A DNA stretch of 59,749 nucleotides, the filler included, from Nemertoderma westbladi (taxonomy: Eukaryota > Animalia > Xenacoelomorpha): the NCBI GenBank assembly GCA_032718475.1. It is 3 parts of 3 records of this genome, joined end to end, with 100 filler letters (N's around TTAATTAATTAA, not from the genome) between each part and the next. Parts side by side here need not be neighbours in the genome. Positions count along the whole stretch, not along the records: positions 23,606 to 50,741 come from JAUCBJ010003841.1; 2 more parts are not named here. One strand, written 5' to 3'. The first letter of the stretch is position 1. Every line of letters begins with the position of its first letter. The notes beneath the pieces were generated by a model. That model searched no databases and was not told the DNA's origin. It saw only the letters and a list, made by a program, of their open reading frames with translations. This document shows positions 1 to 59,749 of this stretch, one piece after another. Position numbers and translations under genes: made by a program.

Positions 1-189
1 TACTGTATCGGTGTTTTTAGAGGATCTAAGACTTATTTCCTCCGTATGTGTATTGTGAAAGGTATATTTTATGATTCTATGGCAATTTGTGACGCAAAGG
101 AGTGATAGCTACTCTTGAACAGTAGTTACTATGACTACGGTTAACAGCTGACATTCATACGTGTTGATTTCCTTTGTTCTACGGCGTCT

Positions 190-1161
190 CTCAGCTCAGT
201 CAGCCAATGAGAGCGTTTTTGTGGCTCCTTGTACAGAGAATTTCCGAGAAATGACGAAATGCCTATGTGCAGTGTTTTCATTCAGTCTTGAGCCAAAGAA
301 AGAACGGCTTATAAATATTTTGTGCTGTACTGCTTTTTAGTCGTACACTGGTAGGTTTAATTATAAAGGGCATATATCCTTTAACTGCTAAATATCACTC
401 TGTAAATATCTCACTGCTGACTGCTGACGGATGATACATCCTGACTGCTGAAACATTGCAAACTCGTAACAATCAGTGTTCAGTTGTTGTTTTATACTGC
501 TATTTACTGTCACTTCTTCATAATATGGTTGATGAATTATTATATTTGGAATAACGATAAACAACCCCGAAACCCAATGTTCTTGATATACCGAAGGTAA
601 GAGAGAAGGGTTACCGATAACGATTGTGACTTATGTTAAAGTGGTTTGAAGTGAATCTAATGTTATTTGATAGACCCTACATGAGTCAGCCTGTGTTCCT
701 TTTATATGTGACTAAAATCAGTGAAGATTGGCAGATTAGTGTGCAGTATTGTGCAGCATAGTGTATGAGTGAGTCTGTTAAAGAAGCAATTCCTAAAGAA
801 TGCGCCATATATGTGGATTATAATTAAGCCATATCGTTGCGAGTAGTTTAAGTCATAACTCTGTTTAGGTAGATAAAGCGCCACGTCCTAAAGGAACTGT
901 TAATATTACCGAAGGTGAATAATATTGTCAGAGATTATATAATACTGTCAGTCGAATAATACATTAGGCTTACATAGCAATACAAATTAAACCGTCGAAC
1001 CCAATCTCCCGGGAATATCCAGCGGGTGAATGGTCGCGCACGGATTGGTTTCGGCTAGTGTAGTGAATCAAATACTTGTCATAGACTAAAAAGCAGATTT
1101 ATTATCTAGAAGACATTCTAATTTGGCGGGTTAAACTGCCAAAGGTCTGAAAGCGCGAACA
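190..1161 (+). mobile_element. LTR-like repeat, copy A (subfamily 1); 5' boundary unresolved
   Basis: 540-1161 is homologous to 4397-5022 and near-identical to the reverse complement of 22889-23505. It ends ...GGTTAAACTGCCAAAGGTCTGAAAGCGCGAACA. The CCAAT context TCAGCCAATGAGAGCG (~199) matches TCAGCCAATCAGAGCG (~4055). Confidence 0.7.
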
Positions 1162-1649
1162 AACCACGCTAGAATTAGAAGCGAGTTAAAAGAACAAAAT
1201 AAAGCTTGCCCCATTGAATAGCATGCGGAATAAATAGCACCCTGCTAGTATCCAGGGATACATAATAATAACGTGGCATTCTGGAAGGCACTTGACTAAC
1301 GGACAAATGGCCCGAATGTGTACAATTTGTGACAGGAGTGTGGAATTTGTGTATTTATAGGCGAATGTTACTACTAAAGTGTGTTTACAGTAGCGAGTCG
1401 CAGTTGTGAAAGTTACCCTGCCTCTGTAGCAAGAACCTCCAGTAATTCTAAGCCCTTGGGATGGACAGTGGAGTGACTCGCGCTGGTTATTGTTGTTGTT
1501 GTGTAGCTACTACGTTTGCGAGAGGCACAGCGACGACAGTACATCAGCGCTGAGGATCTTGCGCTGTCCGGGGGCATTGAGGGGGAGGCAGCGACGACCG
1601 CTGGCCTAAATATCATTAATTATAATATCGATAAACTCATATAGCAGCT

Positions 1650-3808
1650 TTGACTGAGTTAATAGAAGATGATCTTGGTATCAGGGAGCGATATACCCTA
1701 CCATTGCAAGCGTTTGTTGATAGTTTAATAAGCAGCGACGCTAGTCAACCTACTACGGAGGACGATGGCCATTATATCGAACCGCCAATGTCAAAAGAAC
1801 AGCTCACGCGTGAATTGGACTATAGAAAATTCACCGCTCGCTATACGCATCGTAATGGTACGTATATGGACTTCTTAACTACTGGTCATCCTATCGATTT
1901 ACACGACACAGACGATGTAGACACCGAAAGGGAAATGATCCTGTTTAAATATCATACCCAGCGGAGTCGGAATGATAAACTGAGAATCAAACACGAAAAT
2001 TATATTCGAAACCGACTCGAAAGAGAAGACGTTGAAGAGCCGGATAAACACAGTGACTTCAACGAATATTTGGAATTCCTGGGAGAAACATATCTCAATG
2101 TAGCCAGTCAACAAAATCTAGAAACTCGATATCCTCATGGTAAACATCATAACCCTATGATAGAACTCAAACGACTCTATTTCACTATGATGTATCTTAC
2201 CGCCAATCGACCGCTACCTGTTGTACCGGATAGCTTCGAACAGATGGAGGAATATTGTAAAACTGGAGAAAGATCACCCGCGTTTCCCCTACAAGACATG
2301 CGTCTTTGGTATTATTGCGATGAATGCCCTAGACCCAACCAACAAACGGAAAGACATAAACATCCGAGGAGACATTGCGCTAAACACAGTTTTACTCGCT
2401 ATACTTACGGGAGTTTTGAGCGTAATTTATTCAATGTATCACCTACGCTCGCTCGACTCAAACGATCCTTAAATAAACCGATGATCAGAGTTCCAGAATA
2501 CTCAGTCGGACCTCCTCATTCCCTGGTGAGACCTCAGACTCTTGATCCTAATAGTATGACGGATCCTCCTGAACTGTACTCATTGTTCAAAGATCTAGTG
2601 TTACCCAAACAATTTGTCGGTGGCACTCCGGTTGTGGGCTCCCTAGATATTCGCCCATCCTACCTAGCCGGATTAGGACGCGGACACCTAATATCGCCGT
2701 TCAACCCGTATAATCATCCCGGTTTAACTCTGATACAACCCGTCACCGAGGTGGAAGAAAGCGTTGTACGAAATGCGTGAGACGCTATTCGACAAAAGAT
2801 CGGAAAAGGAACCTACGATTGTTTAGATAAACGTAAATTGCAGCAGCAAGTCCAAGCGGTAAAAGAATTAGCTTTACCCCAGTTCGATCGGGAAATCCAG
2901 AATCTCGAAGAAGATATCGAACTTGGACAAACCTACTCTCTACAAGAGTTTTTAGACGAACGCTTCCAACGGCAAGTGGAGGAAAATCAGCTCGAGGAGA
3001 AACATATCGAAATGGACAAGAGAGAAGAAGCAGCTTTAGCCCAACCAGAAGCTCAAATCCTTATGACTGATCTCTATTCCAAAACCATCATTCATCCTTC
3101 GATGGTTCCCCATTTCGGAGACAAACTCTTCGACACGGTACAACCCCAACCGGTTGATATCGACTTAAGATCTAGAGATCTTATCGCTGACGCTCCTATG
3201 TTACAACGTCTGCCAATCGAGGCCGCTCATGTCGACGGTATGGTACACGAGGTCAACCTACGCGCTAGACCTTTACCAAACTCATTTTATGGGATCAAAG
3301 ACCATCCTTATTATGTCAATTTAATTCAATATTATATGGTGAAACCGGAAGATCCTACGCACAGTTTAAAGTTTCTACCATTGATAAATCCCACGGTGAC
3401 TTGTTCATAAACTCGCATCCAGAACTACATGAAGTTCATAGACGACCATATGAATATAGAGCCAGAGAACGCGAGTTGGAAAGAACCATCAAACCGAGGA
3501 AATTTCTCACTACTCACGGTCAACCTACCGCTCTCGTGCAAACGACTCGTCAGGGACCAGTAAGAGCTGCTGTCCTGAAACGCGCTCTAAAGGTTGTTCG
3601 ACCTCGTTCCACTGAGGTTGATATCGATCAACCGGGTACCTCGACCGGCGGATACACCGACCGTAACCCTAAACCTTCCGATGCAATTGTATTGCACCCC
3701 TCACCCAGGAGTTATAGCCCTCCTAGTAAAGTGGCTCGCCCCAAAGAGAAAAGGACTCTTACTAGCCTTAAAAAACTTCGTAAACGCCGTTCACGAAAGA
3801 AGGACTAA
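1650..3808 (+). pseudogene. Disrupted ~720-aa ORF of unknown function carried by an LTR element (copy 1)
   Basis: ORFs 1650-2780 and 2838-3410 share a frame and are separated only by a TGA at 2778-2780. 3401-3808 follows after a 1-nt frameshift. It is homologous to the minus-strand ORF pieces at 14834-13016 and contains WYYCDEC...HPRRHCAKH. Confidence 0.75.
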
Positions 3809-3886
3809 TAGTTTAGAGTATTTTTGTATTTTAGAAACTGTGATTTTTTATATTTTATAGACTTAAATCCCATTTTCTGGGAGCGG

Positions 3887-5022
3887 TGTAAAAGCTTTTG
3901 CGGACATAACAAGTAATTTTTCCGCAATGCGCAGAATACTCTAAAATAGCCCTAAATTTATCCAACTACGCGACGGGAAGGGATTGGAGCTGGTGTGACG
4001 AAATCTATCAGCTGATTCTTTGTGGACGTGGAATTTTTCTTTGTTCTGCCTCATTCAGCCAATCAGAGCGATTTTCCCTTTATGTCTAACAGAGGCCTAC
4101 GGAAACTCGCGCAATGCATTACGGTCTTTGTTTACCTTTTTCTGAGCCTCAGAACCAGCTCGGAATTCTCTGTGCTTTGTGTGGAAGTTTCAGACTTTAG
4201 CATAGGGATATCAGATGGCTTTGATTATAAGAACATAAATCTATTACCTTACCCACCTACCCACCTACCTAACTACCAACCACCGATACTTCCCAAACCA
4301 AAACTGACCAACTCAATGCATTACGTAACACATACTGACTGTTCACCGCATTACTTTACTTCTGTTATTAATTGTTGTTATATTAATGGATATTGCTGTT
4401 ATATTTGGAGAATACCGATAAATAATCATAAAACCCCCAATCTTCTTGATTACTGAAGGTAAGAGGAACAGGTTTACCGGTAGCAACTGCGACTTACATA
4501 ATATTGGTTTTGTGTGAATTAAATGCTATTTCATAATCCCTACGTGTGTCAGTTGTGATCCTCCTTATATATGATAAAATTCAGTGACGGTCGGCAGATT
4601 AGTGTGAAGTAGTGTGAAGTCGTGTGAAGTAGTGTGAAGGTAATAAAGCATCTCCTAAAGAATGCGCTATTTACGAAACTCTGTGGCCATCTAGTTGTGA
4701 TTAGTATAAGTCATAACTCTGTTTTTATACTTAAAGCGCCATGCCCTAAAGGAACTGTTAATATTTCCCCGAAAGTAAATATATTTGTCAGAGATTATAT
4801 AGTAACGATCAATCGAATAATACAGTAGGTCTACACTGCAATAACTTCAAGGCATCCGAATCCAGTCTCCCAAAACCGTGGGTGATAGGTCGCGCACGGA
4901 CTGGCTTCGGCTGATGTAACTTTAATACATTAAAGTAATTGTTAAATGCTAAAGTCGATTTATAAATAAGAGGACAACTAAAATTGGCAGGTTAAACTGC
5001 TAAAGGTTTAAAAGCGCGAACA
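3887..5022 (+). mobile_element. Full-length LTR, copy B (subfamily 2), probable 3' LTR
   Basis: Starts TGTAAAAGCTTTTGCGGACAT and ends GCGCGAACA, with both termini shared with 20220-19016. It is preceded by purine-rich GGGAGCGG (weak PPT-like) and has no TSD, consistent with a 3' LTR. Confidence 0.75.
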
Positions 5023-5369
5023 ATTGCATGTAGCTCGTTATAGTTTGTTCGCATAAGTTTGACGTATGTGTGTAGTGTACAGTAGATGAATTAAAATGAT
5101 GTCGGGGATAGCCCCAAGAGACAGTGTCTCGTTTCCATGGGGGTCCCCTTGAGTACGTAAGTTTAAAATACAAATATAAAAACGAATAGTAAATCAAAAA
5201 TAATAAATAAAAAAGAGGGGTTTAGCAGCTCAGGGGCGCCAGATGGTAGTAGCGGCTCGGGGCTGTCGGGGGGGCGGAGCGGTTCAGGTGTGTTGAAGTG
5301 CTCCGGATCAGTGGCATCGAAAGGGTGTGAGTCTAGGGATCGTAGTGGTGGGTGGGGATGCGAGTCGGG

Positions 5370-5450
5370 TTGTTGCTTTAAGGCTAGATCGAGGTCATTC
5401 ATGTAAATGATGAACAGTAACACAGCCAGTAGCGCACCCTGTGGGTAAAT
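5370..5450 (-). mobile_element. CR1/L2-type LINE reverse transcriptase fragment
   Basis: PQGALLAVLLFIIYMNDL resembles the non-LTR RT motif PQGSxLGPxLFxxYxNDL. Confidence 0.6.
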
Positions 5451-5994
5451 GAGGTGAGGTGCGGTGAGGTAAATTTTTGCGTAAGTGACCAATGAATGAA
5501 TCGAATTAGAGCCTTTATAAACGCAATAATTTTTATTGTCCATTTTTATCCTTTTTTTGTCAATTTTTTTTGATTTTTTATGTCATCCAAAAGTCTAATG
5601 TTAGGTTCCATGCTACCGGTTTCTCTACTGCTGTTCTCTCAGGCTATCAGTACCGGTTAGTATATATATAGCACTATTTTGCTGTATTGTATGTACAGAT
5701 GTAGGTATAAAGCAGGTATTTCTGTATTTTAGTACCGGTACCGGCACTGGTACTGCTATAGGCCTACTGTGTAGCCTACCATTTAAATACGGTAATGGTA
5801 GGCCTACCGGTTGTGCTAATAAATTTTAAATAATTGATAGGCGAAACTGGATTGCAGGATTGTGGAAAATGTGGATATACCTTTCACATAATTTAGGCCT
5901 TACTGTATTAGTTTTATAATCAATAATGGATCATGACTACTGTCTGAGTAGTGTTACGGATAGCGGCTCCACTACTTCCAACAGCACAGAAGGC

Positions 5995-6210
5995 CCGCCT
6001 CTGTAACCTGCCCCTTTCCCTCAATTAGTTAAATGATCGTTTATTGTTTTGGTTAGAAAATCCCGTCTCTGTAACCTGCTCCTTTCCCTCAATTAGTTAA
6101 ATGATCGTTTATTGTTTTGGTTAGAAAATCCCGTCTCTGTAACCTGCTCCTTTCCCTGATTTGGTAAAGTGACTGTTTATTGTTTTGGTTAGAAAATCCC
6201 GCCTCTGTAA
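5995..6210. repeat. ~68-bp tandem repeat, about 3 copies
   Basis: CTGTAACCTGC...TTTATTGTTTTGGTTAGAAAATCCCG is repeated; a related segment occurs near 58750-58800. Confidence 0.8.
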
Positions 6211-6299
6211 GAGGACGGAGGTTCCAAAGCTGGTGTTCTTGGCTGTGGACAAAATCACATACTGACTCAACTCCACGAGTTTCCGTATACAATCTCCAA

Positions 6300-6581
6300 C
6301 ACAGAGGCAAAAAACGCTCTGATTGGTCGACCGAACAAAGAAGGAACAGAGAACAAAGAAAAACACGTGTACAGCATCAGCAGCTACACTGTTTCAAGAG
6401 GATCTGGCGTATTGCGTCATAGAATTGCTAATTATGTCCGCTAAAGTACACATACAGAAGAAATGGCTTTTATGTCCTCTAAAACACCAGTACAGTAAGG
6501 ACACGGCCTTTTATGCCTGTTAAACCAACTACAGAGTACTTTACGGGAAAATAACCGGCTAATTCCGCAAAAGCCTTTACA
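6300..6581 (-). mobile_element. Inverted 5' portion of an LTR of the same family
   Basis: The reverse complement starts TGTAAAGGCTTTTGCGGA at 6581 and contains the CCAATCAGAGCG box near 6320. Confidence 0.55.
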
Positions 6582-6783
6582 CCTACACCGCAATAACTTC
6601 CTCTGGAACCCGAATCCAGTCTCCCACACCGTGGATCATACGACGCGCACGGACTGGCTTCAGCGGATGTAAATTCAGTACACCAGGTAATTGGTACGGG
6701 CTAAAGTCGATTCATAATTAAAAAGACATTAAACAGACATTAAATTGGCAGGTTAAACTGCTAAAGGTCTAAAAGCGCGAACA
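6582..6783 (+). mobile_element. 3' portion of LTR, copy C
   Basis: Matches ~4830-5022 and ends GGTCTAAAAGCGCGAACA. Confidence 0.75.
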
Positions 6784-7341
6784 CTGATCGAGTTGTGAAT
6801 ATAGAAGGAGAGAGCCCCTTTGATGTCAGTTTGTAAGTATAGAGAGCGACTAGCTTATTCCAGAAGCTAGCGCCCGATATTATTTTGTTAAAAGTCACCA
6901 AAACCTAGTATAAAAAATCGTGAAAACACAATACGCTTTGCCATAGCACACACACACGCGTCTTAAGATTGCTGTTCTACTACTGATATTATTATTTTGA
7001 CTTCTTTTTCTGTCGGCAGTATCTTTTACGCTAGTGTTCGGTCAACCCACTGGCCCGTTATTATACCCATATAAATCACACCGCGGCAAGTCTACAGTAG
7101 ATTTATGTCCATTAGCGGTAGTTAGGATTCGCTGCGCGGGATTGTTTCTCGTGAGTTTGTTCTGTTTTCTGTAGACTGTACTTCTGCCTCACCGGTTAGG
7201 AACCGGTCACCCTGATTGTCAAGTTAGCCCGGGCAATTGATTCGCCCAAGTTTGGTGGAAGACATCAGGCCCGTTCTCGCCAGCAGCAGTTTGTCTACTT
7301 TTAGTAGCTATTATTAGGCTCGACTGCGTTGGCACTTTACA

Positions 7342-7802
7342 TTTTGCATTAACAATTTTGAAATTTGATGAAATTTTACATATCTTTTTTCATATTTAAA
7401 TTTGCGGGAAGCCGCAGCACTACATTACACTGCTGTATTGAGGACTGCAGTTACTGCTGTATTGTACTGCTGTGCAGTCGTTAGCGATATAGCTCACCTC
7501 TACCGGTAGGCGGTATCCCAACTGACAACTACAGAACTACGGCTGTACGGTTCTCGTAGCAGTTCGGTCCCAGACATGGACTAAAAACATCTTAAAACAT
7601 TCTGTAGTTGTCAGTTGGGATACCGTCTACCGGTGCGGTAGAGGTGAGCTATAACGTTAACGACTAATGCCAGCACAGCTGTACAATACATCAGTTACTG
7701 CAGTCCCCAATACAGCAGTTGTGCTGAGCGGTTTCCCGCAAATTTAAATATGAAAATAGATATGTAAAAATTCTTCAAATTTCAAAATTGTTAATGTAAA
7801 AA
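7342..7802. mobile_element. Foldback/MITE-like long inverted repeat (~195-bp arms)
   Basis: 7342-7537 is the imperfect reverse complement of ~7600-7802 (e.g. TATCCCAACTGACAACTACAGAA / TTCTGTAGTTGTCAGTTGGGATA). Confidence 0.8.
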
Positions 7803-8399
7803 TTAATAATTTTCACCCCTCTTATTTCAATTTTCGATTCAGATTGGGTTCAGATTTGCTATAATTCTCGAGATTGGGTCCAGATTGGTTCAGATAATAT
7901 GATTTAAGTACTATCCGATTTCCTGACTTCTGGAGCCAGGAGATGAAGTTACCATCACCCCATTTGCGTATGTGTTTCGCCGGGATTTTGATATTTTAAA
8001 CTATTCTTTATTGCATACAAACCAACTGGTTCTCGCACCCTACAGTGATATTTTTGTTTTAATTATTATTCTACTGTATGATATATGATGCAGTATATCA
8101 TGGATGATTCTAAATTAGGAAAACACTAGTAAAACATTAAAACACTAGGAAAACATAGGAAAGGTACTGTAAAACACCCGAAAAACAGAGAAAATATTGA
8201 TCAGCAGAAAATTTAACACAAGTACTTCTCTGAATTGACAATCATAAATGTACTCCTTAAGTAATCACCGTAAAACATAGGGAATACACTATAAAAACAC
8301 TATAAACCTTCCGGAAAACAGTGAAAAAATTAATCAGCATTAAATTTTACCTATATGCAGCAAAAAAATAAATTTTAGGTGTCTAATACTGCCCAGAAA

Positions 8400-9250
8400 T
8401 CTTGTTGCCAGGCAACCAAAGTACAGTAACCAATCAGCATACAGTGCAGTATCAGTAATATCCTTGTTTCGCCCTCGCGTCATCAGATGATAGTGGCAAT
8501 GGTGGAATTGGTCTATTGATGAATCCAACTGCACATGCAGCATTGGACAAAATAGACCAAATCTCTAACCGCATCATCCGTTGCCACTTCTCATGTTCTG
8601 GAAGACTGGCTAGGAAGTTTCCTAAGGTGGTTCTGATTGTGTGCTACTCTCCAACTAGTGTTGCCCCTGTAGAGGAGGTGGAAAATTTCTACCACAATCT
8701 ACAAGCAGCTACTGATGGAGTGGATCAGCATGCATTCTTAACATTCCTGGGAGACTTTAATGCAAGTCTGTATCAATCACCTACATCGCCCTGGGTCTAT
8801 AGCAATAGTGTTAACCTAAATTCTGTCCATCTTCAGGATTTTATCTCTGGAAATGGATTGTTTTCGGCTGGAACCCAGTTCAAGAAGCGAACTGGAAAGC
8901 TATGGACTCATAGTGGACCCAGTGGTCACAAGTCCCAGATAGACCATATTCTGTTTCGTAGGAAATACAGGAGCTCTATACAAAACTGTAATGCATTTAC
9001 ACTTCGACCCTTCTCCAGTGATCACCGCCTTATTGTGGCCAAGGTAAGACTTAGTCTGCGTGCTAGCAGAACAACGAAATCTGCCTTGCCGCGGCATGAC
9101 TGGTCCTCTCTGTTGCAACAGCCAAGTGTGAGATCCAGCTTAACACTACAGCTGAGCAACAGGTACGAGGTTCTTGCCTCTGAGGCGGCAGATCACTGTG
9201 AGGGCTATACTGCCTTCACAGAAGCAGTTAAGTTAGCAGCTGCAGAAACA
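8400..9250 (+). mobile_element. RTE-clade LINE fragment, apurinic-like endonuclease domain
   Basis: Motifs CYSPT, LGDFNA, QIDHIL and SDHRL are present. It is truncated at ~9250 by the tail of an oppositely oriented LINE. Confidence 0.85.
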
Positions 9251-10133
9251 GTTATTATTATTATTGCACCTCTATACATAATTAATTAATTTAAATAAGA
9301 AACCAGTATATAGAGGGAGAACATCACCCAGGTACAAAGTACACTAATGAGTGAAATAAAATATTACAATATAAATTCCGCTCCTTTAAGTGAAATCAAA
9401 TTATACGTACTGTACTATACGGAAAAAACACATACTGATAAGAATTGGTGCATTAAAATTAAAATATATATATATAAATAATAAAAAATTATGTTTTATA
9501 TTAGTCTAAAAATCTGTTAAAATGACTGTACGGAAGTAGATCAATCTGTAAAATTCTAGATTTAAAATTATTATAGCTGGACGCATTTACTAACTCAGGC
9601 GGCAATGAATTCCAAATATCTACTATGCGGTGAGAAAAAGAAAATTTCACCACTTGTAGACGGGCTTGTGGCTTAAAAATTTTCATATTATGCCCTCTTG
9701 AAGATTGACGCGTATTAAAGGTAAAAAAGTTATCAATTGGTAGGTCAACACGCCTATGTAAAATAGAGTACATCATTTTTAAATCAGTAAGTAACCTACT
9801 TACTTCTAGTGGTTGCAATTTCAACTGTAATAAGCGATTCATATAGTCTACATATCTTAAATTGCACCTAGAAAAGAGTCTACGTGTGAAGTATCGCTGT
9901 ACTCGCTCGATTAAATCTATAATGCCTACATGGAAAGGAGATGTTATAACCGTACAGTATTCTAGAATTGGCCTAACATAAGTTTTATACGCAGTGAGAA
10001 TGGCTTTTGGGTTACTTGTCTTAAAACATCTGAAAATCATATTGATAATTTTAAAAGCTTTTGCAACTTTCTCCTTACAATGAAGGTCAAAAATTAGATT
10101 GGCACATACGGTTACCCCTAAATCTTTACAAAA
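9251..10133 (-). mobile_element. 3' end of a CR1/L2-type LINE (RT C-terminus, 3' UTR, (AAT)n tail)
   Basis: AYKTYVRPILEYC, IERVQRYFTR, RGHNMKI and FSFSHRIVDIWNSLP motifs; the tail appears as TTATTATTATT at ~9252. Confidence 0.85.
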
Positions 10134-12500
10134 AGTCAGTCAGTCAGTCAGTCAGTCAGTCAGTCAGTCAGTCAGTCAGTCAGTCAGTCAGTCAGTCAGT
10201 CAGTCAGTCAGTCAGTCAGTCAGTCAGTCAGTCAGTCAGTCAGTCAGTCAGTCAGTCAGTCAGTCAGTCAGTCAGTCAGTCAGTCAGTCAGTCAGTCAGT
10301 CAGTCAGTCAGTCAGTCAGTCAGTCAGTCAGTCAGTCAGTCAGTCAGTCAGTCAGTCAGTCAGTCAGTCAGTCAGTCAGTCAGTCAGTCAGTCAGTCAGT
10401 CAGTCAGTCAGTCAGTCAGTCAGTCAGTCAGTCAGTCAGTCAGTCAGTCAGTCAGTCAGTCAGTCAGTCAGTCAGTCAGTCAGTCAGTCAGTCAGTCAGT
10501 CAGTCAGTCAGTCAGTCAGTCAGTCAGTCAGTCAGTCAGTCAGTCAGTCAGTCAGTCAGTCAGTCAGTCAGTCAGTCAGTCAGTCAGTCAGTCAGTCAGT
10601 CAGTCAGTCAGTCAGTCAGTCAGTCAGTCAGTCAGTCAGTCAGTCAGTCAGTCAGTCAGTCAGTCAGTCAGTCAGTCAGTCAGTCAGTCAGTCAGTCAGT
10701 CAGTCAGTCAGTCAGTCAGTCAGTCAGTCAGTCAGTCAGTCAGTCAGTCAGTCAGTCAGTCAGTCAGTCAGTCAGTCAGTCAGTCAGTCAGTCAGTCAGT
10801 CAGTCAGTCAGTCAGTCAGTCAGTCAGTCAGTCAGTCAGTCAGTCAGTCAGTCAGTCAGTCAGTCAGTCAGTCAGTCAGTCAGTCAGTCAGTCAGTCAGT
10901 CAGTCAGTCAGTCAGTCAGTCAGTCAGTCAGTCAGTCAGTCAGTCAGTCAGTCAGTCAGTCAGTCAGTCAGTCAGTCAGTCAGTCAGTCAGTCAGTCAGT
11001 CAGTCAGTCAGTCAGTCAGTCAGTCAGTCAGTCAGTCAGTCAGTCAGTCAGTCAGTCAGTCAGTCAGTCAGTCAGTCAGTCAGTCAGTCAGTCAGTCAGT
11101 CAGTCAGTCAGTCAGTCAGTCAGTCAGTCAGTCAGTCAGTCAGTCAGTCAGTCAGTCAGTCAGTCAGTCAGTCAGTCAGTCAGTCAGTCAGTCAGTCAGT
11201 CAGTCAGTCAGTCAGTCAGTCAGTCAGTCAGTCAGTCAGTCAGTCAGTCAGTCAGTCAGTCAGTCAGTCAGTCAGTCAGTCAGTCAGTCAGTCAGTCAGT
11301 CAGTCAGTCAGTCAGTCAGTCAGTCAGTCAGTCAGTCAGTCAGTCAGTCAGTCAGTCAGTCAGTCAGTCAGTCAGTCAGTCAGTCAGTCAGTCAGTCAGT
11401 CAGTCAGTCAGTCAGTCAGTCAGTCAGTCAGTCAGTCAGTCAGTCAGTCAGTCAGTCAGTCAGTCAGTCAGTCAGTCAGTCAGTCAGTCAGTCAGTCAGT
11501 CAGTCAGTCAGTCAGTCAGTCAGTCAGTCAGTCAGTCAGTCAGTCAGTCAGTCAGTCAGTCAGTCAGTCAGTCAGTCAGTCAGTCAGTCAGTCAGTCAGT
11601 CAGTCAGTCAGTCAGTCAGTCAGTCAGTCAGTCAGTCAGTCAGTCAGTCAGTCAGTCAGTCAGTCAGTCAGTCAGTCAGTCAGTCAGTCAGTCAGTCAGT
11701 CAGTCAGTCAGTCAGTCAGTCAGTCAGTCAGTCAGTCAGTCAGTCAGTCAGTCAGTCAGTCAGTCAGTCAGTCAGTCAGTCAGTCAGTCAGTCAGTCAGT
11801 CAGTCAGTCAGTCAGTCAGTCAGTCAGTCAGTCAGTCAGTCAGTCAGTCAGTCAGTCAGTCAGTCAGTCAGTCAGTCAGTCAGTCAGTCAGTCAGTCAGT
11901 CAGTCAGTCAGTCAGTCAGTCAGTCAGTCAGTCAGTCAGTCAGTCAGTCAGTCAGTCAGTCAGTCAGTCAGTCAGTCAGTCAGTCAGTCAGTCAGTCAGT
12001 CAGTCAGTCAGTCAGTCAGTCAGTCAGTCAGTCAGTCAGTCAGTCAGTCAGTCAGTCAGTCAGTCAGTCAGTCAGTCAGTCAGTCAGTCAGTCAGTCAGT
12101 CAGTCAGTCAGTCAGTCAGTCAGTCAGTCAGTCAGTCAGTCAGTCAGTCAGTCAGTCAGTCAGTCAGTCAGTCAGTCAGTCAGTCAGTCAGTCAGTCAGT
12201 CAGTCAGTCAGTCAGTCAGTCAGTCAGTCAGTCAGTCAGTCAGTCAGTCAGTCAGTCAGTCAGTCAGTCAGTCAGTCAGTCAGTCAGTCAGTCAGTCAGT
12301 CAGTCAGTCAGTCAGTCAGTCAGTCAGTCAGTCAGTCAGTCAGTCAGTCAGTCAGTCAGTCAGTCAGTCAGTCAGTCAGTCAGTCAGTCAGTCAGTCAGT
12401 CAGTCAGTCAGTCAGTCAGTCAGTCAGTCAGTCAGTCAGTCAGTCAGTCAGTCAGTCAGTCAGTCAGTCAGTCAGTCAGTCAGTCAGTCAGTCAGTCAGT
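10134..12500. repeat. (CAGT)n microsatellite, ~2.37 kb, ~590 units
   Basis: Apparently uninterrupted tetranucleotide repeat. Confidence 0.98.
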
Positions 12501-13015
12501 GTAAGAACCACAGGCCACCCAAAGCCACACATAGGACTCCTAACTAAACCCAAATTCTTCCCCCTAATACTACAAAGTAGAGACGAAAATCTGGATTGTC
12601 AGCCCCCTAATACTGTAACAGCGGCTGGTCCCCGGTCCTCAACTGACTAGCCCTGACCGCAATGGTGGCCCCCTGCCAGCGTTGCCCCATCTTGGATCCT
12701 CTGCACTCCCTTCCGTCGCTTCCCCCCGGTGCGCCCGCCGCGCCTACCAGTACTTTAGCCCTCCATGTTAGAACAAATAGCTACCGTATCGGTGCATGCA
12801 TTCGCAAAATAGTCTGACAGTCTAAAGGGAATCCCTTAGGATTATCGCATCTCAATCACATAGAAATCAGTAATTAAATGTAGAAATCATAGTTCGAGAT
12901 TGTAATTAGCAGTAACCATCATCAAATCTACGTAATTTAAGAAAAAACAGCAAAGAATTTAAATCAGAAATAACACAGAAGCAGAATAAGTAAATAGTAA
13001 ATAAGTGTAAAAAAA

Positions 13016-14834
13016 TTACATTGACAAGAAGAAAAATTGCAGTAGCACATACCAGAAACACAGCCAATTTATAGATGATGAAATAGGGATGACGCAATAA
13101 TCGTCTGATTGGTTTATATTGGGTTCGATATATTTCAGGTCATCCTCCAGGAATGTCATGTCCAAATTCCAATGTACTAAACGGCGGTAGTCCATAAATG
13201 TTTCCAAATTGGAAGGTGGACGCAGACTAGCTTCTATGGTCACAATATTGTAAGGTTTTTTTAAATGAGTTCAGTTTTACTAAAGAATCCAAATGCTGAT
13301 GTAAAGTTTCTAATTCCACGAGGTCCAAAGGATTTACTAGCGGTAGAAATTGCATATCCTGTCCGGGGTGCTTGGGTTGTATTACATAGTGTTGCTTGAG
13401 CATCACGAAGCAAGGATGGTCTTTGATCCCATAAAAGGGGTAGTGTAGAGGGCGACGCGATACGTTTATTCCGTGGACCTTTTCTCGAATCACGTCAGCT
13501 TGAGTGCGAGAAGGGCGAGAAGGCGAAACGGGTTCTCAACGTGTTGATTTCCGGTTGAAACGCGACGTTGTCCATAGCCTCCAACAAAGCGAGCTCCGTT
13601 AATAAGGTACCAGATGGAGTCGTGGATAAATGCGCATGAATGCCGGCTAGACTGGACGACATTATTAACTGGGTGCTTTCGTCGCTAGGAGGTATAACTA
13701 TACCTGGTGTCAACTGTTCGCCTGGCGTTACGGCTCTAGTCGTCCTAAATCCTCTTCCGAATCCGGGTGGGATCAGGGGAGTTATCACCGGTTCCTCTAG
13801 GGGAATCAGCTGTTCTGGTAGAACCATATCTAAATATTCGGAATAGTCCTCGTCTAGGGGGCCGAAATCTTGAGGCAGGACCGGGGATGGTTGGACCTTG
13901 GGAGCTAGAGGTCGCACTGAAAAACGCGGGACGTCGGCGGGCAGATGCTCCATTCTGCACAGTTTCTTTAAGGCTCGTTCATCAATACCGAATAGATCGC
14001 ACTCATACCCTCCATATGTGAAACGCGTGTAGCAATGTTTAGGACAGCGTTCACGGGGGTGGTTGACCAGTCGACCCCATCGCGCGTGGTCTTTGTGGTT
14101 TACCTGCTGGTTGGGATGTGGACAATCGTCGCAATAATACCATAATTTAAAGTCCTGGCGACTCACGTGCGGGGATCGAGCTCCGGTTTTACAATATTCT
14201 TCCATAGCGTCGAAATGGTCCGGTAGCACAGGTAAAGGTCTACTTGCAGTCAAATACATCATTGTATGATATAAATGTTTAAGCTCCGCTATCGGGTCGG
14301 GGTGAATACCTTTGGGATAATGAGTTTGTTGAGTTTGGGCCGCCGCTATATTTAAATAAGTTTCTCGAAGAAACGTGATTATGTCCTCGAATTTGCCGCG
14401 TTAACGCTGGTTTCTGCGTCATCCGTCGACATGGTGTCTTGGATGGCGTCTTCCCTGTCCATTCGCGCGGTATCCTCCCGTTGTCTCTGTACATGATAGC
14501 ACCACATTTCCATGTCTTGTCACTCATGAACATCTTCTGAGTATATAAGATTGCTCGGGTGTCCAGATATGACAAACGGTTTGTAAGATCCATCTATATT
14601 AGTATACCTGTCCATAAAGGCGCGGTAATGTAGCCACTCGGATACCTCTACCAGGGACATTAAAGGTTCTGTATACTGTTGCTGTACTCCAGGTGTCAAC
14701 AAATCCTCCATCATCTCTCGCATACCTCGACGATATTCCTCTGAAAGTTGTTGTCGCTGTATATTGATATTATCCATTGGATCGTCATTAGAAGTATCCA
14801 TTGTTATTATTGTAAGAAACAAATATGTTATCAA
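13016..14834 (-). pseudogene. Disrupted ORF of unknown function (copy 2), diverged paralog of 1650-3808
   Basis: MMYLTASRPLPVLPDHFDAMEEYCKTGARSP vs MMYLTANRPLPVVPDSFEQMEEYCKTGERSP; FYGIKDHP in both copies; FLPLVNP vs FLPLINP. It is broken by a stop at 14520-14522 and by frameshifts. Confidence 0.75.
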
Positions 14835-16199
14835 CCCAACAAAGGCGAACCAAAGTTAATTATTGTTATAGTTATCAAGGTTCGCGCGGGTCGGCAATGG
14901 CAAGCCGCCCTATTTCCCCCAGCCCGACATGCACCCGAGCTGCCCCTGGCCACGTTAGCGCTGCTACGCCAATTCCCTATCCAACAGGCATTGATGAACG
15001 GGTGGATGACGCAACAGCTAACGTGCAGGAAAAGCTCGAGGCTGGTCTTATCCAAGGGCTATTCGTCGGGGTAACTAATATCGCAATGTAATTGCAGTTA
15101 GTCAGCAATAAGGCTTCGGTTCGCTACAGTAAACACACGTAGAGTGTAGAGCACAATATCACAACACGTACCGGTTGACTGGTATGAAATTTTTATCACA
15201 AATCTATTATTTCCTGAACGTTGATATTAGTTTCCATGGAAACTCACTAAATATATTTAAAGATATTAAATTTAGCAAATACGATAAACTCTAGAACTTT
15301 AATAAAAAACAGGGGTTGCGCGAGCGACACACCAGCGTCCCAATGTTCTAAATTAATTATTAATTTATTGAAGATCAGCATTCGGTAAATATAGCGGTAG
15401 GATAGGGTATTGCTCATTCATACAGATCTGGGTTTACTGTGATATTATTACGTCTTTGCTGGTTATTATTTAATTTATTTATTTGAATGTGGTGTTTGTC
15501 TGTATAGTATTGGTGTTTGTACTATCGGGATATTAATGTCATAATTGAGGGTTGATGATATTAAGTTATTAATAAATAACATAATAAAGGTTGACGCGAT
15601 CTGGTTACTTAAACTAAGTTTACTCATCCCTTGTGAGAGAGCCACAAAAAGGACCGCGACCGTTCCTGTAATGCTCATTATTACAGTGACTTGAACGGAT
15701 TTATGGATGTGATATTGTATTAATCAATATCGAGCTATGTTGGTTCTTGAAGTTTCAAGCCAACTAATTGACATCTCTTACTGTACTCTGGCAATTGACA
15801 AGAAGCGGGAGTAGTGATTAAGACTCAGCATTCAAGTGTGATTGGGCTGTCATATTACAGTAAGACCAAGGTTTGTTATTGTCATGTGCCATGTTTAATA
15901 ATGACTTATCATGACTATTACGATTTATTATAATTTTATTTGTTACTCCCTTTGTACTCGGGTTATACAAGAAGTGGCGGGCCGTCTCCAGAATTTACCC
16001 AGAGTTTGGTTTAACCGAAATAAAGGATATGGATTCCGCATTCAATTGTATTATCACCGTCATCCTACAGTTAAAGGGTTTTGGTTGGCTGCGCGTCATG
16101 TTTAATAATGACTTATCGCAACATGTTATTAATGTTGGGTTCAGGTTTCATGCGTCGTGTGTATAACGGCTTTTCATGAACCTCCCATTTATATATTTT

Positions 16200-16385
16200 T
16201 TAGCGTGTTCTAGAACTGAGATCAAGTTTCATGCACTGTGTTTAGAATAGTTTATCATGAAATATCCCACAGTCCTATTGTTTATGTCATTTTGCTTATA
16301 GTTGTTCTAGAATTAAGATCAAGTTTCATGTACCGTGTATAAAACGATTTATCATGAAACATCCCATAGTCCTATTGTTTTTTGG
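16200..16385. repeat. ~97-bp tandem duplication in the non-coding region between integrase and the extra ORF
   Basis: TGTTCTAGAA..GATCAAGTTTCATG..TTTATCATGAAA..TCCCA..GTCCTATTGTTT occurs twice. Confidence 0.7.
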
Positions 16386-16582
16386 GGACAAAGCGTTATA
16401 AGGATAATTTTTGTTAGCCTGTCAAGCTGAGCATATGGCATATTTTGAAAAAATGGGTCAGTGGTGAAGAGATGGAGTCAGTGGTTAACTTCACCTAACC
16501 CGTTCCCACGCTCGAGTGTGATATGCGGCGCACTCAAGCGTTACCTAGGAGTTAACAAATTATAGCAGGAAGTAAGTTAAGT

Positions 16583-17393
16583 TCATTGGCTTAACTTCCT
16601 GCTTTCCATGTTGCCAGATTCTTCCCGTGCCATTTCTAGTAGGCAGAGGCGTCCTATGGGACGGTTGAGCCTCTGTGGAACAAAATTTAGCTTGCCCTTT
16701 TCTCTGAGCACCACTAAATCCACTGATCTTACTAGGCCATCCGCGCTAATGTGTGTCTCTATGATGCGCGCTGTCTGCCAATATTTGCGGGGAAGATTGG
16801 AGTCTACTACTAAGACCATGTCGCCAACTCTGGCATTGTCTTTTACTAAGTTGTATACTGGGGAGGTAAAAACGCTCAAAGTGGTTTGCAAATCAGGATG
16901 ACAGTAATTGTGTCATCTTCCAGGTTTGTTGCAATAGCTCGTCACCGTCTTCTGGTGTTGAGACTGGCAACATCACTACTTTCTTTTTCATTAGAAAGTG
17001 GGCTGGTGTGAGGGCCTCTAGTGCTTTGGGGTTGGTCAAAACGGGCATTAGGGGCCGACTGTTTAGATAGGCGGTCACTTCCTCTAAGATGGTACCGAGA
17101 ATTTCATCAGTGAGGTAGGCTTTGCAAGGCAGTATATGATGAAAAGCTACCTTTACACGATGAATTAATCTCTCCCAGCTCCCACCCCACCAGGGTGCAT
17201 TTGCGGCGTTAAAGGTCCAACTGGAAGCGGAAACCTTCAACATCTCATCAACTTGATCCTGGTTCCATTCTTCTATAGAGCGTGCTATCTCGTTGTTCGC
17301 TCCTATAAAGTTCGTGCCTTTGTCAGACTTCATCGTGTTGCTAGTGCTGTATCGACTAATTTGCCTACATAAGCACAGGATAAAGCTGTTCAT
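16583..17393 (-). mobile_element. BEL/Pao LTR retrotransposon integrase core and C-terminal domain (degenerate)
   Basis: SDKGTNF, APWWGGSWERLI, LNSRPL and LTPAHFL, then GDMVLV...PR..W..ARI...DGLVRSV...RPIGRLCLL, the characteristic BEL/Pao pol C-terminus. A frameshift lies near 16892. Confidence 0.92.
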
Positions 17394-19015
17394 GGAGATC
17401 GCTGGTAAATAATAGTCACTAGTTGGGAATAATATAACTATTGAAGTATACTAAGTACTACAAGAGAACTATAGTACTACATATATAATATATTATATCG
17501 ACTTATTACTGACAAGGCGCACTTACATTTATCGTGTGGAAATCAAGTTGGTTTGATCTTTAGTCCAATATATTCATCAACAAGTAGTGCAAATATAAGT
17601 TGTTAATTGCAAGTAATTAGATTAATATTACAAGTGACTAGTTGCAATGAAGTGATTAGATAGATTGCAAATGATTAGTTGTTAATACAAATGATTAGGT
17701 AAATATTGTGAACCACGGTAACTAAAGTGGCACAATGGCGCTTATAAAATCAATACAAATTAACCTAAGGTGTTATTTAGGTTAAAATCAAGGATGGCCT
17801 GTAAGGGTTGACAACGAATATATATGATGCTCAGTGAATAGAACAGCCAATAAGACGCAGGGATATCAACTTCGGCAGCTACCAATTAGAGTTCAATAAT
17901 ACTACAGCCGTTGTTAGGCAACAATATAAACAACCTTATGGGCCATTCAATACAATCGAAGCACAAATGTTTTACGCATGGAAATCAAATAGTCGAACGA
18001 TAAAAATATAAGATTTCTGTATACAGTTAGCATTGGCAGCAAAATCCAGATAAGGAAATGCCACCATCTGACAGCTTATAGTCTACAATATAAATACTAT
18101 GTACCTGGAGTGTCCTATACCTAGAGATTAATTATCGAAGCCTATAGCTAATGGACCTATTAACCACGTTACAACACAAATATACTGCGTACGCACTAAA
18201 TTAACTCTCAGGAAAGCACTGTACTCTAAACCCTAGATTAGGTACTAGCACTTATACAACATATAACTTGCAGTTAAATATACATGAACAGCCAAAAGAA
18301 CCACGGTATCTGCTGGAGTGACCGGAGTACTAAATCACCAGTCTGTCCTACGCCAAGCAGTCCTGAAATAGTACCGGGGTTAATTTAACTATAACAGTAT
18401 GCATAACAAGCAGAATTACTGTAAGGAATAAACTTGGGGACATGAATGTTGTAAATTACTTACATAAACACTGAATAATAAATATTACGCTACCCGTACA
18501 GACTATTCAAATAAAACACAGACCAAAATGCTGACAGACCACCGTCAAGCCTAAATAAACCACAGTATATGCAGTCTCCGAAATGATTAGTTAGTAAGCA
18601 TTCTAGACTACGTAGTATGACTTATTCTTTCACGGAGGATTTACCTTACAGCGCTGGAAGCCTCCACTGCCTAACTAGCACTTTATCGGACAAATAACCT
18701 ACATACACTGTAATCCACTTCAGACCTAACAACAATCAGACAACAATCCAGCCCATAAGTTACTTTTACAACCTGAGCATGTTTACACACCTTCTGCTCA
18801 ATATTACACTTCCAGACAGAAATAAGTAAAATCTCAATAAAAAACCAGGGCTGCAGTCCTCGATTAAATACTAAGACCTACCGGTATATAATTCTCACAA
18901 TCGAAGTAATACTGCTGTAAAGTTCCGGTTCGGGTCAACTAAGCCTACAGATCACCGTCCGACCGGTACGTTAGGGTTTAGTGCCTACTGAGCAATAAAA
19001 GAATAAATCTATTAA

Positions 19016-20220
19016 TGTTCGCGCTTTTAGACCTTTAACAGTTTAACCTGCTCATTTAAGTGTCTCCTGAATCGACTATTGCCCTTGCCAATTGACATCA
19101 GTTGAAACCAGTCTATGCGCGGCGTATGACCCACAGTGTGGGAGACTGGATTCGGTTCTAGAGAAAGTTATTGCAGTAGGCTACTTTGTATTATTCGATT
19201 GATCGCTGATATATAATCTCCGACAACTATATTTACTTTTGGGGAAATATTAACGGTTCCTTTTGGACGTGGTGCTTTAAGTATCAAACAGAGTTATGAC
19301 TTACATTAATTACAACTAGAGGCTATAAGGTATCGCAAATGGCGCATTCTTTAGGAATGCTTTATTAACCTTCACACTACTTCACACTAATTCACACTAA
19401 TACGCACTGATTTGCCGACTGTCACTGATTTTGATCATATATAAGGAGGGTTGCAACTGACATATGTAGGGATTATGAAATAGCATTTATTTCACACCAA
19501 AACCACTATAAATTGAGCCCACAATTAGTAATGGTACACCCTTCTGCTTACCTCAGTAATTAAGAAAGTTCAGGGGTTTACGATTATTTATCAGTATTCT
19601 CCGAATATAACATCCATCATATAAACAGCAATTAACAACAATATAAAACAGCATTAAGGCAGTGCGGTGAAAATAGTCAGTGAATTGTTCAGGTCAGTCA
19701 GTTAGTAGGTGCGGTATGCAGTGTTATGTTAATAGATTTGCGTTCTTATGACTCTAGCCTCTGATGTTTAGGGCAAAGTCTGAAACGTCAGAACTTCCGA
19801 ATGAATCCTGAATGAAGTAGGATTCTAGGAAAAACTGCCTATTGCGTCATCTCCCGTAGGCTGCTGTAAACAAAAAGGGGAGATCGCTCTGATTGGCTGA
19901 AAACATATGTCAACAAAGAATATTCTCACACAAAGAAACAGCAGGTAGATTTCGTCATGTCCCAACTCTGTGTTTCTTGACAGGCGCGTAGGTGTACAAT
20001 TATTATTATTATTAGCTGACGTCGTACATGAGACAATAGAATTAATTGCACAGTACAAAATACTTAGGAATAATTAAGTAATTAGGTAATAATTAAATTT
20101 AAAGCACAAATAAGATATTAATGGTGAATATATGAATATAACAACGATATTATAAGTACAATATTTAGTATTTAGCGCATTGCGTAAAATGACTTATTAT
20201 GTCCGCAAAAACCTTTTACA
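19016..20220 (-). mobile_element. Full-length LTR, copy D (subfamily 2)
   Basis: The reverse complement starts TGTAAAAGGTTTTTGCGGACAT and ends GCGCGAACA. It lies upstream of, and on the same strand as, the BEL/Pao integrase. No clean TSD or PBS is visible. Confidence 0.75.
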
Positions 20221-22888
20221 ATATAAGAAGTGAAATACAGCATATAGCATACTAATAATACTGTTATATAATTATATAATGAAATGAGGATAGAGTATAT
20301 TAGTGTTAGTGGTTAGTTGGGGTCGAACACTATTATGTCACTATTACTGTTACGTATAATGTTCTAGAATATGGCATTTTTATTTAATAGAATAAAATAG
20401 CCTCATGCAGATGCAAACCATGCAAATTTTGAACGCTCATGTCTCAGCTATTTTTCAACGAAATTTAGAGTATGTTACATATTTGGAATCCTTACATGGC
20501 CAGCTTTCCATCAGTACCAACAAATCACTATAAGGTTGAAGAATAACTGCGTTGTAACTGGTGAAATATCACCGGAGACACCTTTTTTAAGCGCTTGTAG
20601 CTAAAGATTGAAAGCAAAAATAAAAATTCTGGCTCACCCACGAAGGAGGAGGGAAGTGGAACTATCACTTCTCTATTTTAAACTTCATGCAATCTCATTA
20701 AGATTTGTAGAAAATTTTTTTTTTGGGGGGGGGGGGGGGGGTCCAGGTACCTGAATAACGACACTATATTCCAGAACATGGTGTATTGTTGTATATTTAA
20801 TTTAATTATATTTAGTTATACCGGTATGTATGTATTGTTATTCAACTTTGTGTTCTACTGTAATACTGTACAGTACAATAAGATGGCGACGGCTGATCCG
20901 CCACTCGCAAAATGACGCCTATTCCAACCATCAGTCTAGCATTCCGCTGCCAAGGCTGCCTTGTGCAATTTATTTCGATAAATACACAAGTTAAGGAATA
21001 AAAGACCATTATTATATTATTATTATTAACAAAATGTTCTAGAACACATTTTTAGGTGTTAAATAAAGGAGCTCGATAAAGTATTAAAAAAATTTTTTTT
21101 TTGCTATGCAGGCCATTATATAAGAGCTGGCAGTCACAGATTTTACGGTATTTTTCATGACACCAAAATTACTTTAAAACCAGGGGTGCTACGCCTACGC
21201 TCAAAAGTCAAACCCTAGGGTTAAGTGGTAGCTAAACCAGTACAAAATTCCTCTGTTGAGTATAGAGAAAGTCCTCTGGGGAGTATAGTTCTGCGTTGAA
21301 TGCACTGGCAATAAATCATCAGACTTTGTGAATAATGCTTTGCGTAACAGCCAAAATAAAATTTGTTTTAGTTCACTTGAAACATTATACACTCACTGGC
21401 AAACGAAATCACTGACAAATTCATTGAGTGTCTGTTCCACTGACTGACAAACCTACTACTCATCTTACTGAATGACCTTCTACTGAGACTGACTCACTGA
21501 CTGAGCAATTCACTTACTATCTAAGTCACAAACTGACGACCAACTGACTCACTCACTATACCAAATATTATTTACTCCTGTATATCAAATTATATTAAAT
21601 TACACATACATCACAGCGATATTTCGAATATTTTATAAACTGAAAAAAACGATATCTCTGCTATTTTTAGTGTCTTATCAAATTCTGTAAAATGCCATTT
21701 TGTTTCTGTGTATTATTGCATCAATTAATCTGTTTTTGTGTTTAAATTATGAACTCCATTGCATTTGAGCAACTGTGTTGAATTGTGGTCTACTAATTGG
21801 GTCTACTAATCGCCCGCCCCCATTAGAGAAAGACTGGAGGCCAATTGTAAAATATTGGCGAGAATATTGGCAGCCAATGAATTAAGAAATTCTTGCTGGC
21901 ACCCAAAATACAAAATACAAAGGCAATAAATATAAATGATTCGAGCGCCATTATTGATGCATGCATTGATTCACACCTGTTAATCAGTGCCAGTAAAACA
22001 CAAATAACTCAAATACCACCAGTAGTAGTGAGGTTCAGTTGGTACCCAGTGGAGAGAGAGATGCGCTTCGTATCTGCTGCAAATACAAACCATAACATTG
22101 GCCCAGTACAGTGCTTACTACCATATACCGGTACTGAAAATTATATTATAAAACGAAGTGACAATCAAGTGAGTTTTATCTCTTCTTCAAACCTCTTTTC
22201 CCAGGGTACCTACTAAAACGCGAAAACACCTGGAAGCAGCTAGAAACACTTCCCACCAGATAGAACCACCTAGTTCTAAGGACGGAAACTCCTAGAGTTA
22301 CCCAGAATAAGGCAGAAAACAGTGGTTCGCTATATTTTTTCAACCAAAATTCAAATTTAAACGTCATAATTAACTACATATATCCGTTTGCTATGTAAAT
22401 CTGAGAGGGATTTTTAAATTCCAGAATTGATAACAATTCAGCCAGTAATTCAGCAGATTGCACTGCTTTGTACCGGTACTAGACTAGCCTACTCATCTGA
22501 GCAGATGAACGATTCCGATTAAACTTCATCATTATCATTACGATGTGTACGGTCTACGGTCTTAACGGTATGGCATTCAAGTCGAAAAAAATACTCTGTT
22601 GAACATAAACATGGATTAAAAGTAAACCCGAGAACAACGGCGTTGAATCCAAATCTAACCGAAATGACGGACTGCGTCAAATAAACTCGTAATAAACACG
22701 ACGAAGTCCAGTCTTCTTTTTAACTCTATGTGGTTATCATGCAAGTAGTTAGTGTTACCTTCACTGTTAATAATGTTATACAGTGGGCGAAATATAATAA
22801 GAAAAGGATTAATTATTTTCGAGTTACATTAAAATTATATTAAAATATTATAACGAAATGAATTAGTTAATACTTGAATGTCCCATTC

Positions 22889-23505
22889 TGTTCGCGCTTT
22901 CAGACCTTTGGCAGTTTAACCCACCAAATTAAGATGTCTTCTAGATATTAAATCAGTTTTTAGTCTATGACAAGTATTTGATTCACTACACTAGTCGAAA
23001 CCAATCCGTGCGCGACCATTCACCCGCTGGATATTCCCGGGAGATTGGGTTCGACGGTTTAATTTTATTGCTATGTAAGCCTAATGTATTATTCGACTGA
23101 CAGTACTATATAATCTCTGACAATATTATTCACCTTCGGTAATATTAACAGTTCCTTTAGGACGTGGCGCTTTATCTATATAAACAGAGTTATGACTTAA
23201 ACTACTCACAACGATATGGCTTAATTATAATTCACATATATGGCGCATTCTTTAGGAATTGCTTCTTTAACAGACTCACTCATACACAATGCTGCACAAT
23301 ACTGCACACTAATCTGCCAATCTTCACTGATTTTAGTCACATATAAAAGGAACACAGGCTGACTCATGTAGGGTCTATCAAATAACATTAGATTCACTTC
23401 AAACCACTTTAACATAAGTCACAATCGTTTATCTGTAACCCTTCTCTCTTACCTTCGGTATATCAAGAATATTGGGTTTCGGGGTTATTTATCGTTATTC
23501 CAAAT
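22889..23505 (-). mobile_element. LTR, copy E (near-identical to copy A), cut by an assembly gap
   Basis: Reverse complement of ~544-1161 with few substitutions; it yields the same spurious 60-aa ORF. Confidence 0.8.
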
Positions 23506-23605
23506 NNNNNNNNNNNNNNNNNNNNNNNNNNNNNNNNNNNNNNNNNNNNTTAATTAATTAANNNNNNNNNNNNNNNNNNNNNNNNNNNNNNNNNNNNNNN
23601 NNNNN
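23506..23605. other. Assembly gap with artificial TTAATTAATTAA linker
   Basis: 100 bp of N with a central six-frame stop linker, identical in design to 50742-50841. Confidence 0.95.
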
Positions 23606-23630
23606 TAGTACCGTAGTGTCGGTGTCGGTC

Positions 23631-24428
23631 GACCCTGTCGCGTGTCCGTTCCACCCCTCACGAACCCCGAAGGGAACGATCATCGAGAACCAGCACGGCT
23701 TGGCTAAGGGTCGGTCCAGTCGGTAGACTCTGTCGCGTATCCGTACCACCCCTCTCGAACCCCGAAGGGTTCGGTCATCGAGAACCAGTACGGCTTGGCT
23801 AGGAGTCTGTCGTGTCGGTGGACCCGTTCGCGTGTCCGTTCCACCCCTCACGAACCCCGAAGGGTTCGATCATCGAGAACCAGAACGGCTTGGCTAGGGG
23901 TCCGTCGGTTCATCACAGAAACCCAACCACCTAGGCTTTCCGAGTCCGTTTCAGGCTCGTAGTCGCTTCGGCAGCCGAGAAACTGCTCCGAACAGTCGGT
24001 AGGCCAGTAGAGTCTAGTCGAGTCTAGTCCTTTGTCTTTCGACCCCATCGCGTGTCCGTTCCACCCCTCACGAACCCCGAAGGGAACGATCATCGAGAAC
24101 CAGTACGGCTTGGCTAAGGGGTCTGTCGTCGGTTCCCGTCGCAAATCCCAGTACAAGCAGTCAGCATTCCGAGTTCTTTTCAGTCTCGTAGTAGCTGCCG
24201 TTGACCAGAGACCGCTAAGGGCAGTTCTCGTCAAACCCGTCCTGTGGCCAGCCCTTTCGCATGTCCGTCCCACCCCTCACGAACCCCGAAGGGATCGGTC
24301 ATCGAGAACCAGTACGGCTTAGGTCAGGGGGCAGTCGTTAGTTGACCACCCGTTCGCGTGTCCGCTCCACCCCTCACGAACCCCGGGGTTCGATCATCGA
24401 GAACCAGAACGGCTTGGCTACTAAGGGG
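23631..24428 (-). ncRNA. Array of six ~83-nt putative structured RNA hairpins with kink-turn and UUCG loop
   Basis: Copies at 23631-23712, 23725-23808, 23820-23903, 24041-24123, 24251-24332 and ~24346-24428. Minus-strand core is UUCUC-GAU-GA-UCGAACCC-UUCG-GGGUUCG-UGA-GGGG, and the closing stems covary. Confidence 0.6.
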
Positions 24429-24837
24429 CCGTCGGTGCCCGTCGCAAATCCCTGACACAAGCAGTCAGCGGTCCGAGTTCTTTTCAGTCTCGTAATGGCT
24501 GCTGTTGGCCAGGGACCGCTAAGGGCAGTCCTTGTCCTTTAGGCCTGGCGCATTACCAAATCCACCCCTACAGGCAGCAGGAAGTTGGCCAGGGCCTAAT
24601 AGTACTCAGGCTAACCTGAATACTGCTTGCATTTTCCATCCCCCCTGGCCCTTATAACTATGAAATTATTCCCGTACCCTGTAAGTTGCCCCAAAGTTCG
24701 CCCATAAATCGCCCCCAGTTTATTGATTGTGCCCAAAACCCATGGTCCCGCACCCAGTAGTAATATCGGAATAATCAATTTTAATAAAATACAAAAATAT
24801 TCAACTCGCGTTATGGAAAGTTGAAATACCGCGAACA

Positions 24838-25195
24838 CCATCCATAGAGGTAAAATGATGCTGTAAATCCTACGAGCTTATGGAATACCAGAAGTAATTT
24901 TCACTGGCATTGGATTCTTATATTGTGACACAGAAGCGCAGGTACTCTCACCAGATGGTGAAACTGAGTTTTTCTCAATCCTGGCTGGCGTACTGCAAGG
25001 TGACACATTAGCACCATTACTATTTGTAATTGTGCTGGATTACGCAATGAGGACAGCCACAAAGGGTGAAGATCTGGGATTCACACTACTAGAACACAGA
25101 AGTAGTAGATATCCAGCAACTGCAGTCACAGACACAAACTTTGTAGATGACATCGCCCTGCTCTCTAATACGCTAGCAGATGCACAGTTTCTATT
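24838..25195 (+). mobile_element. RTE-clade LINE reverse transcriptase fragment
   Basis: Translates to IHRGKMM...ILRAYGIP...GVLQGDTLAPLLFVIVLDY...FVDDIALL. Confidence 0.85.
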
Positions 25196-27070
25196 TTAGT
25201 ATATTAAATATTATTGATTTACACCTGTGTAAATAATACATTGGAACTTTACACTGCAATTTAATAATAACAATAATTCTATAATTAATTAATTGGATAT
25301 TATTACATTCATTGGGAATTACAATACATTGACTGAGTTTGAGTTATATATTTATTATAAGTCTCTGTATAATAATATGGAAAAAACAATCAAAGTTTAC
25401 TTGAAGTGCGCCTTTCTAGCCTTCCGACTAGCAAGTCCGCCACAATTTCGTCGAACTCCATTTCGCGCAGCATGTCTCGCTCCATGCTCATCACTGTATG
25501 TTGAGGCGCGTCTGGCTCATAACTGACCGCAGCACTGACTTTAATATGCCCAGCTTTGAAAAGCTTCGCTCCCGACTGCAGTTCGTTGACATCAGCACAA
25601 GTAAATTCGCAGCATAATTTCTACATTGGGAAATGTTTGCATTAAGGTAGTGTCGCGCATAGAGTTTATCACTGCTTGTTCTAAGTTCCTCTTAACCAGT
25701 CTTTTCTCAGTATGGGGAGCTTGAGATTCAGTTTACCTTTTACATAGCATTGTGTTACCATTATTAGAGATAAGCCCTATTATATACGCTCACGGGGATA
25801 TCCCAGCCGTTCAGTCAGACAACCAATAGAATCAACTCACCTTCAATATACTAGGCCTATGATGTGTCTCCTTTCTCTGCCATTTATGAACTGCATATAC
25901 CCCATGTTAAATAAATACCGGTACATGTTCTGGAATGAATATTTACGACATTGGCTGCCACTCCCGTTGACTACTAAGGGTGTGGTTACTACTATTTGGT
26001 TTCACTGGCATTCTTAACATTGTACAGTTGCAATACATGTTAGCATTGGATGGAAACCCTGTCCAGGCCCATACATAGGTATTGGTGCTTCCCCAATACC
26101 CAGTTACTTATGTTTCTGTAACTACGAGCTGACTGATTCACCACATGTTAAATATATAGATGTTCTGGAATGAATAGTTATGACATGGGCGATGGGCTAG
26201 ATATAAATAACGATAGATAATAGCTCTTGTTCCGAGCCATATAGGTGATTTAATAACATAATTGTTTGTAAGTGGCTTATTCCGTTAAAAATAATGTAAA
26301 AAATGATTTATAAAGTAATGTATTTTATACGTTATATTGCCAAGGTGGCTGGGGCACCTTGGCAACAAAAGCACCTGGCGGCCCCCTTTGCCGAAATTTT
26401 TCTATAAAGAGTATAACCATATTATTACTTATCCTACACTCAAAGGCGGCGAACTACCGCCATTAACCATTTTCGAAATTTTTGAATGTTTCATATGAAC
26501 CCCATAGGCAGCACACTACCGCCTTAATTTTTCTAACAAAATTATTGGCTAAATTGAAATTAAATTGCATTTAAAATACCTTCAAAACAATAGGAATCCC
26601 TTCAATCAATATTAAATGAACTTTTCTTGACCAGTTTTTTACTGCCCAAAACGAATATGAACTCCACTTTTCCGCCCCAATAGTTATAAGAAAGTTTTAG
26701 AAAGAGTAAGAGTTAGTAAGAGTTTTAAATAAAGGCGGCACCCTGCCATATCCTGGGGGTCAAGATAATATATGTAAAAGCGGCACTCTGCCGCCCTGGG
26801 GGTTAATTATAATTATATAAAGGTGGACGTAAAGGTATGTAAAGGTCGATTCTGCCGCCCTAATTGAGCATGGTCTTGAATTATTTAGAATGAAAAAGGC
26901 GGCAATGTGTCGCCTTTTTTAGTGTTGGTACGCAAAGGGTTAAGCTGTTTGGTTAAGCCTTAATACCAAAAAGAACAGGCATAGTCCATGTGCCACTGTA
27001 TTAAAGAAGAGCAAAGCAACTTGTGAGAGTCGGTGTATAAACTACTTTTAATTTCTGTATAGAAACTTAA

Positions 27071-27583
27071 CTACTACTACTATGTCGAGCGAACTCGGAC
27101 AGTGGAAATGAGATCCTTCCATGCTTCCCGTTTCTCCATAGTTGTCGCAATTTCGTTTCTCCAAAGTTCAGTATCCCTTTCAAGTTGATCTATATATGTT
27201 ATGGCCGGTCGTCAACGACTACGCTTTCCATGAGTTGGTTGCCAGAAAAATAGATCTGGTATGACCTCGTCTTTACTTCGCCAGCAGTGCCCACTGAATC
27301 TTAATCTGCGTTCACGGAGGGTGGTTGATACAGGTGGTATTGTACCATAAAGCTCGGCGTTTGTCATGTGTTGTCTCCAGCTGATGTTTAGGGCTGCCCT
27401 TAGTAGTCTTGTGTAGCAACCATCAATTCGTTGTTCAAGTGATTTAGTCAGTGTCCAGGTCTCACCCCTGTATAAAAATACACTTTCCACCCTGGAGAGA
27501 TCTGATTTCCAGATGGTATCCACTTTTGATAGAGCTACCCAAGCCTTTGCTTACCTAACTTCTATGTCCTTTTTGCTACTCTG
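27071..27583 (-). mobile_element. 5'-truncated RTE LINE with (AGT)n tail and 11-bp TSD
   Basis: GETWTLTK, DGCYTRLLR and RRLRFSGHCWR motifs; TSD TAGAAACTTAA at 27060-27070 and 27584-27594. Confidence 0.9.
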
Positions 27584-27599
27584 TAGAAACTTAAGCCTA

Positions 27600-27810
27600 T
27601 TACTACTTAGTAGTAGTAGTTACTTTCGAGAAAATATTTTTCACTGTACTTTCTCCTGATAAGCAGTTATCCAATGTGGCGCCTAAATATTTAACTTCCT
27701 TTTTATTTTCTATTTTATGTGACTTCAAATTATTAATAATCAAACTATTACTAGTGACTTCAAACTTAGTTACCTTCTTTAACTTTCTTTTGGAACCAAA
27801 CAAAGTACTT
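27600..27810 (-). mobile_element. CR1/L2-type LINE RT fragment
   Basis: TESTLFGSKRKL...EVKYLGATLDNCLS. Confidence 0.65.
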
Positions 27811-28622
27811 TCGGTTACCGTAGTGAATGGATAGTTTATTATCAACCAACCACTCATTATAGGATTCTAGAAATATATATAGCGAATATTATACAGTGTA
27901 GTGAATATTACACAGTTAGTGAATATTATACAATTGGATTATATATATTTGTATATATATATTATATTTATATATTTGGAACCCCCTAATTGAGAATTCT
28001 ATTACATTCTATGTAAGCTGACAAAAAATTAATTTATATTTACAATTTTTCCTTAAAACATATAAGCCTACGAAAATCTCGTGTTCATGACTTATATTTT
28101 TGTAAGTTAAATATAATTAATTAATATAAATGAAAACTAATGCACATTTTTGTTTAACAACAATTATACACATGATCTCTTGTTGTAAGTTTTAAATGTT
28201 ATACCTTCTGCTATCTGGCGTCATGGATAAAGAGTTCTGCAGATGGCAAGCAAATCCACAACGAGAAAAAATATTCTGCATGCCCCACGATCGGCCCAAT
28301 AGATTATATCTAGGTGGGCCACATATCAAGAATATTAAACAGAGTGCACAATGTTCGATATACCAGAAATATAAGTAAAGGGTGACCCTATTTCCGAAAC
28401 CCAGCTCTGTCACACAACCTTGTTGCTTATATATATTTAGTCATTGTTTCCACCAGGATTATGACTCGGTTTAGGCCTACTATATTGATTGTTATATGGC
28501 AGCTTCCTGTTTTGAACAAACATTGCGGCCTGTCAATATAATACCTTCCCCGACTTCTTAAGCACACTGGACTTAAGAAAATTTGCGAACTTGGAACTTG
28601 TATGGCTGACATATTCACTTGG

Positions 28623-28703
28623 TAATTGAAAGTACCGACATACTGACTAATGGGGCTTGGTGGTATATAAATATAATAGTCAGTATGTCGGTACTTTCAA
28701 TTA
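28623..28703. repeat. Perfect 27-bp inverted repeat with 27-nt loop
   Basis: TAATTGAAAGTACCGACATACTGACTA / TAGTCAGTATGTCGGTACTTTCAATTA. Confidence 0.9.
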
Positions 28704-28947
28704 TCACATTATGAAGTTAAGCAGAATTCCGACAATTACTGCAAATTGTAAAATCTAATATATTTTTTATACTGTGTGTGTTTGCCCCAGCAACCTACCA
28801 GTTTTCCATTGGTATCACTGATTTACTTACTGTATATGGTTCCAATGTTCTGTGGTCTGATGTCTGTTTGGGGTAGGTGGTAACAGAGTTCATGGTGCGA
28901 TTTTTTAGGTCATTGGTGCAATATAGATAGGCTTTGGGTAATCCTTT

Positions 28948-29003
28948 GTCCAGCTGATGAGGTGTCGAGATTACCGCGTACTGGGTCTCAGACACCGAAA
29001 CGC
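28948..29003 (+). ncRNA. Putative hammerhead ribozyme with atypical strand order
   Basis: Core CTGATGA 28954-28960; stem II GGTGTC/GACACC; GAAA 28997-29000; stem I CCAG/CTGG; stem III ACGC/GCGT; GUA cleavage triplet 28978-28980. Confidence 0.6.
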
Positions 29004-31267
29004 AACCATATTTTTGATAAAATTAATTATTTTTGCTTGAGTTCTACCCCTTTACGGCGACAAAATGTCATATATTTTTCTATGGAATATAGGCTTAGCT
29101 ATTGTGCAGTATACTACCGGTATCATTTAGTGTATGGCGGTTAGGTTAGGGTTAGGGAGCGATACATACCTGTATGTTGAGCATGTTTCAATATATTTGT
29201 TTATGTCGTTTTTGTTTGTATTATTTTGTGTCGTTTTTTGATGGCCTTAGGGCTAAGTACTACTTAGGGCTTAATGTCCTGATCCTATGTTTTTTTGTTA
29301 GATTAAGGGGTGTAAGACTTTAGTGTTTACCCATTTATTATATATATTGACTTGGAGCAGTTTTACTCCTATTCTACTGACTGACATTGCGCCATAGGCC
29401 AAACATATCATGTCACTTAAGGAAGATCTAGATAATACTCATTCTAGTAATTAATGTACTGTAGTATACAAACTAACAAGTTGATATTTCACAATTATTT
29501 AATTAATTCATTGTAGATCAGATTCGTAAACAATAAGCAATGTGTGTCCATTTAAGCTCAATATATTCTCGGCTTTCTTGCAATATTAATAAAAAATTAG
29601 TAAAACGGTAAATTTTTAAGAATTTAATTTTAAAAAGTCCACCAAAAAATATGAAGCACCTTATGGAATAACTTAGCTTGCCAGGGTTGATTATGTCTCT
29701 CTAACAAACTTGCTTAGCATCAAAAATAAATTTAGCTTTTTGACCACAAACTCACCTGCCCTTGTGCAGACTATATTACTGACACCTCCACTGTAGATAA
29801 CCTCGTTGGACAAACCGGTATCCCCAACCCACAATTTCGTGAGGGAAATAAGGTCTTGTAGACCACCCGGGGCTGAAGGGCGAGTTGGTATATTACAATA
29901 CCCGACACCTGGTGGACAGAGAGGTTGACACACCGTACAAGCGATGGGAGAAACAGGAGGTGTATAGGGTTGAGGAGAGGAGACTAGAGGAGGTCGCCAG
30001 GAGAGAGAGAAGGGAGGCAACTGGCAGAGAGGCAGATATAAGGGGAGGGGAGTACGAGTTCGAATCCCAAGACTTGGAGGAGTTGAGGTGGGGATCGGAG
30101 ACCTCAGGCGAGTTTCAGCTGGGGCACAAACTGGGTTGGATGGAAGAGACACCGATACAGTCTACATCGGGGCTGCAAGGAATGCCGATGCCCGCGGGGT
30201 CTGAGGGCGACTTTGGAAGGAAGGTAGACCGAGGGAGGTAGAAGGGTGGAAGGCCATGGGCGAATACCAGGCCAGAAAGGGACACAGTGGATCAACCGGG
30301 ATCCCGGTTCCGATAGAGAGGATCGGCCACTCGGACACGGACTGGGTGGACAGGAGTGTGGTGACAGCCAGCGGGGCGAAAGCCTTCTGGGACGCACCCG
30401 GCAAACGGACCTGGGAGCATGGGGAGCCGGTAATGGACTTCGTGGCGAACATGATCCGACTGCGCGAGCAACCGGGGATGGCACCACGGGTAGTGTTTGG
30501 AGAAACGATACCGAGGGAGGAGGAGGACGTCTATATGGGTAGGGAGGACAACGTCGAGATGTTTGCCTACCAGCGGCTCCACAGACCCAGGAGGCTACGT
30601 GGAGCCAAGGACGACTTTGGGCGAGAGACACTGAAGACGGTTTCGATTACCGTGGGAGACTAACCCATCAGCAAAAGAACTGTCTATACCATTACCAGAA
30701 GGGGATGACGTGTCTTTGCTGCCGCGAGTCTACGCACAGGATGTGCGCGTGCCTAAGGTTGCACCACGGGTGTTCGAAGTGCAAGTTTAGGGGGCACTTT
30801 GAGTGCCAGTGTGACTGGATGGAGGACGAGGAGAAGTTTCGCACTTTCGAGGAGTGGGCCGACGTCGGAGTCATGACACGACAAAGGATGAAGGCCCAGG
30901 AGTTCCGTTGGGGCTTCTTCAACATTAATCTAAAAGCCCACCAGCAGATCACCAAGAGGAGACTACCATTCATGTATCAAGAGGTAGCGACAGCGGCATC
31001 ATACGGAGGGGTCATCAACACCCAAAGATATCTGGATTGATGGACACCAGAAAATAGGATAGAATTCAGGGATTTTCTGGCGGAACATGTGGCGCGTGCG
31101 ATGAAAATGATCTTGTGGGACGCTACCAGGGGGAAACAGGAGGGACACTGAGTGGGACCACCTGCGAAGCGATACCGTGAGTTAATAACACCCGTGCCCA
31201 AAGAACCAACAATGGGGCTTGGTAAGACTGTATCAGCGAGGAAGCGACCCAGGCAGGACGACGGTAG
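28979..31267 (+). mobile_element. Duplicated retroelement-like unit, copy 1 (2289 bp), with fragmented gag-like CCHC ORF
   Basis: Near-identical to 32865-35153 (offset 3886). ORF 30705-31040 has two CX2CX4HX4C knuckles (CLCCRESTHRMCAC, CSKCKFRGHFECQC) and a premature TGA where copy 2 has AGA. Confidence 0.75.
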
Positions 31268-32864
31268 CAGGGCTCAGCCCTATAGCATATGGTGGTGGTT
31301 GTTAAAGTGCTAAACGAACACCTGCAGGGCTCGGCCCTATAGCATACGGTGGTGGTTGTTGGCCCTATAGCATACGGTGGTGGTTGTTGGCCCTATAGCA
31401 TACGGTGGTGGTTGTTAAAGTGCTAAACGAACACCTGTTGGGCTCGGCCCTATAGCATACGGTGGTGGTTGTTAAAGTGCTAAACGAATACCTGCAGGGC
31501 TCGGCAGCATACGGTGGTGGTTGTTAAAGTGATAAACGAACACCTGCAGGGCTCGGCCCTATAGCATACGGTGGTGGTTGTTGGCCCTATAGCATACGGT
31601 GGTGGTTGTTAAAGTGCTAAACGAACACCTGTTGGGCTCGGCCCTATAGCATACGGTGGTGGTTGTTAAAGTGCTAAACGAATACCTGCAGGGCTCGGCC
31701 CTATAGCATACGGTGGTGGTTGTTAAAGTGATAAACGAACACCTGCAGGGCTCGGCCCTATAGCATACGGTGGTGGTTGTTAAAGTGATAAACGAACACC
31801 TGCAGGGCTCGGCCCTATAGCATACGGTGGTGGTTGTTAAAGTGATAAACGAACTCCAGCAGGGCTCGGCCCTATAGCATACGGTGGTGGTTGTTAAAGT
31901 GCTAAACGAACACCTGCAGGGCTCGGCCCTATAGCATACGGTGGTGGTTGTTAAAGTGCTAAACGAACACCTGCAGGGCTCGGCCCTTTAGCATACGGTG
32001 GTGGTTGTTAAAGTGATAAACGAACACCTGCAGGGCTCGGCCCTATAGCATACGGTGGTGGTTGTTAAAGTGATAAACGAACTCCAGCAGGGCTCGGCCC
32101 TATAGCATACGGTGGTGGTTGTTAAAGTGATAAACGAACACCTGCAGGGCTCGGCCCTATAGCATACGGTGGTGGTTGTTAAAGTGCTAAACGAATACCT
32201 GCATGGCTCGGCCCTATAGCATACGGTGGTGGTTGTTAAAGTGATAAACGAACACCTGCAGGGCTCGGCCCTATAGCATACGGTGGTGGTTGTTAAAGTG
32301 ATAAACGAACACCTGCAGGGCTCGGCCCTATAGCATACGGTGGTGGTTGTTAAAGTGCTAAACGAACACCTGCAGGGCTCGGCCCTATAGCATACGGTGG
32401 TGGTTGTTGGCCCTATAGCATACGAACACCTGCAGGGATCGGCCCTATAGCATACGGTGGTGGTTGTTGGCCCTATAGCATACGGTGGTGGTTGTTAAAG
32501 TGCTAAACGAACTCCAGCAGGGCTCGGCCCTATAGCATACGGTGGTGGTTGTTAAAGTGATAAACGAACACCTGCAGGGCTCGGCCCTATAGCATACGGT
32601 GGTGGTTGTTAAAGTGATAAACGAACACCTGCAGGGCTCGGCCCTATAGCATACGGTGGTGGTTGTTGGCCCTATAGCATACGGTGGTGGTTGTTAAAGT
32701 GCTAAACGAACACCTGCAGGGCTCGGCCCTATAGCATACGGTGGTGGTTGTTGGCCCTATAGCATACGGTGGTGGTTGTTAAAGTGCTAAACGAACACCT
32801 GCAGGGCTCGGCCCTATAGCATACGGTGGTGGTTGTTAAAGTGATAAACGAATACCTGCAGGGC
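31268..32864. repeat. 57-bp minisatellite with 28-bp sub-repeat
   Basis: Unit CCTGCAGGGCTCGGCCCTATAGCATACGGTGGTGGTTGTTAAAGTG(C/A)TAAACGAACA, with interspersed 28-bp GGCCCTATAGCATACGGTGGTGGTTGTT units. Confidence 0.95.
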
Positions 32865-35153
32865 TACTGGGTCTCAGACACCGAAACGCAACCATATTTT
32901 TGATAAAATTAATTATTTTTGCTTGAGTTCTACCCCTTTACGGCGACAAAATGTCATATATTTTTCTATGGAATATAGGCTTAGCTATTGTGCAGTATAC
33001 TACCGGTATCATTTAGTGTATGGCGGTTAGGTTAGGGTTAGGGAGCGATACATACCTGTATGTTGAGCATGTTTCAATATATTTGTTTATGTCGTTTTTG
33101 TTTGTATTATTTTGTGTCGTTTTTTGATGGCCTTAGGGCTAAGTACTACTTAGGGCTTAATGTCCTGATCCTATGTTTTTTTGTTAGATTAAGGGGTGTA
33201 AGACTTTAGTGTTTACCCATTTATTATATATATTGACTTGGAGCAGTTTTACTCCTATTCTACTGACTGACATTGCGCCATAGGCCAAACATATCATGTC
33301 ACTTAAGGAAGATCTAGATAATACTCATTCTAGTAATTAATGTACTGTAGTATACAAACTAACAAGTTGATATTTCACAATTATTTAATTAATTCATTGT
33401 AGATCAGATTCGTAAACAATAAGCAATGTGTGTCCATTTAAGCTCAATATATTCTCGGCTTTCTTGCAATATTAATAAAAAATTAGTAAAACGGTAAATT
33501 TTTAAGAATTTAATTTTAAAAAGTCCACCAAAAAATATGAAGCACCTTATGGAATAACTTAGCTTGCCAGGGTTGATTATGTCTCTCTAACAAACTTGCT
33601 TAGCATCAAAAATAAATTTAGCTTTTTGACCACAAACTCACCTGCCCTTGTGCAGACTATATTACTGACACCTCCACTGTAGATAACCTCGTTGGACAAA
33701 CCGGTATCCCCAACCCACAATTTCGTGAGGGAAATAAGGTCTTGTAGACCACCCGGGGCTGAAGGGCGAGTTGGTATATTACAATACCCGACACCTGGTG
33801 GACAGAGAGGTTGACACACCGTACAAGCGATGGGAGAAACAGGAGGTGTATAGGGTTGAGGAGAGGAGACTAGAGGAGGTCGCCAGGAGAGAGAGAAGGG
33901 AGGCAACTGGCAGAGAGGCAGATATAAGGGGAGGGGAGTACGAGTTCGAATCCCAAGACTTGGAGGAGTTGAGGTGGGGATCGGAGACCTCAGGCGAGTT
34001 TCAGCTGGGGCACAAACTGGGTTGGATGGAAGAGACACCGATACAGTCTACATCGGGGCTGCAAGGAATGCCGATGCCCGCGGGGTCTGAGGGCGACTTT
34101 GGAAGGAAGGTAGACCGAGGGAGGTAGAAGGGTGGAAGGCCATGGGCGAATACCAGGCCAGAAAGGGACACAGTGGATCAACCGGGATCCCGGTTCCGAT
34201 AGAGAGGATCGGCCACTCGGACACGGACTGGGTGGACAGGAGTGTGGTGACAGCCAGCGGGGCGAAAGCCTTCTGGGACGCACCCGGCAAACGGACCTGG
34301 GAGCATGGGGAGCCGGTAATGGACTTCGTGGCAAACATGATCCGACTGCGCGAGCAACCGGGGATGGCACCACGGGTAGTGTTTGGAGAAACGATACCGA
34401 GGGAGGAGGAGGACGTCTATATGGGTAGGGAGGACAACGTCGAGATGTTTGCCTACCAGCGGCTCCACAGACCCAGGAGGCTACGTGGAGCCAAGGACGA
34501 CTTTGGGCGAGAGACACTGAAGACGGTTTCGATTACCGTGGGAGACTAACCCATCAGCAAAAGAACTGTCTATACCATTACCAGAAGGGGATGACGTGTC
34601 TTTGCTGCCGCGAGTCTACGCACAGGATGTGCGCGTGCCTAAGGTTGCACCACGGGTGTTCGAAGTGCAAGTTTAGGGGGCACTTTGAGTGCCAGTGTGA
34701 CTGGATGGAGGACGAGGAGAAGTTTCGCACTTTCGAGGAGTGGGCCGACGTCGGAGTCATGACACGACAAAGGATGAAGGCCCAGGAGTTCCGTTGGGGC
34801 TTCTTCAACATTAATCTAAAAGCCCACCAGCAGATCACCAAGAGGAGACTACCATTCATGTATCAAGAGGTAGCGACAGCGGCATCATACGGAGGGGTCA
34901 TCAACACCCAAAGATATCTGGATAGATGGACACCAGAAAATAGGATAGAATTCAGGGATTTTCTGGCGGAACATGTGGCGCGTGCGATGAAAATGATCTT
35001 GTGGGACGCTACCAGGGGGAAACAGGAGGGACACTGAGTGGGACCACCTGCGAAGCGATACCGTGAGTTAATAACACCCGTGCCCAAAGAACCAACAATG
35101 GGGCTTGGTAAGACTGTATCAGCGAGGAAGCGACCCAGGCAGGACGACGGTAG
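32865..35153 (+). mobile_element. Duplicated retroelement-like unit, copy 2, with gag-like CCHC ORF 34591-35037
   Basis: Direct repeat of 28979-31267 that continues into unique G-rich sequence beyond 35153. Confidence 0.75.
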
Positions 35154-36998
35154 GGGTAAGGAACTTAGATGGTTCCTGGAGGGTCCGGGAGGAGCAATAT
35201 AGAACTCTAGGACTGATTACAGGCGATGTCAATGTGCCTGGAAGGCACCGCATGGACAAACCAGTACAATAATTCCTAAGTGCAATTAACCAAGTGCAAT
35301 TAGTATGTACGTAGGTAATCAATCAATATTAGAGAAAGTATAATATATGTACTATAGTCAGATATAACCTTTTCCAATTAGCTACTGGGACTGGGGACTA
35401 ATTGACTGAAACAGGAGGACGAGACATTAGACGGAACTCACTTCTTGAGTGTGATGGCATAAATGAGAATGTGAGGCCCAACAGAAGTGAGTGGGGATAA
35501 AACGGGTTGAGTATGGGAGGAGCATGGGGAGGAGGTATTAGGGTATGGGGAAGCAAAAGGGTGCGAGATTCAAGCGTGTGGAGCGGGCATGGAGGGGGAT
35601 GAGTCCTAAGGGACTAGTGAGAGAGATAGGGACAACAACGTCTGAAAGATAAAATTGTGTGAGGAGTGAGGGTGATTGTCTAAAACAGAGATGCAAGATG
35701 CCTTGGTACAGCGTAGCTCGCAGATGTACCAAGGATGGGTAGTGAAAACAGGCCCATGGGGGCCAGCCTGGAAAGCTGACCCTGAGAAGATAATTCCACC
35801 CCACATCCAATATTAGATTGGATTCCAGCGAAATTGAAGCACACTTAAGGTTGATGCTATCTTTTTACCGGGAAGATAGCATGGGGGGAGTGTAAGCGGA
35901 TTCAATTCCCTGCACTACCCAGCGGAAAATGGGCGAAGTGGCTTTTTACCAATTACAGTTGGGAAGGTGACATTACCAATATAATGTCACCTAATAACCA
36001 ACTCAGGCAACACACACTGCCAGCCACGTATAGAGTTGAGAGGCCATAAGCCATCTCAGGGGACAAAGGGGCTAGCAATTGGGGACAGTGGCAACAGGGA
36101 GTGGCGAGATGGAAATTAATTAGGTTAGCCAATGATGGGAGGGGAAAACAGGTGATTGGAACTCATCTATTGGCCAGGCCGCTCAGTACAGTAGGAGTAA
36201 CTAATATGTGTTAGCAATATAATCATTGTACTTGTTGATTATGATTCAGTTGGTATCTGTAGAGTTGTGAGACCGGAACGGTTTTTAACCGTCGTCATTA
36301 CCGTGCTATTATATTCTGACTGTGCTATTATTATGTTCTGACATTATAACAACTGACACTAAAAACTCAGTTATTCCAACGGCCTTCGGCCTCAATATTC
36401 AGACTACAGCCTTTCAGCAGCCTACGGACGCGGCGACGCATATAGTACCAAACAACACACCAGTCGGGGTTTAGAAACCAACTACTGGATCCCGTCACTC
36501 AAACAATATAAATTCAAATTTCATCTACAAACGCAACCACAAAAATTCATTACTAACAACACCATTAGGTATTAATAAGTTAACTATTTCCTTTATAAAA
36601 TACCAAAAACATAAAATGATACCACTAATATTAATTAAAACACCACTAACCGACACTGCAAAATATTTGGCCACGCTATAGTGACGCCACTTACCGGTAG
36701 CACACTACAGCATTTCTGCTGCACTGCTTATGCAAGCAGTGAAATTGCGCTTTACATCACTTTTTTCAGTTGCTGTCAATTTGCGCAACAGCTAGGAATG
36801 AGTAGGCTCTAGATTTATTGATGATATACCCATTGCCTTCTAAAATCACACAAAACATTTACTATATAGGCTACTTCCATAAAGGTAGATCTTCCTGGAC
36901 TATTGGCTGATGGTTGATACACATCCATGAATATAATAATCCATAAGATGAAGTGAAGTAAAGTTATCGGATAACGTGAAATTCAAAACACCATCGGG

Positions 36999-39676
36999 GG
37001 CAACTCGAAGGCTCATCTCCCATGCCAACTAGAAGGCTCATCTCCCATGCCAACTAGAAGGCTCATCTCCCATGCCAACTAGAAGGATCATCTCCCTTGC
37101 CAACTCGAAGGCTCATCTCCCTTGCCAACTAGAAGGCTCATCTCCCATGCCAACTAGAAGGCTCATCTCCCTTGCCAACTAGAAGGCTCATCTCCCTTGC
37201 CAACTCGAAGGCTCATCTCCCATGCCAACTAGAAGGTTCATCTCCCATGCCAACTAGAAGGCTCATCTCCCTTGCCAACTCGAAGGCTCATCTCCCATGC
37301 CAACTAGAAGGCTCATCTCCCTTGCCAACTCGAAGGCTCATCTCCCTTGCCAACTAGAAGGCTCATCTCCCATGCCAACTAGAAGGCTCATCTCCCTTGG
37401 CAACTCGAAGGCTCATCTCCCTTGGCAACTCGAAGGCTCATCTCCCTTGGCAACTCGAAGGCTCATCTCCCTTGGCAACTCGAAGGCTCATCTCCCTTGG
37501 CAACTCGAAGGCTCATCTCCCATGCCAACTCGAAGGCTCATCTCCCTTGGCAACTCGAAGGCTCATCTCCCTTGGCAACTCGAAGGCTCATCTCCCTTGG
37601 CAACTCGAAGGCTCATCTCCCTTGGCAACTCGAAGGCTCATCTCCCTTGGCAACTCGAAGGCTCATCTCCCTTGGCAACTCGAAGGCTCATCTCCCATGC
37701 CAACTAGAAGGTTCATCTCCCTTGCCAACTCGAAGGCTCATCTCCCTTGGCAACTCGAAGGCTCATCTCCCATGCCAACTAGAAGGCTCATCTCCCTTGC
37801 CAACTCGAAGGCTCATCTCCCATGCCAACTAGAAGGTTCATCTCCCTTGCCAACTCGAAGGCTCATCTCCCTTGGCAACTCGAAGGCTCATCTCCCTTGC
37901 CAACTAGAAGGCTCATCTCCCATGCCAACTAGAAGGCTCATCTCCCTTGGCAACTCGAAGGCTCATCTCCCATGCCAACTAGAAGGCTCATCTCCCATGC
38001 CAACTAGAAGGCTCATCTCCCTTGCCAACTCGAAGGCTCATCTCCCTTGCCAACTCGAAGGCTCATCTCCCTTGCCAACTCGAAGGCTCATCTCCCTTGC
38101 CAACTCGAAGGCTCATCTCCCTTGGCAACTCGAAGGTTCATCTCCCTTGGCAACTCGAAGGCTCATCTCCCTTGGCAACTCGAAGGCTCATCTCCCTTGG
38201 CAACTCGAAGGCTCATCTCCCTTGGCAACTCGAAGGCTCATCTCCCTTGCCAACTAGAAGGCTCATCTCCCTTGGCAACTCGAAGGCTCATCTCCCTTGC
38301 CAACTAGAAGGCTCATCTCCCTCGGCAACGCGAAGGCTCATCTCCCTTGGCAACGCGAAGGCTCATCTCCCTTGGCAACGCGAAGGCTCATCTCCCTTGG
38401 CAACTCGAAGGCTCATCTCCCTTGCCAACTAGAAGGCTCATCTCCCTTGCCAACTCGAAGGCTCATCTCCCTTGGCAACTCGAAGGCTCATCTCCCTTGC
38501 CAACTAGAAGGCTCATCTCCCTTGGCAACTCGAAGGCTCATCTCCCTTGCCAACTAGAAGGCTCATCTCCCTTGGCAACTAGAAGGCTCATCTCCCTCGG
38601 CAACGCGAAGGCTCATATCCCTTGGCAACTAGAAGGCTCATCTCCCTTGGCAACGCGAAGGCTCATCTCCCTTGGCAACTCGAAGGCTCATCGCCCTTGC
38701 CAACTAGAAGGCTCATCTCCCTTGGCAACTCGAAGGCTCATCTCCCTTGCCAACTAGAAGGCTCATCTCCCTTGGCAACTAGAAGGCTCATCTCCCTCGG
38801 CAACGCGAAGGCTCATCTCCCTTGGCAACTAGAAGGCTCATCTCCCTTGGCAACGCGAAGGCTCATCTCCCTTGGCAACTCGAAGGCTCATCTCCCTTGG
38901 CAACTCGAAGGCTCATCTCCCTTGGCAACTCGAAGGCTCATCTCCCTTGCCAACTAGAAGGCTCATCTCCCTTACCAACTCGAAGGCTCATCTCCCTTGC
39001 CAACTCGAAGGCTCATCTCCCATGCCAACTAGAAGGCTCATCTCCCTTGGCAACTAGAAGGCTCATCTCCCTTGGCAACGCGAAGGCTCATCTCCCTTGA
39101 CAACTCGAAGGCTCATCTCCCTTGCCAACTAGAAGGCTCATCTCCCTTGGCAACTCGAAGGCTCATCTCCCTTGCCAACTAGAAGGCTCATCTCCCTTGG
39201 CAACTCGAAGGCTCATCTCCCTTGCCAACTAGAAGGCTCATCTCCCTTGGCAACTCGAAGGCTCATCTCCCTTGCCAACTAGAAGGCTCATCTCCCTTGG
39301 CAACTCGAAGGCTCATCTCCCTTGCCAACTAGAAGGCTCATCTCCCTTACCAACTTGAAGGCTCATCTCCCTTGCCAACTAGAAGGCTCATCTCCCTTGG
39401 CAACTCGAAGGCTCATCTCCCTTGCCAACTCGAAGGCTCATCTCCCTTGGCAACTCGAAGGCTCATCTCCCTTGCCAACTAGAAGGCTCATCTCCCTTGG
39501 CAACTCGAAGGCTCATCTCCCTTGCCAACTAGAAGGCTCATCTCCCTTGGCAACTAGAAGGCTCATCTCCCTTACCAACTCGAAGGCTCATCTCCCTTGC
39601 CAACTCGAAGGCTCATCTCCCTTGCCAACTCGAAGGCTCATCGCCCTTGCCAACTTGAAGGCTCATCTCCCTTGGC
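36999..39676. repeat. 25-bp minisatellite, ~107 copies
   Basis: Unit G(G/C)CAACT(C/A)GAAGGCTCATCTCCC(T/A)T. Confidence 0.97.
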
Positions 39677-39875
39677 TGTAAGGCCACTCAAACTCCCAAG
39701 GTCTAATACTCTCACTATCTAAGAATTTTCATTACTCCCCCAGATTATTCCAAGTTCCCATTACAGCTGGGGGGCTGGAGCTATTTCAGAGTAACAGATT
39801 AACGAACACTGGGCTGTTTCTTATCGGGGTTCGAACTCACGACCTTCTGCTTTGAAGATTGACGCTCTAAACACG
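39660..39875 (-). mobile_element. tRNA-derived SINE
   Basis: Minus strand GTTTAGAGCGTCAATCTTCAAAGCAGAAGGTCGTGAGTTCGAACCCCG is tRNA-like with a Pol III B box (GTTCGAAC). The body CCCAGCTGTAATGGG runs into AAGGGAGATGAG. Confidence 0.6.
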
Positions 39876-42470
39876 AACGTTGCATATCGATATCCAAAGA
39901 AAGGTTCGATATTTGATATATGATATATTCTGTATTTAAGATGTACAAAAAAATACATAGTATATTAAATTTAAATCACACTAAAGTGTAAGTAATTATT
40001 AAAAAACCACACCCCCCAACATGATCAGTGCATCAGGTCTAACCCAACGATCCCACCACGATTTAGATATCCCCCGCTAAGAGGCGCATACCTCCTACAA
40101 TTCGCTACCATGTGAACGTGGATTTGGGTGTGGCTTAGCAGGCTATCAACCTCCCAGTATTGTGTTCTAGTCATCTCAAGCAGAAGGTCATGCATGAATG
40201 AGTGACGTTTAGATTAATGCTACTATTATGCAGGCAATGCAATCTCTAGTGAGTAGCTAACATTACACGTCTTTGTCTTAGTATTATTAAGCCTTGAGGT
40301 AACTATAGTTTAGTATCTTTAATATACAATCAATATCTTGGTCCGTAAGCAATTATTCAGGGAAATGGCCTGGTTGGACTAATGGCATGCCAAATACTTC
40401 TTAATAAAGTAGGGATTTGCAATTGAAATCGATATGTGTTTGCTAAATGAGTCTCACCTCTATTGAACGTGCATAAGGCTTTGATTCCCTATTGAAGGTT
40501 CGGTTACTGGTGTTTATTACAAAATGCCCTGATTAAGGCTCTATACTAAGTATACTGGGGGGGGGGGGTATGGGTGTAACTGAACCATCACTGGTAGCCA
40601 ACCATCCCCAGAGTTTCTTATAAGAGGATTAAGTCTTAGTTGGGCCCTGATTAATAAGAACTGGGTACTCTCTCATAGCTGCTAGTTTGTTGCTACCCGT
40701 TCTATCATAAAGTTTAGTAGGAATACCGTAATCTGAATTCCTGTTGAGTCAGCGAGCTTTACGGTTCGGAAATTTTTCACACCGGTCACTTATCAAGATC
40801 AAACAACAGGAGAGAAGGCATTTTACGAGAGCATAAAAATACTGCTAGGCAGTTTACTTCTACATATCTGGTGGGTTGATATTACTGGGATTACAATGAC
40901 AGTATTTATTATCAAGCCATGATATATTATTAGTTGTTATTAAATTTTTTTAGAGTGTAATAGTAGTATTCATTATTATTAGAATATACTTTTATAATCT
41001 AAATAAATAACTAAAATAGATTGCTGATTTATAATTGTAATGTACGTTCTTTATATTAATAATTTATTTAATAAACAAATTATAGACTTTTAGAAATGTA
41101 TAGCGACTGTTATGACACCTCATTGATTTTCGAGTAAACTCCCCCGTTCTGGTGGTGGGGGGTCCCATTGCTGCACAAAGCCCAACCCAAATCAATCAAT
41201 CAGGCAAGCCAATACAACATCAGCTATTTCGGAATAAAAGTAAATTTACGGTCTACTGACCAACACATGTCCCCTGCCCAGTAATTGCTGAATATTTCGT
41301 GTTGTATGTGGATTGATTGATTGCTATTAAATTTCACCCTTTTTGTGGTTTTCTATGGATTCCATCAATTGTGATTGGCGGGCTCCGCTTCATATATTAT
41401 GGGATTAAACTTGGGTTTATCACTCGCGATAATTGTAAAATTTTGTGATAGGGCCTACCATTTCTTTATATATATTTTCAGTATAATATTTTATTCCGAA
41501 AGCCTCTTTCGTGGGGCTAGACTGCTGTGAACTGATCTCTTACCGCATCAGGGTTGGTTATCATTTAGTTTCATTTATTTTTGGTAATTACATATAAATT
41601 AATTACATTACATTAATAAAGAAGTAGGGTGCTATACAGGTTCTACAATCGAATTGTGCCGTAAATTACTACACTAGATCTATTTAAATTAATTTATTGG
41701 GCCATTCCCATTTTGAAGTGTTTTTGTCTAGTCGTATTTATCTTTTTATGATCAATGGACTGCAATAACATTTTATTGGGTTTCCACTCAAGTTAGTCAC
41801 GAGAAGTCAGTCCTCTTGTGCATTATATATTATAGCAAACACCAATGTTTCTATATGGCGATAAGAAATTATCAAATATTCAGACTATAGAAATCATAAG
41901 CCAGTAACATATTACATATAATTAGAAAGTTGTTTACTTATGGCGCCAGTTTGTTTGTATACTTGCGATAAGTGTTACAATAATTACTAAACTATACCTA
42001 TATTTAGTATTCTTACGTCGTATCATATGTTATCTTATTAGGATCTTTTAATGCAAAATTTGGAGTTCCCTCTACCAACCAACCCTGTTAATCTAGTAAT
42101 TAAAAATCCAGGCGGAATTAACTATAACAAAATAATTATACTGGTACTTGATTAAAATGATTATTGATTAAAACTTATAAAGATAACATATTATTTTAAT
42201 AATTTCTTTAATTTTCAATATTCGTTTAAACTTGCTTGTAGGAATTTTACGATATTTTAAGGATTTTCCTCAACTACTTTCGTTTTCAACTTCCAGTAAT
42301 TTTATGTGGATATTGATTATCTTTACATATCATCTCAATTATTTTGCATTTTCTGTTATTATTTTGTGATATATATTTGAAGATATTTATGAACTGATTT
42401 ATTTCTATACCGGAATATCAATAAATACAATGTGAACGGAATCTTTAACTCTGCGTTAACATTCGTAACA

Positions 42471-45400
42471 ATGAGATTAGTAACGTTGTTATTGTTGTCC
42501 AGCTTCAGTCAGATTGTCGACTTTGGTAGTGCCTATAGTTTCCGCCCTCTTATTCGACAATTACTCAGTGAACATGGACAATTATCCGATATGGTAAATG
42601 TAACTGCAGCTACTAAAGACGAAACAACAACTGCGCAGATTACAGTCATCGATGACAAACCGAAAATCCACTGGTGGTAAGATTTATATACTGTAATGAC
42701 AATTAATACAAAATAAATTAATGATAGATTTTGGTTGTCTATTCGATTTGTGTTGTTTCATGTAACACAGTAATATATTAACATTGATATGAGTATCATT
42801 AGGGTGAGTAAGGAAGACTTTAGGGGAGACTTTATGTTGAATAACTCAAAAACTATTGTAAATGATTTTACACTATCACACAAAAATGTTCGGAATACTT
42901 ATAGGCGGCTACCTACACCCGCGCAACAATATTTTATTACCTTTTGTTCATTTTTGTTTTATTGTCAAAAAACCTTTACTGGGTTCAAAAGTAATGTTCA
43001 CAAACTGCAGCATCAGAAGGCGGCCCTCTCATCGATTGGATTACAGGAAAACAATTAAAATGCTCCTGGATTGAAAATTATACAATATATTTATTATCAA
43101 AAAGTACCATACCTCGTTAAATTGTAATAGCGGTTTTAATGAACTATTTATTACTTCCGTTCCTGCTAGAACCATATGAACGAAGACCTAAATTTGTATA
43201 AAATTTGGGATAATATTTGACAAATTAATAATCGTATTTATTGCGTATATATACGTATTGAGGTAAGATTTGGTAGGATATTTAATTAAATGACATACCA
43301 GAATTATATAGGTGGTTAGATTGTCTTACCATAAGTATATATAGTTAATTAATATAATAAATTTATAGTAGAATTTGGTTGGCTGTTCGATTTGATGTTA
43401 TTCATGTGTTTATTAACACTGAGATAAAAAAAAAAGCAGTAATAAAACAGAAACTTGATAAAAAACGGGGACACAACAGAAAAATTCGAAAAAATAACTG
43501 GTTTGATAATATAAAATAAATTGTAGGTCGATTTGTAAGATATTATTTTAGTGGCATACCGGAAATACATTGGTAGTTGTGTAGGTAGTTTGGTTGGATA
43601 TTAATCGTAATAATATCTTCAGGGCGCTAAGCAACCAGCTGTTCGCCGATTGGACAGATAGGAACTCCCGCCGACCAATCAAAGACGTTTGCGCCGCCAA
43701 CAAGTTGGGCTTGGCGAAACGCCAACAGCGACTCTGTCGACAGAACTTCGACCATCTGCCGGTTGTCGGGGCCGGAGCTCGACAGGGTCTCCAAGAGTGT
43801 CAGAAACAATTCCAGGGTCGGCGATGGAACTGCTCTGTGGTTAACGAACACAACGTCTTTGGTGATAACTTTATAGCGAGTCGTGAGTTGCTAAGTAATA
43901 CAGTCAACTAAACAAATATAGAGCTCATCCTTATAATATAATTTGCGGAAAACTTCATTAGTGAAAATTGTTCAAAACTTCATTATTATCCTTACCTTTT
44001 TATAACCGCACTGTGTGTGGAAGGAATTTATTCACGGATTCCTCCTGAGTATCAAACTGCATGAAATCGGAATAGAAAAATCAGATATATTGAATTGGAA
44101 ATTTGGAAAGAAAGAATTTAGTAAAAAATGATTGAAATATTTTATGCATTTGATTTACAAGCAAATTATCAGTAAATTATCGGTAAAGGTTGCGGTATTG
44201 TAGCTGTAGGTACTGCAAGTAAAACAACTAGAGAGACTATAAGTTACATGCCATCAGTGATCAGAAGACGGCGGTCAGTCAGTCAGGCAGATCAGTTTCG
44301 CCCCAGATTAGTGTTTTATCCAGAAGGTACTGTAGTGCTAAAGGTCATTAATAATAGAAGAGGTGCGTCCCAAAGGGAGAAGATACAGATACCATGAAAG
44401 GAAGATCTAGAGGCATAAACTAAAGAAGTGTTTTCTCTTGTCCCTCTGCATCCCTTTGCACGTACTATTTTATCATTAGATAATATTCCAGGAAACTACT
44501 GTATTTCACTAACTAATCACAGCCGAATATTACCACAAATACGCCAAACTTCTATGCTTGTTGATAATATAAAAAAGAAAGTAAATAAGTCTGCGTTGTG
44601 ATTGTGTATATAACCTTTCATACAACTTGTTTATTTATTAATTTGCCATTCTCCTCTACCGACACCCTTTGCCTTTGGCGCTAACTTCTTGATAAAGATC
44701 TCATCTGGGGAAAAACCTACCTAACAGCCGCTTGCCGTTAGCTAAACTCTGATTGCATGCATATTCTGGTTTCCAGTCTTTACTGATAATTATTAATATT
44801 ATGTAGATACGAGAGAGAAAGCGTTCACCCACGCGATCATGGCAGCAGGGGTTGCTCATATGATTGGTCGAGCCTGTAAAGAGGGAAATTTAAACCGATG
44901 TGGGTGTAGTGTTGATAAGGCGCCGAAGGAATTAAACAAGGTAACTGTGGAAATTAATTGAAAGAACAACTTGAAAATAGCCCGAAATTTATCGGTATTA
45001 TTAAATAATTTTCTGAGTAGTACTGTAGATTCCATCGCTCCTTGCAGATTGCATTTGACATCACTTAGAGACGCCGTCCCAATACTAATACACACTGCAA
45101 ATGTTATATTCTTACAGTTTTCACCCGGGTGAAAGAAATTGACTTTCGTTAATTGTTTTGGTTTTAATGACGTAACGTGTTGATATTATGATTTGATATT
45201 ACGTATATACTGTAACCTGCTCTAAGGGAAAGGCATGGACAGCTTTGAATGGGCTTTCCAGGATTTGGAATTCACACAGAAATAATCGGAAACTTACGGT
45301 CCGATTATTCAGAGCAGCAGTAGTTCCAGTACTCTTCTATGGGGGTCCTTGCTGGGATCTAAATGCTGACTAGGACTAGTACAAATTAAGTACTGCGTTG

Positions 45401-48400
45401 AAAATAAACGTATTACCATGGTCTACTATACTGTAGATAGATATCTATAGTAGGTCATGTTATTACAAATATTTCCATTACTGGACATATGGCGGGGGGG
45501 GGGGGGGGCGCCATATGTCCACATTATGAATATATGTATATGTATTCATTTGCATATTGTATGTAATATACTGTACTGTATGTATGAATATTAAAATTGG
45601 ATTAGGCTACACAAATCGATCAATCAAACATTAGTTAATATTAATAACAGTAACATAGTAATATAATACATTTAAAACTGGAATCTAAATAAAATGAGCT
45701 TGCGATATTATTTATAAGGAAACTAATTACATGTGTTCAGAGTTGTGGCACATGTATTTCCCCCGGGTTATAAATGTTTTTCTCCCGGGTAAAAAACATT
45801 TAAAAAATGGAAAAAATTGGCCGCAATCAGCCACCATAGCGTAGTTAATAGACTTGCATTGAATCTATTTAATAGTGAGTTGCTCGCGCCCAAAGGTTCC
45901 CTTCATAGCCGGTTTATAAAATTGTTATTATTAACAAATAATAATGATTTAGTGTAAAGGTAGATAACGTAGGTCCTACAGTAGTTATTTATTAACTTAC
46001 ATTACATTGAGTCAGCGATTGGTTATTAAGCCATATCTATTTATCACTATACTAATTATTTGGCCAGACAATAACATGCTTTCTATTTCAGACATATTCA
46101 TGGGGTGACTGTGGCGACAATATCCATTACGGCGTAACGTTTTCCAAGAAGTTTAACCGATTAGCGCACGCCCGAGCAAAGAAACTGCCGCATGGTTCAG
46201 AGATAAAAGCGCGAACCTTGGTGGATCTCCATAACAACGAAGCTGGAACCAAGGTGAGTCGAGGTAGTGGAACCAATGTGGGTAAACGTAAGCCGGTTTA
46301 CTCCTCCTTACTACGGTAAATGTATGCCGGTTTACTGCTCCATACTACGGTAAATGTAAGCCGGTTTACTGTTCCTTACTACGGTAAATGTAAGCCGGTT
46401 TACTCCTCCTTACTACGGTAAATGTATGCCGGTTTACTGCTCCATACTACGGTAAATGTAAGCCGGTTTACTGTTCCTTACTACGGTAAATGTAAGCCGG
46501 TTTACTCCTCCTTACTACGGTAAATGTATGCCGGTTTACTGCTCCATACTACGGTAAATGTAAGCCGGTTTACTCCTCCTTACTACGGTAAATGTATGCC
46601 GGTTTACTGCTCCATACTACGGTAAATGTAAGCCGGTTTACTGCTCCTTACCACGGTAAATGTAAGCCGGTTTACTCCTCCTTACTACGGTAAATGTATG
46701 CCGGTTTACTGCTCCATACTACGGTAAATGTAAGCCGGTTTACTGTTCCTTACTACGGTAAATGTAAGCCGGTTTACTGCTCCTTACTACTGTAAATGTA
46801 AGCCGGTTTACTGCTCCTTACCACGGTAAATGTAAGCCGGTTTACTGCTCCATACTACGGTAATGTAGGCCGGTTTACTGCTCCATACTACGGTAAATGT
46901 AAGCCGGTTTACTGCTCCTTACTAAGGTAAATGTAAGCCGGTTTACTGCTCCTTACTACGGTAAATGTAAGCCGGTTTACTGCTCCTTCCTACGGTAAAT
47001 GTACGCCGGTTTACTGCTCCTTACTACGGTAAATGTAAGCCGGTTTACTGCTCCTTACTACGGTAAATATAAGCCGGTTTACTGCTCCTTACCACGGTAA
47101 ATGTAAGCCGGTTTAATGCTCCTTACTACGGTAAATATAAGCCGGTTTACTGCTCCTTACCACGGTAAATGTAAGCCGGATTACTGCTCCTTACTACGGT
47201 AAATGTAAGCCGGTTTACTGCTCCTTACTACGGTAAATATAAGCCGGTTTACTGCTCCTTACTACGGTAAATGTAAGCCGGTTTACTGCTCCTTACTACG
47301 GTAAATGTAAGCCGGTTTACTGCTCCTTACCACGGTAAATGTAAGCCGGATTACTACTCCTTACTACGGTAAATGTAAGCCGGTTTACTGCTCCTTACTA
47401 CGGTAAATGTAAGCCGGTTTATTGCTCCTTACTACGGTAAATGTAAGCCGGTTTACTGCTCCTTACTAAGGTAAATGTAAGCCGGTTTACTGCTCCTTAC
47501 TACGGTAAATATAAGCCGGTTTACTGCTCCTTACTACACTACGTGGGTAAATGTAAGCCGGTTTACTGCTCCTTACTACATAGATGATAATAATGATCAC
47601 CACCAAAGCCAAAGGCCAAATTTAGAACAGTTGTTTTGCGAAGCGCGTTTTCTGAAGGATCATGGACTTTATGTTCCCTTTGGCGTAGTACCGATACATT
47701 TATATTGAAAAGTTCAAAGGTCCCCTTGAAAAATTAAAATTACGGTTACTAATTATTACCTTACACCAGGTCCAATTATGGTACACTCGAGTACACGGAT
47801 TCATAATTTTCCCATAGGGGGGGGGGGGGGGGGGGGGGGGCGGGGGGCGCACGATAATCAAAACATTTTGAAATGCGTTCCTTCTTTTATGGTGAATCGC
47901 ATTTCGCATTTTTGGCTTAAGTATCTTTGTCGATTTAGCATGATTATGATTTATAAATAAAAAATTCATTGTTCAGGTCTTCCCTCAATTCACATATTAT
48001 ATGTTTTGATTTACAGGCAGTAGAGGCGTTGGCGGGCTATAAATGTAAGTGCCACGGTCTCAGTGGCAACTGCGACTCACAGACTTGTTGGACATCCCTG
48101 GGGGAATTCACATCCATTGGAAAGCACTTAAAGCAGAAATATAACGGAGCAGTTAAAGTAAGTTGGGGGCAATGTAACGCAGAAATAAAATGATAACATG
48201 TTATTTAAAGCAATACGGTAGTTATAGATCCATTTGAGTTTTCCTAATATGCCAATAAATGCAAAATCCAATACTGGTGCAGAATACCTTAATTTCGTGC
48301 AACTTAAAATATATCTGTGACAAGTTCGATCATTTCGATGCGTTCTTGTCGAATATTATTTTTTACCTGCAAAATATAACGAGTTTTTTAACACGTTTCT

Positions 48401-49754
48401 CACTATTTGCCTTTTTAGGTTATAATGGAAAGAAAAGTTCTTGTGAGAAAAGAAAAAGAATTCAGGGAAGTAAAAGATGAAGACCTAATTTACTTGAAAG
48501 ATTCACCGAGTTACTGCGATTCCGATAATGTGGAAATCAAAGGGACAAAGGTTTGTAGGGCACAGTAGTTTTATCGGACCGGTTCCCTTTACAGGCAGGC
48601 CTACTGTACAGTAGTTTTATCGGACCGGTTCCCTTTACAGACAGGCCTACAGTACAGTAGTTTTATCGGACCGGTTCCCTTTACAGACAGGCCTACAGTA
48701 CAGTAGTTTTATCGGACCGGTTCCCTTTACAGCTGTACAGGCAGTCCTACAATACATAAGTTTTATCGGACCGGTTCCCTTTACAGACAGGCCTACAGTA
48801 CAGTAGTTTTATCGAACCGGTTCCCTTTACAGACAGGCATACAGTACAGTAGTTTTATCGGACCGGTTCCCTTCACAGACAGGCCTACAGTACAGTAGTT
48901 TTATCGGACCGGTTCCCTTTACAGACATGCCTACAGTACAGTAGTTTTATCAGACCGGTTCCCTTTACAGACAGGCCTACAGTACAGTAGTTTTATCGGA
49001 CCGGTTCCCTTCACAGGCAGGCCTACAGTACAGTAGTTTTATCGTACCTGTTTCCTTTACGGGTAGGCCTACAGTACAGTAGTTTTATCGGACCGGTTCC
49101 CTTTACAGGCAAGCCTACAGTACAGTACTGTAGTTTTATCGTACCTGTTTCCTTTACGGGTAAGCCTACTACCGGTTCCCTTTTTTTCCCCGGTCTTTTG
49201 AGAGTTTGATGTTTGTTTTATAATGATTTGATCTTCCTTATTCGAAGGTTTAATTAGTAATAAATGTAAATGGGCAGATTAGTGGCATGATATCCTAATT
49301 TAGTAAATTAATAAAGGTTACTTTCATTTTTGCCGGTAATCAGCTGGAAATTAATTGATTGCGCAGTGTGTTTAATAAGAGTTCTAAAATTATTTTATAC
49401 TGTACGGTAGTACTGTAGATTGTTCTTTGGTTTATCAATAACGCTACTGTAGTTTGACCTCCTTATGATTTACATTTACTGAGGTTCGACGTTATGATAA
49501 ATAGCAGCGGGTTTGATCCTATATTTTTGATATATTATACCTATTAATAATTATGAGTTTGATTTTTGTTTCAGGGCCGGGAATGCGTTGCGAACACAAT
49601 AGGTACGGAAGGCTGCGCGCTCCTGTGCTGCGATCGAGGATTTTTGGAAAAAATAGTTACAGTCGAGGAGAAATGTAACTGCGTATTTAAATGGTGTTGT
49701 CAGGTTGTTTGCGATACTTGTAGATACACGGAAACGCGAGCCTACTGCACCTGA
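42471..49754 (+). CDS. wnt5: Wnt family ligand, Wnt5-like, 404 aa, 7 coding exons
   Basis: Exons 42471-42676, 43623-43882, 44807-44940, 46092-46253, 48017-48157, 48419-48550 and 49575-49754 are all GT-AG and phase-compatible (1215 nt). Signal peptide plus [44 protein letters not shown] (lipidated Ser) and [16 protein letters not shown]. The CGDN motif and APKEL linker resemble Wnt5. Wnt identity is secure, the subfamily less so. Confidence 0.9.
45215..45375 (+). mobile_element. RTE LINE fragment in Wnt intron 3
   Basis: Nucleotide similarity to ~56030-56178 (AAGGCATGG...CCGATTATT.AGAGCAGCAGTAGTTCCAGTACTC). Confidence 0.75.
46281..47580. repeat. 34-bp minisatellite in Wnt intron 4, ~38 copies
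   Basis: Unit GGTAAATGTAAGCCGGTTTACTGCTCCTTACTAC. Confidence 0.97.
48562..49182. repeat. 46-bp minisatellite in Wnt intron 6, ~13 copies
   Basis: Unit ACAGTAGTTTTATCGGACCGGTTCCCTTTACAGACAGGCCTACAGT. Confidence 0.95.
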
Positions 49755-50152
49755 AAGAAACAAACAAAACCTTTGCAATTATATTTCCCACCGTTCACAT
49801 CTATTTTATTTTACTGTATTTAAAATACTTATTAAGACTTTTGATCAACTTTACTATATACAGTAGTCTCGTTTTTACCCATGTATAATGTAATATTTAT
49901 ATATGTAATTTATCTAGCGCATTACTTTCATAGCTAGAATCAGGCAGTATAATTATGAGTCAGGATGTATGTACCGGTACCAGTTATTTACTATACTGTA
50001 CATACAGTCTAGCTATGAACCTACATACGTACTTGTGAATAATGAATCATATATTATGTATAAGATGTATGACATACATTTAGTATCAATATTTAATAAT
50101 TTAATACGAGTTATAATACTGGTAGTTTTAAATTATTTTTGCCATGCTGAAT

Positions 50153-50741
50153 TATTTCGATTGGTATTATTAATTATTGATCGATTTAAATAATGTTTCA
50201 AAACTGCATTATTTTGCTTAATATTATTGGTTGATTTATATATAACATGTCTGTTGAATTATTTCAACCGATAATAATTATAGTCCATTTTAAATAAATC
50301 AGCTGATAACCTGCTGATCTTCATTTAACACTTACTGTAGGCCTACTGTATGCGGTACTGCACTACCAGCTATTCCTGAAGGTTCTAGTACTGCAAGGCC
50401 GACAACAGTAGGGTGGTACTGTTGTACCAGTATACTGCTGTACTGCATGTGTATGCATACTGCAGTACTGGTACAGTGGTACCGGTACGGTAAGTGAAGC
50501 ATGTAGAAGACCATGATAGAAGCGAATCCTCACGATATCAGATGGTAACAAGCTGATCTATTTAAAACTACCTGTAATTATTGGTTGAAATATTTCAAAT
50601 GTCTATTTAAAACGAGCAATAATATAAAGTAAAATAATTCAACAGACAACATGTTTTAAATCAACCAATAATGGTAAGCAAAATATTACAGTTTTGAAAC
50701 ATTATTTAAATCGAAATCGACCAATAATATCAATCGAAATA
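50153..50741. mobile_element. MITE-like element with long imperfect inverted repeats, right end cut by the gap
   Basis: 50153-50265 is the imperfect reverse complement of ~50632-50741 (e.g. CGATTTAAATAATGTTTCAAAACTG / CAGTTTTGAAACATTATTTAAATCG). Confidence 0.75.
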
Positions 50742-50841
50742 NNNNNNNNNNNNNNNNNNNNNNNNNNNNNNNNNNNNNNNNNNNNTTAATTAATTAANNN
50801 NNNNNNNNNNNNNNNNNNNNNNNNNNNNNNNNNNNNNNNNN
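50742..50841. other. Assembly gap with artificial TTAATTAATTAA linker
   Basis: 100 bp of N with a central linker. Confidence 0.95.
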
Positions 50842-51993
50842 TACCCCTGCAGCCAAGCATATGGGACCAAGGGCGACCCTATCCCATAACGAAGGGGGTC
50901 CTAGTTACAGGACCAGATTATGCCTTTAGTAAGAGGATCTATGCAGTCACTGGTGGCACCTCCTTTATGCTGCACGGAGGTGGCAAGTTTTCTGGATCAA
51001 TGATCCAGAATACAGTACCTGACATGACCTGAAAAGGTCAAGCCCAAGACTTAAGATGTGAAAGTACTTAGTTTAGAACCAACTTACAGGCGTTGCAAAA
51101 TTATACAATATCTTCGCTTATCGTTCATCGCCACCCTGTGCAGCTCGAGCACGGAAATGTTGTGACTCACGGTTCTCCGTTTTTCCACATTTTTCCTGTG
51201 TCAATTAAATTGCATTTATTTGTTGTTTAAGTTATTCAACCACAACTCATTCCAAGTTCCGCTAGAGTATAATTCCACCGACCCTCTGAGTTAAGATAAT
51301 AACTATTTACATACTTGTGTGTAAAGTAGCAGTTTACAGTGTGATGATCCGAGTGATTTGTTACACGAACGAACGTTAGTGAGTGAGTGAAAATAAAGCC
51401 ACGAGGATCAGAACACACTGTAAAGTACTTTGGAACAAGTATGTATGTAGTTTTATTCCAAAATTGTAACATTACGAAATGATTGCATTGCATATATATT
51501 ATAAGTGATAGAAACTGTACAAATTATATATTAGTTGCTGTATAAATAAATGTAAAAATGACATAAATTATGTTATAAATAAGTTAGCTTGGTTGGCTTG
51601 TTAGTTGGCGTTTTGGAGCCATGTTAATAGTTTATAGCTACTGATTATTAATAGCTATACCCCGCCTACCGGTAGGTAATACAGTAGGCCTATCTGGCTG
51701 TCAGGCAAATACCACCTATTGTTTACATGGTAACCAATGACGGCGTGTTGTAATGTCCGCTAAGGGGACCTTACTTAACCATTAACACCAAATACAATAC
51801 TAATACTGATACAATGCTGTAATGTTCTCATAATGTTGTAAAGTGCTAAATAACAACTCGCTGTTAATACTAACGGCGTTGGGTAATGTTACAATTTTGG
51901 AATAAAAATAATTTCCATTAGATTGATACTCAATAAAATATATGGGCTTACTGTAAGACAATAAACAAACTAAAGTATTGTATTATGGTGTTA

Positions 51994-52725
51994 CTACTGT
52001 ATTTCACTGAAAGATGATTTTGCTGTTACAAAAGAGGAGGGAGGGTCACTTTCCACACCTCCCCCTTTGTTATTTACAACAAACGTATTGTATCTGAATA
52101 GAGGAGTTTCGTCCTGGTAGGTGGTCGCTGACTCAACGTTCTTCCTAACCGGGTGGAATTCTTCTGAGGAATCGGACTTTCGGTGGGTATGCTGCTTCAA
52201 AGTGTGTTCATCGTATTCGTTCTTAATATCAGAGTATTCTTTGTCCAACTCCAACATCCTAACTCGTTGTGGGTATGTAGAAATAACCACATATAAGATA
52301 AATAAAATGTGAAAACCAATCAGTGTACCGAGACACAAATAAATTGCGTTGTCTTCAATTACCTCACCCATGTTAGATGCCACAAACGAGAAAATAAATA
52401 CAACTAGAATCACGTAACATATTGATATCAATATGTATTTATCGAGAAAGGTGAGGTAACTTATGCGGGGAGTGGCTGAAGATGATGTTAGCTTAAAAGC
52501 TATCGACGATAACACGAGGTAAAGAGACACCGATAGTCTGGAGGTGAAGTCCACAGTGGGAATAGAGCACAACGTCAGCGTTAGAAAGTTGATAATAAAT
52601 ATGAATATCGCAATATTCCAGACATAGAAACCCCATTTACGTTTTACTCGGATGATGGCTGTCAGCTCCGCATTTCCGGTACCAGGTTTCCAATCTTCAG
52701 TCACGTCATATCGTCCCTCTTTTAG
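51994..52725 (-). CDS. Last coding exon of a pentameric ligand-gated ion channel subunit (TM1-TM4)
   Basis: An acceptor TTTTCAG precedes 52725 in phase 0. Pre-M1 RVKRKWGFYVWNI, M2 RLSVSLYLVLSSIAFK and M2-M3 PRISYLTFLDKY are present, with four hydrophobic segments. Upstream exons were not confidently located. Confidence 0.8.
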   Translation of the reverse strand, partial: LKEGRYDVTEDWKPGTGNAELTAIIRVKRKWGFYVWNIAIFIFIINFLTLTLCSIPTVDFTSRLSVSLYLVLSSIAFKLTSSSATPRISYLTFLDKYILISICYVILVVFIFSFVASNMGEVIEDNAIYLCLGTLIGFHILFILYVVISTYPQRVRMLELDKEYSDIKNEYDEHTLKQHTHRKSDSSEEFHPVRKNVESATTYQDETPLFRYNTFVVNNKGGGVESDPPSSFVTAKSSFSEIQ

Positions 52726-55517
52726 CTGAAAATATTAATAAATAAAGATTTAGAAACGGCACCATGGGAGTAACCAACTGGCTTTCACACTTTGACACAA
52801 TAAAATATACTTTATTACAGTGTAGCATAACTTTCTGGAAAATACACAACGCAATGAAAATTGGCGCAATGGCAATTACTCATATTGTATTTTTTTAATT
52901 TCGCGTTGTTTAAATACATTATGACGGACCCAAGTTGGAAATCCTTATTTCTCATAGGTGTTTGTGTGTTTGTGTGTTTGTGTGTTTGTTTGTTTGTACA
53001 CACAACATCTTGCACTTAATGTTCATGGAATTAGGTGAAACTTTGATGATAGGTTTATTATCGGACCTAGTGTATATGCAAGGTTTTGGTTGCGAGGGAC
53101 CTGTTGGTTGCCTACCAAAGCAACAGTGAAATTATTTCTACAGTAGAATGACCAATAATAATTGTAGAATTCACTCATCACTCAATCAAAATTATGTCGA
53201 CACCCCATATGGCGCATCTATTGGACATACTTTCTGTAAAATTTCGTTTAGAATTGTGGGAGAAGATACATTTCCTACAAACATTGTCTTTTTTAACAAA
53301 CAATTATTGTACAGGCGGCACTTTGCCCAATGTTTTGTTTCCTGCATAGGCGCGTAATTTATTACAACAATATTGATAGCAATGGATCCGTCCATTATTG
53401 CCAGCTCTCGGCTGGCAAGCTTGTTTTTTAATAATGCTGTTATTACAGCGTCGGTGTACAGATTACAGTAACAGAATACAGATTAAAAAATGAAACTGTA
53501 ACCTTACGTACAGTAGAAATAAATGTCCTGTCTTATTCCACACCTCATTATGGCGTGGAAATGTTAATTAAGTTGAAGTAAAGTAAACGATAAATTAAAC
53601 GTAATAGGTTAGATTAATTAATATATTTACCCACTGTAGCTGTCAAGAATATCCCCTGCAGTTGGTTTGAAGTTATTAGAGTCATTTATTGCCAAACAAG
53701 GTCGTTTTTTGGCGTTAAAGTTTTAGGGAGGGGCGGTTGAGAATGATTAGGTATGTAACTTGTCAACTTACAAACAACACGTTCGTGGGGCGTCGCGCAG
53801 CACGCGAACTTGAGCAAGTTCGAAACAAGTTCGATTTGATCTGGAGTCAAAATTTCGAGAGGTATTTGCCCGTAACTTTCAAAAAAATTGGAACTTTTTC
53901 TCTAGTATGCCCATACACAATTTTATTTAAAATGGTTAAAACCTTCAAGTTATTTACGAATGAATTTTTCTTTACAGACAGACAGACGGACATAAAATTT
54001 TGCCCTATTTACTAATTAAAATTGTACGCTAAGGCTCGCCCTGACTGCATGGCTCGCCCCACTCCCAGGAGGGGTTCAAGGTAGATAGATTTACGTCGGG
54101 TTGTTAGGTAGGGTTAAAGGGTTGTGTACTCTCTACTCAATTATTATTAAACCCTCAGTGGCAGTCTAATATTACGTCTCCCACGGGATACTGCCATAAG
54201 TCCACCCGTTCCCATATTACTTGCTGTCACTTGATAGACACTAGGCCTACCACAATTCTATAGAAACAGAAATCACACCTTGATTACCAAAAGATAGACT
54301 GTAACATTGCCAATACTAACTAACTCAGCGCACGAACACACCATAGTCACGACACGATAAACACGGATTTTCGATGGAGCTATCGGTTTAACCATAGAAT
54401 AAACGGATACGATGATATACATGGGAGGGACTTACAACAAGGTCAAACGATTACTACAACTCAGATCATTAACTAATGTACAGACTCATACGACCACACA
54501 TGTTTATAGACTTTGGAAGATGTTATCCAAACCAATTAGGAGAATGATTACACCTTAGTTAGCTGCCAGAGAGCCATCATCTCAAGCATATGCTTTCTCG
54601 GTTGGGGCTCTTGTAACTAAACTAACTAAAGTTTATAATCTTCTTAAAGAATTCCGCAAAGAACATTTCAGAATAATTGTAAAGATTATTACGGTATGGA
54701 CGGACATACTGTACTGTAGGTAATAATGGGTAATAATAATATGATTCAATGTTTTCCGATAAGTAATTATTTTAGTTTAGTAGTACAACAATACAGTAAC
54801 TGATTATTGAGAAAATCAAACGAATGTTATTAATTATATTGGTAGATAGATAGATTTATTTATACATTATGTAAAAACAATAACAAATACACCAAACAAT
54901 GTACCGGTATAAAGGTATTGTCCAACATAACATATAGGATTACCCCTAAAGCTTAGCAGCTTATTTCCAAGGGGGTCCTTTATGTTACTTGGTTACAAAT
55001 ACAATATTACACTACGCTAACCTAAAACCAATATAAAACGTAATGACACTATGTACATGTACAACTTTACCGAGAGCGAGAGACCGTAAACAGTACATTT
55101 GTAAACTAAATTTAATGAAACAGCTTGAAATAACTTAATAATTATATAGTAAAAACAGCATATTATTAAACGATAAAACAAGGGGGTGGTGGGACAGAAA
55201 TAATGGTTGATTAAGGTAAACTTTTGCTTCCGGCATTAATTTATATTGAGTGAAAATATGATATTAAATATTAGATAAAACAAATACTAGCTTTTAAACT
55301 ATATTGGGTAATGGTAATTTGTTTTGTTTTACTTAATTGTTTGTTTTTGTATCTTTGAAAACCTAAACCCAAACTTATATTGTATTACTTAGGCCTATAG
55401 AGAAAAATTTTTCTTTTTTTTTTGAATTTTGAATTCATAGTAGTCGGGAAAGTCACGCAAATAACATTAGGCCTACATTCAACAAAGTAAACTGTAACCT
55501 GTGCTACTGACTTTCGT

Positions 55518-56570
55518 TTATTGCAGCAATCAGATCAGTATACGATGGTTCGACAACATTTGTGTCTACTGTTGACGGTGACACAGAACCATTTGAAGTG
55601 TTATGGGGCGTCCTCCAAGGAGACACACTTGCACCATTCTTGTTCATTATTGTGGTTGACTATGTTCTACGCATGTCCTTAGATCATCATAATGATGATG
55701 GGGTGATGATAACTCCACCTACTGGCTCCAGAAGTCGAGGAAATCCTGCCAAGTACCTAACTGATCTAAACTTTGCTGATGACTTAGGAGTACTCTCAGA
55801 ATCATTAGAGGGAGCCCAACGGCTCCTCAGCTCATTAGAACATGTTGCTTCTAGTGTTGGTCTTTTTATTAACTCCAGAAAGACCAAAATTTTGACAGTT
55901 AACTTTGAAAGTCCTCAGCAAGTCTCTGATCGGATGAGCATAAGCTCAAAGGATGGTATGCTTGAGCATGTGGACGACTTCCGTTACCTGGGATCATGGA
56001 TCCGGAAGTCAGGTGAGGACCTTCGAATACGTAAGGAAAAGGCATGGGCAGCCTTGAATAGGCTTTCCAGGATTTGGAAGTCACCTAGAATTAATCGGAA
56101 ACTTAAGGTCCGATTATTTAGAGCAGCAGTAGTTCCAGTACTCCTCTACGGGAGTCCATGCTGGGCTCTAACTGCTGAGGACACCAAATCTCTGGATGGC
56201 ACATTCACAAGAATGCTACGCCGGGTACATTGTGTCAAGTACAATGCACACATCTCCAACCAGACACTATATAACATTGGAGGTGTCTCATTGGTTCCCC
56301 CAAGCTTGACACTAGAACAAAATCGCCTCCGCTTTGCAGGACATTGCTTTCGCCGTGAGGACCAGCCAGTGCATAATCTTGTACTTTGGCAGCCTCATGG
56401 AGTGAATAAGCATGGTGGACAGCCCATGACTTTCTTGAGACGCATCTTAAAGGACACTGGCCTTAAAGATGCGGATGATCTAGCAAATGTCATGGGTGAT
56501 AGGGAGTTGTGGCGGTGCAATTTTGTTGACAAGCCGGCACAGCATTCTTAATTAATTAATTAATTAATTA
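55518..56570 (+). mobile_element. 5'-truncated RTE-clade LINE (RT domain to 3' end, (TTAA)n tail)
   Basis: GVLQGDTLAPFLF, FADDL, FRYLGS and RLRFAGHCFR motifs; the stop is followed by a TTAA repeat tail. Confidence 0.92.
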
Positions 56571-56931
56571 CGCAATACATAGGAAACAACTGGGTATTAT
56601 GGTATTTATTGCATTACAATGGGAGAGTAAATATAATGGAATGTCCATAATCCCACTATAGTTAGTATAAGTTAATTTTCCATTTACGTCATTATAAAAA
56701 AATATCCCAGTGTTTAAATAGTGAGAGAAGGTTTATTTATAATATTATCTGCATTAAGTAACTTTGAAGCATAGTAGGAATATTATGCAAATTCAGATAA
56801 AGGGGGCTTTCGATAAGCCCCCGTCCAGGCCGATGTCGCAGTAAAATACCTTTTTTTAGTATTACACAAATATCTGGAAAAATCACAAAGTAAATTATTT
56901 CTTGTAAATGAATTAAAATATACTAATTTAA

Positions 56932-58482
56932 ATGGAGATTAAATTGCTTATAATTTATACAGTAGTCGCTATGGAATGTGTTGCCACTAGCAACATAAAC
57001 AGCAAGGAATCAACTGGCAAATATTGGCGGGAAGAAGGCCAAAAGCTACTAGAACGCCACCTATCGGATGTTCCAGTAAATACCAACTTAGCGCGGAACA
57101 TTATTTTATTCGTAGGGGACGGGTTCGGCGTTTCTACGGCAACCGCAGGTCGAATATTAAAGGGACAAAAACTCGGCCAGCCAGGAGAAGAAAGCCAACT
57201 AATTTTCGAAAAGTTTCCTTGGACTGTGGCTCTGGCTAAAACATACAGCATAGACTTTATGATACCTGATTCGGCTTCAACTGCAACCGCCTTATTCTGC
57301 GGTGTCAAAAACAACGACGGAGTTATGGGATACGATGCTCGCGTGAAAAGGGGACAATGCGCGGACAATCGTGAAGATTTTGAGGTAACGTCTTTGCTGA
57401 AAAAGGCGTCGCAAAGAGGTAAACGAACCGGGGTTGTTACCAATACACGGATAACACACGCCACTCCAGCGGGACTGTATGCAAACATACCGGATAGGAA
57501 CTGGGAGGCAGACAGTGATATACCTAAAGGAGCTGAAGATTGTCGGGATATAGCCAAACAATTAGTGGAGGATCACGAATACATCAACGTGCTGCTAGGG
57601 GGCGGTCGCAGGAACTTCAGATCAGAGCCGGAAGGAAGGCGAACCGATGGGATGAACCTGGTGGATCTCTGGTTGAATAAACACACCAATCGATCAGCTT
57701 ACGTCGAAACATCCGACCAACTATCCGCAGTAGACACCTCCAAAACCGACTACCTACTTGGTCTCTTCACAGAATCGCATCTAACCTACACCACAGAGAA
57801 AACGCCGGAAAACACAGAACCGACCCTGAATGACCTGACGCGGAGCGCTATAGAGATTTTATCAAAGGGAGACGACGGATTTTTTCTGATGATCGAAAAT
57901 GGGTTGATAGATTTGGCACATCATGATGGCATCGCTAACAGAGCGATCCACGAAGTTCTGGAATTCGACAAGGTTGTAGAAACTGCGTTCGCAATGGTGG
58001 ATCCTGAGGATACATTACTCATAGTGACCGCAGATCACTCGCACACTTTCAGTATCTCGGCTCCAACCGCCCGAGGTAACCCCTTGTTCAACGTGGCTAC
58101 GGAACTCAGTGATACCGACAGTAAGACTTACACGACACTCCTTTATGCTACTGGACCCGGGTACGTACCCACTAATGATAGAGCCAACGTGACCAGCGAA
58201 GAGACCAGCAAAAAAGATTACATACAGAGAGCGGCGGTTCCATATTCATACGAACGCCATGCTGGAGAGGATGTAGCTGTTTGGTCTCTTGGTCCTTACT
58301 CCCATCTCCTGGATGGAGTCGTCGAACAAACGCACATTTCTCATGTCGCTGAATTCGCTATGTGCATCGGCGACTACTTCGATAAATGTGTGGAAATGGG
58401 TCGGACAACTGGTGGATCTCCTGGGATTTCCGTTAATTCAGGACTCATTGTTACTATTCTCGTCGCATCTATATTTTGTTAG
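56932..58482 (+). CDS. alp: Alkaline phosphatase, 516 aa, single exon, predicted secreted and GPI-anchored
   Basis: IILFVGDG, PDSASTATA (catalytic Ser), THATPA, IDLAHH, TADHSH and HAGEDV metal/active-site motifs; hydrophobic N- and C-termini. Confidence 0.95.
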   Translation: MEIKLLIIYTVVAMECVATSNINSKESTGKYWREEGQKLLERHLSDVPVNTNLARNIILFVGDGFGVSTATAGRILKGQKLGQPGEESQLIFEKFPWTVALAKTYSIDFMIPDSASTATALFCGVKNNDGVMGYDARVKRGQCADNREDFEVTSLLKKASQRGKRTGVVTNTRITHATPAGLYANIPDRNWEADSDIPKGAEDCRDIAKQLVEDHEYINVLLGGGRRNFRSEPEGRRTDGMNLVDLWLNKHTNRSAYVETSDQLSAVDTSKTDYLLGLFTESHLTYTTEKTPENTEPTLNDLTRSAIEILSKGDDGFFLMIENGLIDLAHHDGIANRAIHEVLEFDKVVETAFAMVDPEDTLLIVTADHSHTFSISAPTARGNPLFNVATELSDTDSKTYTTLLYATGPGYVPTNDRANVTSEETSKKDYIQRAAVPYSYERHAGEDVAVWSLGPYSHLLDGVVEQTHISHVAEFAMCIGDYFDKCVEMGRTTGGSPGISVNSGLIVTILVASIFC

Positions 58483-58588
58483 ATAAATAACATAATATAC
58501 CATTCTGTACATATTTAGTGTATATACTATATCCCTCAAAATGATGCTGTAATGTATGATACAGAGCTACACGGTTCATTAGGTACAG

Positions 58589-58611
58589 TAAGGACTACTT
58601 TAGCCAGCTAG

Positions 58612-58646
<35 letters not shown>

Positions 58647-58912
58647 TCGACGCAATAAAAAAAAATTAATCCATCTTCAGGGGAGATTCGACCCAACTAA
58701 AAGCTGATTATTCACAAAAATAAAACTGTACCCTATTCTATTGTGTATAGTTTATTGTTTTGGTTAGAATAACGTGCCACTGTTACCTACTCCTTTCCCT
58801 AAATGCAGAATTTAACATTGAGTCGTGATATTAATTCGCCAAGATGGGATTTGCGTCCAATCCCCCCCCCCCCCACCCCCCCCCCCTGTCTCACTCTAGT
58901 TGAGTAGTCCTT
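58589..58912. mobile_element. MITE-like element with poly-G / poly-C arms
   Basis: Termini AAGGACTACT / AGTAGTCCTT; inner GACGCAA / TTGCGTC; a G-run on the left arm and a C-run on the right. Confidence 0.6.
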
Positions 58913-59152
58913 GGGAGCAGTAGGCCTACAGTAGTCCTATATCGCAAATACTATCGTATATCATAGTATATCTATCGTACTATCGTATCGTAGTAAATAT
59001 CGCAAATAGGCCTAGAATAGAAGGAACCAACTCATAAAGCATCCTAAATCTGAGCTTAAAACATAGAAATCGTAATAAAAAATTTCTACAGCGTTAATAA
59101 TAACAAATAGTCTTACTTCTTAAAAGTTTGAGTACTTATCATAGTCCGGCAG

Positions 59153-59749
59153 TGTTCGCGCTTTTAGACCTTTAACAGTTTAACCTGCTAATTTATGTGT
59201 CTCCTGAATCGACTATTGCCCTTACCAATTGACATCAGTTGAAACCAATCTATGCGCGGCGTATGACCCACGGTATGGGAGACTGGATTCGGTTCTAGAG
59301 AAAGTTATTGCAGTTTATTTGTATTATTCGATTGATCGCTACTATATAATCTCTGACAACTATAATTACTTTCGGGGAAATATTAACAGTTCCTTTGGGG
59401 CGTGGCGCTTTAAGTATAAAAACAGAGTGTTATGACTTATACTAATCAAAACTAGAGGCAATAGGGTATCGCAAATAGCGCATTCTTTAGGAATGCTTCA
59501 TTAACCTTCACACTAATATCACACTAATACACACTAATGCACACTGATTTGCCGACTGTCACTGATTTGATTATATATAAGGAGGATTGCAACTCACGTA
59601 CGTTGAGATTATGAAATAGCATCTATTTCACACAAAAACCACTATAAATTGAACCACAATTGCTACTAATACACCCTTCTGCTTACCTAAGTAATTAAGA
59701 AGTTGAGGGGGATTTCCGATTATTTATCAGTATTCTCCAAATATATCAT
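59153..59749 (-). mobile_element. LTR, copy F (closest to copy D), running off the window end
   Basis: Highly similar to 19016-19615; begins TGTTCGCGCTTTTAGACC on the + strand. Confidence 0.8.

What the first reader, a model, noticed from the sequence alone, without database searches (positions are those of the whole stretch)
23631..24428. Tandem array of six covarying kink-turn/UUCG RNA hairpins
Seen (minus strand, copy 3): GGACCCC-UAGCCAAG-CCGUUC-UGGUUCUC-GAU-GA-UCGAACCC-UUCG-GGGUUCG-UGA-GGGGUG-GAACGG-ACACGCGAA-CGGGUCC. Closing stems differ between copies yet stay paired (plus-strand GACCCT/AGGGTC, AGACTC/GAGTCT, GGACCC/GGGTCC, GACCCC/GGGGTC). The inner stem covaries in two copies (CCGTAC/GTACGG vs CCGTTC/GAACGG), while the internal loop GCCAAG/ACACGC is nearly invariant. 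G-U pairs and C(UUCG)G work only on the minus strand. Known: a 3-nt bulge GAU plus tandem G-A/A-G with U-U next is a box C/D-type kink-turn bound by L7Ae-family proteins (Snu13/15.5K, L30e, SBP2). Inference: a selected multivalent RNA scaffold (packaging, export, localisation or protein sponge), probably in the leader of an LTR element whose TGTTCGCGG terminus is at 24837.
Basis: partly seen in the sequence, partly recalled or inferred. Interest (0 to 1): 0.85.

Follow-up and report, generated by a model that had tools for sequence, protein, structure and literature searches.

The report
Kink-turn RNA array in retrotransposon LTR
Six near-identical sequence units, each carrying the sequence signature of a kink-turn and predicted to fold as a hairpin, lie in what is likely the transcribed end-repeat of an abundant animal jumping gene, where they would bind a host protein and likely steer the fate of the element's RNA, an arrangement not found in the RNA database or papers searched.

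Summary
The six ~85-nt units are real (81-94% alike). All six have standard k-turn anatomy on the minus strand, none on the plus strand. They lie in a high-copy repeat that starts TGTT at 24837 and interrupts a LINE. One outside contig has a run of seven G just before that start, as expected of an LTR. Another carries a template-switch oligo plus one non-genomic G at 24628, 28 nt after TATAAG, which points to a capped minus-strand RNA. A related contig has only one unit. Covariation is modest: two clean compensatory pairs, both in copy 2; 12 of 20 core stem differences break a pair, against 15.9 expected; copy 6 lost UUCG. No Rfam family, hammerhead core, outside homologue or paper was found. 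Best reading: a cis-acting, host-L7Ae-bound scaffold that steers the retrotransposon RNA. Binding and function are untested, and an assembly gap hides the LTR's far end.

The parts
24829..24837 (-). Start of the LTR (TGTTCGCGG)
   Evidence: Sharp edge against a LINE fragment; in X6 a seven-G tract plus two letters precedes it; TGTT start fits LTR termini (PMC3601003)
24629..24837 (-). Inferred U3 (promoter part), 42% G+C, weak folding
24719..24724 (-). The only AAUAAA on the sense strand of the visible LTR, upstream of the start site
24651..24656 (-). TATA-like box TATAAG, 28 nt upstream of the inferred start (fails the strict TATAWAR pattern)
24628..24628 (-). Inferred capped transcription start
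   Evidence: One X3 contig has a template-switch oligo plus one non-genomic G here; another X3 contig ends at the same base; oligo and cap-G rule in PMC9245221
24601..24624 (-). 10-bp hairpin just inside the 5' end of the RNA
24540..24598 (-). Domain D, an interrupted hairpin
   Evidence: not matched by the unit-A model
24436..24527 (-). Module B1: long hairpin capped by CGAG/CUCG and a UGAAA loop
   Evidence: z -3.89
24346..24430 (-). Unit A copy 6: k-turn intact, UUCG loop lost, closing stem weakened
24250..24331 (-). Unit A copy 5: most diverged; 3b.3n = C.U; facing loop letters C/C changed to U/U
24133..24223 (-). Module B2
24041..24124 (-). Unit A copy 4
23907..23994 (-). Module C: diverged B with compensated outer helices
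23820..23903 (-). Unit A copy 3 (best folding)
   Evidence: z -3.60
23725..23808 (-). Unit A copy 2: two compensatory pairs; 3b.3n = C.A
23631..23714 (-). Unit A copy 1
23506..23605 (.). Assembly gap (N44, 12-nt linker, N44) that hides the rest of the element
   Evidence: outside contigs run on past 23606
24838..25196 (+). Reverse-transcriptase fragment of a LINE, interrupted by the LTR (flank, not part of the element)
   Evidence: Weak Pfam RVT_1 hit, below cut-off; contigs of this repeat carry other, in-frame sequence before 24838

Best explanation
The six units are repeats with standard kink-turn sequence anatomy that likely lie in the transcribed R/U5 part of the LTR of a young, high-copy LTR retrotransposon, where they would fold in a likely capped minus-strand RNA and likely bind a host L7Ae-family protein (most likely 15.5K/Snu13) to steer that RNA's fate. 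Shown: the repeats, the k-turn anatomy, the minus-strand asymmetry, the sharp TGTT terminus and the variable unit number. Inferred from one contig each: LTR identity (G-tract) and the capped start at 24628. Inferred from k-turn biochemistry: protein binding. Least supported step: the protein-coated, compact leader keeps this AUG-rich RNA (11 AUG in 1023 nt) away from scanning ribosomes and decay and routes it to export and packaging, as TAR, RexRE and Psi do for retroviruses but with a host protein as adaptor. The array probably grew from a single B-A cassette by template jumping in reverse transcription or unequal crossover; extra copies would raise avidity but may not be needed.
For: k-turn features met in 6 of 6 copies: C-G at -1, 3-nt bulge GAU, G.A then A.G, and a 3b.3n pair that is never Watson-Crick (rules in PMC8191799). 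The 7 k-turn core columns never vary, against 15 of 54 stem columns (not significant alone). Minus strand folds better in 11 of 11 modules, each with 1-7 G-U pairs. Copy 2 has 4 core stem changes and breaks no pair; covariation score reached by 6 of 500 shuffles. Module C keeps B's outer helices through two C-G to U-A swaps and three one-sided changes. A diverged X6 contig keeps GCCAAG while the arm between it and the kink has five substitutions and one extra letter (one contig, depth 2.2). LTR context: seven-G tract before the terminus in X6; interrupted LINE; template-switch oligo plus non-genomic G at 24628 in X3, 28 nt after TATAAG. Folding energy per 100 nt goes from about -13.5 upstream of the start to -25 to -41 kcal/mol downstream (G+C also rises from 42 to 59%). 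Most k-turns fold on binding L7Ae proteins (PMC8191799). An L7Ae-family protein on an mRNA k-turn-like element can recruit cap-modifying machinery (SBP2, PMC4117793).
Against: Covariation is thin: 12 of 20 core stem differences break a pair (15.9 expected, P about 0.02, with changes shared by copies 1 and 4 counted twice and the structure taken from copy 3). Four of six copies do not fold clearly better than shuffles. The folding program prefers another register that pairs across the kink. A one-unit LTR exists (X6), so multivalence is not required. The start site and the G-tract each rest on one assembled contig, X3's kind is not on record, and the tool warns that contigs cannot show start or strand. 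The LTR's far end, primer site, target duplication and internal region were not seen. The neighbouring repeat family with the same 8-nt terminus shows no clear target duplication or primer site. No binding data exist.
Confidence: 0.5

Rival explanations
1. One structured B-A cassette matters, or once mattered; the extra copies are neutral by-products of slippage and are decaying.
For: One-unit version in X6; X1 contigs skip 624 and 525 nt of the array (one contig each); copy 6 lost UUCG, copy 5 has z +0.65, and 12 of 20 core stem differences break pairs.
Against: The k-turn core is intact in 6 of 6 copies; copy 2 diverged by compensatory changes; breaks in the terminal stem are all U.U; multi-unit forms are present in three runs of organism A.
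Confidence: 0.25
2. The long folded R region mainly serves 3' end formation: it brings the single AAUAAA in U3 close to a distant cleavage site, as proposed for HTLV-1 and BLV, and the kinks compact it.
For: The only sense-strand AAUAAA lies 96 nt upstream of the start and none follows in 1023 nt; this layout is described for deltaretroviruses with a long R (PMC12789967).
Against: The modules are local hairpins with no long-range closing helix in view; the span is four times HTLV-1's R; a signal may lie beyond the gap.
Confidence: 0.08
3. Unit A is an undescribed self-cleaving ribozyme and the element is retrozyme-like.
For: Conserved unpaired letters in the 4x4 loop; ribozymes occur in LTRs of retrozymes (PMC4918200 abstract); earlier unchecked scan notes report k-turn-braced hammerheads in other retroelements.
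Against: No CUGANGA on either strand; no Rfam ribozyme hit; an unbranched hairpin with no evident junction or pseudoknot; X3 contigs bridge copy 1 to copy 2 and copy 3 to module C (records 9 and 10).
Confidence: 0.07
4. The hairpins are unselected quasi-palindromic DNA repeats whose stems are kept by template-switch repair.
For: Few compensatory events; G+C-rich stems; little variation among genomic copies (4 sites above 2% in copy 1).
Against: G-U pairs and the UUCG loop work on one strand only; bulges and internal loops persist; the folded, G+C-rich part begins at the inferred start site.
Confidence: 0.06
5. The units are precursors of small box C/D-like or kink-loop RNAs cut out of the transcript.
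For: GAU bulge and U.U as in box C/D kinks; 15.5K-bound kink-loop RNAs are widespread in mammalian introns (bioRxiv 10.64898/2026.08.03.742641, abstract).
Against: No RUGAUGA and no CUGA at the kinks; the motif is internal, not terminal; only chance snoRNA hits (E 3.3 and 6.2).
Confidence: 0.04

Closest known systems
Standard kink-turn (Kt-7, box C/D, U4; PMC8191799 first fifth of the text; PMC4382518 passages)
   Same: 3-nt bulge, G.A and A.G pairs, C-G at -1, non-Watson-Crick 3b.3n in all six copies
   Different: Six copies in a mobile element's terminal repeat, inside a larger unit with a fixed 4x4 loop; folding and binding not measured
Structured R/U5 elements of retroviruses: HIV TAR, HTLV-1 RexRE (PMC12789967 passages; PMC3601003 passages)
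   Same: Folded cis-element just after the cap site of an LTR; a hairpin at the very 5' end; AAUAAA upstream of the start as in HTLV-1
   Different: At least 1023 nt against 15-250 nt for retroviral R; modular and variable in copy number; predicted partner is a host L7Ae protein, not a viral one; no sequence likeness tested
Retrozymes (PMC4918200 abstract) and type-SGC hammerheads (PMC10085705 abstract, section 17, supplement search)
   Same: Structured RNA motif inside an LTR
   Different: No hammerhead core strand on either strand
SECIS element and SBP2 (PMC4117793 passages; SECIS anatomy recalled)
   Same: AUGA/GA core on a capped polymerase II RNA; L7Ae-family binding mode
   Different: 7-bp upper helix with UUCG instead of a long helix with apical adenines; 5' location; no selenoprotein frame
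Intronic kink-loop RNAs (bioRxiv 10.64898/2026.08.03.742641, abstract and two passages; supplements closed)
   Same: 15.5K-type kink motif outside classical snoRNAs
   Different: Those are excised RNAs with terminal C/D motifs; the main text has 0 occurrences of LTR, retrotranspos- or transposable

Membership tests
Standard k-turn | 3-nt bulge followed by G.A and A.G | tested here: met
   6 of 6 copies (definition)
Standard k-turn | Canonical helix with C-G at -1 and a helix beyond the G.A pairs | tested here: met
   4-bp helix with two U-G pairs in 6 of 6; upper helix 5-7 of 7 pairs
Standard k-turn | Kinked fold in magnesium or on L7Ae binding | not testable with these tools
   Needs FRET, gel shift or structure; 3b = C in copies 2 and 5 predicts ion folding by the published rules
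Box C/D snoRNA | Box C RUGAUGA and box D CUGA forming the kink (consensus recalled) | tested here: not met
   Kinks read AUGAUC or AUGACC and GUGA or GAGA; no box C or box D at them; no Rfam match
LTR of an LTR retrotransposon | 5' terminus TG(TT) | tested here: met
   TGTTCGC at 24837; matches TGTT of the published TGTTRNR, not its purines
LTR of an LTR retrotransposon | Polypurine tract before the 3' LTR | tested here: met
   Seven G and two letters before the terminus in one X6 contig; absent at the window's copy, as expected of a 5' or solo LTR
LTR of an LTR retrotransposon | Polymerase II promoter inside the repeat | tested here: met
   TATAAG at -28 and a cap-type template switch at 24628; one contig
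LTR of an LTR retrotransposon | CA at the 3' end, primer-binding site, target-site duplication, paired LTRs around gag-pol | not testable with these tools
   Assembly gap at 23506-23605; no whole genome held
LTR of an LTR retrotransposon | Polyadenylation signal in R | tested here: inconclusive
   None in the visible 1023 nt; one upstream in U3
Hammerhead ribozyme, retrozyme, type-SGC hammerhead | CUGANGA core strand (recalled) | tested here: not met
   0 matches on either strand of 23606-24837
SECIS | Long upper helix with apical adenines (recalled) | tested here: not met
   7-bp helix with UUCG; no Rfam match
Any Rfam family | Score at the gathering threshold | tested here: not met
   0 matches in the window; best local E-value 1.2

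The most novel reading that the evidence does not exclude
An LTR retrotransposon family whose R/U5 region is a modular, expandable RNA machine of kink-turn hairpins and loop-E/T-loop-like hairpins that loads many copies of the host snoRNP protein 15.5K. This would be a Rev/Rex-type response element that needs no element-encoded protein, disguises the RNA as a small-RNP substrate for cap hypermethylation, export and packaging, and, made from hundreds of loci, could also drain 15.5K from the host's own RNAs.
Probability: 0.25. Interest if true: 0.82.

Novelty: new variant of a known kind. Interest (0 to 1): 0.57.

Why it matters
How invertebrate LTR retrotransposons export, protect and select their genomic RNA is largely unknown, and their cis-elements are rarely defined in structure. 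This element gives a precise prediction: a named protein family, six named sites, and natural alleles with one and with six units. If binding holds, it is a new way for a mobile element to co-opt a core host RNP protein, and a natural counterpart of the tandem k-turn/L7Ae arrays used in RNA engineering (recalled). If it fails, what remains is an unusually long structured LTR leader in one lineage.

Tried and rejected
No whole genome is held, so no genome-wide alignment was possible. Rfam: nothing at threshold. No tRNA genes in the window. Pattern scans: viral contigs 0 hits for the close unit-A pattern and 0 for the B/C cap; prokaryote genomes 0. A covariance model of the six copies found only those six below E 0.5 in the window. 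Sequencing runs: no RNA holder listed. If real, it would mean that most RNA starts at 24628 and does not end in a 3' U3. Summed contig depth (X1 about 4-6 x 10^4 in U3 against 57-104 at 25202-25300) shows a high-copy repeat but is not a copy number. Laying contigs on copy 1 listed only 4 variant sites above 2%, too few for a covariation test. The automatic B/C alignment slips out of register at the 3' end, so B and C were compared by their separate folds. The idea that 22889 and 24837 are two ends of one element was rejected: a gap lies between them and they belong to different repeat families. The Atlas look-up of the 1635-2777 ORF did not complete. Earlier findings by sequence and place: none. 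Literature searches listed no paper on k-turns in an LTR (judged from titles and abstract starts); one search returned nothing; PMC134055 is not held; PMC5579392 was seen as a listing only. Subscription journals, Repbase and Dfam were not searchable, so the element itself may be catalogued.

Full report
The observation. They are 81-94% identical, and a covariance model built from them finds those six at 85-115 bits and nothing else below E 0.5 in the window. On the minus strand each unit reads: closing helix, a 2-bp GC helix, a 4x4 loop (CAAG/ACAC in 4 of 6), a 7-bp helix, a small loop, a 4-bp helix, the bulge GAU, G.A, A.G, one non-Watson-Crick pair, and a 7-bp helix with UUCG. A k-turn pattern is found 6 times on the minus strand, 0 times on the plus strand and nowhere else in the window; 25 of 5000 shuffles of copy 3 contain one. 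Against the published rules (PMC8191799, first of five parts read), all six have C-G at -1 and a 3b.3n pair that is never Watson-Crick (U.U four times, C.A, C.U).

How strong is the covariation? It is modest. On the hand-drawn structure 88.9% of cells pair, 4 of 27 pairs show a change on both sides, and 6 of 500 shuffles reach the covariation score (the tool warns that this is not a probability). Two of the four are edge pairs of the closing helix; the two clean ones are both in copy 2. Against copy 3, 12 of 20 differences in the 25 core pairs break a pair, where random placement gives 15.9 (P about 0.02). That test counts changes shared by copies 1 and 4 twice. The position that covaries in the inner stem is a mismatch in 3 of 6 copies, copy 6 lost its tetraloop, and only copies 2 and 3 fold clearly better than shuffles. 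Two further signs favour selection. One X6 contig (depth 2.2) keeps GCCAAG while the arm between it and the kink differs by five substitutions and one extra letter; its fitted part ends at the GAUGA and has 2 other letters in 42 against copy 5, at places the tool does not list. And the second module family, below, shows its own compensations.

A second module family. Between the A units lie B1, B2 and C. B1 folds with z -3.89; B2 and C give -1.61 and -1.27. C keeps B's outer helix through two C-G to U-A swaps, keeps the next helix through three one-sided changes, and turns a mismatch below the loop into a C-G pair. All three end in CGAG/CUCG with a UGAAA loop, and B2 and C have an ACUA/GAA internal loop. 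These resemble a T-loop and a loop-E motif (recalled, not tested; the loop-E consensus has G where these have C). From the inferred start the order is: 10-bp hairpin, domain D, B, A, A, B, A, C, A, A, A, gap.

The context. The window is repeat-rich animal DNA (Wnt exon, alkaline phosphatase, LINE and BEL-like fragments) with linker-filled gaps. No genome is held. Six of nine listed runs hold the stretch or part of it. Laid contigs (4 runs) show that 23606-24837 is a high-copy repeat and that a different repeat, a LINE reverse-transcriptase fragment, begins at exactly 24838; contigs of that LINE carry other, in-frame sequence before 24838, so the element interrupts it. An 886-nt X6 contig matches 24837-24391, joins directly to 23676-23606 and runs 345 letters further; it therefore has a single A unit. 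Its first letters place seven G and two more letters directly before the TGTT terminus, which is the layout of a polypurine tract before a 3' LTR and makes the minus strand the sense strand. Two X1 contigs skip 624 and 525 nt of the array. Unit number is thus variable.

Transcription. One X3 contig has a 17-letter loose end at 24628 whose reverse complement is the 3' end of the SMARTer template-switch oligo plus one more G (oligo sequence and the rule that an extra untemplated G marks an m7G cap are in PMC9245221, passages). The genome has C at that place on the minus strand, and no G run precedes it, so the G is not templated. A second X3 contig (depth 520) ends at the same base, and TATAAG lies 28 nt upstream. 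This points to a capped minus-strand RNA starting at 24628. Limits: one contig, the run's kind is not on record, and the tool states that contigs cannot show start or strand. X3 contigs also bridge copy 1 to copy 2 and copy 3 to module C. The 1023 visible nt after the start hold 11 AUG (six of them inside the kinks), no AUG-started frame over 81 codons and no AAUAAA; the only sense-strand AAUAAA lies 96 nt upstream of the start.

Mechanism. Retroviral R regions carry folded cis-elements, such as TAR and the HTLV-1 RexRE, and are 15-250 nt long (PMC12789967, passages); stem-loops account for conservation in long R regions (PMC3601003, passages). Most k-turns fold on binding an L7Ae-family protein, and box C/D and U4 kinks need the protein to fold (PMC4382518, passages). 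I therefore read the array as a landing strip for host 15.5K/Snu13 (the GAU bulge and U.U resemble box C/D kinks; this preference is recalled) on the element's own RNA. The coated, compact leader would be poorly scanned, protected and routed to export and packaging. Selenoprotein mRNAs give a precedent for an L7Ae-family protein recruiting Nop58, SMN and the cap hypermethylase to an mRNA (PMC4117793, passages). My odds: LTR placement about 0.85, selected RNA structure about 0.75, L7Ae-family binding about 0.6, the whole reading about 0.5. The main rival is that one cassette matters and the rest is neutral expansion.

Comparison with what is known. It meets the sequence tests for a k-turn and three of the LTR tests; the far-end tests could not be run. 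It fails the tests for box C/D snoRNA, SECIS and hammerhead or retrozyme. Rfam has no match. Collection scans found no homologue, but these collections are viral, microbial or metagenomic, and one scan was cut short. Paper searches listed nothing on k-turns in LTRs. The supplement of PMC10085705 has 0 occurrences of kink or k-turn; the supplements of the kink-loop preprint could not be seen. Earlier scan notes on k-turn hammerheads in HERO and Naiad elements prompted the hammerhead test, which was negative.

Verdict. A real, probably transcribed and probably selected modular RNA in an LTR leader, new as an arrangement, known so far from one lineage, with binding and function untested. New variant of a known kind; interest 0.57.

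Noticed in passing
window 19016-20220 (+), 3887-5022 (-), about 477-1161 (-), 22889-23505 (+), 59153-59749 (+), 6583-6783 (-): A second repeat family of about 1.2 kb that starts with the same TGTTCGCG and ends TTTTACA in two copies; copies are 72-97% alike, A+T-rich and unstructured. LTR-like, but no clear target duplication or primer site was seen.
   Followed up: partly
window 1635-3808 (+) and 13227-14855 (-): Two related sets of ORFs of unknown family (about 67% DNA identity over 267 nt) with a conserved Cys/His motif; no Pfam match above cut-off. The first lies between two copies of the second repeat family.
   Followed up: partly
window 28979-35153: A 2289-nt block duplicated at 99.9% identity, 3886 nt apart, with a 57-bp satellite between; it holds a short ORF with two zinc-knuckle-like Cys/His clusters.
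   Followed up: no
window 10134-12500: A perfect (AGTC)n run of 592 copies, possibly an assembly artefact.
   Followed up: no
window 16583-17450 (-): Broken integrase fragment that looks BEL/Pao-like by recalled motifs; no Pfam hit for the part scanned.
   Followed up: no
window 7342-7801 and 50153-50741: Two foldback elements with long inverted arms, MITE-like.
   Followed up: no
window 56932-58482 (+), 43585-43911 (+), 51994-52734 (-): An apparently intronless alkaline phosphatase gene, a Wnt exon, and a 246-aa hydrophobic ORF without Pfam match that resembles the membrane part of a Cys-loop channel (recalled).
   Followed up: no
window 23506-23605 and 50742-50841: Gaps filled with N44, a 12-nt all-frame stop linker and N44; the sequences on the two sides need not be neighbours in the genome.
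   Followed up: yes
window 37001-39674, 46281-47579, 48562-49127: Satellite arrays with 25-, 34- and 46-bp units.
   Followed up: no

Follow-up and report, generated by a model that had tools for sequence, protein, structure and literature searches.

The closest described relatives of the ribozyme considered here are two hammerheads of type CSG, the name given to the block order C-S-G among the six hammerhead block orders defined by Eckert et al. 2023 (PMC10085705). CSG-1 and CSG-2 are two similar, unique sequences from soil-metagenome DNA whose organism and context are unrecorded. Both cleave co-transcriptionally at the predicted site, at 0.004 and 0.026 per min, and their published structure line includes a fourth helix in which the 5′ flank of stem I pairs with the stretch that follows the 5′ strand of stem II. 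Since examples and context were scarce, type CSG was judged by its authors to be less well supported, and weaker in biological relevance, than type SGC.

Further points of comparison come from mobile elements. Craig et al. 2021 (PMC8557442) describe Naiads as being without canonical hammerheads and flag eight of them as having half of the core 35-50 nt from the other half. These elements favour (TA)n targets and often have an inverted truncated copy at their 5′ end. Non-LTR retrozymes are thought, according to two other sources, to depend on Penelope-like enzymes (bioRxiv 10.64898/2026.07.22.740005; PMC11167929).

A hammerhead with the block order C-S-G

The candidate ribozyme lies on the plus strand of the window, by which we mean the whole 59,749-base stretch of Nemertoderma westbladi DNA that was analysed. 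Reading from the 5′ end, the first strand of stem I (CCAG, 28950-53, or 28948..28953 if extended by two possible G-U pairs) is followed by the core CUGAUGA (CTGATGA in the DNA; block C, 28954..28960) and by the 5′ strand of stem II (GGTGTC with G10.1 first, 28961..28966), whose six pairs with 28991-96 have a pair probability of ~0.9. Block S (28976..28984) comes next, made up of the stem III strand GCG (28976-78) continuing into U16.1, then A17 (these two being the TA at 28979-80), then the 3′ strand of stem I, CUGG (CTGG, 28981-84). Block G (28991..29003) closes the motif with the 3′ strand of stem II (GACACC, 28991-96), GAAA (28997-29000) and the second stem III strand (CGC, 29001-03). A fourth helix of seven Watson-Crick pairs joins stems I and II, its 5′ strand GGTAATC at 28937..28943 and its 3′ strand GATTACC at 28969..28975, in the same position as in the published CSG alignment; the 3′ strand partly coincides with a competing stem II extension (28967-71 paired with 28985-89). 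The hammerhead GUH rule predicts a cut between 28980 and 28981, after A28980.

The window copy has a complete hammerhead core (CUGANGA, GAAA, U16.1-A15.1 and H17), together with stems I (4-6 bp), II (6 bp) and III (4 bp, with an A-U pair) and the 7-bp fourth helix. Checked against the sequence, each of the nine segments from CCAG to CGC lies where the initial sequence-only reading had put it, and its claim that every invariant core nucleotide is present is borne out. The interval that it gave for the ribozyme, 28948..29003, is sound for the hammerhead proper but overlooked the fourth helix, which falls partly outside it. When both strands of the window were scanned for all six block orders, with blocks within 150 nt and G-U pairs allowed, a single match was returned, in the order C-S-G and at this locus, in agreement with the earlier claim of a strand order outside types I-III. 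A Watson-Crick descriptor with at least 4 pairs in stem I, at least 4 in stem II and at least 3 plus the A-U pair in stem III likewise matched the window once, against 0 matches in 960 Mb of simulated sequence (a third-order Markov model trained on the window minus its tandem arrays). No hammerhead model of Rfam reached its gathering score in the window, and none matched at E<=10 in 28500-29500, as is to be expected because the Rfam models describe the nested types I-III. Those three types were considered and rejected, as the block-order scan of the window found no nested reading with a distant cut strand and Rfam was negative.

As judged from its sequence, the ribozyme is a type-CSG hammerhead, non-circularly permuted and pseudoknotted, an order that has already been published. 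With CSG-1 and CSG-2 it has in common the block order, the full core, the pseudoknotted arrangement of stems I-III, a spacing of 5-6 nt between the 3′ strands of stems I and II, and an equally placed fourth helix, which makes the match complete. Unlike them it has unrelated stem sequences, a GUA triplet in place of GUC, a linker before stem I (the published examples have none), 0 nt rather than 2 nt before stem III, and the competing stem II extension; and, unlike these soil sequences, it sits in an animal genome inside a many-copy repeat. A literature search of open-access papers found none that puts type CSG in animal genomes or in Naiads. The novelty lies in this setting, an animal many-copy repeat, the strand order itself being known but very rare.

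We also searched for relatives elsewhere with a family-type pattern, which fixes the letters of stems I and III and is blind to other CSG families. It found 0 loci in viral contigs, 28 in metagenome contigs and 16 in prokaryote genomes. A stem II of at least 4 pairs was present at 0 of these 44 metagenome and prokaryote loci, and all were accordingly rejected as chance matches.

The many-copy repeat and its variants

Contig depth places the ribozyme in a non-coding, many-copy repeat of ~0.7 kb on the plus strand (28620..29340, ends approximate). In contigs from four public DNA runs, the summed depth is 4,700-17,000 (X1-X3) over 28403-29305 as against 26-38 over 28102-28402; unique contigs end at 28615-28652 and restart at 29303-29344. 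Downstream of the repeat the DNA is low-copy for ~500 bp, after which comes a second repeat, unrelated to the first, that extends beyond 35153. At its left end the ribozyme repeat has a 30-bp inverted repeat (97%; 28620..28706, unstranded) that may, on a reading drawn from PMC8557442, be an inverted truncated copy, and its right end, near 29335-29348, is TA-rich (one site). The Rfam miRNA matches in 28500-29500 correspond to this 30-bp hairpin and are all under gathering score. Contig joints at 28655-29298 and 28678-29290 tie the hairpin to the right end of the repeat in an ambiguous orientation; these joints hint that units in tandem or inverted arrangement exist at other places in the genome. 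The window itself contains one complete ribozyme copy and no tandem array of ribozyme units. A short run of telomere-like GGTTAG(G) units lies inside the repeat at 29139-29157, 140 nt 3′ of the ribozyme. Among the public sequencing runs, no RNA run is listed as carrying the sequence.

Variants of the family were read from contigs of the public DNA runs, among the rows listed; such contigs leave variants unphased. The motif is unchanged in contigs from two studies, and contigs identical to 28939-29009 (X2) and 28935-29014 (X3) have depths of 2636.6 and 1575, whereas most longer, divergent contigs in the same listing have depths of 13-37. This suggests ~40-180 identical copies of the ribozyme repeat, contig depth being no true copy number. 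Apart from single contigs, stems I-III are invariant among the rows listed, the exceptions including two single-contig variants with G28983A/C, which disrupts stem I. A variant GCTAAT occurs 5′ of stem I in X1 and X3 contigs and a variant ATTAGC 3′ of stem II in X2 and X3 contigs; each supplies one side of a fourth-helix swap from G-C to C-G, but the two are unphased and never together on one contig. The main X5 variant, A28973T (depth 552 of 699), breaks one fourth-helix pair with no partner change listed. Both positions with listed single-base insertions, 28966 and 28975, are at the borders of helices, and the possible 4-bp extension of stem II (AGGA/TCCT) is retained in the variants.

Elsewhere the window is animal DNA, with tandem arrays, fragments of non-LTR and hAT elements, and an intronless 516-aa alkaline phosphatase ORF (56932-58482) that is 41-49% identical to enzymes of many animal phyla; no nematode alkaline phosphatase is among the named best 120 matches. 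The second many-copy repeat, which is purine-rich, occupies about 29850-31267 and 33740-36260 and has many internal deletion variants in the contigs. Within it is a plus-strand stop-to-stop frame (34429..35037) in which two CX2CX4HX4C knuckle-like motifs can be read from the sequence, with an interrupted twin at 30543-31040; this frame has no Pfam match, and no homolog at E<=0.001 among 22 candidates. Other features include a ~620-bp repeat family (544-1161, 4334-5022, 19016-19681, 22889-23505 and 59153-59749, with one inverted pair 97% identical), frames at 1635-3808 and 13495-14400 that look alike by eye and are without a convincing Pfam match, GC-rich tandem units of 95-97 bp with internal hairpins at 23615-24536 that are without an Rfam match, a perfect (AGTC)n run of 592 copies between non-LTR element fragments at 10134-12500, and four 44-base N runs (23506-23549, 23562-23605, 50742-50785 and 50798-50841), which are paired with 12 bases between.

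Possible relationship to Naiad elements

The spacer between the half cores of the window ribozyme is 36 nt. We paired Naiad and CSG supplement sequences by eye, using no program, in part of the consensus file (PMC8557442 supplement). The 3′ ends of all seven nematode Naiad consensus sequences examined (Parc, the record before Parc, Nbra-1, Nbra-2, Nbra-3, Hcon and Hpol) pair in this way as sense-strand, four-helix CSG, with stem sequences that differ. The by-eye helices are 9-16 bp for the fourth helix, 5-6 bp for stem I, 4-5 bp for stem II and 6-12 bp for stem III, and the motif stands about 300-500 nt past the ORF in the records where the stop is visible (Parc, its neighbour record, Hcon and Hpol). 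Hcon and Nbra-1 read as CSG though they are unflagged in the metadata, in which other families are marked HHR_half_core or HHR_core, or are unmarked. Outside this nematode block, none of the core-word matches in the same part of the file reads as CSG by eye. The available parts of PMC8557442 do not describe a CSG fold in Naiad tails.

The window repeat may resemble Naiads in starting with a 30-bp inverted repeat and in its TA-rich end (one site). Unlike them it has no ORF, and it shows no sequence likeness to nematode Naiad tails in a motif look-up, in which 0 of 3 window motifs from around the ribozyme matched a Naiad tail in the accessible part of the supplement. When 24.5-31.3 kb and 34.4-37.0 kb were scanned with Pfam in all six frames, no Naiad ORF (N-terminal GIY-YIG, CxC, RT) or other Penelope remnant was found; the matches were confined to weak fragments of RVT_1 and hAT lying 3 kb or more away. 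A truncated or non-autonomous Naiad copy would likewise be without an ORF. Being a non-coding, many-copy repeat with a hammerhead, the window repeat is also like non-LTR retrozymes and canonical Penelope pLTR hammerheads (bioRxiv 10.64898/2026.07.22.740005; PMC11167929), but these carry type I hammerheads in tandem units whereas the window has one CSG unit.

The ribozyme repeat likely belongs with a Penelope-like (Naiad-type) retroelement, as its tail or as a derivative that is non-autonomous, and by analogy we lean, with some reserve, towards a parent of the Penelope/Naiad type. The combined reading, that this is a predicted cis-cleaving type-CSG hammerhead in a many-copy repeat that is likely such a tail or derivative, we hold to be probable.

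A duplication that begins beside the predicted cut

Positions 28979-31267 recur at 32865-35153 as a duplication of 2,289 bp with 2 mismatches (30447/34333 and 31038/34924). Along the plus strand, upstream DNA gives way to copy 1 (28979..31267), which comprises the 3′ half of the ribozyme repeat, the ~500 bp of low-copy DNA and the 5′ part of the second repeat. This is followed by an array of a 57-bp minisatellite (31267..32865) that has the same unit phase at its start and end, by copy 2 (32865..35153), which starts TA-CTGG, and by the continuation, copy 2 passing into the remainder of the second repeat. Of the ribozyme, copy 2 keeps just the 3′ half (32867-32889). Comparison with the flanks points to no clear source for the array unit (the best local score is 19), and the low depth of the array in reads implies that it is present at few loci. 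The 57-bp minisatellite has 28-bp sub-units.

The sequence-only reading had claimed that the second copy starts within 2 nt of the cut and that its T can be assigned to the preceding repeat, and comparison of the array units upholds this. The string GGGCT is followed by C in 23 of its 24 occurrences in the array and by A at the junction only, so that the junction T can be array and the A cannot, which means that copy 2 begins 1-2 nt 5′ of the predicted cut, not exactly at it. For a breakpoint distributed uniformly over 5 kb to 0.7 kb, the chance of falling within 2 nt of the cut is ~0.1-0.7%, a post hoc figure. In three runs the low-copy part of the duplication is 1.9-2.4x as deep as the unique contigs that neighbour it (52.4/21.8, 34.4/14.4 and 34.5/14.9-18.5), which is consistent with the duplication being real, unless those neighbours are single haplotypes. 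Among the rows listed there is no junction-spanning contig.

Cutting of read-through or tandem transcripts would yield RNAs with C28981 as their 5′ end, and copy 2 would then start where a cleaved RNA would start. Two routes to this arrangement can be envisaged. A cut read-through RNA of the locus may have been the template, copied back into the locus with a switch of template to the array; alternatively, DNA repair may have switched through another copy of the family that had itself been inserted from a cut RNA beside an array. We are inclined, with modest confidence, to the view that the breakpoint reflects cleavage; that the whole 2.3 kb was copied from RNA seems to us doubtful. The earlier proposal, in which reverse transcription returned the 3′ cleavage product to the locus, is no more than plausible: there is a single event, 1-2 nt off, which a DNA-level route through another copy of the family would explain equally.

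There is an appreciable chance that the ribozyme is real and the breakpoint has nothing to do with cleavage. Reverse transcriptase may have stalled at the fourth-helix hairpin, or microhomology-mediated template switching at the DNA level may have captured the minisatellite, near the cut by chance. Such an origin would suit a copy that starts 1-2 nt 5′ of the cut with 1-nt microhomology at both junctions (T at the start of copy 2, G at the other), and a block that includes unique DNA as well as a portion of an unrelated repeat, with an array between its copies. In its favour, too, the RNA upstream of 28979 folds into a hairpin whose base, at 28975, is 4-5 nt short of the breakpoint, but the cut is nearer, at 1-2 nt, than this base, and the uniform expectation given above counts against coincidence. 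Loose contig ends bear on both sides. None lies at 28979-28981 among the 15 rows listed of 38, so that there is no pile-up of 5′ ends in these rows, whereas 6 of the 7 'before' rows listed lie at 28984-28996, just 3′ of the cut, a weak hint that is confounded by variant subfamilies and edge effects. A cleavage-based reading of the breakpoint is further tempered by in-vitro work on an anole Penelope-like element, in which hammerhead cleavage was reported to be dispensable for insertion, and the cut to coincide with the end of no RNA read (PMC11167929).

Folding and mode of cleavage

The folding program used considers nested structures only and leaves pseudoknots unscored. In growing transcripts that begin at 28930 or 28900, the fourth helix has a probability of 0.62-0.97 for as long as stem II is unfinished; starting the transcript at 28850, which lengthens the 5′ flank, weakens it (0.20-0.66). 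Once 28996 has been transcribed the extended stem II replaces the fourth helix, and in the nested folding of the complete motif this extended stem, which buries the cut, stands at 0.87-0.97 and the fourth helix at 0.1 or less. Because the program cannot score pseudoknots, the extended stem II is to be seen as a competitor and not as a proven winner. Stacking summed over the helices of the four-helix fold comes to ~-40 kcal/mol, loop penalties not yet counted, compared with -14 to -16 for the hairpin with penalties included. Folding z-scores for the whole motif are unremarkable (-0.64 and -0.83), and are uninformative because the motif is a pseudoknot.

An active ribozyme fold is very probable. 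As the RNA emerges, the fourth helix would close first and stems I, II and III would follow; by closing early, it would hold the cut strand before the competing stem II extension could trap it, along a path that we infer from the folding of growing transcripts. The extended stem II hairpin would be the off state, and the expected outcome is cleavage in cis after A28980 by a co-transcriptional route to the active knot.

It is rather improbable, by comparison, that the RNA is mostly folded as the long hairpin of stem II and has no activity by itself, cleaving only with an element protein, or never in this subfamily. The dominance of the extended stem in nested folding and the retention of its 4-bp extension in the variants would fit such a state. 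So would two published observations, namely that cleavage by the anole Penelope-like element's hammerhead depended on protein (PMC11167929) and that CSG-1 and CSG-2 have 2 nt between the fourth helix and stem III where the window copy has no linker. Against this stand the stacking sum, albeit before loop penalties, the early closing of the fourth helix, and the unaided cleavage of published CSG RNAs of similar strand length (PMC10085705).

Less probable again is cleavage in trans or between tandem copies, with one RNA giving blocks C and G and another block S. The sequence-only reading offered this beside a pseudoknotted cis-acting hammerhead; the cis reading is the natural one and matches type CSG, and dimer or tandem cleavage has proved the weaker of the two. 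Dimer cleavage has been reported for small Penelope-associated hammerheads, to go by a title cited in PMC10085705, and in the nested fold the cut strand does lie in a loop. The fourth helix and linker lengths, however, agree with those of CSG RNAs that cleave during transcription, and the second copy in the window is without GCG and so unable to supply block S. As the layout is that of RNAs cleaving as they are transcribed, and the second copy lacks block S, dimer cleavage is the less likely mode.

That hammerhead-like words came together by chance, or that the duplication is an assembly error, is very improbable given the empty simulated sequence, the unchanged motif in contigs of two studies and the raised depth of the low-copy part in three runs (subject to its neighbours not being single haplotypes), even though a junction-spanning contig is absent among the rows listed and depth leaves fixation of the duplication undecided.

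Implications

A cis-cleaving hammerhead of type CSG, as we predict for this locus, invites a broader and more speculative reading, which on present evidence we think unlikely to hold in full: that CSG is the overlooked ribozyme of a branch of Naiads, working in animal cells and fixing where the copied RNA has its 5′ end, and that here a cut read-through transcript was copied back to yield a 2.3-kb transduction bounded by the ribozyme, the copying having jumped template to the minisatellite. If this were true, the two soil CSG sequences would be scraps of such animal elements. The window repeat and the seven nematode Naiad tails, the latter paired by eye from part of the consensus file, would together give the CSG permutation a host, a likely job and ample covariation, and they make testable the question of whether Naiads truly proliferate without a hammerhead.
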